A DNA stretch of 62,592 bases, the filler included, from Basidiobolus ranarum (lineage: Eukaryota): the NCBI GenBank assembly GCA_040143965.1. It is 38 parts of 38 records of this genome, joined end to end, with 100 filler letters (N's around TTAATTAATTAA, not from the genome) between each part and the next. Parts side by side here need not be neighbours in the genome. Positions count along the whole stretch, not along the records: positions 51,201 to 52,743 come from JASJQH010011753.1; 37 more parts are not named here. One strand, written 5' to 3'. The notes beneath the pieces were generated by a model. The model did no database searches. It had not been told where the DNA came from and was given only the letters and a program-made list of their open reading frames with translations. Positions 1-62,592 of the stretch are shown one piece after another. The stretch's first letter is position 1. Each line of letters starts with the position of its first letter. Position numbers and translations under genes: made by a program.

Positions 1-810
1 GACATTTAGACTTTTGTCAAGATGTAAGTAAAGTAACATGTAAAATGTGCTAAAAAAGGTCCCAGGAACATGTGTGCAAAGTATGGGGCTTCTAGCACAA
101 GCTTGAAAAATATATATATCAGAGAACTTCTAAGTTGGTGAAAATATTCTAAGTAAATTCCAATTGAGAATGGTGGGTAATATCTTAGTGAAATAAAAGA
201 TAGCTAAATACTAAGCTATATTTGAAAATATAGGTGCTTAGGCAATGCTAATTTCAACACATGTCAAAGGATAAGGTATATGATATTTCTATTGCATGTA
301 TTCTTGCAAGCATCTCAAACAAACATATATATACAATTTTCAATCTTGTGCTAGAAGCCTCAAACTTTGCACACATGTTCCTGAGACCCTCCTTAACACA
401 TTCTACATGTTGGCTTGTTTACATCTTGACACTTTGTTCTTTTTTAACCTGGAGTTAACCATTGGTTTCAGATAATTTTGCATTGTTTTCTTCTTCTACA
501 ACAGTATCCCAAAGTCTTTTTTCTTGCAGCAGCATTTTCATTTTAATTTTCCAAACTTGACAATTGGTTCCATCCAATTTTTCAGTACGGGCAATAGCTC
601 CCAAAATTTGAAAAGTAGATATTATACATAGTGCAAGCATGGGGCTCTTAACCTGTTAAAGTATTTGGGAGCCTGTTGGAAGTGGTTTGGAGAATTAGAG
701 AAATTGGTGGTTTTCACTTATTGACTCATTGAGTTGGGAGTTGAAATTGATACTTCTGTCAAGATGTAAGCAAGATATCATGTAGAATGTGTTAAATAAG
801 GTCCCAGAAA
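1..810 (-). mobile_element. Ty1/copia family A: LTR fragments, PBS (642-653) and gag N-terminus (455-640)
   Basis: LTR pieces match the 348-bp solo LTR at 47336-47683; the minus strand reads LTR end ...TTTAACA then GGTTAAGAGCCC (degenerate half-tRNAiMet PBS); gag EKLDGTNCQVWKIKMKMLL. Confidence 0.9.
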
Positions 811-811
811 C

Positions 812-1558
812 ATACATTGCATGCCATTGGAATGGAAAAGATTCAAGTCAATTTAAATGGTGCCTCCAAAGAGAAAGTGTATACTTTTAAGGCTGTACTA
901 CATGTTCCAGATATTGCCAAGAATATAATATCTGTATGCAAGGCCACCTCAGAAGGGCTAAAATTCAATTTTGATAAGTCAGGATGCACCAGCACTGTTG
1001 AAAATGGGAGTTATTTAGCTTTGGGAGAAAAGGATTATAACTTATACAAACTTACATATAATCCAAGAGGTTTATGTGTAAATACTAGTTATTCTAAGCA
1101 ACAAACTATTCAATTATGGCATAAGAGATTTGACCATATTGGATTTGATCATTGGAGCAAAATGATCAAAAATTCCCTAATTTCAGGAATTCAAAATAAC
1201 CCCTCAACCAAAATGGAAATTTGTGAAGGTTATATATATGGAAAACCAGTCAGGCAAGCATTCAAGAGCTCTGGTTTAATAAAATCTGTCAAAAAATTGG
1301 ATCTAATTCATTCAAATTTGTGTGGACCTATGCAAAATTTTTCTCTAGGCTGAAAAAGATATTTAATCACATTTGTTAATGATTAAACAAGATATACTTT
1401 GGTCTACTCTATGGAAAAAAAGTAGAAGCTCTCTCTATCTTTAGAGATTTTAAAACACTGGTGAAGACTGAAACTGCAACTAAAATCAAGAAAATACACA
1501 CTGATTATGGTGGAGAATATACTTCAACACTATATAAGTACTTTTGCAAGGTTCATGA
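812..1558 (+). mobile_element. Ty1/copia family A pol remnant (protease C-terminus, GAG-pre-integrase, integrase N-terminus), with stops
   Basis: VLHVPDIAKNIISV, LWHKRFDHI, LDLIHSNLCGPM, TDYGGEY motifs; internal stops. Confidence 0.92.
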
Positions 1559-1658
1559 NNNNNNNNNNNNNNNNNNNNNNNNNNNNNNNNNNNNNNNNNN
1601 NNTTAATTAATTAANNNNNNNNNNNNNNNNNNNNNNNNNNNNNNNNNNNNNNNNNNNN

Positions 1659-1842
1659 TATGCCATCCCAGAAGGAGCATGAAGTAGCCGAGTTGCAAGG
1701 ACAAAACTATGGTGAGATTGTGTTGCGTCACACTCAGCCCCAAATAGTAGAGAAGATTGTCGAGAAAATCGTGGTCAAAGAGATTCCAGCTAAGGTTGAG
1801 CCCATTAAGAAGAAGTCTTTCCTTAAAAAGATATTTGCTTAA
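1659..1842 (+). CDS. C-terminal fragment of flavodoxin-like NAD(P)H:quinone oxidoreductase (upstream tandem copy)
   Basis: First ~66 nt nearly identical to 3151-3216 (two synonymous changes); ends ...KKKSFLKKIFA*. Confidence 0.88.
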
Positions 1843-2614
1843 ATACTAGGCTAACCTTGTTTGTAAAGAAATGCAATTCATGTAATATAATAATGTTATT
1901 ACCACGAGAGCATATATAGTTTAAGACTTTAATACGTGTATTAACTGTTTAATGGATCAATAAATAACGCGACTCATTTCCTTATTTTAGTAATACATGA
2001 TTTGATCTCAGAAGTTAACAATCTTTCTCTTCGATTGCCAAAATCTTACGTGTAAATGGTTTCAGATGATTTTTAGAAACTACATCATATCTATTATCGC
2101 ATATTGTTTGCAAGTATGAGCGATATTTTGAATATATATTGAGTGCTAAGTAGCGAGAAGGGCCCTTCAAATCCCTTCTTAAGTCAAATGATAAGCCAGA
2201 ACATGATTGATAACATTCCTAAGTAGGTTATCATTGACTATAGTGGGTAACGAATCTGGTGGCTGTTTATTCGTGAAGACAAGTGCGTATTCTGGTGCAA
2301 CATTTCGTATTAGATGTATACGTGATCATCGGATCTCAATCGGGATCAATGCTGATTAGTAACATGGTTTACATTTATATTTGAATGATACTTAGTCATT
2401 CGGAATAATACTACAAATAAAGCCTATTTTTCATCTAGTCCCCCCTGTACAAACATACGGCCTCTGAATTAGGTGGATAAGATATCCACTTCTGTAGATC
2501 CTAAATAATCATTTTGAAATAAATACCACATGGCGACCAACCTTTCTGATCAACAAGCCCACTTTCCAAAGCGACTTTGATTATCATCCTCTCTAAAGTA
2601 TCCCAGGTATACAA

Positions 2615-3216
2615 ATGACTACTCAACCCAAGACTAAGATTTTCATTATCCTTTACACTGTGTATGGCCATATCTACGAGTTGGCCAAATCAGTCAAGAA
2701 GGGAATCGAGAAGAGTGGCGATATCGAGGTCACTATCTACCAAGTTCCTGAGACTCTATCAGATGAAATCCTCACTAAGCTTCACGCCCCACCCAAGCCA
2801 GATATCCCAGTCATCACACCGGCTATGCTGACAGAAGCTGATGGGTTCTTCTTCGGTATTCCTACCAGATATGGTGCAATGCCTGCCCAATTCCAACAGT
2901 TCTGGGATGCTACTGGCGCACTTTGGGCTCAAGGAGCTCTTCGTAATAAGTTTGCTGCCACCTTCTTCTCTACTGCTACTCAACACGGTGGCCAAGAGAC
3001 TACTGCTTTCACTTTCCTTACCACTATCGTTCATCATGGAATGATCTACATTCCCAATGGATTTGCTTCACCACATGTCACCGATAACTCAGAGATAGTT
3101 GGTGGCGGTCCTTGGGGATCAGGCACCATTACCAACAGTGATGGATCTCGTATGCCATCTCAAAAGGAGCATGAAGTAGCCGAGTTGCAAGGACAAAACT
3201 ATGGTGAGATTGTGTT
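2615..3216 (+). CDS. Flavodoxin-like NAD(P)H:quinone oxidoreductase (WrbA/Pst2/Ycp4 family), 3' truncated by contig end
   Basis: YTVYGHI, YQVPETL, GIPTRYG, FWDATG, STATQHGGQET, GGGPWG motifs; intact frame, normal CpG content. Confidence 0.95.
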
Positions 3217-3316
3217 NNNNNNNNNNNNNNNNNNNNNNNNNNNNNNNNNNNNNNNNNNNNTTAATTAATTAANNNNNNNNNNNNNNNNNNNNNNNNNNNN
3301 NNNNNNNNNNNNNNNN

Positions 3317-3470
3317 TAGCATTTCTGGCTTTCTTCAGTTCTTCAGCAGCTTTTTCTACATCAACATGGTGTCGGTCAATTTGGGCTATCCTGTTGATGA
3401 GAAGTTCTTCAGTGGTCATGTTAGTTTCCCAGTTTAAAGTGTTCCAAGTTGGAATTAAGCTGACTTCCGC
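3317..3470 (-). mobile_element. Possible Ty3/gypsy post-integrase remnant
   Basis: Minus frame LIPTWNTLNWETNMTTEELLINRIAQIDRHHVDVEKAAEELKKARN resembles the segment after the integrase core of fungal gypsy elements; stop just upstream. Confidence 0.4.
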
Positions 3471-4621
3471 GGTAAACCATTATCTGTACGCATGAATTGA
3501 GTGGTATGAGCCATATCAATCGGTCAGTTGTCAAGAGTTGATGTTTATAGGCAACGCAAGAGATTCGTGTCAAATAAACATAAATATTGGAATGTTCCAA
3601 CACTGCCTATAGATCGGTATTGACGTAAGAGTATAGTATCTTCATTGGTAGAATACAGGCCCTAGCTCCTCTGATACCAAATTTCCCATTGGAGAGGGCA
3701 ATGTCCCCTCAACATGTAGGGTCTAGACTGTGGATGAAGCTAAATATTGAAGTGCCCTGAGATGTGATCAAAGCGCCAGAATCTATGATCTATTCACAGT
3801 GGCCAGAGTGACTTCAATCCTTTCGAACATCAATGATTTCTATCATGGCATCACTGACCAGTGGTACTGGACATATTTGAAGGGTTGCTTTGGCGGCAGC
3901 GAGCGGCCAGTTGTCAAGTAGAACATATGAAAAACACCCAAATCTACAGTTGAAGTCTCAGCTTGACGGCACTGGTAGTCAGCGCTTTACATGTAATTGG
4001 AGACAGCATCAAGTAATTTACCAATCGACCTGCCAATAATGGGAGATCTAGAAATGAACAGAGACACTCATGTTGACCAGACTGCAGTAATCAACTTGCG
4101 ATGTGACAGGTAATTTGAGGATCTGAGGTCATCGAATCCATACATCATAGGAAGATCGAATTAAAATCCAGAATTGTCAACATACTCAGCTGAGATTGAT
4201 ATCTTTCACGGTGCTTCTATTGATTAATATTAAGATTGTCATCTGATTTCAATGCGCCAAAATATCCACTTGTCATGTAGAATGATATACAGAAGCAATT
4301 AATATCGAACTAGGTCTTACGAAATTGTGGAACCAATTAAACATTGTGAAGATGAAATTGCCTCTTTTGGGAATCTCCAAGATAACTAGCGGTCTACCAC
4401 TAGAGTGGATTTATTATTATGATTTCATTGAAGCTGTAGCTGCCAATTACTCAATGTGTCAAAAACCAAGCATGAAGCTATATATAGTCTGGCCCTATCC
4501 CCTATCCACAACTATTACTGTTTCTTTTATCATCAATACTAGAAGATTATCCTTCCCACCCGCCTTCTCTTCGACTCTAATACGACACCCACGCTTTATA
4601 TTCATTTCTTTTTAGATAAAA

Positions 4622-4873
4622 ATGAAAAATGTACGTCCTCATAAAGTGGTATTACTTGGCGATGGTGCAGTTGGAAAAACCGCACTTACAGTACAACTAT
4701 GTTCGGCTCACTTCCTTGAAACCTACAACCCAACCATCGAAGACTGCTTTCGCACTCAGGCTGTGATCGACAAGAAGCCCTGTATGCTCGAGATCTTGGA
4801 CACTGCTGGTCAACAAGAATTCACCATGCTTCGCGATCAATGGATTCGCGAGGGTGAGGGATTCCTATTAGTC
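4622..4873 (+). CDS. Ras-family small GTPase, fungal Ras2/RasB-like, 3' truncated
   Basis: GDGAVGKT P-loop, YNPTIED effector loop, LDTAGQ, LRDQWIREGEGF. Confidence 0.93.
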
Positions 4874-4973
4874 NNNNNNNNNNNNNNNNNNNNNNNNNNN
4901 NNNNNNNNNNNNNNNNNTTAATTAATTAANNNNNNNNNNNNNNNNNNNNNNNNNNNNNNNNNNNNNNNNNNNN

Positions 4974-5770
4974 AGGTACACCAGTGGGAAGAGCGCCAAA
5001 TTTGGAAGTTTACCCAACACCTGGCACTTCTCAACAAGCCAAAACACCAGCAAATAAAACTCATGGCTCTCCAAGCTCAACTGGTACTTTTCAAAGTGTT
5101 GAAATTAGCCCCAAACTTAAAGGCAAGCAAAAAGCCACACCAACACCACAAAGCATCCTCAGTAGTGTCACACTACCAGGATATACAAAAATAGTAAAAG
5201 TGCTTGAGGAGTATTTTCAAAAGTATGAAGGGGAAAATGCAGTGCAAGTATGCAGAGGCTGGCTTCAGAAGAAGGACATTCAACTTGACATTCAGTCTGG
5301 TGTTGACTGTGTGGACATCTGGGAAGAAGTTAATACAGAGTGGCACAATATTGCAGGGTATCCACCAGATAGCTGGAAGAATGTTGATTCAGCAACATTA
5401 ATACAATGGTGGGCTTTGATGGAAATATTGATACAAACTAGTGTTGGGTATTAAGAACTTTATAAAATATTTAGGAGAATTTATCAAAGAGACTAGGGTT
5501 TTCAAAGGTGACAAATTAGCATTCAAGTGGTAATTGTGAAAAATTTGAGTTACGTTTTTTGCACATGTGTTCATCCATAGTTCTCAGAGATTGTAGCCAA
5601 TCATGTGTAACTATTTTGTGAGATCTTGAAATTTCACACCTGAAACTGAAAAAATTGATTAAAATCAAATACAACTTGACAATTTATGACAGTAAGTAAC
5701 TGTTCAATCACAAATGGATTAAAATTGTCATGGTTTTCCTACAATAACAATCCTCAAATATCTGTTAGGG
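4974..5770 (+). mobile_element. CMC/EnSpm-type element: ORF2 3' part and ORF2-side terminus (...TCTGTTAGGG)
   Basis: ORF 4984-5454 homologous to 35322-36284, 40690-41100, 55745-56027; terminus matches CCCTA end at 35322. Confidence 0.85.
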
Positions 5771-5778
5771 GTAGTTAT

Positions 5779-6180
5779 TGTTAGTTGAAAACCAGGATGA
5801 TTTTTATTTGAAAGGAAATGGCTCCTATTTATACTTTTCTGAAGGTCGAAATGATTACTAATGAGAATTGCCGGAAAGTTCTAGGGAATTCTATTGGTGG
5901 GGATCTGGGGTTATGATGTCACCAAAAATCATAAGATTAGCAACCCATGGAATGTTGCGGAAGATTGTGAAATAATCCAGAAAATAATAGGGCTAAGGTG
6001 GGTTGATACTAATAAATCTGAAATAATGGGGGATAATACTAATGGTGCAATATGATTGGCTAGAAAATATGGGTAAGTCAAATATGGATAATAAAATAGA
6101 AATTGTGCAATAGTAATGATATGAGCTTGGAGTGGAATTAAATCAATCTGCCAGTGGGTAGCAAAGCTGCTCCATTACCA
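5779..6180. repeat. Dispersed repeat, LTR-like (family F)
   Basis: 6040-6080 matches the reverse complement of ~60057-60100; begins TGTTAG; minus-strand TATAAATA near 5825. Confidence 0.5.
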
Positions 6181-6182
6181 TG

Positions 6183-7091
6183 GCATCAACTCATACTGGC
6201 CAATCTCAGGCAGATACAGCAACTGTGCAAAGATTTTGTAATTGGATATGAAAAACTTTATCATATGTTTAAAAAGATAGACTGAATCTATGCTGGTATT
6301 CAATACATTCCCTGCTGCATTGTTCATAATGATTAGAGATCATAGGCCCTTGCTATACATTTTGGGAGTTCCCAATGGAGCACATCTGCAGTGAAATGAT
6401 GCTCTGTGTGAAATTGTCAGCATTACCATATACTAATCTGATTAAAAATGTGTCAGCAAGATCAGTGATGAATGTAATGCAATGGGTTAAGGAGACTCCA
6501 GAGTATATTAACCTTCCAACAGAGGGTTCTNNNNNNNNNNNNNNNNNNNNNNNNNNNNNNNNNNNNNNNNNNNNTTAATTAATTAANNNNNNNNNNNNNN
6601 NNNNNNNNNNNNNNNNNNNNNNNNNNNNNNAAATTTCAGATGTTTAGCACTTTATCCACCATTAGTTTCCAAGAAAAGCATATTGATGTTGTTGAATTAT
6701 ATCTAATCAGTCAAATATGTGAATATGTAGAGAATAAACACAACAAGATTCTTGTATTTTTTGATTCTCATTATGGCGGAATACAAAGCCTAAAATATCG
6801 AAATAAAGGCATGCATATTAGTTCAAATTCCTACAGCAGCAAACCCAGTAATTTGCCATTCAAAAATTATATTTTTGCAAAAATTGCTAGATATTGAATA
6901 ATGCATGCCAAATTTGCGGATCAATATTTTAACAGGTATGAATACTATTAAGATACCATCAAGAAACCGCTGTCACACCATCAAAATCCCTGGCAGAATG
7001 CAAGCCAACAATCTTGCTACAGTTCTCTGACAGTTTTGCTATTTTAGAGGGTGGATCCCATCCGGATCAAATCAATTTTATTTTTGCTAGG
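6183..7091 (+). mobile_element. CMC/EnSpm transposase C-terminal remnants and transposase-side terminus (two contigs: 6183-6530 and 6631-7091)
   Basis: GPCYTFWEFPME motif; 3' end ...TTTTTGCTAGG matches the CCCTAACAAAAAT terminus. Confidence 0.85.
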
Positions 7092-7568
7092 CAAGTTCAA
7101 GACAAAGATGTGAACTTTAGTTATTGTGATACTGAAAACATGCTTGCAGATATACTTACAAAACCACTCAAAACTTCAAGCTTTGAGAAGTTTAGAGCAG
7201 GAATAGGCATTAGTGAATGTAAGCAAATGCTGAATAAGAATTAAAGGAAGGTGTTGGCTATTTAATGTTTATTCAGCATTATAGTTAACCTTAGGTATAA
7301 TACATATATCAGAAACAGAAAGTAATGTATCTGTAGCCCCTATATTCTAATTAGGAATATCTCTGTATCTATATAGCAAGTATGTCTTATTACTTCCACT
7401 TATTGATTGTATGTTATTATGCAAACTTCTGAACATCTCAAACAATTGATTCACTTTTCTACTACATAAGTCACCATATACTCTTAAGAGTGAAGTAACT
7501 AAAACACACTATCATAAGTTGCTTCCAATACCCAAGGTCTACCCCCATGATGTCAAGATTCTCCAACA
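7092..7568 (+). mobile_element. Ty1/copia family C 3' end: RNase H tail, PPT and 317-bp 3' LTR (7252-7568)
   Basis: MLADILTKPL; AAAGGAAGG PPT directly before TGTTGG...CCAACA. Confidence 0.92.
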
Positions 7569-8186
7569 GAATTCCAAGAAACAACCTACTGTAGCACTTT
7601 CCATAACAGAAGCATCATGCATAGCTGCTTATGAAGCAACAGAAAAAACATTGTGGTTAAGAAAACTCCTAATAGATTTGGGCTGTTCTCAAAATTCACC
7701 AACTGCAATATTTCAAGATAATCAAAACTGTATCAAATTAGGTAGAAATCCCATGTTTCATAGTAGAAACAAATGCTTATATATTAGATATCTGATTAGG
7801 GAGACTATAGAGAGTAAGATTATTAACTCAACTTATTGGTCCACAGAAAACATGTTTGCATATATATTAACCAAACATTAGCTAGACAGAAATTTGGGAA
7901 ATTTGGATGTTTCTAAGAATTAGTTTATATGACTATTTACTTGAGGGAGAGTGCTGAGATTAGCATTGCCTAAACACCTATGCAGTCACATATGGCCTCT
8001 AGCACAAGTAAGAAAGATCATATATGTCAGTAATTCTAAATTGGAAAATGTTGGATAATTAATATTTATTGAACATCATAGTTTACTTTGGTCATGATAC
8101 ATATATTAGAAGCACAAAGCAACATATCTATAGCCACTATATTCTAAATAGGAATATCTCTGTATCTATATAACAAGTATGTCTTA
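7569..8186 (+). mobile_element. Ty1/copia family A RNase H, PPT and LTR start (7952), interrupted by another family C LTR (from 8049)
   Basis: KKQPTVALSITEA, FQDNQNCI; GAGGGAGAG PPT. Confidence 0.88.
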
Positions 8187-8286
8187 NNNNNNNNNNNNNN
8201 NNNNNNNNNNNNNNNNNNNNNNNNNNNNNNTTAATTAATTAANNNNNNNNNNNNNNNNNNNNNNNNNNNNNNNNNNNNNNNNNNNN

Positions 8287-8419
8287 CCATATTGTTCCTT
8301 ATAGAGTCCAATTGAGTGTTATAGGACCCAGCCATGGTAATTGACAGATTGCGCCAGATGGTGTAATAGCAGGCTGGATCAAGCGGCACAATCTGACCTG
8401 GTCCGATGGAACAAGCGCA
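8287..8419 (-). mobile_element. hAT-like element terminus inserted in LTR family D
   Basis: Reverse complement of 24044-24175. Confidence 0.75.
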
Positions 8420-8822
8420 TTTTGTGAAACCAAACCAATTATGTCATGCGACACATAGTGTATTTCCACCAAGACCTTCCACGGAAGGTCACCTGATCAT
8501 CCTTCCATCATCCTTACATCATCCTTGCATCATCCCTCTTTGTATTGGTCCTTGTAGTCCCCAACACCCCAACACTAGAACTTGCCACAATATATTCCCA
8601 ATTCAGTATATTATGTTTCACCCAAAATATCTATATAAGCCCCATGTATTCCTTGATCACATCTCAGTCTGAAAAATGCCAGTTATGAATAAAGATTCTT
8701 GCCAAAGTATCTTCCCTGTCCAGTCTTGTCTTATCTTGTCTTGTGGTCTACACCTAAGTACTCTCCTGCCTCCTAGCCTCTTGTCATTGTTTCTAGTCCT
8801 TGTCCAGTTTCTTATTGTGACA
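8420..8822 (+). repeat. LTR family D, 3' part
   Basis: Reverse complement of 34078-34470; ends TGTGACA. Confidence 0.88.
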
Positions 8823-9565
8823 TCAGGGGCTCTTGGTGATTTTTTTAAGCCTTGTAGTGTTTTCCAGAGTCTGCAAATTTTTTAGGGTTTTCAGGGTCCA
8901 TAACTCTTTCTGGCTGATCCATATTGATCTTCTCAGAGAGCTGACTATTAAACAAGCAGTTTTAACATCAATTTGTTGTATAATAAACTGCTGCTTAGCT
9001 ATAATTGCTAAAAGCAATCTAATTGAATTAAGCCTTGCTACAGGAGCATAAGCATTTGTATAATCTATTCCTGGTGTTTGGAAATAGCCTTTGGCTACTA
9101 GGCTAGGCTTGTACCCTTCCATATTGCCATCAGAGCTGTATTTAACTTTTAAAACCAGTTGGCAGCCAATTAATTTTCTATCATCAGGTAAGTTGGTCAA
9201 AATCCAAGTCTGATTGTCAATAAAAACAGGGTACTCATCCCCCATTGCAAGTCTCCAAAATCTCTTGTCAGGGCCATTCAGGGCCTCTTTTACAGTCTGG
9301 GGCTCATGTATTTGAGCTGTGCAGGCATAGGCCCAATTTTGGGACTTACTGGTATAGTAATTAGGGCTATTTCTGATCCAATTTGATCTCCTGGATTTGG
9401 ATAAAGAAACTACAACTTGTAGTAGTGTATTGGGATCTTCAGTAGTCAGAATTTTGGTTGCAAGGTCCACAGGAGCGCTATTTTATTCATTGTTTTGGTT
9501 TGAATGAATTTAATTGATTTGATCAAGAGAAAATTGAATTTTGTCATCTTCTGAGATCATTTTGG
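8823..9565 (-). mobile_element. Ty1/copia reverse transcriptase N-terminal remnant
   Basis: EPQTVKEAL, LVAKGYFQTPGIDY, APVARLNSIR, QIDVKTA. Confidence 0.93.
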
Positions 9566-9842
9566 CCCTAACAAAAATAAAATTGATTTGATCCAAATTG
9601 GATCCAACCTCCAAAAGAGCAACACTGTCAGAAAACTGTCACAATATTAATAGCTTGCATTCTGCCAGGGATTTTGATGATGTGGCAGTGGTTTCTTGAC
9701 AGTATTTTAATGGTATTCATACATGTTAAAATATTGCTCCTCAAATTGGCATGCATTATTCAATATCCAGCAATTTTTGCAAAAATATAATTTTGAATAG
9801 CAAATCACTGGGTTTACTGCTGTAGGAATTTGATTTAAAATG
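9566..9842 (-). mobile_element. CMC/EnSpm transposase-side terminus (CCCTAACAAAAATAAAATTG)
   Basis: Same terminus at 27861, 30424, 60288; sharp junction with copia sequence. Confidence 0.88.
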
Positions 9843-9942
9843 NNNNNNNNNNNNNNNNNNNNNNNNNNNNNNNNNNNNNNNNNNNNTTAATTAATTAANN
9901 NNNNNNNNNNNNNNNNNNNNNNNNNNNNNNNNNNNNNNNNNN

Positions 9943-10701
9943 CACTAGTTGGATCACAATTGCTTATGTCTTTATGAAACAATGATAGCATGAAATTGTC
10001 ATACAACAAGACATCAACAATAGCCTATTAATATAAGCAATTTCACTACAATTAAATGAAAAATGTCTGCCAATAAAAAGCCTGCACAGCCATATTGGCT
10101 TGATATGGCTCAATCCATTCACATTCTCATTCAATTAGAATCTCACATGATTAAGTAAATAATTTGCTGATCTAAATAAGATGAATCAAGCAATCCTGAT
10201 CACTACTCTCATACTGCAGATCAACACATCATTGAGTTTGGTGATTTGTCACCGGTGTGCCAAAAACACTGGTGTTTTGTAATGCAAGAGCCATTGGGCC
10301 CAATTGATAATCAGGATACTGTGTTAGTGAGGGACAAATGATTGGCCTAAAAACATGTGAATGTCTTGGTCATACATCTGATTAGGTAAGTTACAGTATG
10401 AATTGTTTATTGTAACACATTCAGTAATTCATAAGTTACAAACTAGGTGATGAACTTGGGTTGTCAGTTACTCAAAATCTTAATTTGGCAATACCAAATT
10501 GGATGACTTAGTACAGGCTGGCATGATATCTCCAATAAAATCATTGTGTTCAATTGTGGTGGGATAGTGCCAAATTGTTCCTTATAGTGTCCAATCAAGT
10601 GTTATAGGACCCAGCCATGGTAATTGACAGATTACACTGATGGTGTGCTAGCAGGCTGGGTCAAGTGGCATGATCTGACCTGGACCAATGGAATAAGTCT
10701 A
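9943..10701 (-). mobile_element. hAT-like element terminal ~760 bp (CpG-decayed copy)
   Basis: Reverse complement of 24044-24731; ends GGAATAAGTCTA. Confidence 0.8.
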
Positions 10702-11189
10702 CAGACTGTAATGTCCTTTTGTCACATGACAGAACATTTTTTCCCTCTTGCAGAGTTCTCAAACTTCTTTTACCAGTGGCTATAGAAAGCTGTTATCATT
10801 ACTGGAGGATTTTTGGCCTGCAATCAGCAAGAGCACTATCAAATTCTGTTATTGATCTCAACTCTTGAAAGAACTCTTACTACAAAGTTAATATGATTGG
10901 AGCTCACAGAATTTGTTCAAAACATCATCAGTTACTTGATATTGGTAAATATAAAAATTATTGGCCTGTAATTGAGTGATTTCATTGTGTTCTTTAAATG
11001 GTCTTTTGCTGGTATGTACTTATATATGTAGCAGTTTGTACCTAATGGTGTACAAACAACAGCTGGATCATATGTAAGTATAGTGCTACAGCCTTCTGCA
11101 AGAAATATATCTATGGTACCCTCCACCTGTTGTTAAGTTTCAATAAAATATGCACAATGTTGAAATTAGGTAAGTAGCAACTGATTGTA

Positions 11190-11487
11190 CAAACACTCAG
11201 CCAAAAGTCCAAACTGCTTGCAACACACTTGAGGGACTATATGAGACTAAAAGTCTTGCTAATAGGCTATATCTTCCATGAAACTTCTTCTCAATTCAGA
11301 ATAGTTTGGTTGATTATATAGCTAATTGTATAAAGCAGAAAAAACCTATGGCAGATCAGCTCTCATCCATTGGAGAACCTAGGAATGAAGATGATATAGT
11401 CATAATACTTTTTGGAAGCCTGCTGGAAAAGTTTTGGAACATCACAATTGCCCCAAAATCATGGTCAGAGCCATGGCCACTGGAATA
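11190..11487 (+). mobile_element. Ty1/copia family B gag remnant, followed by hAT-like terminus at 11488
   Basis: LEGLYETKSLANRL..., MADQLSSIGEP; homologous to 22600-22900. Confidence 0.85.
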
Positions 11488-11598
11488 TAGACTTGTTCNN
11501 NNNNNNNNNNNNNNNNNNNNNNNNNNNNNNNNNNNNNNNNNNTTAATTAATTAANNNNNNNNNNNNNNNNNNNNNNNNNNNNNNNNNNNNNNNNNNNN

Positions 11599-11703
11599 AA
11601 AAGTATAAATGCTTTATTTCTGGACAATAAACAATTATCTCACAAAGCTATTCACAACTCCACTTTTCTAAAGTTCCTCCAAACAGCCCATATTTTCCCA
11701 ATA
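11599..11703 (+). repeat. LTR family E 3' end
   Basis: Reverse complement of 21767-21870. Confidence 0.85.
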
Positions 11704-12920
11704 GAATCAAGGATTCTTTTTGTGACAGTTTTGTGCTACATGTCCACAAGCTCCACAATAGAGGCACAAGTTCTATTATTGGCATCAATATTTCTCCTCA
11801 GGGCTAAACTTTCTGAATCAAGTTCCATCAAGTTGCATTTGGTCATCTACTAGAGCTGTAGTTTGTGTTTGATGGAAGGGAGTTCTCAAAGTAGATGAGG
11901 AAGGAGAGAAGTAAGGAGCCATATATCTTTGTTGTTGTCTTTCAAACAACCGGTTCTCACATTTAACTGCCTGATGGATAGCATTAGTCAAGGTCACTGG
12001 GTCAGCCATAGCAAGTAAAAGATTCTTAATATTTTCTTGGAGTTCATATTGGAATTGGTTGATCAGGGCAGATTCTCCTCAATTGGAATCACAGGCAAGA
12101 AGGAAGAATTCTGCAGCATGAGTTGATGCAGGCTATGACCCTTGTTTAAGTGCACAGAGCTGGGTGGCTGAAGTTCTTTACTTATCTGCATTTCCTAATG
12201 AGACTTCCAGCTTAGCAAGAAAGGCAAGGAAGTTTGAAAGAAGTGGAGATTGACTTTCTGTCAAATGAGCAAACCAGGATAGAGTTGTTCCTGATAATAA
12301 TGTTCCCACTAAGCCTGCTTTTGTTTAGTCAGAGGGGTAGCAATGGGAAGTAACAGGACAATGAGCTTTACTTGGTTAATAATACCACAATAATTATGGC
12401 AAGTGCCTTCACACTTATTTGGTAAGGAGATCTTGGGTTCAGGAGTTGGATTTGCAGGATAGTGGGGCGGAGCTGAATTCTGTACTGGAGCAAAAGATGC
12501 ACAAGGTTCATGATATTCTTGCTGAAGCAGAGTACAAGCTTGCATGATATCTTCCATTGTGGGGGCTGAAATAGACATAATACATACTATGCGGGGAGGT
12601 GGAAGTGTTAAAAGCCACAAGTTTCTCTAGGTGTGATAATCACAATGCAATGTTCAACTTTTGGTTGAAGAAATGATTGGTGTTGTAGTTGTTTTAGGGT
12701 GCAAGCAGCAACTATGACTGCAGTATCCTAAGGGTTTTGTGAGGTGTCTAAAGGGTATGATAACCATGGTTGACTCACTCTAGGATGTACTGTAATATGG
12801 GTGTGTTTCATGCCTCTTGGGTCTTTGTGAAAGGGAATCAAGCCTCTAGAAATGTCTAAGGACTGATAAACCACAATAAAATGTCCAGCTTTGTGTTGGA
12901 TAATATACTGACACCTGACA
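11704..12920 (-). mobile_element. Ty3/gypsy gag remnant with probable 5' LTR (12632-12920)
   Basis: EPKISLPNKCEG (retrotransposon gag N-motif), DQMQLDG, zinc knuckle LCLYCGACGHVAQNC; upstream TGTCA...TCACA segment. Confidence 0.85.
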
Positions 12921-13253
12921 AAAGAATATACTGCCTTCAACGTCCTTTGAGAATGATCAGATAAAAAGGGTATATCCAATCAAAAGCAACTTCAAACTCA
13001 GCCAGCAGGGTCTTAAGCAAGGATGTGCCAGTAGTGATTTATCCAAGAATATGAAAAGTTCCTTGCCTATGCACACAAAGCTAGGGAAAAAATATAAAGT
13101 ATCAGAAATATAACACCTCCTGTCAGTACTTCCTTTGAGCTAGTCAAGTCCTTNNNNNNNNNNNNNNNNNNNNNNNNNNNNNNNNNNNNNNNNNNNNTTA
13201 ATTAATTAANNNNNNNNNNNNNNNNNNNNNNNNNNNNNNNNNNNNNNNNNNNN

Positions 13254-14370
13254 ATCCCGTATAAAAATGGATGGAGGGAGCAACATGTTGCTGTAGCTCA
13301 AGTACAGCATTCTGAAGGTCTTGAATCATTGATGAGTGACTCTCTAACTATTGACTAGTTGCTTCTGAACACTGCATTAACTTCATAGTTTTTTCTTACG
13401 ATTGCATACAAATCATTACAGTGTTCTGCCTGATATTCCCTTGTTGTAATAATTCCATTTAAATTTTCTGTGGAGGGTTGTTCAACAGTGGGCAAAGTAG
13501 CCATTTTGGAAGTTGACAGTCTTGATGGTGTTTTGGTTGAATTTTGTTTGACTACTGATTAACTACACTATTGGGGGATTATAATCACTACACTTGCACT
13601 ATTGCTGGAAAGGAACACATCTGGTAAATTGATTAATGCTTCTTGATTACTTGAGTTAGTTTCTGGCATCTTAATGCCTTCCAAGGTGGATAGCAGATTG
13701 TTAGACTGCTCATCAATTAAGTCCCCTGTTCTTGCCAGTTTTTTTCCTTTTGTGCCAGCAGGCTTTGACTTGGAAGCCTATTTTGATTTAGACCTTGAAC
13801 ACTTTTTGAATGGCTTTGAAATTCCCAATGGTACACTTGATGTAGTGAAATTGCTTAGAAACAGCTTATAATAAGCCTAAATTGCCATCCATTACCAGAA
13901 ATATTGTGTAAATCCCCCAATGACTCATCTGTGACACCATCTCAGCAGCAGCTGATGATATTGATGGCTATACATTAAATACCACTCTTACATAGGAGGT
14001 ACGTTTACTTCACAATGTTGTTCTCATGCCACTACACAAATGTTTAAAGAAGACCTGCTGATATCATCACAAATTAATTTGCTATGAAAGCGGGAGGCTT
14101 AATAGAAAAAATAACCACAAGCATAGTCACTATACAAAGTCACCAGCAGCACAAAGCCTGTTGAATATCAACAGTAATAAGTGCACAAAATCAACCTTAG
14201 TTTTGGCCACTGAGTCCACTTACTATACTTTGCCTCAAAGTTTTAGTAACACACCAAATGTCAAGATACTGTGGAGTTACCACAGTTAATGACCAGAGTG
14301 ATGTAGACAGAAATGTAACTTTGGTCACACCAGTAAGTCCAGACAACTTTGAGGACATGCTGCTAGATGT
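13254..14370. mobile_element. CMC/EnSpm element centre: ORF2 5' (minus, to ~13940) head-to-head with transposase 5' (plus, from ~14026)
   Basis: Colinear with 26484-27860, 51201-52588 and 56237-57669. Confidence 0.87.
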
Positions 14371-14808
14371 TGTCATGATTCTGATCTTGGCATACTGTTC
14401 CACTACAAATTCAACTTGTCTATTATTAGATTACAACATCATAGCTGCTGTGCCATCCCTTCTTTGCAATTTGGTGTCAGTTCATCAAGATTACCTTAAG
14501 TGAAAGTCATGTTCTTTGGAACATTGCATGAGACCTAACCAATCGTGTCATCCACACATAGTGTATTTCTGCCAAAACCTTCCATGGAAGGTCACCTGAT
14601 CATCCTTACATCATCCTTATATCATTTCTCTTTATATTGATCCTTGGACTTGTTCCATTGTGCCAGGATTTATTGGACCTTCGATCAATATATTAGAGTA
14701 AATGTGATTGAAATTGATCATGCCAGAGGGTGATGGATAGTGCCAAATTGTGCTGCATAAATTTTAGAATACTTTATCCAATATGATATATATAGCACAA
14801 TCTGGCAC
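14371..14808 (+). mobile_element. LTR family D 5' part (14371-14644) interrupted by hAT-like terminus (14645)
   Basis: TGTCATGATTC start; TGGACTTGTTCCAT followed by GGCAC/GTGCC subterminal repeats. Confidence 0.8.
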
Positions 14809-14908
14809 NNNNNNNNNNNNNNNNNNNNNNNNNNNNNNNNNNNNNNNNNNNNTTAATTAATTAANNNNNNNNNNNNNNNNNNNNNNNNNNNNNNNNNNNN
14901 NNNNNNNN

Positions 14909-16463
14909 TTGTTGTGTAAGATTAATAGTCCACCACATATTCTGCTCTGCTAGATTGTCATGGAGATGTTCATGTGTATGGTGTGGGATTGATTGAAATC
15001 CTGCATGAGAGTGGACAGAGGGAGCAACATGTTGCTGTAGCTCAAGTACAGCATTCAGCAGGTCTTTTAATATTGTTGAGTGACTCTCTAACTGCGTAGT
15101 TTAGTTTTTACTTATGAGTGCATACAAATCATCATGGTGTAGTGTGGGATAGGGGTGTTCACTTAAATATTCAATAATAAAGCTTAATCCCACTTCAAAT
15201 ATCTAGCAAAGCTGAATTTTTTATACTGGAAGCTTAAAAATATCAATAGGAGATATATTCTTCACTCTATCTTTAAAGGGTAAAGACACACTTTAGTATG
15301 TCAATAGATTGATGACTTTATGAGAAAAGATTATTTCTGATAATAGAACTATCAAAAATCCTCAATACTACAAGTGTAGATAAAACTCTGGTGGTTTCTC
15401 TAACTTGAAGTATGAAGAAAAAGATATAGTTCTTTTGAGATTGGCAAAGACTTTGATTAAGAGTTGGATATATTCTATGACTATAAATGTGAAAATAACT
15501 ATGAAAGAATCTGTACTGCAATCTTCAATAATCTAGCCTATTTGAGTTGCAATAGGAATCTTTATTATCTTACTATGATACAAGGTAGATAATCTAGTTA
15601 AGGCAAGGATAAAGAATATGCTGCATTTTTGAATTGTGCTAAGGCTAGAAGTTTTTCCAATAGGGGGAAGGGTTGCTTATAGAAAGAATCAGGTTAGAAA
15701 AAATGCTATGAATTGGTGGCTGAGAATAAATGCTATGGGTAGGTGGCTTAGCATCAAAGTGCCAATATGTTCACTAATAAGGCAGCTGCTGCTAGGAAAC
15801 TTTGAACACAACAGCATCAAATACTGTCGCAGCTTAGTGCAAAATTTGTAGAGAATCCATTGCCCAGTTCAGAAGTTAGCACTAATTTTATGAGGATCTT
15901 GAGGTCCTGAATTCCTGTGTTCTGAATATACACTAGTGTTGATTTTTGTGTTGGCAATTTTGAAATGGTTGTAGCTCCACCAATACTTGATGAAATATTA
16001 TGATTCTTGCATGGTTGCAAAGCTCTAATTCTGGTGTTTTTGATTGCAGCTTGAACCGCCATAATGAGTTAAGTATTGATGTGAACATGAGCAATTGAAT
16101 ATTCTTGTTCTTTTTATTGATCTGTAAAATATTTTAAGATAGCAATAGATAATATTCTTCCTGCTTATTATGTGCAAGATATGATTGGAATATTTTCAAC
16201 ACTACAATGGTGTTCTGCCTGCAATTCCCTTGTTGTAATAATTCTATACAAACTTTCTGCAGAGGGTTTTTCAATAGTGGGTAAAGTAGCCACTTTCAAA
16301 GTTGATGGTCTTGATAGTGCTTTGATTGAACTGTGCTAAACTATGGATTTACTACATAATTAGGGGATTACAATCTCTTCAATTGCACTATTGCTGGAAA
16401 GGAACACATCTGGCAAACTGATTAATGCTTCATTATTACTTGAGTTATTTCTGGCATGTTAAT
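14909..16463 (-). mobile_element. CMC/EnSpm ORF2 remnant split by a 1069-bp insertion
   Basis: Flanks rejoin to the sequence seen uninterrupted at 26500-26530. Confidence 0.85.
15138..16206. mobile_element. 1069-bp insertion, TGTAGTGT...ACACTACA, 4-bp TSD ATGG (solo LTR or Ginger-like)
   Basis: 8-bp terminal inverted repeat; ATGG at 15134-15137 and 16207-16210. Confidence 0.8.
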
Positions 16464-16563
16464 NNNNNNNNNNNNNNNNNNNNNNNNNNNNNNNNNNNNN
16501 NNNNNNNTTAATTAATTAANNNNNNNNNNNNNNNNNNNNNNNNNNNNNNNNNNNNNNNNNNNN

Positions 16564-18118
16564 TTGAGAGAGGATTATTGCTTGTTAAATTTCTGCTAGG
16601 AATATTCACCACAGGGATGGGTAATGATTTGAGCTTTGTCATATATTCATTGGTGGCTGATGATTTAGACCTTGTCCCAGATGTGATACTTTCTAAATTT
16701 GAATAATGTTGATAGATAGTTTCAGATTCCAAATTTGGCCTAATTCCGGTATCTATTTCCAATGTATCATTTTCCAAGTTGATTTCAGTACTTGTTAGCT
16801 CAAGATTGGTTTTGGAACTTGTTAACTCAGAATTTGAGTTATTGAGAAATTGATTTTTAACCAAAATCAAATTCCCTTGATTAGCAGATTTGAGATTTTC
16901 TTTGATGAATATAGTGTCTCTAGAGTTAATGATTTGGTTTGTTCCAGCAATCAGGAGACAAGAGCCTTTGTTCTGATATCCTAATAGGATACATTTAATT
17001 GCCTTTTTGTCCAATTTCCTATGCTGAGGTTTAGGAATATGAGCATGTACTATTGATCCAAAAATTCTGAGGTGATTCAGATTAGGCTTGTTTCTAGTCC
17101 AGATTGCAATAGTAGCTTTAGAGTCATGGTTGCTACATGTTGGACTTCTATTTTGGAGATATGTAGCTGTTAAAATAGCTTCACCTGAATAGATCTTAGG
17201 CAGATCTGTATCAATCAGCATTGTATGTGCTTTCTCTACTAAAGTCCTATTCATCCTTTCTGCAACTCCATTTTGTTCTATACTATATGCCCCTAACAAA
17301 AAAATTTAGATTTGCATTTCATACTATTTTCTTACTGTTTTAGAATGGTATTATGCTGGCATTGCAACAATTATCTTATGGTTTCTCAACCAATTTTTTT
17401 TCCTCCAATTTTCTTATGGAATTACTACCCCTATATTTGTGTTTTCTCTGGTTTTCCTCTGGTATTCCTTCCCATATTTTTCATAGGGATGGAGTAGTAT
17501 AGTGCTGCTAAATTCCCTTTTCTTGGCAAAAGCTAGTCATGGCTGCATTGCTAAATTTAGTTCCATTATCACTACATAGGTATTTGATTCTTCTTCCTGT
17601 TATGGTTGTGACCTCTGCTTCATATATCTTGAAATATTGAAACACTTCTCCTTTGCTCAACAGAAGACATGAAACTGTGAAGTGTGATGTATCATCAATA
17701 AAGATGAGTAAATATTGTCACTCACTTGGTGTTGGAGTTTGCATTGTGCCACAAAAATCTGTATGAATAAGATCCAATAAATCTTTGGCTTTGCTAGCTC
17801 CTTCTTTTGGATATGGTTTTCTGATGATTTTCCCTTGAATACAGCTTTCACATTTAGTAATATCTGAGGGCTTAAGATCCCTTCCAGTACATAGGCTATT
17901 CTTATATAATAGTTTCACACTATCATAGTTTAGATGAACCAAGCACTGATGCCAAGTCATCAAGTTTCCAGAAGTAATTGTTGCAAAGTTAGAAACAGTC
18001 TCAGTTATTGGTGCAATATCCAGGTGATATAGATTCCCAATTCTTGTTCCAGTTGCTACTATCAAGTTCTTTGATTTGTATATGGTTGCTTTTCCTTGGC
18101 TGAATTTGACATCATAAT
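16564..18118 (-). mobile_element. Ty1/copia GAG-pre-integrase and integrase remnant
   Basis: WHQCLVHLN, CESCIQGK, LIHTDFCG, SDNG, EQNGVAERMNRTL, HLRIFGS. Confidence 0.94.
17290..17488. mobile_element. 199-bp non-autonomous CCCTA-ended element (MITE) with 3-bp TSD ATG
   Basis: CCCTAACAAAAA...TTTTTCATAGGG; removing it plus one ATG restores integrase TTPYSIEQNG. Confidence 0.85.
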
Positions 18119-18218
18119 NNNNNNNNNNNNNNNNNNNNNNNNNNNNNNNNNNNNNNNNNNNNTTAATTAATTAANNNNNNNNNNNNNNNNNNNNNNNNNN
18201 NNNNNNNNNNNNNNNNNN

Positions 18219-18328
18219 CTAAGTGATATTTGACTAAATAATGTTGACTAACTAATATGTGATATATGAAATAGTTAGGTGTATAAAGATAGGGATAACA
18301 TATATGATAAAGACAATAAACTTCAACA
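18219..18328 (-). repeat. LTR family E 5' end
   Basis: Matches 22034-22143. Confidence 0.85.
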
Positions 18329-18499
18329 TAACTAATAATATAGCTGACCTATTTCAGCTTTGGAGAGTGACAGGTATCTTTGATAAGAGAAGATATTGCT
18401 CTAGATAATATTACTCAATAGAGGCAAATCCTTATACAGATCACTATCCATTATATCTTAACTAGCAACAATTTTTCTGTCAAAAGCACATATATGGGT

Positions 18500-19772
18500 C
18501 AGGGTATCAATGTTGTGATAAGGGTAAGGATGAAAAGAGGGGGTCTAGGGTACAAAGTTCTTCCAGTATTAGAAGAAAGCAGGAGGTTTGTGGGATGCAA
18601 TCCCCCATGTACACCCTTCTGTCACAATATACTCAAGTCATTAGTATATGGGAAGAATTAGGCTTGCCCAAATTTTCCAAAGGTCAGATCTCTAACCTTT
18701 GACACATCTGAGGAAGAGACACTCTTTCAACATTATGACATAGCCTATTCTGGCTTTCAAAATTTTCATGAATTATGAGAAAATTCTCAGATATTCAATA
18801 TCTTAAATTTTTTACTAATTTGCAAATCTCTGGGAAACTAAAGTGAAGATGTTGTCCTTCAGACTCTAAAAGCTTTGAAGTAGTTTAATATCATTATGAG
18901 TACACTGGCTGCCTCTTAGCTTGGTATTTCACAAATTATTTATGGAGAATATCCTTACATATTATTGAAAGTAAAGAGGGAACTTAATTAATATTATGGA
19001 TTTGTAATATTTGGAAGAACTTTGTGAAGAATACAAATTTAAGCAAAGAAGAAAGTGAATATTGAAGATAACATGATTATTTTACAAAGCTAGAAATATT
19101 GAAAATGTTGATAACAAGCTTTCTACTTGTAGTTGGCTACTCATGTTTTACAAATATTGACATATCACTAGCACTAAGCTCCATACATGTTTTTTTATAC
19201 ACAAAACAACAAAACAGCCACTTAAATAAACTTTTGGGCTGTACAGCCTGTGCAGCACAAAGCTGCTGCAAAATTAACAGGGTGTATAAAGTGCAATGTG
19301 TTTGTAATAAAGCTATTCCAAATTATACAAATGAAAGCAACACACACAACAGAACCCTCTATGATTTCAAAAAACATAGTAACATTTGAGCTGCATAGTA
19401 TTGAAAGCAGGCCTTTATGCATTGCCCCTGATTTTATAGGGGCTATGATGGTAGTGGATTGTTCAATGAGCACTACAAATGTGAGCTTCTTTTTAAAGAC
19501 TTGTTTACTTCCACCTTGCATACAACTGCTACCATGTCATTATATTGTGTCTCTGACTTTAAAGAAGTCACAAAGACCACTTATCCCTTGATGTTCACTA
19601 CAAACATAAGCCTCTTCTTAAAAACATCTTTACTTATGGCTTACATATAACTGATACCATGTTGTTGTGTCCAAGAGAAAAGTGGATAAAAAGTCTTGAA
19701 CTTTACTGAACCAAAGAAACAGTTAAGTGCAGAATCTTAGAACTGTTTAAGCAGGATATATAAGCAGAGCAG
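18500..19772. repeat. Unclassified CpG-depleted dispersed repeat (first ~520 bp shared with 58611-59178), possible decayed coding region on minus strand
   Basis: Shared start AGGGTAT..ATGTT.TG.TAAGGGTAAGG and GGGATGCAATCCCC subrepeats. Confidence 0.7.
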
Positions 19773-19872
19773 NNNNNNNNNNNNNNNNNNNNNNNNNNNN
19801 NNNNNNNNNNNNNNNNTTAATTAATTAANNNNNNNNNNNNNNNNNNNNNNNNNNNNNNNNNNNNNNNNNNNN

Positions 19873-21425
19873 AAATTGGAACCAGCAAGTCAAGTAAGCA
19901 CTGATAGGGATCATCTATTTGTGTCTGCCCTATCAGTAACCACCAAAGAAGACTCAGAAATGTGGTACATTGATTCAGGAGCTTCCCAGCATATGTCAAA
20001 CAGGAAAGATTAGTTTTCCAGCTTAAAACCAATCCAAACAAGGAAAGTTTACTTAGGTGATGACTTTGCACTAGATGCAGCTGGTAAGGGCAGAGTTGTA
20101 CTCAATTTACACTGAAATTCAGCTACACCATCTGCAAAATTAGATGATGTACTCTCTGTACCAAAAATAGCCAAGATTCTACTCTCAGTAAGCCTAGCAA
20201 CAACTCAAGGATTAAATTTTGTGTTCAGTAAGGCTGGATTCACTATCGCAGATCAGAATAATACCAAATTAGCTACTGGGATCAAAACTCAAAACTTATA
20301 CAGGTTAGAAATCAACAAATTGCATTCTGAGCATGCAAACTTGGCCAAAACTGGTGGAATAAGTTGCCAAACATGGCATAGAAGTTAAGGCCATATTGGG
20401 GAACAAAAACTGACCCAAATGATCCAAAATCAGCTTGTTTCAGGCTTTGTAGTTGGAAATATCATTAAATTGGATCTGTGTGAAGGTTGCATATATAGAA
20501 AACATCACAGACAGCCATTTTCAAGCTCTGGAGAGATCAAATCCACTCAGAATTTTTTCCTGATTCATTCTGTCCTATGTAGGCCCATGAAAAATATCGC
20601 ACTGGGTGGGAAAAGGAACTGAATCACCTTTATTAATGACAAAACAAGACATACTTGGGTATTCTTTCTCAAATAAAAAGCTGAAGCCTTAGCTACACTC
20701 AAGCACCACAAAGCAATGGTAGAGAAAGAATCAGCACAAAAAATAAGGGTACTAAGGAGTGATAATGGTGGAGAATACTGGTCTAAAGACTTTACTAGTT
20801 TTTGCTCTAAACATGGAATTAAGCAACAAACTACTGTACCTTATACTCCACAGCAAAATGGAGTCACAGAACATGCTAATAGGACCATAGTGGCAATGGC
20901 AAGATCAATGTTACATGATCAATAGCTAGATTACCAATGTTGGGCTGAATCTTTCTCCACTGCAGTCTATAACAAAAACAGATGCCCAACAAGATTGCTA
21001 CAAAATTATACCCCATTTGAAGCCCTATATGGATCAAAACCAAGTGTGGATCATCTCAGGATCTTTGGTTGCACAGCATATTGCCTAATTCCGGCTCAAA
21101 AACGCTCAAAATTGGAACCAAAAAGTAGAATATGCATATTTTTTGGTTACTGTGATGGATCCAAGACCTACAGACTGCTTGATACCAATAATCAGAAGTT
21201 AATTAAGTGCAGAGATGTGATTTTTGATGAAAAAGCAAATATTTCACCTTAAACCACAGTTCTTGATCCAGAAAACACAATCAGCACTATTCAGGAAGTG
21301 TCTGACAAAATTCCAGCTGTATCTGAGCCATATTCGACCAAAATTTCAGACCCAATTACATCAAAGGATGATTCAGGACCCAGAAGATCATCCAGAAGGA
21401 GAAATAAGCAAGGAAACTGCTGGAA
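19873..21425 (+). mobile_element. Ty1/copia family B protease, GAG-pre-integrase and integrase remnant
   Basis: WYIDSGASQHM, CEGCIY, LRSDNGGEY, PQQNGV, HLRIFGC, RDVIFDE; several stops. Confidence 0.95.
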
Positions 21426-21525
21426 NNNNNNNNNNNNNNNNNNNNNNNNNNNNNNNNNNNNNNNNNNNNTTAATTAATTAANNNNNNNNNNNNNNNNNNN
21501 NNNNNNNNNNNNNNNNNNNNNNNNN

Positions 21526-22143
21526 TATAGAGATATACCTATTTAGAATATAGGGGCTATAGATACGTTGCTTTCTGTTTCTGATATATGTATCATAACT
21601 AAAGTTAACTATGATGTTGAATAAAGATTAATTATCTAACAGATTTGCATCTTGAACTTCCAGAAATTGTAATTTTCTCCATCACGCTTTTCAACACTTG
21701 AGTTAATAAGAGTGGTAGTAGTGGTTTCTGTCATGCTGTAAAAGTTAGAACACAGGGCTCATAACCTATTTGGAAAATATGGGCTGTTTGGAGGAACTTT
21801 AGAAAAGTGGAGTTGTGAATAGCTTTGCAAGATAATTGTTTATTGTCCAGAAATAAAGCATTTATACTTTTTGATGGAAATACAGAAAACTAACACTGGG
21901 TTGTGTTCAGAATATCTGTGGGAGTAAAATGAGCTATTCTTGGGGCAATTTGGATGAGTTTGAAATTTCTAATATGGAATTGCTAATTCTCACATTATTC
22001 ACATAGATATATAATATATGTTTCAATTTTCAGCTAAGTGATATTTGACTAAGTAATGATAACTAACTTATATGTGATATATGAAATAGTTAGGTGTATA
22101 AAGATAGAGATAATAATTATGATAAAGACAATAAACTTCAACA
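21526..22143 (-). mobile_element. Ty1/copia family E 5' LTR (21767-22143), PBS GGTTATGAGCCC (21755-21766), gag start; interrupted by family C LTR (21526-~21641)
   Basis: gag DGENYNFWKFKMQI; PBS directly abuts LTR end. Confidence 0.9.
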
Positions 22144-23078
22144 CAAGTTTGATTATCATTCAAAGCCTGGTACTTATCAGCCATTGCAGATCCGCAAAAT
22201 TTTGTGTGAGGGCCATTCAGGGCCTCTTTTACAGTCTGGGGTTTGTGTATTTGAGCTGTGCAGGCATAGGCCCAATGTCCAATCTTTCCTGTTTGACATA
22301 TGCAGGGAAGCTCCTGAATCAATGTACCATGTTTCTGAGTCTTGTTTAGTGGTTACTGATAGGGCAGACACAAATAGATGATCTCTATCAGTGCTTACTT
22401 GATTTGCATGTTTTGATTTTAGCTTTTTGGCAAAAATCCTTTTTCTGCAATCTTTGATTAAATGGCCTGGTTTCTTGCAATGCTTGCAGATGATGAATTT
22501 CCTAATAGGGGGACCATTATTGAAGCCTGTTGGATGTGTTACAGCTCCAAGAAATGCCTGTTCCAAATTATTTTGCTGAGGATTAGATCTCCTTAATTCT
22601 TCATTCAAAAGCCTAGCACCAACATATTCCATTATTAATGGCTCTGATCTTGATTCTAGGGCAATTATGAGGTTCACGAACTCATCTGGCATCCTCCCAA
22701 GTAGTGTCATGACTAAGTCATCTTCATTTAGAGGTGCTCCAATGGATGAGAGCTGATCTGCCATAGCTTTTATCCAATTTGTATGATTGAGCATAAAATC
22801 ATCAGGATTCATCTGAATTGAGAACAATTTTCACCTAAGATATAGCCTATTAGCCAGACTTTTAGTTTCATATAGTCCCTCAAGTGTTTCCCAAGCATTT
22901 TGGATGTGTTTTGCTGATTGTATGTGCCTCAATTGAGAATCTCTGAGATGTAGACAAAGTGTAGAGAGTGCTTTCCTCTGCTTCTTGTGAAAGGCAAGGA
23001 TAGCTTCTGGTGGTCCCTTTGGCTCTATTTCTTCTCCTGTAACAAATCCCCAAAGGTCCTTGTCTTCTAGCACCATTT
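22144..23078 (-). mobile_element. Ty1/copia family B gag-protease fused by internal deletion to RT start
   Basis: CKHCKKPGHLIKDC knuckle, WYIDSGAS; 22144-22275 matches 9205-9340. Confidence 0.92.
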
Positions 23079-23178
23079 NNNNNNNNNNNNNNNNNNNNNN
23101 NNNNNNNNNNNNNNNNNNNNNNTTAATTAATTAANNNNNNNNNNNNNNNNNNNNNNNNNNNNNNNNNNNNNNNNNNNN

Positions 23179-23831
23179 CAAAATGTTAAACCACTCATCA
23201 TCAGAGCAAGTGACAGCAGCTCTGACATTCAGAGTCTTTTGGTTTGCTGGTTTTCCTATGAGATTTCTACTTTCATGTGCCCAAGCAATTTTGGGTCATT
23301 GTGTAGGCTTAATGGTCCAACACATATTCTGCTCTGCTAGATTGTCATGGTGATGTTCATATGTATGGGGTGGGATAGATTGAAATCCTGTATGAGAATG
23401 GACAGGGGGAGCAGCATGTTGTGTAGCTCAAGTACAGCATTTTGAAGGTCTTGTATCATTGCTTAGTGACTCTCTAACTGTTGACTAGTTGCTTCCAAAC
23501 ACTGCATTATTTGCAATATTGCAGCATTATTGCTTGTCATGGCCTGTATAGCAACTTTGAGGTTTTTACTTATGATTGCATACCAATCATTAGTATTCTG
23601 CCTGCAATTCCCTGATTGTAATAATTCTAATCAAATTTTCAATGGAGGGTTGTTCAATAGTGAGCAGAGTAGCCATTTTGCAAGTTGATGGTCTTGATGG
23701 TGTTTTGGTTGCACTTTGCTCAAGTATTGAATTACTACGTAATTGGTGGATTACAATCTCTTCACTTGCATTATTGCTAGAAAGGAACACATCTGGTATA
23801 TTGATTAATGCTTCATCATTACTTGAGTTAG
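23179..23831 (-). mobile_element. CMC/EnSpm ORF2 middle remnant
   Basis: Reverse complement of 57060-57669 and 40000-40320. Confidence 0.87.
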
Positions 23832-24043
23832 TGTCACAATAAGGAGCTGGACAAGGACTGGAAACAACAACAAGAGGCTAGAAGGCAGGAGAGTACTTGA
23901 GTGTAGACCATAAGACAAGACAAGACAAGACTGGACAAGGAAGATACTTTGGCAAGATCTTCATTGATAACCAACATTGATCAGACTGAGGTCTGATCAA
24001 GGAGTACATGGTGCTTATATAGATATTGCAAGGTGAAAAATAA
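23832..24043 (-). repeat. LTR family D fragment
   Basis: Matches 34078-34285. Confidence 0.88.
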
Positions 24044-24731
24044 TAGACTTGTTCCATCGGACCAGGTCAGATTGTGCTGCTTGATCCAGCCTGCTATTAC
24101 ACCATCTGGCACGATCTGTCAATTACCATGGCTGGGTCCTATAACACTCGATCAGACACTATAAGGAACAATATGGCACTATCCCACCACAATTGGACAC
24201 AATGATTTTTTTGGAGATATTGTGCCAGCCCGTACCAAGTTACCCAATTTAGTATTGCCGAATTACGATTTTGGGTAACTGACAAAGTAAATTCATCCCC
24301 TAGTTTGTAACTTACGAATTACTGAATGTGTAACAATAAACAATTTATACTGTAACTTACCCAATCAAATGTATAACCAAGACATTCACATGTTTTTAGG
24401 CCAATCATTTGTCCCTCACTAACACAGTATCCTGATTTTCAATTGGGCACAACAGCTCCTGCATTACGAAACACCAGTAGTTTTGGCACACCGGTGACAA
24501 ATCACAGCACTCGATGATGGATCGATCTGCAGTATGATAGTAGTGATCAGGATCGCTTGATTTGTCATTTTTAGATCAGCAAATTATTTATTCAATCATG
24601 TAAGCTTCTAATTGGGTGAAAATGTGAACGGATTGAGCCATATCGAGCCAATACGGCTGCTCAAGCTTTTTATTGACAGACATTTTTCATTTGATTGTAG
24701 TGAAATTGCTTGTATTAATAGGCTATCATTG
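24044..24731 (+). mobile_element. hAT-like element terminus (TAGACTTGTTCCAT), CpG-retaining copy
   Basis: Seven occurrences of this terminus in the window with two different internal continuations; GGCAC subterminal repeats; no transposase seen. Confidence 0.75.
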
Positions 24732-24831
24732 NNNNNNNNNNNNNNNNNNNNNNNNNNNNNNNNNNNNNNNNNNNNTTAATTAATTAANNNNNNNNNNNNN
24801 NNNNNNNNNNNNNNNNNNNNNNNNNNNNNNN

Positions 24832-25562
24832 GTAGAAGCGGGCTTCATCGCCCACCTTCTAGCGTTAAGGTTCCATTTACTTGCGAACTGATCTAGGTTA
24901 AAGACATTGTCAGGTGGCCCCAGATAATGAAGTTCCTCTGCACTGGGGGGGTTGGTAGATGGGGGAGATTGTTGGCTAAATTGCATACCAGCGTCATAAA
25001 GTTCTCGTGTGGTGTTTTTATGAGTTGAGAAATAATGATTGGGAGAAGTATCTGGCAGGACATTAGCGTAGATTGGAGGTGGTAAGGTTGGTGGTGAACT
25101 ATAATTTTCGTTCACTACTGTTTCCGTAGGTTTAGCTTCAGTGCTATATACAGGAAGTGGTTCATTTACAGGGATGCTCGTATTGTTATTAGCAGCGAGA
25201 TGGTTTGGTTGAACTGGTAAACTCATTGGTAAGAGAGCGCTTGTAGTTGTATGCTTTTTACGACGTTTTAAGCAACAATAGATACAACTTCCAAAAATAG
25301 CAAGAACAGCAAGAACTATAATAACTATGGCCCAGGTAGGTAAAGCAGAACCACCCGAACGACTCCCGGAAGAATGACCGTATCCTGCACCAACAGGTAC
25401 TATAACAGGCACAAAACCACCCCCAGTCCCACCTCTGCTACCACCGCCTCCTCCTCCTCCTCTACCCCCGCCACCACCACCACCACCTTTGGCAAAAACG
25501 GTTTGCGATGAGGATATGAGTACGAGGGATGCAGTACTTAAAATGTAAGACAGTTTTCTCAT
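24832..25562 (-). CDS. Type I membrane protein (signal peptide, Gly-rich ectodomain, TM, PY motifs), Ssh4/Ear1-like; 3' truncated
   Basis: Hydrophobic N-terminus, WAIVIIVLAVLAIFGSCIYCC then KRRKK, LPVY and PPIY; ELYDAGMQFSQQSPP resembles the pre-SPRY segment; SPRY domain itself not visible. Confidence 0.75.
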
Positions 25563-26483
25563 TTTGAATTAGATAAGAAAATACAGAAGCTTCTCGTGCA
25601 GTGCATGCTTATATAGGAAAATATTGATGCCGCATATTAAACTGCGTACATTAGTTAGTTTTACCTCCAATAGTGTATACTCCAAAATACTATGATTCAA
25701 ATGATGGGAGTGTATAGCAATCATTACATAATTATGGGAAATTTTAATGTCTCCATCACCGTTTCCTGATTGGAATCAAACTTCTCCTTTTTAGACCAAT
25801 ATGGTCATTACGCCAAGAGAAACAGGTATATTAAGAATTCCTTTGTGTCCACAATGGAAGTTGATGGCACCAGGAAAAAGTAGAGCACACACAATATGCG
25901 AAACAAGTGAAGAGAAGCTTCTATTTGTGATGGTGCTCAACAGCACTATCCGAACTTGATGCTCCATTGTAATAAAGTCAGACTGTCTGGTATATACAGA
26001 GACGTGTAGTTGATAAAATTACCTGAGCTGAGCATAGAGCGTCATGATTATTATTCTTCAACCGATGCACCAACTGTTTCGATGATTGCCGCAGTAATCA
26101 TCCTTAAACTTAAAGTTGGATCTACTTCAAGACCCTGAATTTTCCATAGCAAGGTTAACCGAGTTTCCAAAGCTGGTGGATATAGCTAGATTAATAGAGT
26201 TCCGATAACGCCTTAATATAACTTGACTATGTAACTTGAAAGATGATTACGGGGCAGGAAAAGAAGTGCTTACTAAACCAAGTGTTGGCGCTGATGAGGT
26301 AACCCAAAAAGAAAAGTTTGAGTGAGATAACACATATTGGGCTGGTGGAACTGGCTAATAAGCACAGCATGGCTTGGCCTCACNNNNNNNNNNNNNNNNN
26401 NNNNNNNNNNNNNNNNNNNNNNNNNNNTTAATTAATTAANNNNNNNNNNNNNNNNNNNNNNNNNNNNNNNNNNNNNNNNNNNN

Positions 26484-28035
26484 GTTCTTACTTATGATTG
26501 CATACAAATCATTATGGTGTTCTGCCTGCAATTCCCGCGTTATAAAAAATCAATCCAAATTTTCTACCCAAGGCTGTTCAATAGCTGGCAAAGTAGCCAT
26601 TTTAGAAGTTGATGGTCTTGATGGTGTTTCTATTGAACTTTGCTCAAATATTGACATACTATAAAAGTGGGGGATCACAATCTCTCCACTTGCACTATTG
26701 CTCAAAACAAACTCATCTAATAAATCAATCAATGTTTCATCATTGCTAGAGTTAGTTTCCAGCATTTCAATGCCTTCTAAAGTGGATAATGGATTACTTG
26801 ACTGCTTACAAATTAAGTTCTCTGTTCCTGCTGGTTTATTTCCTTTTGTGCCAGCAGGCTTTTGCTTCAAAGCAGATTTTGATTTTGAATGCTTTTTGAA
26901 TGACATTGTAACTTTCACATGGTTTACTTGGTGTATTGAAATTGCTTAGAAACAGCTTATAATATATCAAATTGCCATACATTATTGGAAATATCTTATA
27001 AATCTCCAGATAACTCATCTGTGACACCATCTCAGAATATGCTGATGATATTCATGAGATATACCTAAAATGCCACCCATATGTAGTAGGCTTTCTTTTT
27101 CTTCAATTTCTTTGCATACCACAACAGAAATGTCTAAACAAGCAATGCTATTATTGACACAAGTTCTTGTGCTGTGAAAGCCAGAGGCTTCATAAAAAAA
27201 TTAATTACAAGCTCAGTCATGGTACAAAGCCACCAGCTGTACAAAGCCTGGTGCATACCAACAGTAATAAGTGCACAAAATAAACTTTAGCTTTGCCCAC
27301 TGAGTTCACTGGCAGTGCATTGCCTCAAAGTTTTGGCAACAATGCCAAAAGTCAAGATACCATGGAGTTGCCACAGTTATATGACCAGAATGATGTAGTT
27401 AGAAATGCAACTTCGGGCAAACCAGTAAGCCAAGACAACTTTGAAGACATGCTGCTAAATGTTGACTTTGGTTATTCCAGTTATGATGGAAGTATATCAG
27501 AAGTTGAGGAAGGTGATGGTTTTGTCTTGGACTCTTTATTATGGGCAGGCCTTGGTCCACTGATAACACTTATGGTAAAGGAAGTAGCTTGGACTATTGA
27601 GAAGTGAAGGGTTTACACCAATATTAGTAACCAGGTGCTTATTAGTTTCCTTACACTTTTGCAGCAGTTGATTGGCAACTGTTGCTTGCCACAGACCTGG
27701 TACAGGTGGAAAACACTTGTCAATTGTGTAACTTATAATCCTTTGATAATCAAAAACTACCTTCTTGCCCAAATGGTTGTTTGACTTTCACTGGTGATCT
27801 GAAAAACCTGAAGTCATGTACTGTTTGTACACAATTGGCAATCACTGAATCAGATTTATACCCTAACAAAAATAAAGTTGATTTGATCCAGATTGGATCC
27901 ACCCTCTGATATGGCAAAACTGTCAGAGAACCATCACAATATTGCTGGCTTGCATTCTGCAAGGGATTTTGATGGTGTGATGGTGGTTTCTTGATGGTAT
28001 CTTTATGGTTTTCATACATGTCAAAATATTGATCC
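26484..28035. mobile_element. CMC/EnSpm element centre (ORF2 minus, transposase plus) with a second copy's terminus at 27861
   Basis: PSCPNGCLTFTG..CTVC motif; CCCTAACAAAAATAAAG at 27861. Confidence 0.88.
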
Positions 28036-28135
28036 NNNNNNNNNNNNNNNNNNNNNNNNNNNNNNNNNNNNNNNNNNNNTTAATTAATTAANNNNNNNNN
28101 NNNNNNNNNNNNNNNNNNNNNNNNNNNNNNNNNNN

Positions 28136-29686
28136 CATAACACAACAACATCAATATGCTTTACCAGCAAACTGACGGTGGAAAAATTGCTAAACATCTG
28201 AAATTTTGAATAGCATGGACACTTGGCAAATAGCTGACTCTTGTTACCATTCACAATGAGAATAAGCTGTTGGATTTTGGCAAATTTCCTTAAAAAATTC
28301 AGCCAATATATCTCCAACTTGCAGTCAACAAATCTCCTGCCACAAGTAGATGTGTCAATGCTTGAATAGATTACCCCATGGCTAAAACAATAATACTGTG
28401 TATCTTGATCTATCTCACAAAGAAGTTTGTCTTGCAGCTTTCCTAGAAATACCATCAGATTATCACACAAGCAAATTAGTCAGATTATAGAGGTACTTAC
28501 TCTGTGTCCATGGATTGGGCTTTGTTGCTGTTATTGTGCTCCAACAATGCAAAAACCCATGAGCACATTGAAAAGAGCCCTTTGTTGGCAGGGTAATATA
28601 CTCTAGAGTCTCCTTAACCCATTGCATTACATTGATCACTGATTTAGCTGAAACATTGTTAATCAGGTTACATATGGTAATACTGACAATTTCACATGGA
28701 GCATCACTTGCCCACAAGTGCACTGCATTGGGAACTCCCACACTGTAAAGCAAGGGCCTATAATCTCTCAGCATTGTGAAAGATGCAGCATGGAATGTAA
28801 TGAATACTGACATAGATTTAGTCTATCTTCTTTAAACCTGTTATTAAGTTTTTTGTATCCAATTACAAAATCTTTGCACAGTTGCTAGATCTGCCTGAGA
28901 TCTGCCAATGTGAATTGATGCTGTAACAATATATTAACATTATTAACAAACAACTCCCAATGTTGCAAATACTTATCAGGCAGAAATGGTTTCAAAATTA
29001 CACTTGAATATATACAAATCCCATACTTCCAATCTTTTCATTTGAATAAATGCATAGATGAGTGGATATCAATGGAAGGCCTGATAACATTAGATGGTAT
29101 TTTGATGTTCTCAAGCATTTTCCTAATTGATTCAAACTTCAATCCTATCTCAAATGGCTCATTTACATGGAATTTTCCACTATATAGCTAGCAAGTAGTA
29201 TAAGAATTTTGTTGAAGAGAAAGTGCATAGTGCCTAATGGGATGCTCTGACTCCAGCTGATCCCTTTAGGAATATAATCTTAGGCTTATGGCTAATAACA
29301 AGTTTGATGTTAGACTGACTATTTGGTGAATTGATATCAGTGATCATATTGCAATCTGACTGGGCTCTTGATGGTAAAATCATGAAGTTTAGTGTTGTAT
29401 TTGGATAGTAGCAATACATATGGCTGATAAAGTAAACTCCATTGATTTGATAAAATCTTTAGCAAGATAGTTCATTGTGACCCCAAAAACTACAAAGTTT
29501 ACAGATGGCAGGAGCTTCACCAATACATACAAGGATATTAGCTGTGATAAAATATTCACCTATCTGAACCCCATTAGATAACTGTTCAAAATCAGCAATC
29601 AAAGGCTCCAAAAAGCTATCTATAAGCACCGGTGATTTAGGTCCAGATATGATGGATAGTATCAACATATTATGACTCTTATACCA
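28136..29686 (-). mobile_element. CMC/EnSpm (Tnp2-type) transposase remnant, core to C-terminus
   Basis: SIISGPKSPVLIDSFLEPLI, CIGEAPA, GHN, MH motifs; homologous to 49557-51100. Confidence 0.9.
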
Positions 29687-29786
29687 NNNNNNNNNNNNNN
29701 NNNNNNNNNNNNNNNNNNNNNNNNNNNNNNTTAATTAATTAANNNNNNNNNNNNNNNNNNNNNNNNNNNNNNNNNNNNNNNNNNNN

Positions 29787-30424
29787 TTTTAGCCATGGGG
29801 TAATCTATTCAAGCAATGACACATCTACTTGTGGCAGGACATTTGTTGACTGCAAGTCGGGGATATATTGGCTGAATTCTTTACGGAAATTTGCCAAAAT
29901 CCAAGAGCTTATTCTCATTGTGAATGGTAACAAGAGTCAGCTATTTGCCAAGTGTCAGTGCTATTCAAAATTTCAGATGTTTAGCAATTTTTCCACCATT
30001 AGTTTGCTGGTAAAGCATATTGATGTTGTTGAGTTATGTCTAATCAGTCAAATATGTGCATATGTAGAGACTAAACACAACGAGATTCTTGTATTTTTTG
30101 ATTCTCATTATGGCTGGAATACAAAGCCTAAAATATCTCAATAAAGGCATGCATATTAATTCGAATTCCTACAGCAGTAAACCCAGTAATTTGCCATTCG
30201 AAAATTATATTTTTGCAAAAATTGCTGGATATTGAATAACGCATGCCAAATTTGAGGATCAATATTTTAACATGTATGAATACCGCCAAGATACCATCAA
30301 GAAACCACCGTCACATCATCAAAATCCCTGGCAGAATGCAAGCCAATGATATTGTGATGGTTCTCTGACAGTTTTGCTATTTTGGAGGGTGGATCCAATC
30401 AAATTGATTTTATTTTTGTTAGGG
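29787..30424 (+). mobile_element. CMC/EnSpm transposase 3' end and terminus (...TTTTTGTTAGGG), CpG-retaining copy
   Basis: Clean junction into copia integrase at 30425. Confidence 0.9.
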
Positions 30425-31336
30425 TATATTTTCCACCATTATCAGTATGTATTTTCTTCATTTTAGTTCCAGTTTTGGTCTCCACAAGTGTTTTAAAATC
30501 TCTAAAGATAGAGAGAGCTTCTTCTTTTCTTTCCATAAAGCAGACCCTAGTGTATCTTGTATAATCATCAATCAATGTGATTAAATATCTTTTTCCACCT
30601 AAAGATAAATTATGCATAGGTCCTCACAAATCTGAATGAATTAGATCCAATTTTTTGACAGATTTTATTAAACCAGAGCTTGTGAATGGTTGCCTGGCTT
30701 GTTTTCCATATATACAACCCTCACAAATTTTCATTTTGGTTGCAAGATTATTTTAAATTCCAGAAATTAGGGGATTTTTGAGCATTTTGCACAAATAATC
30801 AGATCCAATATGGCCAAATATCTTATGCCATAATTGAATAGTTTCTTGATTGGAATAACTTATATTTACACATGAACCTCTTGGATTATATGTAAGTTTG
30901 TATAAGTTCTGATCATTTTCTCTCTAAGCTAAATAATTCCCATTTTGATCAGTGATGGTGCATCCTGACTTATCAAAATTGAATTTTAACCTCTCTGAGG
31001 TGGCCTTACATACAGATATTAAATTCTTGGCAATATCTGGAACATGTTGTATATCCTTAAAAGTATACACTTCTCTGCAGAAGCTCCAGTTTAACTGACT
31101 TGAATTGTTCCCATTCCAATAGTATCCAATGTGTGGTTATCTCCCAAGAAAACCTTTCTAATTGGGATTTCTTCATAATCCACAAACCAATGTTTTTCAT
31201 TTGCAAAATGTAGGGAGGCTCAAGAATCTGTTGGATAATTAATCTTTATTCAACATCATAGTTAACTTTAGTTATGATACATATATCAGAAACAGAAAGC
31301 AACGTATCTATAGCCCCTATATTCTAAATAGGAATA
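30425..31336 (-). mobile_element. Ty1/copia family A protease-integrase remnant; family C LTR from 31229
   Basis: LIDDYTRY, HTDNGGKY; homologous to 812-1520. Confidence 0.92.
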
Positions 31337-31490
31337 NNNNNNNNNNNNNNNNNNNNNNNNNNNNNNNNNNNNNNNNNNNNTTAATTAATTAANNNNNNNN
31401 NNNNNNNNNNNNNNNNNNNNNNNNNNNNNNNNNNNNTTCAACCTACTTTCACATTCGAAGGGAGGGGGACCATTCGGGGTTATGGATATA

Positions 31491-31534
31491 TGCACACAAT
31501 GGTTTGACCTTGAGGTTCGATTCCTCAATGTGCA
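31491..31534 (+). other. Truncated tRNA-like structure (acceptor-like stem plus T-arm, no D or anticodon arm)
   Basis: TGCACA...TGAGG-TTCGATT-CCTCA-ATGTGCA; perfect B-box GGTTCGATTCC. Confidence 0.4.
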
Positions 31535-32767
31535 CTTAATATTATGTGCCATAGCGCATACTTGACAAAGTTACTACGAAATCTAACGAAATAGATATAC
31601 TACACTACAACGAAGTAGAGTAGGTTACAGCGGAGAAAAACAAAGTAACGGGCGAGAAGAGTAAGGAGAAAAAGAGACGGAGCCGCCAAATTTGATTTAA
31701 GGTTTGACTTGGTAAGAACTTAGAGACAGAATTCTTGAATGATAAAAAGATCCATTTATAGGATTTTACCAAAATAGTAGAAACTGGAGATTAATATAGA
31801 CCAAAATTGTCGATATTTTGCTGAGTAACCTTTTTTTCGGTGTTGCACTGGGAAAATTGCATGGCAAGCTTTATCCAATTTAGAAATTTCTTTTTACTGG
31901 CATTGGGGAGTTATCCATCTTGGAAAGCACTTGTTGATGAAAAATCCCATCATTTCCATGATTAGCCATTATCATTGGTTGAATTTCTCTTATACTGGAA
32001 TGCTAATTAGCTTTGATGGTCTACATATGAAACTGGTTACTAATTGAGACTGATATATCAACTCAGCGCTAGCAATAAATGCACTATCCAAATGAGAGTA
32101 AGTGTTTCCATTTTTGTAGATTGAAATGCTCATTACTCCAAATTTCCATATTAAATATATTCTTTGACCACACCACAATTAGGCATCCACAGGATATAAA
32201 TGGAATTGTCCAATAGAGTTCAATACGAAATCACACCAGATTATTGCAGCGCAATGGAACTTGTATACTAAGCCAATTTAGTAGGAATAGCAAGTTCCGT
32301 GGATTATTATGCCATCTATGAATACGAATACGTATCTTCATTTCAGCAGTGGCTTCTGAGCTTATCTGGTTCCTTGTCCAACTTTGTGTCTCTTGATCTT
32401 ACGTACTTCCAATCTAATTACAAACAAATTGAAATGACTATGATCGTACTTATCCAACTGCAATTACAACAAGAAACATGAAAGCTGAAACATCCGTAAA
32501 TGTACGCATTTACTCTTGTGTTACAAATGTATATGTGTCGCATACATATATTAAATAAAAGCAAGTTTTCTCCTAGAAACAACTCAGCAATATTGAGACA
32601 AAAAAATCATTGGCATCTATTGCATAGTATGGTTTCTGCGGAGAATAACATAGAGGTTTGAATTGGATTCGCTTTATTGATTAAGTACATAGGGTGATAT
32701 CCATTGGTGAGGTTGACATACTGTGCGTTTTCGTAGGAATTTAGGGATTTTTTTGAAAATTATGGTT

Positions 32768-32986
32768 TTAGTAAGCTCCATGGCGATCTGAGGTATCATA
32801 CGCACCACCGCCATTGCCTCCAGATCCTCCACCGTTGCCACCAGCGCCATTTCCATTGCCGCCGGCTCCAGTTCCATATCCGCCAGCACCTCCACCATTT
32901 CCACCTGATCCTCCGCCGTTACCACCAGCGCCATTTCCATTGCCACCGGCTCCAGAGACCTATCCACCGGGTCCTCCACCGTTAGC
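32768..32986 (-). CDS. 3' end of Gly/Asn-rich repeat protein (84-bp repeat unit); one in-frame TAG near 32960
   Basis: GAGGNGNGAGGNGGGSGGNGGG x2 ...DRHGAY*; repeat differences are mostly synonymous. Confidence 0.6.
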
Positions 32987-33086
32987 NNNNNNNNNNNNNN
33001 NNNNNNNNNNNNNNNNNNNNNNNNNNNNNNTTAATTAATTAANNNNNNNNNNNNNNNNNNNNNNNNNNNNNNNNNNNNNNNNNNNN

Positions 33087-33830
33087 TCTGAATACAACTG
33101 ATATTGTCTTGATATATTGAGGTAGGATTGACTTGATCATATCCTAGCTCTTTGAGAAGACTCCTTAGCCATATAGCTTCTTGAATAGCCATAGAGCTTA
33201 CTATATATTCCACTTCTGTAGTTGATAATGCAACAGCTTGTTGTTTCTTGCTAATCCAGCTTATTGCCCCATTTGCTAGCTTAAACACATATCCAGTTCA
33301 GGACTCACCATCTTCAGCATTGTTAGGCCAGTTTACATCAGCATATCCTTCTAAAATAAGTGAGATGTTGTACTGCTTACCAAATTGAATTTCACAATGT
33401 ATTGTTCCTTTCAGATAGTGTATTATCTGTTTCACAGCTATCCAATGTTCCATTGCAGGGTTTTCCATATATTTGGTTACTATGCTTACTGCTGTAGTAA
33501 TATCATGCCTAGTACCAGTTGTTGCATATATGAGACTTCCAACTGCATGATGGTAAGGAATATGTTTCATGATTTCACTATCTTCCAAGGTCTGTGGTTC
33601 CATATCCATAGTGAGTAGCAGCATACATATTGGATTTGAAGCTGTTTTACATTTTGACATATTGAATATGTTTGAAACATCTTGAATATAATTTTCTTGT
33701 GTAATACACAGTGTTCAAATAGTGGAATTTTGATGTATTTGCATTCCTAGACAATATGCTAGTGATCAAAGATCTTGCATTTCAAACTCAATAGATAGAC
33801 AGGTCTTAGTTTGCTTCATCAGATTTCAGA
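33087..33830 (-). mobile_element. Ty1/copia family C RT-RNase H remnant
   Basis: AVGSLIYA, GYADVNW, ISWISKKQQAVALSTTEVEY. Confidence 0.94.
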
Positions 33831-34077
33831 GCTTGCATCAAATTTTCTGGTTCAGAAAATGCTATATGCACAGATATATTCCACCCTTTTTCTGAATTGA
33901 GACTGTTGATTTCACGCACTGATTTGAGACATCCAAAGTCCTTGATAGAATTATTAGATGTTTACTTAAAGGATGTTTGTAATTTCCACTTGGTAGGATG
34001 TCTGAGACCTGATTTCCTGAATTTTGTGATTGATTGAATACTTGTTGTGATTGCCACATATTTCCAATCATTGATTG

Positions 34078-34635
34078 TGTCTCAATAAGGAACTTGACTA
34101 GGACTGGAAACAATGACAAGAGGCTAGAAAGCAGGAAAGTACTTGGGTGTAGACCACAAGAAAAGACAAGACAGGACAGGGAAGATACTTTGGCAAGAAT
34201 CTTTATTGATAACTAGTATTGATCAGATTGAGGTCTGATCAAGGAATACATGGGGCTTATATACATATTGCAAGGTGAAACATAATATACTGAATAGGGA
34301 ATATATTGTGGCAAGTTTGAGAGTTGGGATGTTGGGGACTACAAGGACCAATACAAAGAGGGATGATGTAAGGATGATGTAAGGATGATCAGGTGACCTT
34401 CCATGGAAGGTCTTGGCATAAATACACTATGTGTGGGATGACATGATTGGTTAGGTTTCATGGAATGTTCCAAAGAACATGATTTCCACATAGGTAATCT
34501 GGATGAACTGACACCAGATTGCCAAGAAGGGATGGCAGAGCAGATATGATGTCATAATCTAATAATAGAGGAGTTCTATTTGTAGTGGATCAGTATGCCA
34601 AGATCAGAATCATGACAGTATCCCCTTCTTTAGTG
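34078..34635 (-). repeat. Complete 540-bp LTR family D (34078-34617) preceded on the minus strand by PPT AAGAAGGGG
   Basis: TGTCATG...GACA ends; four other partial copies in window. Confidence 0.9.
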
Positions 34636-34735
34636 NNNNNNNNNNNNNNNNNNNNNNNNNNNNNNNNNNNNNNNNNNNNTTAATTAATTAANNNNNNNNN
34701 NNNNNNNNNNNNNNNNNNNNNNNNNNNNNNNNNNN

Positions 34736-36284
34736 AAATCCCTGGCAGAATGCAAGCCACCAATATTGTGACGGTTCTCTGATGGTTTTGCTATTTCAGA
34801 GGGTGGATCTGATCCGGATCAAATCAATTCTATTTTTGTTCAAGAGAAGCTATCTATTAACACTGGTGATTTAGGTCCAGATATGATGGATAGTATCAAA
34901 ATATTATGACTCTTATACCATTCAGAAGGAGGAAGATTTCAGTTGATTAAGATTTTTAGCCAGCAAGCATTTTGAACAGTATATTTGTTTAGTGAAAAAC
35001 CATCCAGAGCCAATGCAAATGCCTGAACATATGTATTCTCAAAGAAACCTTGACTTCCCAGATTCTGGTAGTGATATCCATCCGGTATATCAGTTATACC
35101 ATCAGCTTTATGGTGAGTACTTTGGTACTGGTTCAATGATATATAATTGGGTGATTTCATCAAAACTTTAAGATGGGGAATCAACAGTATGTAAGCCAAA
35201 AATGAATGATATTTACCTGATTCAGTGATTGCCATTTGTGTGCAAACAGTACATGACTTCAGGTTTTTCAGATTACCAGTGAAGGCCAAACAACCATTTG
35301 GACATGAAGGTAGTTTAATTACCCTAGCGCAAATATGAGGATTGTTATTGTAGGATAACCATAACAATTTGAATCCATTTTGCATTGACCATTTACTTAT
35401 CATCATAAATCATCAAGTTAGATTTGATTTTGAGCAATATTTTCAGTTCCAGGAGTGAGATTACAAGATCTTGCAAAATAGGTTTGCATGATTGGCTACA
35501 ATCTCAGAAAACTATGGATCCACACATGTGCAAAAAACATAACTCAAATTTTACACAACTACCACTTGAATGCTAATTTTCCACCTTCAAAATCCCTAGT
35601 CTCTTTGATACATTCTCCTGAATATTATTATAGAGTTCTTCATACCCAAGGTCTAGCTCATACCCAACACAAGTTTGTATCAATATCTCCATCAAAGCAC
35701 ACCTTTGTATTAATATTCATGAATCAACATCTTTCCAGCTATCTGGCGGATACCCTGCAATATTGTACCACTCTGTATTAAGTTCTTCCCAAATATCTGC
35801 ATGGTCAACACCAGACTGAGTGTCAGGTTGTATGTTCTTGTTCTGGAGCCTCTTTCTGCATACTTGCACTGCATTTTTCCCTTCATACTTTTGAAAATAC
35901 TCCTCAAGCACTTTGACTAATTTTGTATGTCCTTTTAGTGTTATACTACTGAGGGTGCTTTGTGGTGTTTATGTGGCATTTTGCTTGCCTTTACCGTTGG
36001 GGATAATTTCTACACTTTGAAAATTTCTCGCTGAGGTTGGAGAGCCATGAGTTTTATTTGCTGGTGTTTTGGCTTGCTGAGAGGTGCCAGGTGTTAGAAA
36101 AACTTCCAAATTCAGCACTCTTCCAACTGGTGTACCCAGTTCCATGGTGAAATTAAGCTTTTTTGCCAGTATATCTGACTCTGGAAATGCAGATCATTAT
36201 AAAGGAATGAAGAATTTGGGAAGCGGGACAGGAGAGCCAAAACTCACTGGCTCCTTGGCTTTTCCCTTAGGTTTACTAACTTCC
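34736..36284 (-). mobile_element. Three juxtaposed CMC/EnSpm pieces: terminus (to 34840), transposase core (34845-35321), ORF2-side terminus (35322) plus ORF2 3' part
   Basis: FALALDGFSL; CCCTAGCGCAAATATGAGG at 35322; NIAGYPPDSWK. Confidence 0.88.
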
Positions 36285-36384
36285 NNNNNNNNNNNNNNNN
36301 NNNNNNNNNNNNNNNNNNNNNNNNNNNNTTAATTAATTAANNNNNNNNNNNNNNNNNNNNNNNNNNNNNNNNNNNNNNNNNNNN

Positions 36385-37445
36385 AAAGGGATAAAGTTTT
36401 GGTCAAAAAATCTGTTGCAAAAAATACTACAGAAGCCCCTTCAGAAAACAATCACATAATCTGTATAAAAGCAGGCAAAATTCAAGTTACTGGTTTTATG
36501 CAGAATTTCTGATGGTATTCCATAGAGTTGATCAGGATCCAATCCAGGGCATATATAATACATTTTCATAGGGACTACGCAATCCTGATTAATGGTAGGT
36601 ACTCTAATACATTCTACTTCATCCCCAAAAGTACTAACTTTATTATTTGCCGATTCAACATATTCTCCTGGCTTCATTTCTAAGCTCAAGATTGTTCTTC
36701 TTAGAAGCTACTAGTTGATAGAAACACATTTGTAGAAATCTTAAAGGGCTTTCCATATCTATTTGGCAGCTTTAGCTCTTCAACATCAAATTAGTAACTT
36801 GTTGGTAATATTAAGACAAAATGTATGGAAGGCACTTTGTTCTGTCTTACCCTTGATAACAACTTTGGTTTCAGACAACTTTGCATTGTTTTCTTCTCCT
36901 ACAATAATTTTCCAAAGTTCTTTTTCTTGCAGCAGCATTATGATTTGAATTTTCCAAAATTGTCACTAGTTTTATAAAACTTGGTGGTTTTCATTTGCTG
37001 ATTTATTGAGTAAAAATTTAACATTTGTAGTTTTGCCAAGAGGTAAGCATACCAACATGTAGAGTTTGTCAAGGAGGGTCTCAGGAATATGAGTGCAAAG
37101 TTTGGGGCTTCTAGCACAAGCTTGGAAAAATCTATATATCTGAGAACTTCTATGTGGTGTCAATATTTTAAGTAAATTCTGATTGAAAATAGTGGGTGAT
37201 ATCTTGGCTCAAAATAGGATAACTAAATACTAAACTATAAATAACCATACAGGTGTTCAAGTAATACTAACTTCAATACTAGGAACATGTGCACAGAGTT
37301 TAGGGCTTCTAACACAAGTGTGAAATATTTATATATCTGAGAACTTCTAAGTAGGTGTCAATATTCTAAGTGAGCTCCTCATGCAAATAGTGGGTGATAT
37401 CATAGTTGAATATAGGATGAGTAACTTCTTTAGCTATATATTACT
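36385..37445 (-). mobile_element. Degenerate copia family A gag with LTR fragments
   Basis: Homologous to 46320-46800 and to LTR A. Confidence 0.82.
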
Positions 37446-38033
37446 ATAGCGGTGCTTTGGCTATGTTTCTTTCAAAAGTAAGAACTAGCTCTGTAAAATT
37501 TGACTTTGAAGAAAAATATGAAGTATATGAAAGAATCTTACGTAATAGTAAATAGTCCACAAGGTATTGCAACGTTAACAAAAGCATATTGTAAGTAAAG
37601 TCATGTTCCGATATAGTAGATGCCAAAGACAGGCTCTCAGATAATCCTAGAGCAGTAGTACAATGAGCTTTGATTGTTCTACCATCGAAAAAAGACCGTG
37701 ATACTTGAAACAAACATAGAAGTATCTATGAAGCATTTTTCATCAGTGTGGCTAAGCCCTGTTTGTTAAACGTACAAGTATATACAAACATAAAAGCACA
37801 TTGATATTAACGAAAGTATTGCTTTACAAGTCATATCAGTATTTGAACTGTGCTCAACTCAAACACTAAATGAATGATCATTAGTTGAATAACCATGCAT
37901 AGAGTTAATGCGTCATCACCCTGCACATGTCCCNNNNNNNNNNNNNNNNNNNNNNNNNNNNNNNNNNNNNNNNNNNNTTAATTAATTAANNNNNNNNNNN
38001 NNNNNNNNNNNNNNNNNNNNNNNNNNNNNNNNN

Positions 38034-39250
38034 AATCAGCCATCATAGCAACCTTTTTACCTTGATCACGGAAGTAATCGGAAAGAGTAATACCAGTGTA
38101 AATAGAAGCTTCACGAGCAGCGACAGGCATATTGGAGGTGTTAGCGACCAAGGTAGTTCTCTTCATGATGGATTCTGGTCTGCCATCAATGTTAACTGAA
38201 AGTTGAGGGAAGTCCATTAGTACTTCAGCCATCTCGTTACCACGTTCACCACAACCGACGTAAATAATGATATCAGAGTTGGAGTATTTGGAGAGAGATT
38301 GGGAAATGACAGTCTTGCCACATCCGAAAGCTCCGGGAATAGCGGTGGTACCACCTTGAACACAGGGGAATAAAGCATCGAGAACTCTTTGACCAGTGAG
38401 TAAAGGATGATCGGCAGCGAGTTTCTCGGCAACTGGACGAGGAGAACGAACAGGCCACAATTGCATCATAGAGTACTTAGAGATTTGACCATCGAATTCA
38501 GCTTCAAGCACAGTATCTTCAATTGTGTATTGACCCTTAGGAGCAACATAGGTAATAGTACCAGCAGCCTTAGGAGGCAACATAATACCGTGACTATTGA
38601 CAAGGGAGTTCTCAAAGACTGTTCCGTAAATATCACCACCAGTAATATGATCACCAACTCTAAAGTTGGTGGGAGTGAAATCCCACAAGAGTTGCTTATC
38701 CAAGGCAGGAGTAGCGATACCACGTGGAATATAAATTGATTCAGAGGCTTCTTGAATAGCTTTCAACGGACGTTGGATACCATCAAAAATATTGGAGCAA
38801 AGACCGGGGCCTAACTCTACTGAGAGTGGTTTACCGGTTTTTAAGACTGGGTCACCAACAGTAAGACCAGAGGTTTCTTCGTAAACTTGAATGGTAGCTT
38901 TGTCACCATCAATTCTGATGACTTCACCGACCAATTCTTCGTGACCAACACGGACTAATTCGTACATAGCAGAACCGTTCATCTTTTCAGCAATGACGAC
39001 TAAGTAAACAGACAATGAGCAATATAACCACAGAACAAAAGAGTTTATTCAAGACTTACCAGGTCCAGATACGGAGTAAATGTAACCATATTCACTCTCG
39101 TCAGCATCGTAAATCTTGGGTAATTCCCTTCTAGCGTTTTCAAGAGCGCCGGCCTAAAGATAACAGTTTATATAGGTGAGTGTGAGGTTCGGTATGACCA
39201 ATATTTCAAAAATCATTGAGTATCAACGGTTGAGAAGAATAACCTACCAT
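38034..39250 (-). CDS. VMA1: V-type ATPase catalytic subunit A, 3' truncated; exons 39250-39248 (ATG only), 39153-39060, 38999-38034
   Basis: GAFGCGKT Walker [29 protein letters not shown] introns 39154-39247 and 39000-39059 give [15 protein letters not shown]...SVSGPVVIAE. Confidence 0.97.
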
Positions 39251-39681
39251 TATAGTATTGAAGGAGGAAAAGAAAGGTCGAGGATAACTTTGGGAGCAAG
39301 AAGAATAATAATGGAAAAGTTAAGTGGCTAGCTTTAATATTAACTCTTCAAAAATATTAAGCCTCCAGCTGATCGAGAGATTTAGACTGACAGGGGACCC
39401 AAATACATGTTCTGGGCCACAAACTGGCATTCATTCTCGCACTTCAACTTTGAACAAAGTTAATTTGGTTGAATTGATTTTAATTGATACAAATATCGCC
39501 GAAAGAACCAATTCTCGGATCGTTCAGCGGGTTCGGTGGGAGAGGCATTAATACAATTTCGATTTACTCCGTTAAATGCTTNNNNNNNNNNNNNNNNNNN
39601 NNNNNNNNNNNNNNNNNNNNNNNNNTTAATTAATTAANNNNNNNNNNNNNNNNNNNNNNNNNNNNNNNNNNNNNNNNNNNN

Positions 39682-41228
39682 AGATCATGCCAGATGGTGT
39701 ACTAGCAGGCTGGATTGAGCGGCATAATCTGACCTGGTCCAATGGAACAAGTCTATTATGTTTCATCTTGCAATATCTACATAAGCCCCATGTATTCCTT
39801 GATCAGACCTCAGTCTGATCAACACCAGTTATCAATAAAGATTCTTGCCAAAGTATCTTCCTTGTCCAGTCTTGTGGTCTACACCCAAGTACCCTCCTGC
39901 CTTCTAGCCTCCTGTCATTGTTTCCATTCCTTGTCCAGTTCCTTATTGTGACAGGTTATGCCAAGTAATAATACCAAAATATTGCAATTGATGCAGTGTT
40001 TGGAAGTAACTAGTCATCTGTTATAGAGTCACTCAACAATGATAAAAGACCTACAGAATGCTGTACTTGAGCTACAGCAACATGCTGCTCCCTCATCCAT
40101 TCTCATATGGGATTTCAATCAATCCTACACCTTACATATGAATATCACCATGCTAATCTAGCAGAGCAGAATATGAGTCAGACCATTAAGCCTACACAAC
40201 AACCTGAAATTACTTGGGCAAATGGAAGTAGAAATCTCATAGGAAAACTGGCAAACAAAAAGACTGTGAATGTCAGAGCTGCCGTCACTTGCTCCAATGA
40301 TGAGTGGTTTAACATTTTGGAGACTGTGTGAAATCTTGCCAAAAATCTTGTTGATTTGGCCCAATTGTGAAAAAACCAAAAACTAGGTGTTGCTCTCAAG
40401 GTTCTTGACTTATTTCATGTTGCTTATCCTGAGTTTTTGCAAGCAAATGGCAATTGGCTAGTACAGGCCTATTTGTGAAACATCTCAGAAAAGTAGATAA
40501 TTATCAACTTGGAAAAGAAAGAAAAGCAGCTAACGTGATTCTCAACAAGTAGCAAGTTAGTAAACCCAAGGAAATGCAATGGAACCAGTGAGCTTAGGCA
40601 TTTCTGTCCCATTTACCAAATTCCTTACACTATTATAATGATCTGGATTTCCAAAGTCACATATACTGCTTAAAAAGCTTAACTTCATCATGGACCTAGC
40701 TATAGCAGTTGGAAGAGGACTTAATTTGAATATTTATCAAACACCTGGCTGCTCTCAACAAGCTAAAACACCAGGAAATAAAGTTCATGGCTCTCCAACC
40801 TCAACTGGTACCTTTCAAAGTGTTGAAATTAGCCCTAAAGTTGAAGGCAAGCCAAAAGCCACACAAACACTGCAAATCACCCTCAGTAGTGTCATACTAC
40901 AAAGACATATGAAATTTGTCAAGGTGCTTGAGAAGAACTTTCAAAAGTATGAAGGGAATAATACAGTCCAAGTATGCAAAAAGTGGCTTCAGAAGATGAG
41001 CATTTAACTTGCCATTCAATCTGGTGCTTACCACATAGATATATGGGAAGAACTTAATACCAAGTGGCTCAAAATTACATGGTATCTACCAGATAGCTAG
41101 AAGATTGTTGATTTAGCAATAGACTTGTTCCATTTTATTGAGCCAGATCAGGCCAGCTAAAAAGTGTGCCAGCACAAATTGGCATGATTGGGCACTATCT
41201 GGCACAATGTTATTTACCATTTTGGAAA
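39682..41228. mobile_element. hAT-like terminus (to 39755), LTR D fragment (39756-39953), CMC ORF2 remnant (39954-41119, plus), second hAT-like terminus (41120)
   Basis: Homology to copies elsewhere in window; sharp junctions. Confidence 0.85.
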
Positions 41229-42499
41229 NNNNNNNNNNNNNNNNNNNNNNNNNNNNNNNNNNNNNNNNNNNNTTAATTAATTAANNNNNNNNNNNNNNNN
41301 NNNNNNNNNNNNNNNNNNNNNNNNNNNNGTATCATAACTAAAGTTAACTATGATGTTGAATAAAGATTAATTATCCAACATAACTAAATACTAAGCTATA
41401 TATGACTATATAGGTGTTTAGACAATGCTAGTTTCAACATTAAGTTGATTTATGCATGTGCTATTGCAGCCCACTATCCAGGTAATGGATATTCAATCCA
41501 TCAAGTGAATATTTATTGTGCCTGGTTCGTTTAGGAATCCCATCATAATCGGCACTAATTGATGGACACGAATGGCCTACAATCTAAGAAAAGCATGTTG
41601 AAATAGCACCAAGCCCACTAGCCAGCATATGCAATTTAATACCCAACATCACTGCCAGATGAAGACTATCTGTCGTGTAAATTAGAGACAAGCCAATCTT
41701 AGAAAAGAGACACCCGGGCTTTTACTGCAAATACTCCTTGTTGTCTTCTGTTGCCGAGTCCACCTACAAACAAGGTCCACAAATAGAATAAATTGACGTG
41801 GGGATCATTGGGACAATCGAGGGTACTTCATAGACCCTTATCCCCAAATTGCGCAATACAAGTAGTAGCCTGCATTTTCAGGGTATCAAAAGCCTGCTTA
41901 TAAAGACTAGTGCCTTGAATGTAGCCGTGCGACGAAGACTTTACTCCGAGTTTTCTCGACATTAAGTCAACACCAATCAAGGTTTGGCCACTGATTTGTG
42001 TAGCCACAACAAACTATTACCTAGCTAATGCCACCTCATTTTTGGCAAAAAAAACTCGACTAGGGGTCATCACTACATTTAATTTATCAACGAAATTTAA
42101 GGGGTTTTTTTCCTCAGTCAGTTGATCAAATAACCAACGTAACCCTTTGTTGCATAAGATCTCTTAGTAAAGTTGATTCGTGGTTTTTTTATGAGGCTTT
42201 CTCCTCTCACTCCTGATTTAGTAAATTAGTAAGTTAAAGGTGCTGGGCTAATAAGATCTCAATCAGCACCAATTTTTCGAGGGTTTATAATATTGTTGGC
42301 GAAATTACTCGACTAGAACGTCCTCTCTTAGTTCTCTTGTTTTTCAATATATCCAACCAAGTGACCCTTTTCCTCTCCTAATCGTTCTCCCCTTCGGTTT
42401 ATATTGTATTCCCTGGTTTGTGAAGAAAATATACATCCTCTCTTTCTAAAATCGTTTTTTTCTCAAATATTGTCTTTGTTTTCCTCATCTTGACTATAG

Positions 42500-42875
42500 A
42501 TGTCTGATATCTCCGCCGACATAGGTGCTATCGATGCTTGGATTGAGCAACTCAAAGAATGCAAACAGCTACCAGAAGCTGAGGTTAAGAAGCTTTGTGA
42601 CAAGGTAAAGAATTTCTCTCTCGTCTCCTTTTTTGAGAGTTTCCCGTCATCCATGTACTCTAGCTCACTAAACATCTTCCTTAGGCCAAAGAGGTCTTGA
42701 AAGAGGAATCTAACGTTCAGTATGTTAAATGTCCAGTCACTGTATGTGGAGACATTCATGGCCAATTCCACGACCTTATTGAACTATTTAAGATTGGTGG
42801 AAATTCTCCAGACACCAATTACCTCTTTATGGGTGATTACGTGGACCGTGGCTATCACTCTGTGGAGACCGTAAC
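42500..42875 (+). CDS. Ser/Thr protein phosphatase 2A catalytic subunit, 3' truncated; exons 42500-42604 and 42685-42875
   Basis: [26 protein letters not shown]; 80-bp GT-AG intron 42605-42684. Confidence 0.95.
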
Positions 42876-42975
42876 NNNNNNNNNNNNNNNNNNNNNNNNN
42901 NNNNNNNNNNNNNNNNNNNTTAATTAATTAANNNNNNNNNNNNNNNNNNNNNNNNNNNNNNNNNNNNNNNNNNNN

Positions 42976-44521
42976 AACAAATGGATGTCAAGACAGCATT
43001 TCCTAATGTAGAAATTGATGAAGATATATACATGGATCAACCAGTGGGATATATTGCAAAAAGGAAAAGAACATCAAGTATGTAAACTATAGAGAAGTCT
43101 ATAAGGTCTGAAACAGGCTCCTTGTGCATGGAATACCAAAATCAATCAGATCTTCATGAGATATCTTTTCCATATAGCAAAGCTGATCACTGCATATACT
43201 TTAAGACTATCAAAGCCACCAAAGTCATAATAGCTCTCTATGTTGATTATATCATAATAGTTAGTAATTGCTTGAATCTGATGAAACAAACTAAGACCTT
43301 GCTATCTACTGAGTTTGAAATGCAGGATCTTGGATCACTAGCATATTGTCTTGGAATGAAGATATATCAAAATTCCAATATTGCAACACTTTGTATTACA
43401 CAAGAAAGATATGTTGGAGATGTTTAAACAGATTCAGTATGTCAGAATATAAACAGCTTCAAGTCCCCTACATATGCTGAAACTCACTAAGGATATGGAA
43501 CCAAAGACCTTTGAAGATAATGAAATCATGAAACATATTCCTTACCATGCTGCAGTTTGAAATCTCATATATGCAACAACTGGTACTAGGCCTGATATTG
43601 CTACAGCAGTAAGCATAGTAAGTAGATATATGGAAAATCCTGCAATAGAACATTGGATAGCTGTGAAACAGATAATATGCTATCTGAAAGGAACAATACA
43701 TCATGAAATTCAATTTAGTAAGCAGTACAACATGTCACTTATTTTGCAAGGATATGCTGATGCCAACTGGGCTAATGATACAGAAGACTGTAAGTCCAGA
43801 ACTGGATATGTGTTTAAGCTAGCAAGTGGGCCAATAAGCTGGATTAGTAAGAAACAACAAACTGTCATTTTATCAACTACAGAAGCAGAATATATTGTAA
43901 GCCCTATGGCTGTTAAGAAGCTATATGCCTAAGGAGTCTTCTCAAGGAACTAGGATATGATCAAGTTCATGCTACCCCAATATAGCAAGATAATATAGGT
44001 GTATTCAGATCACCAAAAATCCTGAGCATCACTCAAGGATGAAACATATATACATAAGACATCATTTTATACAAGAGAAAGTTCAAGACAAAGAAGTGAA
44101 CTATATTTATTGGAATACTGAAAACATACTTGCAGATATACTAACAAAACAACTCAAAACTTCAAGCTTTGAGAGGTTAAGAGCAGGAATAGGCATTAGT
44201 AAATATAAGTACAACACTGAATAAGATTTAAGGGAAGGTGTTGAGTAATTAATCTTTATCAACATCTTAGTTGACTGTATTTACTAAACATACATCAGAA
44301 ACAGAAAGCAATGTTTCTATAGACCCTATATTCTAAATAGGAATATCTCTATATCTATAAAACAAGTATGTCTTATTACCCCTGCTTATCTATTATATCT
44401 TATTACACAGACTCCTGAATATCTCAAACAATTGATTTACTTTTATACTATATAAGTCACCATATACTCTTAAGAATTAACCAACTAAAACACACTATCA
44501 TAAGTTGCTTCTAATACTCAA
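42976..44521 (+). mobile_element. Ty1/copia family C RT, RNase H, PPT and 3' LTR
   Basis: QMDVKTAF, LYVDY, GYADANWA, LADILTK; AAGGGAAGG then TGTTG at ~44239. Confidence 0.95.
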
Positions 44522-44621
44522 NNNNNNNNNNNNNNNNNNNNNNNNNNNNNNNNNNNNNNNNNNNNTTAATTAATTAANNNNNNNNNNNNNNNNNNNNNNN
44601 NNNNNNNNNNNNNNNNNNNNN

Positions 44622-46167
44622 TAAGAAGTTCTCAGATATATATTTTTCAAACTTGTGCTAGAAGCCCCAAACTTTGCACACATGTTCCTGGGACCTTCCT
44701 TAACACATTCTACACAATAGTTTATTTACATCTTGACAAAATTCTAAATGTCAACTTTCTACTCAATAAATTAATAAGTGAAAACCACCAATTCCTCTAA
44801 TTCTCCAAACCACTTCCAACAGGCTCCCAAATACTTTAACAAGAATGACCCATTATCAGAAATTCAAATTCACCCTGCAACCTAGCTGAAAATTTGCAAG
44901 GGTAGTATATATGAAAAGCAAACCAGGTATTCACTCAATAGCTAGGTTTTCATCAAATTGGTCAACATACTGGATCAAATTCATTCAGATTTGTGTGGAC
45001 CTTTCCAAAATCTACACTAATAGAAATTTGAGGATTGTTATTGCAAGAAAACCAACACAATTTTGATCCGTGCTAGATTGACAATGGACTAACCTCTGTT
45101 AAAGTATTTGGAAGCCTGATCAAAGTTGTCTGGAGAAACAGAGAGATTGGTGATATTTACTTGTTGATTTATTGAGTAGTTAGTTCATATTTACAGTATT
45201 GTCATAATGTAAGCAAACTAACATGTAGAATTGGTTAAGGAAGGTACCAGAAACATGGGTGCAACATTTAGGGCTTCTGGCACAAGTCAGAAAAATATAT
45301 ATATCTGGGAACCTCTAAGTAGGTAAATATATTTTCAGTAAATTGCAATTGAGAATGTTGAATAATATATAAGTGAAATATAAGCTAATTAAGTACTAAG
45401 CTATATAGGACTATATAAGTGTTTAGGCAATGCTATTTTCAACACTATCATGAAATTGCCAAGTTAGATTTGATTTTAATCAATTTTTGAGTTTCAGCTG
45501 TGAAGTTTCTAGATCTCCCAAAATAGTTGCACATGATTGACTACAATCTCAGAGAACCATGGATCAACACAGGTGCAAAAAACATCACTTCAAATTTACC
45601 TAATTACCACTTGAATACTAATTTTACACCTCTGTTTTGTGAATAGGCCTATCTGGCCCAATTGCCATTTGCTTGCAAAAACACAGATAAGCCACATGAA
45701 ATAAGCCAAGAAACATCTGAGTAATACTTGGTCTTTGGTTTTTCCACAATTGGTGCAAAGCAAGCTAATATTAGACAGGATTTGACACAGTATCCAAAAT
45801 GTTAAGCCATTCATCATCAGTGCAAGTGATAGCAGTGCCAACATTCAGCATCTTTTGATTTGCTGGTTTTCCTGTGTTATTCATACTTTCATGTGTCCAA
45901 GCTGTTTTGGATCAATAAGGCATGTTTAAAATATGTAACTCTAATTTTACACATTTTCCACTTGAATGCTTACTTGTCACCTTTGAAATCTCTAGTTTCT
46001 TGAATACATTCTCCTGAATATTTTCATAGAGTTCTTCCTACCCAAGGTTTGGCTCATATGCAACACAAGCTTGTATGACTTTCTCCATCCAAGCCAACCA
46101 TTGTATTAATGTTGCTTAATCAACATTCTTCCAGCTATCTGGTGGATACCCTGCAATATTGTGCCAC
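44622..46167. mobile_element. LTR A end, copia fragment, CMC ORF2-side terminus (variant CACTA at 45015) interrupted by LTR A (45097-45444, minus), rearranged ORF2 pieces
   Basis: CACTAATAGAAATTTGAGG aligns with the termini at 35322 and 5770. Confidence 0.8.
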
Positions 46168-46267
46168 NNNNNNNNNNNNNNNNNNNNNNNNNNNNNNNNN
46201 NNNNNNNNNNNTTAATTAATTAANNNNNNNNNNNNNNNNNNNNNNNNNNNNNNNNNNNNNNNNNNNN

Positions 46268-47812
46268 CCAACAGGCTCCCAAATACTCTAACAGGCTATG
46301 AGCCCCAAGCTTGCACTCTCTGTAATGTCTACTTCTCAAATTTATGGAACTTTTCCCTCTTCTGAAAAATTGGATGGAACCAATCATCAAGTTTGGAAAA
46401 TGAAAATGAAGATGCTGCTGCAAGAAAAAGGACTCTGGGACACTGTTGTAGGAGAAGAAAACAATGCAAAACTATCTGAAATCAAAGTTTAACTACAGGT
46501 TAAAAAAGAACGAAGTGCCTTTAACACAATTGGTATTAATGTTGAAGGCAAATTGCTAATTCAATGTTCAAGAGCTAAAACAATAAAGAAGGTATTAAAA
46601 GCCTTGGAAGACACCTACCAAACAAGTTCTGCTGCCAACAAGATGTTTCTAAGAAGACAATATTTTAACTTAAAGATGAAGCCAGGAGAAAACATTAAAT
46701 CACCAATTAATTGAGTCACTATTTTAGTGGATGAAATGTAATGCATTGGAGTACCTACCACTGATCAGGATATCATAGTTACAGTCCCAAATATCCTGCC
46801 ACACAAGTTTCAGAGCCTAGTAATGGCTCTAAAATCAAGAACAGAAAATTTGACCATAAATCATGTATTTGGCAGACCTCTGGATGAAGATTTATGCAAA
46901 TTGGGATCCAACCCAATGAATGAAGAAAATGCTTTAATAGGTTATGGGAAACCTTCCTATAAAGGTCAAAAGCACTTTAAGAAGAAAAGTAACACATTGT
47001 GTGAATACAGTACATGGACTGGCTCTTTAAGCAAAGATTGCTTCAATAGAATTGCAAAAGAAGAAAAACATACTGAATCAGGAAATGTTGTTACAACAGA
47101 AGATCACTTGTTCATATCTGCTCTATCTATGACAGCCAACAAGGATTCTCAAACATGGTATATTGATTCTGGAGCCTCCCAATATTTCACAAATGAAAAA
47201 CATTGGTTTGTGTATTATGAAGAAATCCCAATTAGAAAGATTTTCATAGGAGATGACCACACTTTGAATGCTATTGGAATGGGAACAAATCAAGTTAATT
47301 AAACTGGATCTTCTGAAGAGAAAGTGTATACTTTTTGTTGAAATTAGCATCCCCTAAGCACCTGTATAGTCATATATAGCTTAGTACTTAGTTATCTTAT
47401 AATTAGCTCAGATATTATCAATTATTCTCAATCAGAATTTACTTAGAATATTTTTACCAACTTAAAAGTTTGCATATATATAGATTTTTCAAACTTGAGC
47501 TAGAAGCCCCAAACTTTGCACACATGTTCCTGGGACCTTTCTTAGCACATTCTACATTGTAGTTTGTCTACATCTTGACAAAACTATAAATGTTAACTTT
47601 CTACTCAATAAATCAATAAGTGAAAACCACCAATTCCTCTGATTCTCCAAACCACTTCCAACAGGCTCCCAAATACTTTAACACCTTTAAGGATGTAATA
47701 CATGATCCAGATATTGCCAAGAATATAACATCTGTATGCAAGGCCACCTCAGAAGGGCTAAAATTCAATTTTGATAAGTCAGGATGCACCAGCACTATTC
47801 AAAATGGCAATT
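46268..47812 (+). mobile_element. Ty1/copia family A 5' region: LTR end, PBS (46294-46305), gag, protease
   Basis: GGCTATGAGCCC; EKLDGTNHQVWK; WYIDSGASQY. Confidence 0.93.
47336..47683 (+). repeat. Solo LTR family A (348 bp) inserted in its own family's protease region
   Basis: TGTTG...TAACA; TSD CTTTT/CCTTT; empty site at 880-890. Confidence 0.9.
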
Positions 47813-49556
47813 NNNNNNNNNNNNNNNNNNNNNNNNNNNNNNNNNNNNNNNNNNNNTTAATTAATTAANNNNNNNNNNNNNNNNNNNNNNNNNNNNNNNN
47901 NNNNNNNNNNNNTGGAGATTCTGATTCGGTCAATTGAATAAGCCTGCGTCTACAGTATGATGCTTGCTTCAAGATTTGAGGCCTATATTAATATTTCATA
48001 TCGACTGTAAAATGGAAACATATTTTTTAACTCTCAAGGTTTTGCTCAACGTGTTGTATTGATAACCTCCGAAATGTTCCCATATCAAAGCGACCTCGAT
48101 GGAGCCAACTGTCAGGTGATCGAGACTCCAACTTCAATTTATTTTTTTTAAAATATCTCTATTATTCGGTACTTGATGCTAGGAACAATCTTAACGCGAT
48201 TCTTAGTTCGAGTTTCTACCTCGAGTGCAGTATTAATGTATTATATGCCATAAATTAACTGACACCATGAACAACTGAACTAAGCAGTTAAAATGACATG
48301 GGGCACACTTATGCCTGAAACCAAGAGGCTCCTGAGTTTTAGATTCTCAAATGCTATAAATATTTCTTACCATCTCACAATATGAGTTATGGATCAAAAA
48401 GAAGCTAGCACCTATTTATCAGAATCAAGCACGAGGATATTCATTTAGCATGGTCAACCTGATGCGTGCTATATATTTAGCATCTCTCAGAGAGGAATAG
48501 AATACAGCAATTCACTACTGAATATTTAACCAAGGACTACTGATTATTTGGAATCAGAAACCATGATGCTTCCACCTTAACAATGGAGTATCGGATTGAC
48601 CTGCCTAACTACCATATTATTCTATCCGGAGCATTACTCAAATAATTCACGGTTACGGAATGTGTTTTAAGAAATAGAGTTATTGTGAATTTCAGAGCTG
48701 TCCCTTACTCAACAAAAATACAGAAATTATATTTTGAAGATAACACTAAAAACAATTGGTGAAGCTGTGTTCTGAACATCTTCATGAGCTGGAAATTTTA
48801 GAGTCACTCCAATTAGCTCCAAGATGATGGTTTATTTCAACTTGGCCAATTCTGGGATTATTTATATATAACCTGAATGTATGTTCCAATTTTGCACCAA
48901 GTGATATGAAGTTAAATAATGTTGACAAACTTAAATGTGCTATATACAATAATTAGATATTCAAATATAAGCATAGCGAATACAATAGCAATAATTCGCT
49001 TGAACAATCACCAGGTCCTGCTCAGCATATTATATTAATCTGATTAAGTGATTCAAATACAAACCTTACTAGTAGCTTAAAGGAGCGCGAGAACTAGCGA
49101 AAAATGGCTTAATAAAAGGAAATCCAAATACAGTTATTTTTTATGTCACACTGACCATCATAACTGGATGCTTGCTGTGATTCTAATGATAGTTTCTTGA
49201 ATGTGTTGATTTCATCACTCGCGAATTGATTGTAAATTTGAATTATTAGTACAATTAGTCATATTGATATCCTTATATGTAGCTTTTGTTAGTAAGCTTA
49301 TGTAATCTGTTGAAATTAGCATTGCCTAAATACCTATATAGTCATATATAGCTTAGTATTTAGTGTTAAAGTATTTGGGAGCCTGCTGATAGTGGTTTGG
49401 AGAATTAGAGAAATTGGTGGTTTTCACTTGTTGATTTATTGAATATTCAGTTGACANNNNNNNNNNNNNNNNNNNNNNNNNNNNNNNNNNNNNNNNNNNN
49501 TTAATTAATTAANNNNNNNNNNNNNNNNNNNNNNNNNNNNNNNNNNNNNNNNNNNN

Positions 49557-51100
49557 CTTGTCTGAAAGATTTGATGAAATCACCCAAATATATATCATTG
49601 ATCCAATACCAACGTACTCACTGTAAAGCTGATGATATTACTGATATACTTGATGGATATCACTACCAGAATCTGAAAAGCCAAGGTTTCTTTGAGAACA
49701 CATATGATCATGCATTTGCATTGGCTCTGGATGGTTTCTCACTAAACAAATACAACATTGTAAAGGCTTGCTGGCCAAGAATTTTAATGAACTTAAATCT
49801 TTGTCCTTCTGAGCAGTTTAAAAGTCAAAATATTTTGATACCATCCATCATATTTGGACCTAAATCACCATTGCTTATAGACAGCTTCCTGGAGCCTTTG
49901 ATTGCAGAATTGGAAGGGTTTTCAAATGTGGTTCAGAATGGTGAATATTTTATTTAAGCTAATATCATTGTATGCATTGGTGACACTCCTGTCATCAGTA
50001 AACTTGGAGGTTTTTGCAGGCACAATGCACTGTCTAGTGGTAGATTTTGTCAAATCAATGGAGTTTACTCTAACAGGCATATGTGTTATTACTATCCAAC
50101 TACAACACTAAACTTCATGATTTTACCATCAAGAGCCTGGTCATATTTCAATATGAGCACTGATATCAATTTGCCAAATAGTCAGTCTAACATCAAACTT
50201 GGTATTAGCAATAAGCCTAAGATTATATTGCTACAGGGGATTAGCTGGAGCCAGAGCTTCCCATCAGGCACTATGCACTTACTATTCAACAACATTTCAA
50301 TACTGCTTACTCAGCTTTATAGTGGAAAATCAGTATGAATGAGCCATTTGAGATATGATCAACATTTGAATCAATTGGGAAAATGCTTGAACACATCAAG
50401 ATACCATAGTATTTTTCCAGCACTTCCATCAATATGCACTCATCTAGGCATTTATTTAAATGCAAAGACTGGAAGTACTGGATTTGTATATATTCAAGTG
50501 GAATTTTGAAATGATTTCTGCCTGATAAGTATTGGCAACATTGGGAGTTGTTTGTCAATATTGTGAATATGTTCTTACAGCATCAACTCATATTGGCAGA
50601 TCTCAGGCAGATATGGCAATTGTGCAAAGATTTTGTAATTGGATATGAAAAACTTTATTACAGGTTCAAAGAAGATAGACTGAATCTATGCCAGTATTCA
50701 ATACATTCCCTGCTGGATCTTTCACAATGCTTAGAGATTATAGGCCCTTGCTATACATTCTGGGAGTTCTCAATGGAGTGCACCTATGGTCAAATGATGC
50801 TCTGTGTGAAATTGCCAGTATTACCATATGCTAATCTGATTAACAGTGTAGCAGCAAAATCAGTGATGGATGTAATGCAATAGGTTAAGGAGACTCCAGA
50901 GTTTATTAACCTGCCAACAAAGGGCTCTCTTCAATATGCTCATTGTTTTTGCATTGTTTGAGCACAATAACAGCAACAAAGCCCAATCCATGGACACAGA
51001 GTAAGTACCTGTATAATTGGACTAATTTAATTGTGTGATAATCTGATTGTATTTTTAGGAAAGCTACAAAACAGACTTCTTGGGGAGATAGATCAAGATA
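49557..51100 (+). mobile_element. CMC/EnSpm (Tnp2 / Transposase_21-type) transposase catalytic region, pseudogenised
   Basis: ALDGF, CWP-IL-NLNL-P, GPKSP, GDTP, GTMH, KDWKYW, GPCYTFWEFSME. Confidence 0.9.
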
Positions 51101-51200
51101 NNNNNNNNNNNNNNNNNNNNNNNNNNNNNNNNNNNNNNNNNNNNTTAATTAATTAANNNNNNNNNNNNNNNNNNNNNNNNNNNNNNNNNNNNNNNNNNNN

Positions 51201-52743
51201 GGAACTTATCTGGTAAATTGATTAATGCTTCATCAGTACTTGAGCTAGGTTCTGGCATGTTAATGCCTTCCATATTGGATATTGGATTGCTAGACTGCTC
51301 ATCATTTGTGTCCTCTTTTCTTGCTGGTTTTTTTCCTTTTGTAACAGCAGGCTTTGGCTTGGAGGCCAATTGTGACTTGGTTTTTGAATGCTTTTTGAAT
51401 GGCTTTGAATTTTCAGATAGTAAACTTGCTGTAATGAAATTGCTTAGAAACAGCTTGAAATAAACTAAAATTGCCATTCATTACTGGAATTTTCTTGAAA
51501 ATCCCCTGATGACCTATCTGCGACATTTTCTCAGAATCAGCTAGTGATATTGATGGGCTATACCTTAAATACCACCCTTATGTAACAGGTGTTCTTTTTT
51601 CCACAATAACCTTTTCATGCCACAACACAAATGTTTAAAGAAGCCTTGCAATTATTGTCACAAACTCTTGTGCTATGAAAGACAGAGGCTTCATAGAAAG
51701 AATACTCACATGCACAGTCACTGCACAAAGCCACCAGCTGCACAAAGCCTGGTGAATATCAACAGTAATAAATACACAAAATTGACTTTAGTTTTGCCCA
51801 CTAAGTGCACTGACCGTACTTTGCCTCAAAGTTAAGGTAACACTGCTGAAAGTCAAGATACCATGGAGTTACCATAGTTATATGACCAGAATGATGTAGA
51901 TAGAAATACAACTTTGGTCAAACCAGTAAGTCCAGCCAACTTTGAGGACATGCTGCTAGATGTTGACCTTGGTTATTCCCTTACTGATGGTAGTATATCA
52001 GAAGTTGAAGAAGAAGACAACAGTTTGTTATTGACTCTTTGTTGTTGGCAAGCATTAGTCCACTCATAACACTTAATGTAATGGAAGCAGCTTTGATTAT
52101 TGAGGAGTGGAGAGTTCAATCCAATCATAGCAACCAGGTGTTTATTGGTTTTCTTAATCTTTTACCACAGTTGATTGGCTACTGTTGCTTGCCACAGACC
52201 TGGTACAAGTTGAAAACACTTGTCAATCATATGACCTATAATCCTTCAGTTATTAAACTACCCTCATGTCCAAATAGTTGTTTGGCTTTCACCAGTAATC
52301 TGAAAGCCTGAAGTCATGTACTGTTTGCACACAATTGGCAATCACTGAATCAGGTGAATATTGTTCATATTTGGCCTACATACCATTGATTCCCTGTCTT
52401 AAAGCTTTGATTAAATCACCCAAATATAGCTCATTGATCCATTACAAAAGTACTCACCATAAAGCTGATGGTATTACCAGCATACTTAATGGATATCACT
52501 ACCAGAATCTGAAAAGTCAAGGTTTCTTTGAGAACATATATAATCATGCATTTGCATTGGCTCTGGATGGTTTCTTGCTAAACAAATATGTTGAAGTTTA
52601 TTGTCTTTATCATATTTATTATCTCTATCTTTATATACCTAACTATCTCATATATCACATATAAGTTAGTTAACATTACTTAGTCAAATATCACTTAGCT
52701 GAAAATCAGAACATATATTATATATATATGTGAATAATGTGAG
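51201..52743. mobile_element. CMC/EnSpm centre: ORF2 5' (minus), transposase 5' half (51617-52588); LTR E from 52589
   Basis: MPQHKCLKKPCNYCHK N-terminal Cys motif; CPNSC..CTVC; ALDGF. Confidence 0.9.
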
Positions 52744-52843
52744 NNNNNNNNNNNNNNNNNNNNNNNNNNNNNNNNNNNNNNNNNNNNTTAATTAATTAAN
52801 NNNNNNNNNNNNNNNNNNNNNNNNNNNNNNNNNNNNNNNNNNN

Positions 52844-54385
52844 TAAATTCCAATTGAGAATAATTGATAATAACTTAGTGAGTTATAAGATAACTAATTA
52901 CTAAGTTATATATGACTATATAGGTGTTTAGGCAATGCTAATTTCAACACTTTCCAGACATGTTTCCCTTCTAGCACTAGTTTCATCTTGAATTTTCATT
53001 CATGGAAATCTTCCCCATTAAATGTTGGAAAATTGGTAATCTCCTTTTGGGAAAAACACTCCAATTCACTCACTGCTACCATGTTGGAGGATCTTGACAT
53101 AATGGGGGTAGACTTTGGGTATTAGAAGCAACTTATAATAGTGTGTTTTAGTTAGTTTATTTTGAAGAGTATATGGTTATGTATATAGTAGAAAAGTGAA
53201 TCAACTATTTGAGATATTCAGGAGTTTGTGTAATAAGATATAACAGATAAGTGGGGGTAATAAGACATACTTGTTATATAGATATAGAGATATTCCTATT
53301 TAGAATTTAGGGGCTATAGATACATTGCTTTCTGTCTCTGACATATGTATCATAGCTAAAGTTAACTATGGTGTTGAATAAAGATTAATTATCCAACAAT
53401 TCCCAATCAAAATTTACTTAGAATATTTTTATCAACTTAGAAGTTCTTAGAGATAAAGATTTTTAAAACTTGTGCTAGAAGCCCCAAACTTTGCACACAT
53501 CTTCCTGCAACCTTTCTTAACACATTCTATATGCTTGTTTGCTTATATCTTAACATAGTTATAGATGTCAGCTTTATACTGAATAAATTAATAAGTGAAA
53601 ACCACCAATTCCTCTAATTCTCCAAGCCACTTCCAACAGGCTCCCAAATACTTTAACAAGTATATCCTGGATATACTAAAGAAGTTTAAAATGGAAGTAG
53701 GTAATCAAGCATCTACCCTAACAGAGACAAATCTTAACTTGACCAAAAATAGCTCAAATCAGATGTTTTTGGATTCAAATGAAAGCCAGAAATTTCCTTA
53801 TCAATCTATGGTTGGTAGTTTGATGAATATCATGGTGGGAACATGTCCAGATATTCCATATTTTGTGGGAGTTATGTGCCAATATCTGCAAAATTATGAA
53901 TCTGATCAAATAATAGCAGTTAAGTAGATTTTCAGATATTTGAAAGGTACTGTGGATCTGTGCTTAAAATACACATATTGTTGGATAATCAATCTTTATT
54001 CAACCCCATAGTTAGCTTTAGTTATGATACATATATCAGAAACAGAAAGCAACATACCTATAGCCCCTATATTCTAAACAGGAATATCTCTATATCTATA
54101 TAACAAGTATGTCTTATTACCCACACTTATCTATTATATCTTATTACACAAACTACTGAATATACAAACAATTGATTTACTTTTCTACTATATAAGTCAC
54201 CATATACTCTTAAGAATAAAGTGACTAAAAACACACTATCATAAGGTGCTTCTAATACTCAAAGTCTGCCCCCATTATGTCAAGATCCTCCAACATGGTA
54301 GCAGCAAGTGAATTAGAGTCTTCTTCCTAAAAGGAGATTACTAATATTCCAACATTCAATGGGGAAGATTTCCATGCATGGAAAT
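52844..54385. mobile_element. Nested copia cluster: two family C 5' ends in opposite orientation (LTRs 53082-53398 minus, 53979-54295 plus), each with PBS TGGTAGCAG; LTR A pieces and an RT fragment
   Basis: 317-bp LTRs; gag PTFNGEDFH-WK; PYQSMVGSLM. Confidence 0.92.
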
Positions 54386-54485
54386 NNNNNNNNNNNNNNN
54401 NNNNNNNNNNNNNNNNNNNNNNNNNNNNNTTAATTAATTAANNNNNNNNNNNNNNNNNNNNNNNNNNNNNNNNNNNNNNNNNNNN

Positions 54486-56027
54486 ACAAAATCTACAGCA
54501 AGATAGTGCATTGTGCCCACAAAAACCTCCAAGTTTACTGATGGCAGGAGTGTCTGTTGGATAATTGATCTTTATTCAACATCATAGTTAACTTTAGTTA
54601 TGATACATATATCAGAAACAGAAAGCAACATATCTATAGCCCCTATATACTAAATAGGAATATCTCTATATCTATATAACAAGTATGTCTTATTACCCCC
54701 ACTTATCTATTGTATCTTATTACACAAACTCCTGAATATCTCAAATAATTGATTTACTTTTCTACTATATAAGTCACCATATACTGTTGAGATTAAACTA
54801 ACTAAAACACACTATCGTAAGTTGCTTCTAATACTCAAAGTCTACCCCCATTATGTCAAGATCCTCCAACAGTGTCACCAATACATATAACAATATTAGC
54901 TTTAATAAAATATTCACCCATATGAACCCCATTAGATCATTGTTCAAATTCCGCAATCAAAGCCTCCAAGAAGCTATCTATAAGCACTGGTGATTTAGGT
55001 CCAGATATGATGGATAGTATCAAAATATTATGATGCTGATACCATTCAGCAGGAGGAAGATTTAAGTTGATTAAATTATTGGCCAGCAAACCTTTCCAAC
55101 AGTATTTTTGTTTAGTGAGAAACCTTCCAGAGCAAATGCAAATGCATGATCATACATGTTCTCAAAGAAACCTTGACTTTTCAGATTCTGGTAGTGGTAT
55201 CCATCAAGTATATTGGTAACATTATCAGCTTTATGGTGAGTACTTTGGTATTGGATCAATGATCTATATTTGGGTGATTTCATCAAGCTGTAAGATGTGG
55301 AATCAATGGTATTTAAGCCAAATATGAATGACATTTACCTGATTCAGTGATTGCCAATTGTGTGCAAACAGTACATGACTTCAGGTTTTCAGATCACTGG
55401 TGAAAGCCAAACAACCATTTGGACATGAGGGTAGTTTAATTACTGAAGGATTATAAGTCATACAATTAACAAGTGTTTTCCACTTGTACCAGGTCTGTGG
55501 CAAACAACAGTTGCCAATCAACTGTGCTAAAAGTGTAAGAAAACTAATAAACAACTGGTTGCCAGGATTGGATTGCACTCTCCACTCCTAAATATGTAAG
55601 GAGCAGGAAGTTAGTAAACTCAAGGGAAAAGCAAAGGAGCCAGTGAGTTTAGGCTCTACTGTCCCACTTACTGGACTCTTCACACCATCATAAAGATCTA
55701 CATATACAGAGTCAGATATATTAGCAAAAAAGCTTAATTTCACCATGGAACCGGGTACAACAGCTGGAAGAGTGCTAAATTTGGAAGTTTATCCAACACC
55801 TGGCACCTTTCAACAAGCCAAAACACTAGGAATTAAAACTCACAGCTCTCCCACCTCAACTGGTACTTTTCAAAGTATTGACATTAGCCCCAGAGGTAAA
55901 GGCAAACAAAAGCCATACAAACACCACAAAGCACCCTCAGTAGTGTCACACTACAAGGATGTACAAAAATAGTCAAAGTGCTTGAGGAGTATTTTCAAAA
56001 GTATGAAGGGAAAAACACAGTGCAAGT
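54486..56027. mobile_element. Internally deleted CMC/EnSpm copy (transposase minus to ~55590; ORF2 3' part plus)
   Basis: 5' ends of both genes and the intergenic region are missing relative to other copies. Confidence 0.82.
54555..54871 (+). repeat. Solo LTR family C (317 bp) with perfect 5-bp TSD GTGTC inside a CMC transposase
   Basis: GTGTC at 54550-54554 and 54872-54876. Confidence 0.95.
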
Positions 56028-56127
56028 NNNNNNNNNNNNNNNNNNNNNNNNNNNNNNNNNNNNNNNNNNNNTTAATTAATTAANNNNNNNNNNNNNNNNN
56101 NNNNNNNNNNNNNNNNNNNNNNNNNNN

Positions 56128-56236
56128 ATTATAAGTATTTTGAGAAATTTTGAATGTTAAAGTTCACTTGTCATTTTGACGTAAGATAGAAAAAGATCCA
56201 TCTCCGTCGGTCATACCGACAAGCCATTGTTGAAAC
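56128..56236 (-). other. LAGLIDADG homing endonuclease fragment in mitochondrial code (NUMT or chimera)
   Basis: FQQWLVGMTDGDGSFSILRQNDK-TGA-TLTFKISQNTYN; open if TGA=Trp. Confidence 0.85.
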
Positions 56237-57669
56237 ATGAGTGGACTAATGTTTGCCAATAACAAAGAGTCCGTAACAAAATCTTTGTCTTCTTCTTCAA
56301 CTTCTGATATACTACCATCAGTACTGGAATAACCAAGGTCAACATCTAGCAGCAAGTCCTCAAAGTTGTCTGGACTAATTGGTTTAACAAAAGTTGCATT
56401 TTGATCTACATCATTCTGGTCATATAACTGTGGTAACCCCATGGTATCTTAACTTTTGGCAGTGTTACCAAAACTTTGAGGCAGACTACAGTCAGTGGAC
56501 TCAATGGGCAAAACTAAAGTTGATTTAGTGAACTTATTACTGTTGTTATACACCAGGGTTTTTTTGCAGCTGGTGGCTTGGTACAGTGACCGTGCCTAAG
56601 ATTATTTTTTCATTGAAGCCTCTGGCTTTCATAGCACAAGAACTTGCAACAAAAATAGCAGGGCCTCTTTAAATGTTTGTGTTGCAGCATGAGAAGGATA
56701 TTGTAGAAAAAAGAACACCTCCAACACAAGGGTGGCATTTCAGGTATAGCCCAACAATATCATCAGCTGATTCTGAGAGAGTGTCACAGACAAGTCATCA
56801 GGGGATTTACAAGAAACATTTAGTATTGTATGGTGATTTTGGTTTATAATAAGCTGTTTCCAAGCAATTTCATTACACCAAGTTTACCATCTAAATATTT
56901 CAATGCCATTCAAAAAGTTTCCAAATCTAAATTACAATTAGCTTCCAAGCCAAAGCCTGCTGGCACAAAAGGAAAAAATCCAGCAAGAAAAAGAGGACTT
57001 AATTGATGAGCAGTCTAGTAATCCACTATCCATTTTGAAAGGCATTAACATGCCAGAAACTAACTCAAGTAATCATGAAGTATTTATCAATTTACCAAAT
57101 GTGATCCTTTCCAGCAATAGTGCAAGGGAAGAGATTGTAATCCCCCAATCACATAGTGAAAGAATAGTTGAGCAAAGTTCAACCAAACAACCGTCAAGAC
57201 CATAAACTTTCAAAGTGGCTACTTTACCCACTATTGAACAACCCTTGGTAAAAATGTTGGATAAAGTTATTACAACAAGGCAATTGCAGACAGAGCACCA
57301 TACTGATTTGTATGCAATGATTAGTAAAAACTACAAAATTGCTATACAAGCCATGACAAGCCATAATGCCACAATATTGCAATCAATGCAGTGTTTGGAA
57401 ATAACTAGTCCACAGTTAGAGAGTCACTCAACAATTATACAAGACCTTGAGAATGCTGTACTTGAGCTATAGCAATATGCTGCTGCCTCCATCCATTCTC
57501 ATACAGGATTTCAATCAATCCCACACCATACATATGAAAACTACCATGACAATCTAGTAGAGCAAAATATGTGTTGGACCATTAAGCCTTCACAACAACC
57601 CAAAATTGCTTGTGCACATGAAAGTAGAAATCTCATAGGAAAACCGGCAAACCAAAAGACTCTGAATGT
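56237..57669. mobile_element. CMC/EnSpm centre: transposase 5' (minus) and ORF2 5' half (plus)
   Basis: Reverse complement of 51201-52067. Confidence 0.88.
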
Positions 57670-57770
57670 NNNNNNNNNNNNNNNNNNNNNNNNNNNNNNN
57701 NNNNNNNNNNNNNTTAATTAATTAANNNNNNNNNNNNNNNNNNNNNNNNNNNNNNNNNNNNNNNNNNNNG

Positions 57771-57935
57771 GCCAGTCCTCATGTTGCTGGTGTTGCCGCA
57801 TTGTACCTATCCCAAGGTGGTTTGAGCACCCCTGCCCAAGTATACGCAGCACTTGTATCCAAGGCCACCAAGAATGTGATTACAGGATTGAAGGGTGCCA
57901 CTCCCAACCTTTTGGTCTTCAACTCTAACCAATAA
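57771..57935 (+). CDS. C-terminus of subtilisin-like (proteinase K-type, S8A) protease
   Basis: ASPHVAGVAALYLS...ATKNVITGLKGATPNLLVFN*, directly after the catalytic-Ser motif. Confidence 0.93.
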   Translation, partial: ASPHVAGVAALYLSQGGLSTPAQVYAALVSKATKNVITGLKGATPNLLVFNSNQ

Positions 57936-58610
57936 GGTGTGGTGATATGCATGAAACTGTTGTGAATAAATAAGTAAGTTAAATAAATCCAAACAAGCAT
58001 ATATAGCTTAGTTAAAATGATATGAAAGTATTTGCGATTGCCGTGATGACGATCAATCGATTGAGTGAGTTGTAACGTATACAGTAAATCCGATGAGCTT
58101 ATTGCCACTGCATCCAACCTGCTGATCAAATATATCTTGGTATAAGTACGCACAAAAACATACAAAATAATAGGACTTGGCTCATTACATGATCTGATAA
58201 AATTAACTCGATATTACATAGTGAAGCTTTTACTTGGCAATAAGCAAATATATTTCAATCGCGATTCTGCATGTTACAATCTCTGTGGAGTTTGATTTGT
58301 GAATTACTGACTAGATCTAACCAAGAAGTGATAGTCAGCAACATCTCAATTTCTGCTTTACCATCGTGACCAGAGGTTTAACCAACCACCGGGATTTGTT
58401 AATATATCCGATTTCAGCCTACTATTCCGATTCATGTGAATCATATTTATATCCCACAGATCCTGAAACATGCAAGGGATCAACCAGTCAATCAGAGATA
58501 TCAATCACATCATGTTAAGTCTAAATGTTCTTGATCTCCTAAGACATAAACCCAAATATCAGGATTCTGACTATCACGATTCCGAATTTTACTGGTAGCC
58601 TTGGGAACGA

Positions 58611-59310
58611 TAGGGTATAGATGTTCTGGTAAGGGTAAGGATGAAAAGAGGGGGTCTGGGGGACACAGTCCTCCCCATATAAACAGAAAGCAGGGGGTAT
58701 GGGGGATGCAATCCCCTATGTAAAAAAGAAAACAGGGGGTTTGGGGGATGCAATCCCCCATGTACACCCTTCTGTCACAATATACTCAAGTCACCAGTAT
58801 ATGGGAAGAATTGGGCTTGCCCAAATTTTCAAAAGGTCAAATCTCTGACCTTTGACACCTCCAAGGAAGAGACACTGTTTCCAAAATTATAACACAGCCT
58901 ATTCTAGCTTTCATAATTTTTATGAATTTAGAGAAATTTCTCAGATATTGAATATTTTTTTAATTTTTATTAATTTGCAAGTCTCTGAGAAACTAAAGTG
59001 TAGATGTTTTCCTTCAGACCCTGAAAGCTTTAAAGTATTTTAATTTTACCATAAGTAGACTGGCTACTTTTTAGCTTAATTACTCACAAATTACTTATTG
59101 AGAATTTCCTTTATATACTATTGAGAGTAATGAGAATACTTGATTAACATTATGAATTAGTAATATTTGTAAGAACTTAGGGTATTGATGTTCTGGTAAC
59201 AAGGGGACGGGTTCGTTTCCCTTTGTCTCAACGGAATGTGGCACGTCTGTAGCCCAATCCATAAGGGCCATGAGGGCTTGTCTTGATCCCTTTACTACCC
59301 GGCTAACTCA
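58611..59310. repeat. Copy of the 18500 repeat; 21-bp start motif recurs at 59179
   Basis: AGGGTATAGATGTTCTGGTAA vs AGGGTATTGATGTTCTGGTAA; three ~40-bp G/C-rich tandem subrepeats. Confidence 0.75.
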
Positions 59311-59410
59311 NNNNNNNNNNNNNNNNNNNNNNNNNNNNNNNNNNNNNNNNNNNNTTAATTAATTAANNNNNNNNNNNNNNNNNNNNNNNNNNNNNNNNNN
59401 NNNNNNNNNN

Positions 59411-60030
59411 GTAAAAGCAATGATAGATGAGTTTTCTTTCCTTCAGGACAATAAAAAGGGTGTTTCAAGTCCACTTCCATCTGGGAGAGAGCCAATAGTT
59501 TGCAAATGGGTCTAAACAGTCAAAAACCAAGCAGATGTAACCATAGAAATGTGCAAAGCCAGAGTAGTTGCCAAAGGCTATGCCCAGACTCTAGGAGTTA
59601 ATTTTAATGAAACTTCTGCTCCAGTAGCTGAGTTTAGCTCCATTAGATTAATCCTGGCACTCTCAGCCATCTATGACCTTGATCTTAATCAAATGGATGT
59701 AAAAACAACCTTTCTATATAGAAATCTAGAAGAAGAGATCTATATGGAGCACCCCGATGGATTTGCTGACCCAAAACATCTTGATATGGTCCATAAACTG
59801 CAAAAATTGCTCTATGGACTCAAGCAAGCACCCAGGACATGGTAGAAGAAGATAAATACCTATTTGGAATCACTGGAATTCCAAAAGTGCACAGCAGATC
59901 ACAGTATTTACATCAAAACAACCAGAAATAGGATTCTTATCTTGGCACTATATGTGGATGACTTGATCATGGCCACAAATGATCTAGGAGTGCTTAATCA
60001 GATGAAAAGTTGCTTATCAAACCAATTTCT
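59411..60030 (+). mobile_element. Ty1/copia reverse transcriptase remnant
   Basis: KARVVAKGY, QMDVKT, LYGLKQAPRTW, LYVDD. Confidence 0.95.
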
Positions 60031-60287
60031 GAAGACTGCAATGGGAAATCCTTATTAGACTTACCAGTATTTTCTAGCCAATCATATTGCACCATTAGTA
60101 TTAGCCCACATGAGCCCTATTATTTTCTGGAAACTTCCACAATCTTCCAGAACATCCCATATGATTCTTGTAATATTTGATGATTGATTGAATTTTGACC
60201 ATTCAAAACTTGATTTTGCTGGAACATTCCATGACTTTTTGTACTAATCTATATCTTCTGTAAGAGTCATTGGATTATTAATCTTAT

Positions 60288-60951
60288 CTATAACAAAAAT
60301 AAAATCAATTTGATCCGGATTGGATCTACCCTCCAAAAGAGCAAAACCATCAGAGAACCATCACAATATTGTTGGCTTGCATTCTGCCAGGGATTTTGAT
60401 GGTGTGATGGTGGTTTCTTGACAGTATCTTAATGGTACTCATATATGTTAAAATATTTATCCTCAAATTTGGCATGTGTTATTCAATAGCCAGCAATTTT
60501 TGTAAAAATATAATTTTCAAATGGCAAATTACTGGGTTTACTGCTCTAGGAATTTGAATTAATATGCATGCCTTTATTTAGCTATTTTATGCTTTGAATT
60601 CCAGCCATAATGAGAATCAAAAAATACAAGAATCTTGTGTTTAGTCTCTACATATGCACATACTTGACTGATTAGACATAACTCAACAACATCAATATGC
60701 TTTACCAGCAAACTAATGGTTGAAAAATTGCTAAACATCAGAAATTTTGAATAGCACTGACACTTGGCAAAGAGCTGACTCTTGTTACAATTCACAATGA
60801 GAATAAACTCTTGGATTTTGGCAAATTTCCATAAAGAATTCAGCCAATATATCCCCAACTTGCAGTCAACAAATGTCCTGCCATAAGTAGATGTGTCATT
60901 GCTGGAATAGATGACCCCATGGCTAAAACAATAATACTGCATATCTTCATC
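60288..60951 (-). mobile_element. CMC/EnSpm transposase 3' end and degenerate terminus
   Basis: Reverse complement of 29787-30424. Confidence 0.88.
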
Positions 60952-62107
60952 NNNNNNNNNNNNNNNNNNNNNNNNNNNNNNNNNNNNNNNNNNNNTTAAT
61001 TAATTAANNNNNNNNNNNNNNNNNNNNNNNNNNNNNNNNNNNNNNNNNNNNTACCCAAAACCAACTATGAACAACCGCTAATTTGAAACTTTCTGTGATA
61101 TATCTATCGGTTACACTTGCATGCTTTGTGTAGACCATATATACGGGAGCAGTATAGCCAAAAGCCAGAAGTAAAGAGCAGCCAAGGTGTATGTGTAAAC
61201 ACTACGCATGGGCTAGCGTTTCAATGTGAGCGCCTATTGTGTGATTGACAGCCAACTGCATGGGGTATTGGCTATTTATCACTATCTCATTCGCACACTT
61301 GAGCTTCGGCAGCGAGTTTGAGGACTAATAGACAAGTACCACTAGTAAGCAATGTAGGAATAGCCGTAGATAATTAACCTGATGGCTCTATCCAACTTGT
61401 TTGGAGCATAGTAGGGAGCAGATATTTGTCAACTCGTGAGTAAAATGCTCCGCACTGGAGCTGCAGTTGAGCTAAGACTCATGATAGTCATGGCGTTGAT
61501 GTTATGTCCCTGTCTCTGGTACAGGTGACACTTAAGTGCAGAGATCTCAGATTGAATAATTAAAACGCCATAGCCTCTCTTAGATTGAAATAGGCTGTTG
61601 GTTATCGCCTTAGGTGGCAGGTTTCTTCAAATGTCCTACATAGCTAAATGACTTCGCGGCCCGCTCATCCAATATGTAGGCTCAATCTGAATGGCTATCT
61701 AGTGATTAAAAAAGATATCCATGTACAGAAATCGTTTCATTGATATTCGCCAAGGAAGTTGCTAATAATTGCGGTAATCTCATGGTGTTCATCTTTATCT
61801 AATCGACTTTTCGTAGGAGTTAGCGACAATTGTCACTTCGTCTGCTGTGTACCGCAATACAGATTTTCTGGGGATTGATTTCAAAAACCACGACTGGTTT
61901 CAATACATATTGTAACAGTGCACAGACTGATTCGTCCCCAGAATTTGGCGATCATAATACAAACAAGTTGGTATTAGCAAATCAACGAATTAAGTTGATG
62001 TTTAGAATGAGAATTAATGTTGAGCTTGATGATAAGCACTACTTGTAAACTTTTATTATTGACTCGCAATATTCATAGTCCGTTCTAGTATCTTAGGTAC
62101 ACACACG

Positions 62108-62590
62108 CTAAATGTTCTCGCTGTTGGGTAGGAGCGAGTCTTTTAGAGTGGGTACTTTGGAATTGCTTTCAAAGTCTGCAATAGAATCATCAATAATATA
62201 CTGTTCCATCGGCTTATCCCCTATAATGGGAGTCGTGGGTTCAATTAACTGACTACCACCTACTAAAGGTACCATATCCCCTTGAAGGTTATTCATCAAA
62301 GGAAAACTTATCAAGTCCGGCATTGTCGGAGGTAAAGGAGCCTCTGAGGTGGGAACTGGAACCAAGCTGTCGGACTGTGATACAGGTTGCTTTTCTTCTA
62401 AACTCATTGTTTTTTCTGGAACCAACGTGTGTACACTTACATTACTCAAGTGATCTGGTCGCTCCTTTGTTATGGAAGATCCCTTCATAGGTGGGTTCGA
62501 TGATATTACCTCTTTAGTTTCTTTAACAGAAACCTCATGAGAATCTGATGTTGCCTGGGGGAAGCCAGCTGTTGGAATTGCTCTGCCTCC
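62108..62590 (-). CDS. C-terminal fragment of an unidentified Pro/Ser/Glu-rich protein
   Basis: Frame open from the contig end for ~160 codons; non-repetitive, CpG-containing. Confidence 0.55.
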   Translation of the reverse strand, partial: GGRAIPTAGFPQATSDSHEVSVKETKEVISSNPPMKGSSITKERPDHLSNVSVHTLVPEKTMSLEEKQPVSQSDSLVPVPTSEAPLPPTMPDLISFPLMNNLQGDMVPLVGGSQLIEPTTPIIGDKPMEQYIIDDSIADFESNSKVPTLKDSLLPNSENI

Positions 62591-62592
62591 TG

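Follow-up and report, generated by a model that had tools for sequence, protein, structure and literature searches.

A Decayed Tnp2/EnSpm Transposon Family of Basidiobolus with a Divergently Oriented Second Gene

A repeat family that recurs through the stretch of Basidiobolus DNA studied here is a Tnp2/EnSpm transposon with a divergent second gene, which we call ORF2; the functional readings of ORF2 given below are hypotheses. The window (the whole stretch that was analysed, 62,592 nt) is made up of 38 contigs of 1541–1558 nt each, ordered by length, with runs of N and the spacer TTAATTAATTAA at the joins. All-against-all BLAST, together with BLAST against a scaffold built by tiling seven contig pieces, placed this one family on 17 of the 38 contigs. 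A previous sequence-only reading had described an abundant CACTA/EnSpm-type (CMC) transposon with two divergent genes, a description upheld by the layout and by a Transposase_21 match, and had counted pieces on about 18 contigs, which was right as to how widespread the family is and slightly high in number.

The nearest named proteins were B. ranarum hypothetical proteins, and to judge from these the element is hosted by Basidiobolus ranarum or a closely related fungus, in keeping with the fungal host first proposed. The ratio of observed to expected CpG was 0.00–0.27 in about two thirds of the contigs and 0.42–0.79 in the roughly nine contigs bearing ordinary genes (c24, with an exon of V-type ATPase subunit A, is an example); for the transposon contigs it was 0.00–0.15, as against 0.6–0.8 for gene contigs. 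That CpG is nearly absent from transposon contigs when compared with gene contigs indicates that the host targets the elements heavily. All copies of the element are dead, through stops, frameshifts, CpG decay, nesting and deletions. A search with ARAGORN found no tRNA-like module in the whole window.

Layout and Ends of the Element

The tiled element measures 5172 nt (5.17 kb) at an alignment depth of 1–6 copies, and each of its junctions is bridged by at least one contig through hundreds of aligned bases. From left to right it consists of a terminus CCCTAACAGAAAT, the minus-strand ORF2, a spacer of 137–139 nt, the plus-strand transposase and a terminus ...TGTTAGGG, which substantiates the element of about 5 kb, with ORF2 and transposase on opposite strands between termini, that had been pieced together earlier. 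On the scaffold ORF2 (about 600 codons) runs from about 2060 to about 252, its stop lying about 250 nt from the left end, and the transposase (about 900 codons) runs from 2200 to about 4890, its stop lying about 280 nt from the right end. Both termini occur together on none of the 38 contigs, and for this reason we infer the layout of a single element from overlaps between copies that are 80–90% identical. The left end and the 3′ end of ORF2 were found together in three contigs, and the transposase and the right end in overlapping contigs (Table 1).

The head-to-head arrangement of the transposase and a second open reading frame was present in all four contigs for which it had been named (c09, c17, c32 and c35). 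These stretches are homologous, with 78–85% identity over 765–1171 nt by BLAST; they can be aligned across the entire spacer, and no terminus lies between the genes. In each of the four copies the start codons of ORF2 and transposase stand on opposite strands 137–139 nt apart, a spacing as close as had been noted, although the gap had been put at about 90–140 bp. The stretch flagged at the outset, 51201–52588, stops exactly where copy c32 is broken: the break falls at 52589, and from 52590 the last 154 nt of that contig match another repeat, also seen in contig c14 (BLAST). In c17 the ATG of the transposase has decayed to ATA, and the gene breaks off at 27853, where the right end of another copy follows in inverted orientation (27859–28035). 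The c35 copy includes the N-terminal half of ORF2 with its heptad region.

Nesting and rearrangement of the family are heavy (c22, c17, c28, c10, c15 and c25); the c22 copy, for instance, sits inside the transposase gene of another copy. In c34 a deletion of about 1.7 kb has removed both starts and the divergent orientation has been retained.

Table 1. Pieces of the transposon family located in the window (positions count along the whole window).
Copy	Feature	Position	Strand	Details
c32	ORF2 5′ part, first ~92 codons, running off contig end	51201..51477	-	ATG at 51477; aligns to c09, c17, c35
c32	Spacer of 139 nt, putative bidirectional promoter	51478..51616	.	Four copies align through it; promoter activity presumed
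c32	Transposase 5′ third (MPQHKC...), with stops and frameshifts	51617..52589	+	D1 motif AFALALDGF
c09	Second head-to-head copy	13254..14372	+	ORF2 start 13888 (-), transposase ATG 14026
c17	Third head-to-head copy	26484..27853	+	ORF2 start 26978 (-), transposase start 27116
c35	Fourth head-to-head copy, reversed	56237..57669	-	Transposase ATG 56690 (-), ORF2 start 56830 (+)
c25	ORF2 middle, WFNIL...FHVAYPEFLQANGNWLVQAYL and basic linker	39958..41119	+	Bridges N- and C-terminal contigs
c04	ORF2 C-terminal 159 codons (4975-5451, open), then left terminus	4974..5770	+	Terminus 5752-5770, CCCTAACAGATATTTGAGG on minus strand
c22	Left terminus (35322-35340); C-terminal part of ORF2, C-terminus complete	35322..36282	-	
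c28	Left terminus	45015-45033		
c31	Transposase catalytic core	49557..51100	+	Pfam Transposase_21, 46.8 bits; catalytic motif positions read
c18	Transposase core and C-terminal part	28136..29684	-	Leads into c19, c37
c19	Transposase C-terminus and right terminus ...TTTTTGTTAGGG	29787..30426	+	End near 30424-30426
c37	Right-end piece	60291..60951	-	
c05	Right-end piece	6631..7091	+	Adjoins copia-like sequence
c06	Right-end piece	9566..9842	-	Adjoins copia-like reverse-transcriptase ORF
c34	Internally deleted copy	54871..56027	-	ORF2 3′ part 55602-56027 fused to transposase position ~2681 (54871-55594)
c15	N-terminal region of ORF2, read on minus strand	23179..23831	+	Interrupted by another repeat at 23831

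The ends of the element are imperfect inverted repeats of 13 nt (CCCTAACAGAAAT and its complement), whose consensus sequences match at 12 of 13 positions. The left end was found three times with three different flanks, reading CCCTAACAGA... in c04, CCCTAGCGCA... in c22 and CACTAATAGA... in c28; only the c28 end has CACTA, and the other two have CCCTA. The right end was found six times, five times clean (c19, c37, c05, c06 and c17, with five different flanks) and once truncated (c22). The full TTAGGG is kept in three of the six (c19, c06 and c17), c05 reads CTAGG and c37 lacks the final GGG. As the ends mostly read CCCTA, we take this to be the terminus of the family, a one-base variant of CACTA.

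Among the nine ends, none of which shares a contig with the other end of its copy, five are adjoined by TA, a dinucleotide whose frequency is 0.083 (p about 4e-4), and this flank bias may reflect a target-site duplication that is TA or contains it. The idea that all insertions used one target site in copia elements was rejected, as the nine flanks have no site in common. Each end also has one unit of a telomere-type repeat (CCCTAA/TTAGGG). No convincing subterminal repeat array was seen in the 340 nt at either end, where four words of k = 8 recur, compared with an average of 0.9, and up to 10, in internal windows. A single 12-nt word, AAATTTGAGGAT, is common to the region near the left end and to a site 178 nt from the right end.

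To identify the transposase, Pfam was searched as the sequence-only reading had suggested, and frame 3 of c31 matched Transposase_21 (tnp2) above the curated cut-off (46.8 bits against 28.6, E 2.7e-12); matches below the cut-off were obtained for c18 (21.4 bits) and c22 (24.5 bits). The c18 and c31 pieces overlap over 1287 nt with 86% identity. The CMC signature (D, D, C(2)C, H(3)H, E), as defined in the available text of Kojima 2025 (PMC12730594), is legible across c31, c18, c22, c32 and c04. The D1 motif AFALALDGF is present in c31, c22 and c32, and the D2 motif CIGDTP in c31, c18 having E at that position. The C2C motif has decayed in both copies (SGRFC in c31, C*RFY in c18), with a consensus of CRFC, whilst the H3H motif is HSMLH in c18 and HSLLD in c31. 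The E motif WEFPME is found in c04 and c31, with Q in c18. From this match and the legible signature the protein is classed as a DDE transposase from the Tnp2/EnSpm branch of the CMC supergroup; in the transposase sense, the element is to be grouped with EnSpm/CACTA. At the frame changes of the consensus, individual copies read through (c35 at EVEEEDKDFVTDS, c22 at NLKNLKSCTVC); since single copies stay open there, we see no reason to assume introns in the gene's first half.

The Second Gene, ORF2

The majority consensus of ORF2 is open over 299 codons at its N-terminus and over 192 codons at its C-terminus, and the motifs WFNIL, NWLVQAYL, EWHNIAGYPPDSWK and LIQWW all stand where they had first been read. 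A long second open reading frame had been expected at about 550 aa, and its length is nearer 600 codons. We searched 1.84 billion representative proteins exhaustively with HMMER, using the open 159-codon C-terminal piece of c04 as query, and obtained eight relatives (E 6e-46 to 4e-9); word-indexed searches added five further fragments. Six of the matches are partial B. ranarum hypothetical proteins and the others come from metagenome or read-archive assemblies. The named matches are all short and partial, all from B. ranarum, and lie on contigs of at most 5 kb. A search with the middle domain returned one Basidiobolus fragment only.

The relatives share an architecture with ORF2. P0010 is an intact C-terminal part of 189 aa with 74% identity, and P0009 (238 aa) has the linker and domain as in ORF2. 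P0011 (264 aa) begins with FHVAYPGFLRANGYW, continues into a basic linker rich in Ser, Thr and Pro, and has a Trp-rich domain at its end; its order of parts is that of ORF2, the collinear stretch taking in the FHVAYP motif, the linker and the C-terminal domain, with 28% identity over 256 aa. The distant relatives in general (28–45% identity) keep the middle motif, the basic linker and the Trp-rich, helical C-terminal domain. Across the family W, H and PP positions do not vary, and other W, Y, F and C positions hardly do. As both architecture and residues are conserved in distant relatives, there is good evidence of long-term constraint on ORF2, which on these sequence comparisons is a real coding gene.

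Comparison between the copies in the window gave a different kind of result. For 18 pairs of ORF2 copies, pN/pS was 0.49–2.17 in frame and 0.43–1.38 in shifted frames, and for copies of the transposase the in-frame ratio was likewise no lower than the shifted-frame controls. As frame makes no difference to pN/pS, the copies are informative about neutral decay and not about selection.

ORF2 had been reported to belong to no recognisable family, and the searches agreed, with no match to Pfam, to solved structures or to named proteins. No Pfam family reached E ≤ 0.01 for the ORF2 pieces of the window or for six relatives, and in a profile search of PDB sequences the best hit (a dynein light chain, E 0.14) was not significant. 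Neither Pfam nor the PDB profile search detected a Myb/SANT or other DNA-binding fold, a point on which the fold searches were uninformative. No match was found among viral contigs, and a profile search with the C-terminal domain returned no protein of 280–2000 aa, a result of little weight. In a protein-atlas feature search the best score for P0011 was 0.77, and P0013, a Basidiobolus fragment of ORF2, scored 0.90–0.91 to three clusters of hypothetical proteins, which we treat as a lead only. Two metagenome loci that had appeared as candidate relatives were rejected as false positives. One of them (L002) is bacterial, with threonyl-tRNA synthetase, IF3 and L20 in its neighbourhood, and matched through EYFEKYE in an unrelated large protein; the other (L001) showed the same 32% match at the same query residues.

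In composition, ORF2 has Lys-rich tracts at its N-terminus and in its linker (pI about 10), and a heptad region in which 15 of 22 a/d positions are hydrophobic, compared with an overall hydrophobic fraction of 0.40. The C-terminal domain has a pI of 4.6–6.9 in five relatives, and this acidic-to-neutral character suggests a protein-binding module, which it fits better than a DNA-binding one. Modeling of this domain with AlphaFold gave a mean pLDDT of 44.4 in a first run. In a second run the best model reached pLDDT 67.1 and pTM 0.57 and the other four reached 40–47; the better model is a predicted five-helix bundle of middling confidence. Searched against the PDB with Foldseek, the C-terminal model had no match at E ≤ 0.001 among 129 at E ≤ 10, and the best Z that VIA-align found among 48,161 chains was 5.3 (seven chains had Z ≥ 5), which is below the noise level stated for helical bundles. 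As the matches are helical ones at noise level, no fold is named for ORF2, and the route to its identity through AlphaFold and Foldseek, as earlier recommended, led to weak models and to nothing above noise.

Possible Roles of ORF2

Our best explanation, which taken as a whole we hold to be somewhat probable, is that the copies are methylation-decayed members of an autonomous cut-and-paste DNA transposon family of about 5.2 kb, and that ORF2 encodes an element-specific accessory protein with a helper role, not a captured host gene. ORF2 is regarded as element-specific because its position and spacing are fixed among copies diverged by 15–22%, and because no host-like relative was found. The spacer of 137–139 nt would act as a shared bidirectional promoter, through which both proteins would be made together. 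The Lys-rich tracts of ORF2 may serve nuclear import and unspecific contact with DNA, the heptad region may form oligomers, and the Trp-rich helical C-terminal domain may bind another protein, the simplest candidate being the transposase. ORF2 could then bring the transposase to the ends of the element, or hold the ends together.

A bolder form of the helper explanation, which we put forward only tentatively and think rather improbable as it stands, is that ORF2 founds a hitherto undescribed family of helper proteins for Tnp2-type transposases in early-diverging fungi. Co-expressed with the transposase from the internal 139-nt bidirectional promoter, such a protein would rely on its coiled coil and its acidic, helical domain rich in Trp, either to recruit the transposase or promote its assembly, or to protect the element against silencing by methylation. 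The telomere-repeat ends could in that case be more than coincidence, for example by engaging host factors that bind telomere repeats.

Other explanations of ORF2 were weighed against the helper role. ORF2 could be a counter-defence or anti-silencing factor, directed against CpG methylation or chromatin silencing and dispensable for cut-and-paste transposition, in a role analogous to that of the TET/JBP dioxygenases of other fungal DNA transposons. The CpG depletion of the transposon contigs and the heavy targeting by the host would give such a factor a purpose, and its acidic C-terminal domain resembles a protein binder and not a DNA binder. Accessory anti-methylation genes are also known in fungal EnSpm and other DNA transposons, according to the accessible text of PMC12730594. 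However, Pfam found no Tet_JBP or other enzymatic domain in ORF2 and no fold was matched, nothing in the sequence links ORF2 to chromatin, and every copy in the window has decayed by methylation regardless. We consider this role unlikely.

Slightly less likely again is that ORF2 is a passenger, a host or foreign gene that was captured once and has no function for the element. Capture of genes by fungal CMC elements has been documented (PMC12730594, in the sections available), ORF2 has no similarity to known transposon proteins, and the three clusters of hypothetical proteins near the Basidiobolus fragment in the protein atlas provide a lead, though only that. Against capture, no full-length host-like relative was found, and ORF2 occupies the same place at the same 137–139 nt spacing in copies that differ by 15–22%. 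Its architecture of middle motif, linker and domain has moreover been kept at about 30% identity, which is hard to reconcile with a lack of function.

That tiling has created a spurious two-gene unit, with ORF2 and transposase drawn from separate repeats that adjoin through nesting, is very improbable: it is favored by the lack of any contig with both termini and by the nested, rearranged state of the family, but the junction is identical to the base in four independent diverged copies with no terminus between the genes, the left end CCCTAACAGAAAT and the right end are inverted repeats of each other (12/13), and the ends have nine different flanks whereas the ORF2-transposase junction is constant.

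Relation to Known Transposons

CMC/EnSpm elements account for a large share of the repeats in Basidiobolus and other fungi, and to our knowledge almost nothing is known of how they work in fungi; what is known of a second protein comes from plant En/Spm and its TnpA. If the helper role of ORF2 is true, two-protein transposition machineries arose more than once in one superfamily, and ORF2 is a defined protein to test, whilst if ORF2 is merely a passenger the finding is one of routine repeat annotation. It is because of this transposon family that the assembly is broken into 1.5-kb contigs, and many of the deposited partial "hypothetical proteins" are there because fragments of the element were annotated as proteins.

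A large expansion of CMC-EnSpm elements in Basidiobolus genomes has already been published (Muszewska et al., 2017; PMC5751038), and the two-gene family is very probably part of it. In the portions available, that paper counts elements by Transposase_21, Transposase_23 and Transposase_24 and gives counts per superfamily, without structure, ends or a second gene. It was the only publication returned by a full-text literature search for Basidiobolus together with EnSpm, and the literature searched gave no account of this family or of any CMC element with two divergent genes, although a Repbase or Dfam entry may exist.

The element resembles maize En/Spm and plant CACTA elements in its Tnp2-type DDE transposase, in its 13-nt inverted ends beginning C-A/C-C-T-A and in having a second element-encoded protein. 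En/Spm produces both of its proteins, TnpA and TnpD, from one strand by alternative splicing, whereas the genes of the Basidiobolus element diverge from the 137–139 nt spacer. Its ends also differ from CACTA in being mostly CCCTA. The sequence-only reading had offered ORF2 as an equivalent of TnpA or as an anti-silencing factor, and no similarity to TnpA was seen: ORF2 matches neither Transposase_24 nor Transposase_23, the ends showed no convincing subterminal arrays like those bound by TnpA, and no fold match was informative. By analogy, the proposed role of ORF2 would be similar to that of TnpA in En/Spm or of the second protein of PIF/Harbinger, though ORF2 does not share descent with these proteins.

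TET/JBP genes are carried by fungal EnSpm, ESTA and Plavaka elements of the CMCT clade, according to the accessible part of Kojima 2025 (PMC12730594), and the present family is like these elements in being a fungal CMC-type transposon with an accessory gene. It is unlike them in that ORF2 has no Pfam match to a TET/JBP dioxygenase. The TET/JBP families, as far as that part of the paper goes, come from Dikarya and not from Zoopagomycota, and their termini are mostly 5′-CA..TG-3′, in contrast to the 5′-CC...GG-3′ of most copies here. CMC lineages with TA duplications of 2 bp are also on record in the available texts, namely CNEST of Cryptococcus neoformans (PMC12810828) and ESTA (PMC12730594). 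The TA adjoining five of nine ends, which is read here from the flanks of incomplete copies, is reminiscent of both. According to the same texts, however, the transposases of CNEST and ESTA are missed by Repbase or Pfam-type searches, in contrast to the direct match to Transposase_21 obtained here.

An identity as a PIF/Harbinger element was considered and rejected, Transposase_21 being the sole transposase family between the ends and ORF2 having no Myb-like match. PIF/Harbinger elements consist of a transposase and a Myb-like protein, and MuDR of mudrA and mudrB. By analogy with both, the Basidiobolus element would combine in one unit a transposase and a family-specific second protein, here a putative helper, although its transposase is of another superfamily. 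MuDR is transcribed inwards from its terminal repeats, whereas the two genes of the Basidiobolus element run outwards from its middle.

Element ends and nested copies

Each end of the transposon carried one telomere-type repeat unit, 5'-CCCTAA on the left and TTAGGG-3' on the right (for example at 5752-5770 and 30415-30426). Judging from these end sequences, an excised linear copy would have a TTAGGG-3' terminus on both strands. The telomere-type unit may be at the ends by chance.

Copies of the element were inserted into one another's transposase gene in contigs c22 and c17 (numbered in order along the window). Three of the nine element ends thus adjoined the same 475-nt transposase stretch. 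The right end in c22 was truncated, lacking AGGG, and the antisense transposase piece there corresponded to scaffold 3307-2832 (positions on the 5172-nt tiling of the element from contig pieces). Ty1/copia-type sequence adjoined 4/9 ends, with no common site among these copia-abutting ends within the window. Long ORFs of the copia-type fragments, read by eye, contained gag zinc knuckle, protease, integrase, RT and RNase H parts. The copy in c28 was scrambled, running from left-end nt 3-55 through 374 nt of unrelated sequence, scaffold 78-268 and a middle fragment (1022-1291) of ORF2, the second gene of the element, to scaffold 204-431 again.

Features located in the window (positions along the whole window)
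Feature	Contig	Position	Strand	Description
Element copy	c28	44622-46167		Scrambled
Nested element copies	c22	34736-36284		Right end of one copy, 477 nt antisense transposase, left end of another copy
Nested element end	c17	27859-28035		Inverted right end; breaks c17 transposase at scaffold 2936
Ty1/copia-type	c01, c06, c11, c14, c21, c27, c29, c33			Several diverged retrotransposon fragments
317-nt repeat	c34	54555-54871		Within transposase
317-nt repeat	c33	53082-53398		
317-nt repeat	c33	53979-54295		
317-nt repeat	c05	7252-7569		
317-nt repeat	c27	44239-44521		
Foreign repeat end	c15	23832 onwards		ORF2 5' region, scaffold 1831
Foreign repeat end	c25	39682-39953		ORF2 5' region, scaffold 1538
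Host gene	c24	38034-39581	minus	V-type ATPase catalytic subunit A, 338-codon exon (by eye)
Host gene	c02	1659-3216	plus	Flavodoxin-like/WrbA-type quinone reductase (by eye)
Host gene	c16	24832-26383	minus	Gly-rich secreted or membrane protein (by eye)

Other repeats, host genes and CpG decay

The transposase of c34 was interrupted by a 317-nt repeat with TGTTGG...CCAACA ends, bordered by a 5-nt duplication (GTGTC), and this repeat looks like a solo LTR. ARAGORN detected no tRNA-like genes across the whole window. One foreign repeat end, matching c21 and c06, was inserted twice in the 5' region of ORF2. Read by eye from their sequence, the genes in c24, c02 and c16 are ordinary host genes.

Over the whole window, the observed/expected CpG ratio was 0.00-0.27 in transposon contigs, whereas gene-bearing contigs gave 0.42-0.79, a repeat-restricted CpG decay. 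The element consensus required 86 CpG restorations over 5.2 kb.

ORF2 in deposited gene models

Fragments of ORF2 were present among the deposited partial "hypothetical proteins" of Basidiobolus ranarum (protein records P0001 and P0013). In the P0013 gene model, pieces of ORF2 were spliced out of order, and that of P0001 joined an ORF2 fragment to a piece that matches another repeat, the first 17 aa of P0001 matching c21. As ORF2 fragments have been deposited as gene models, the Basidiobolus ranarum proteome is therefore inflated by transposon relics.
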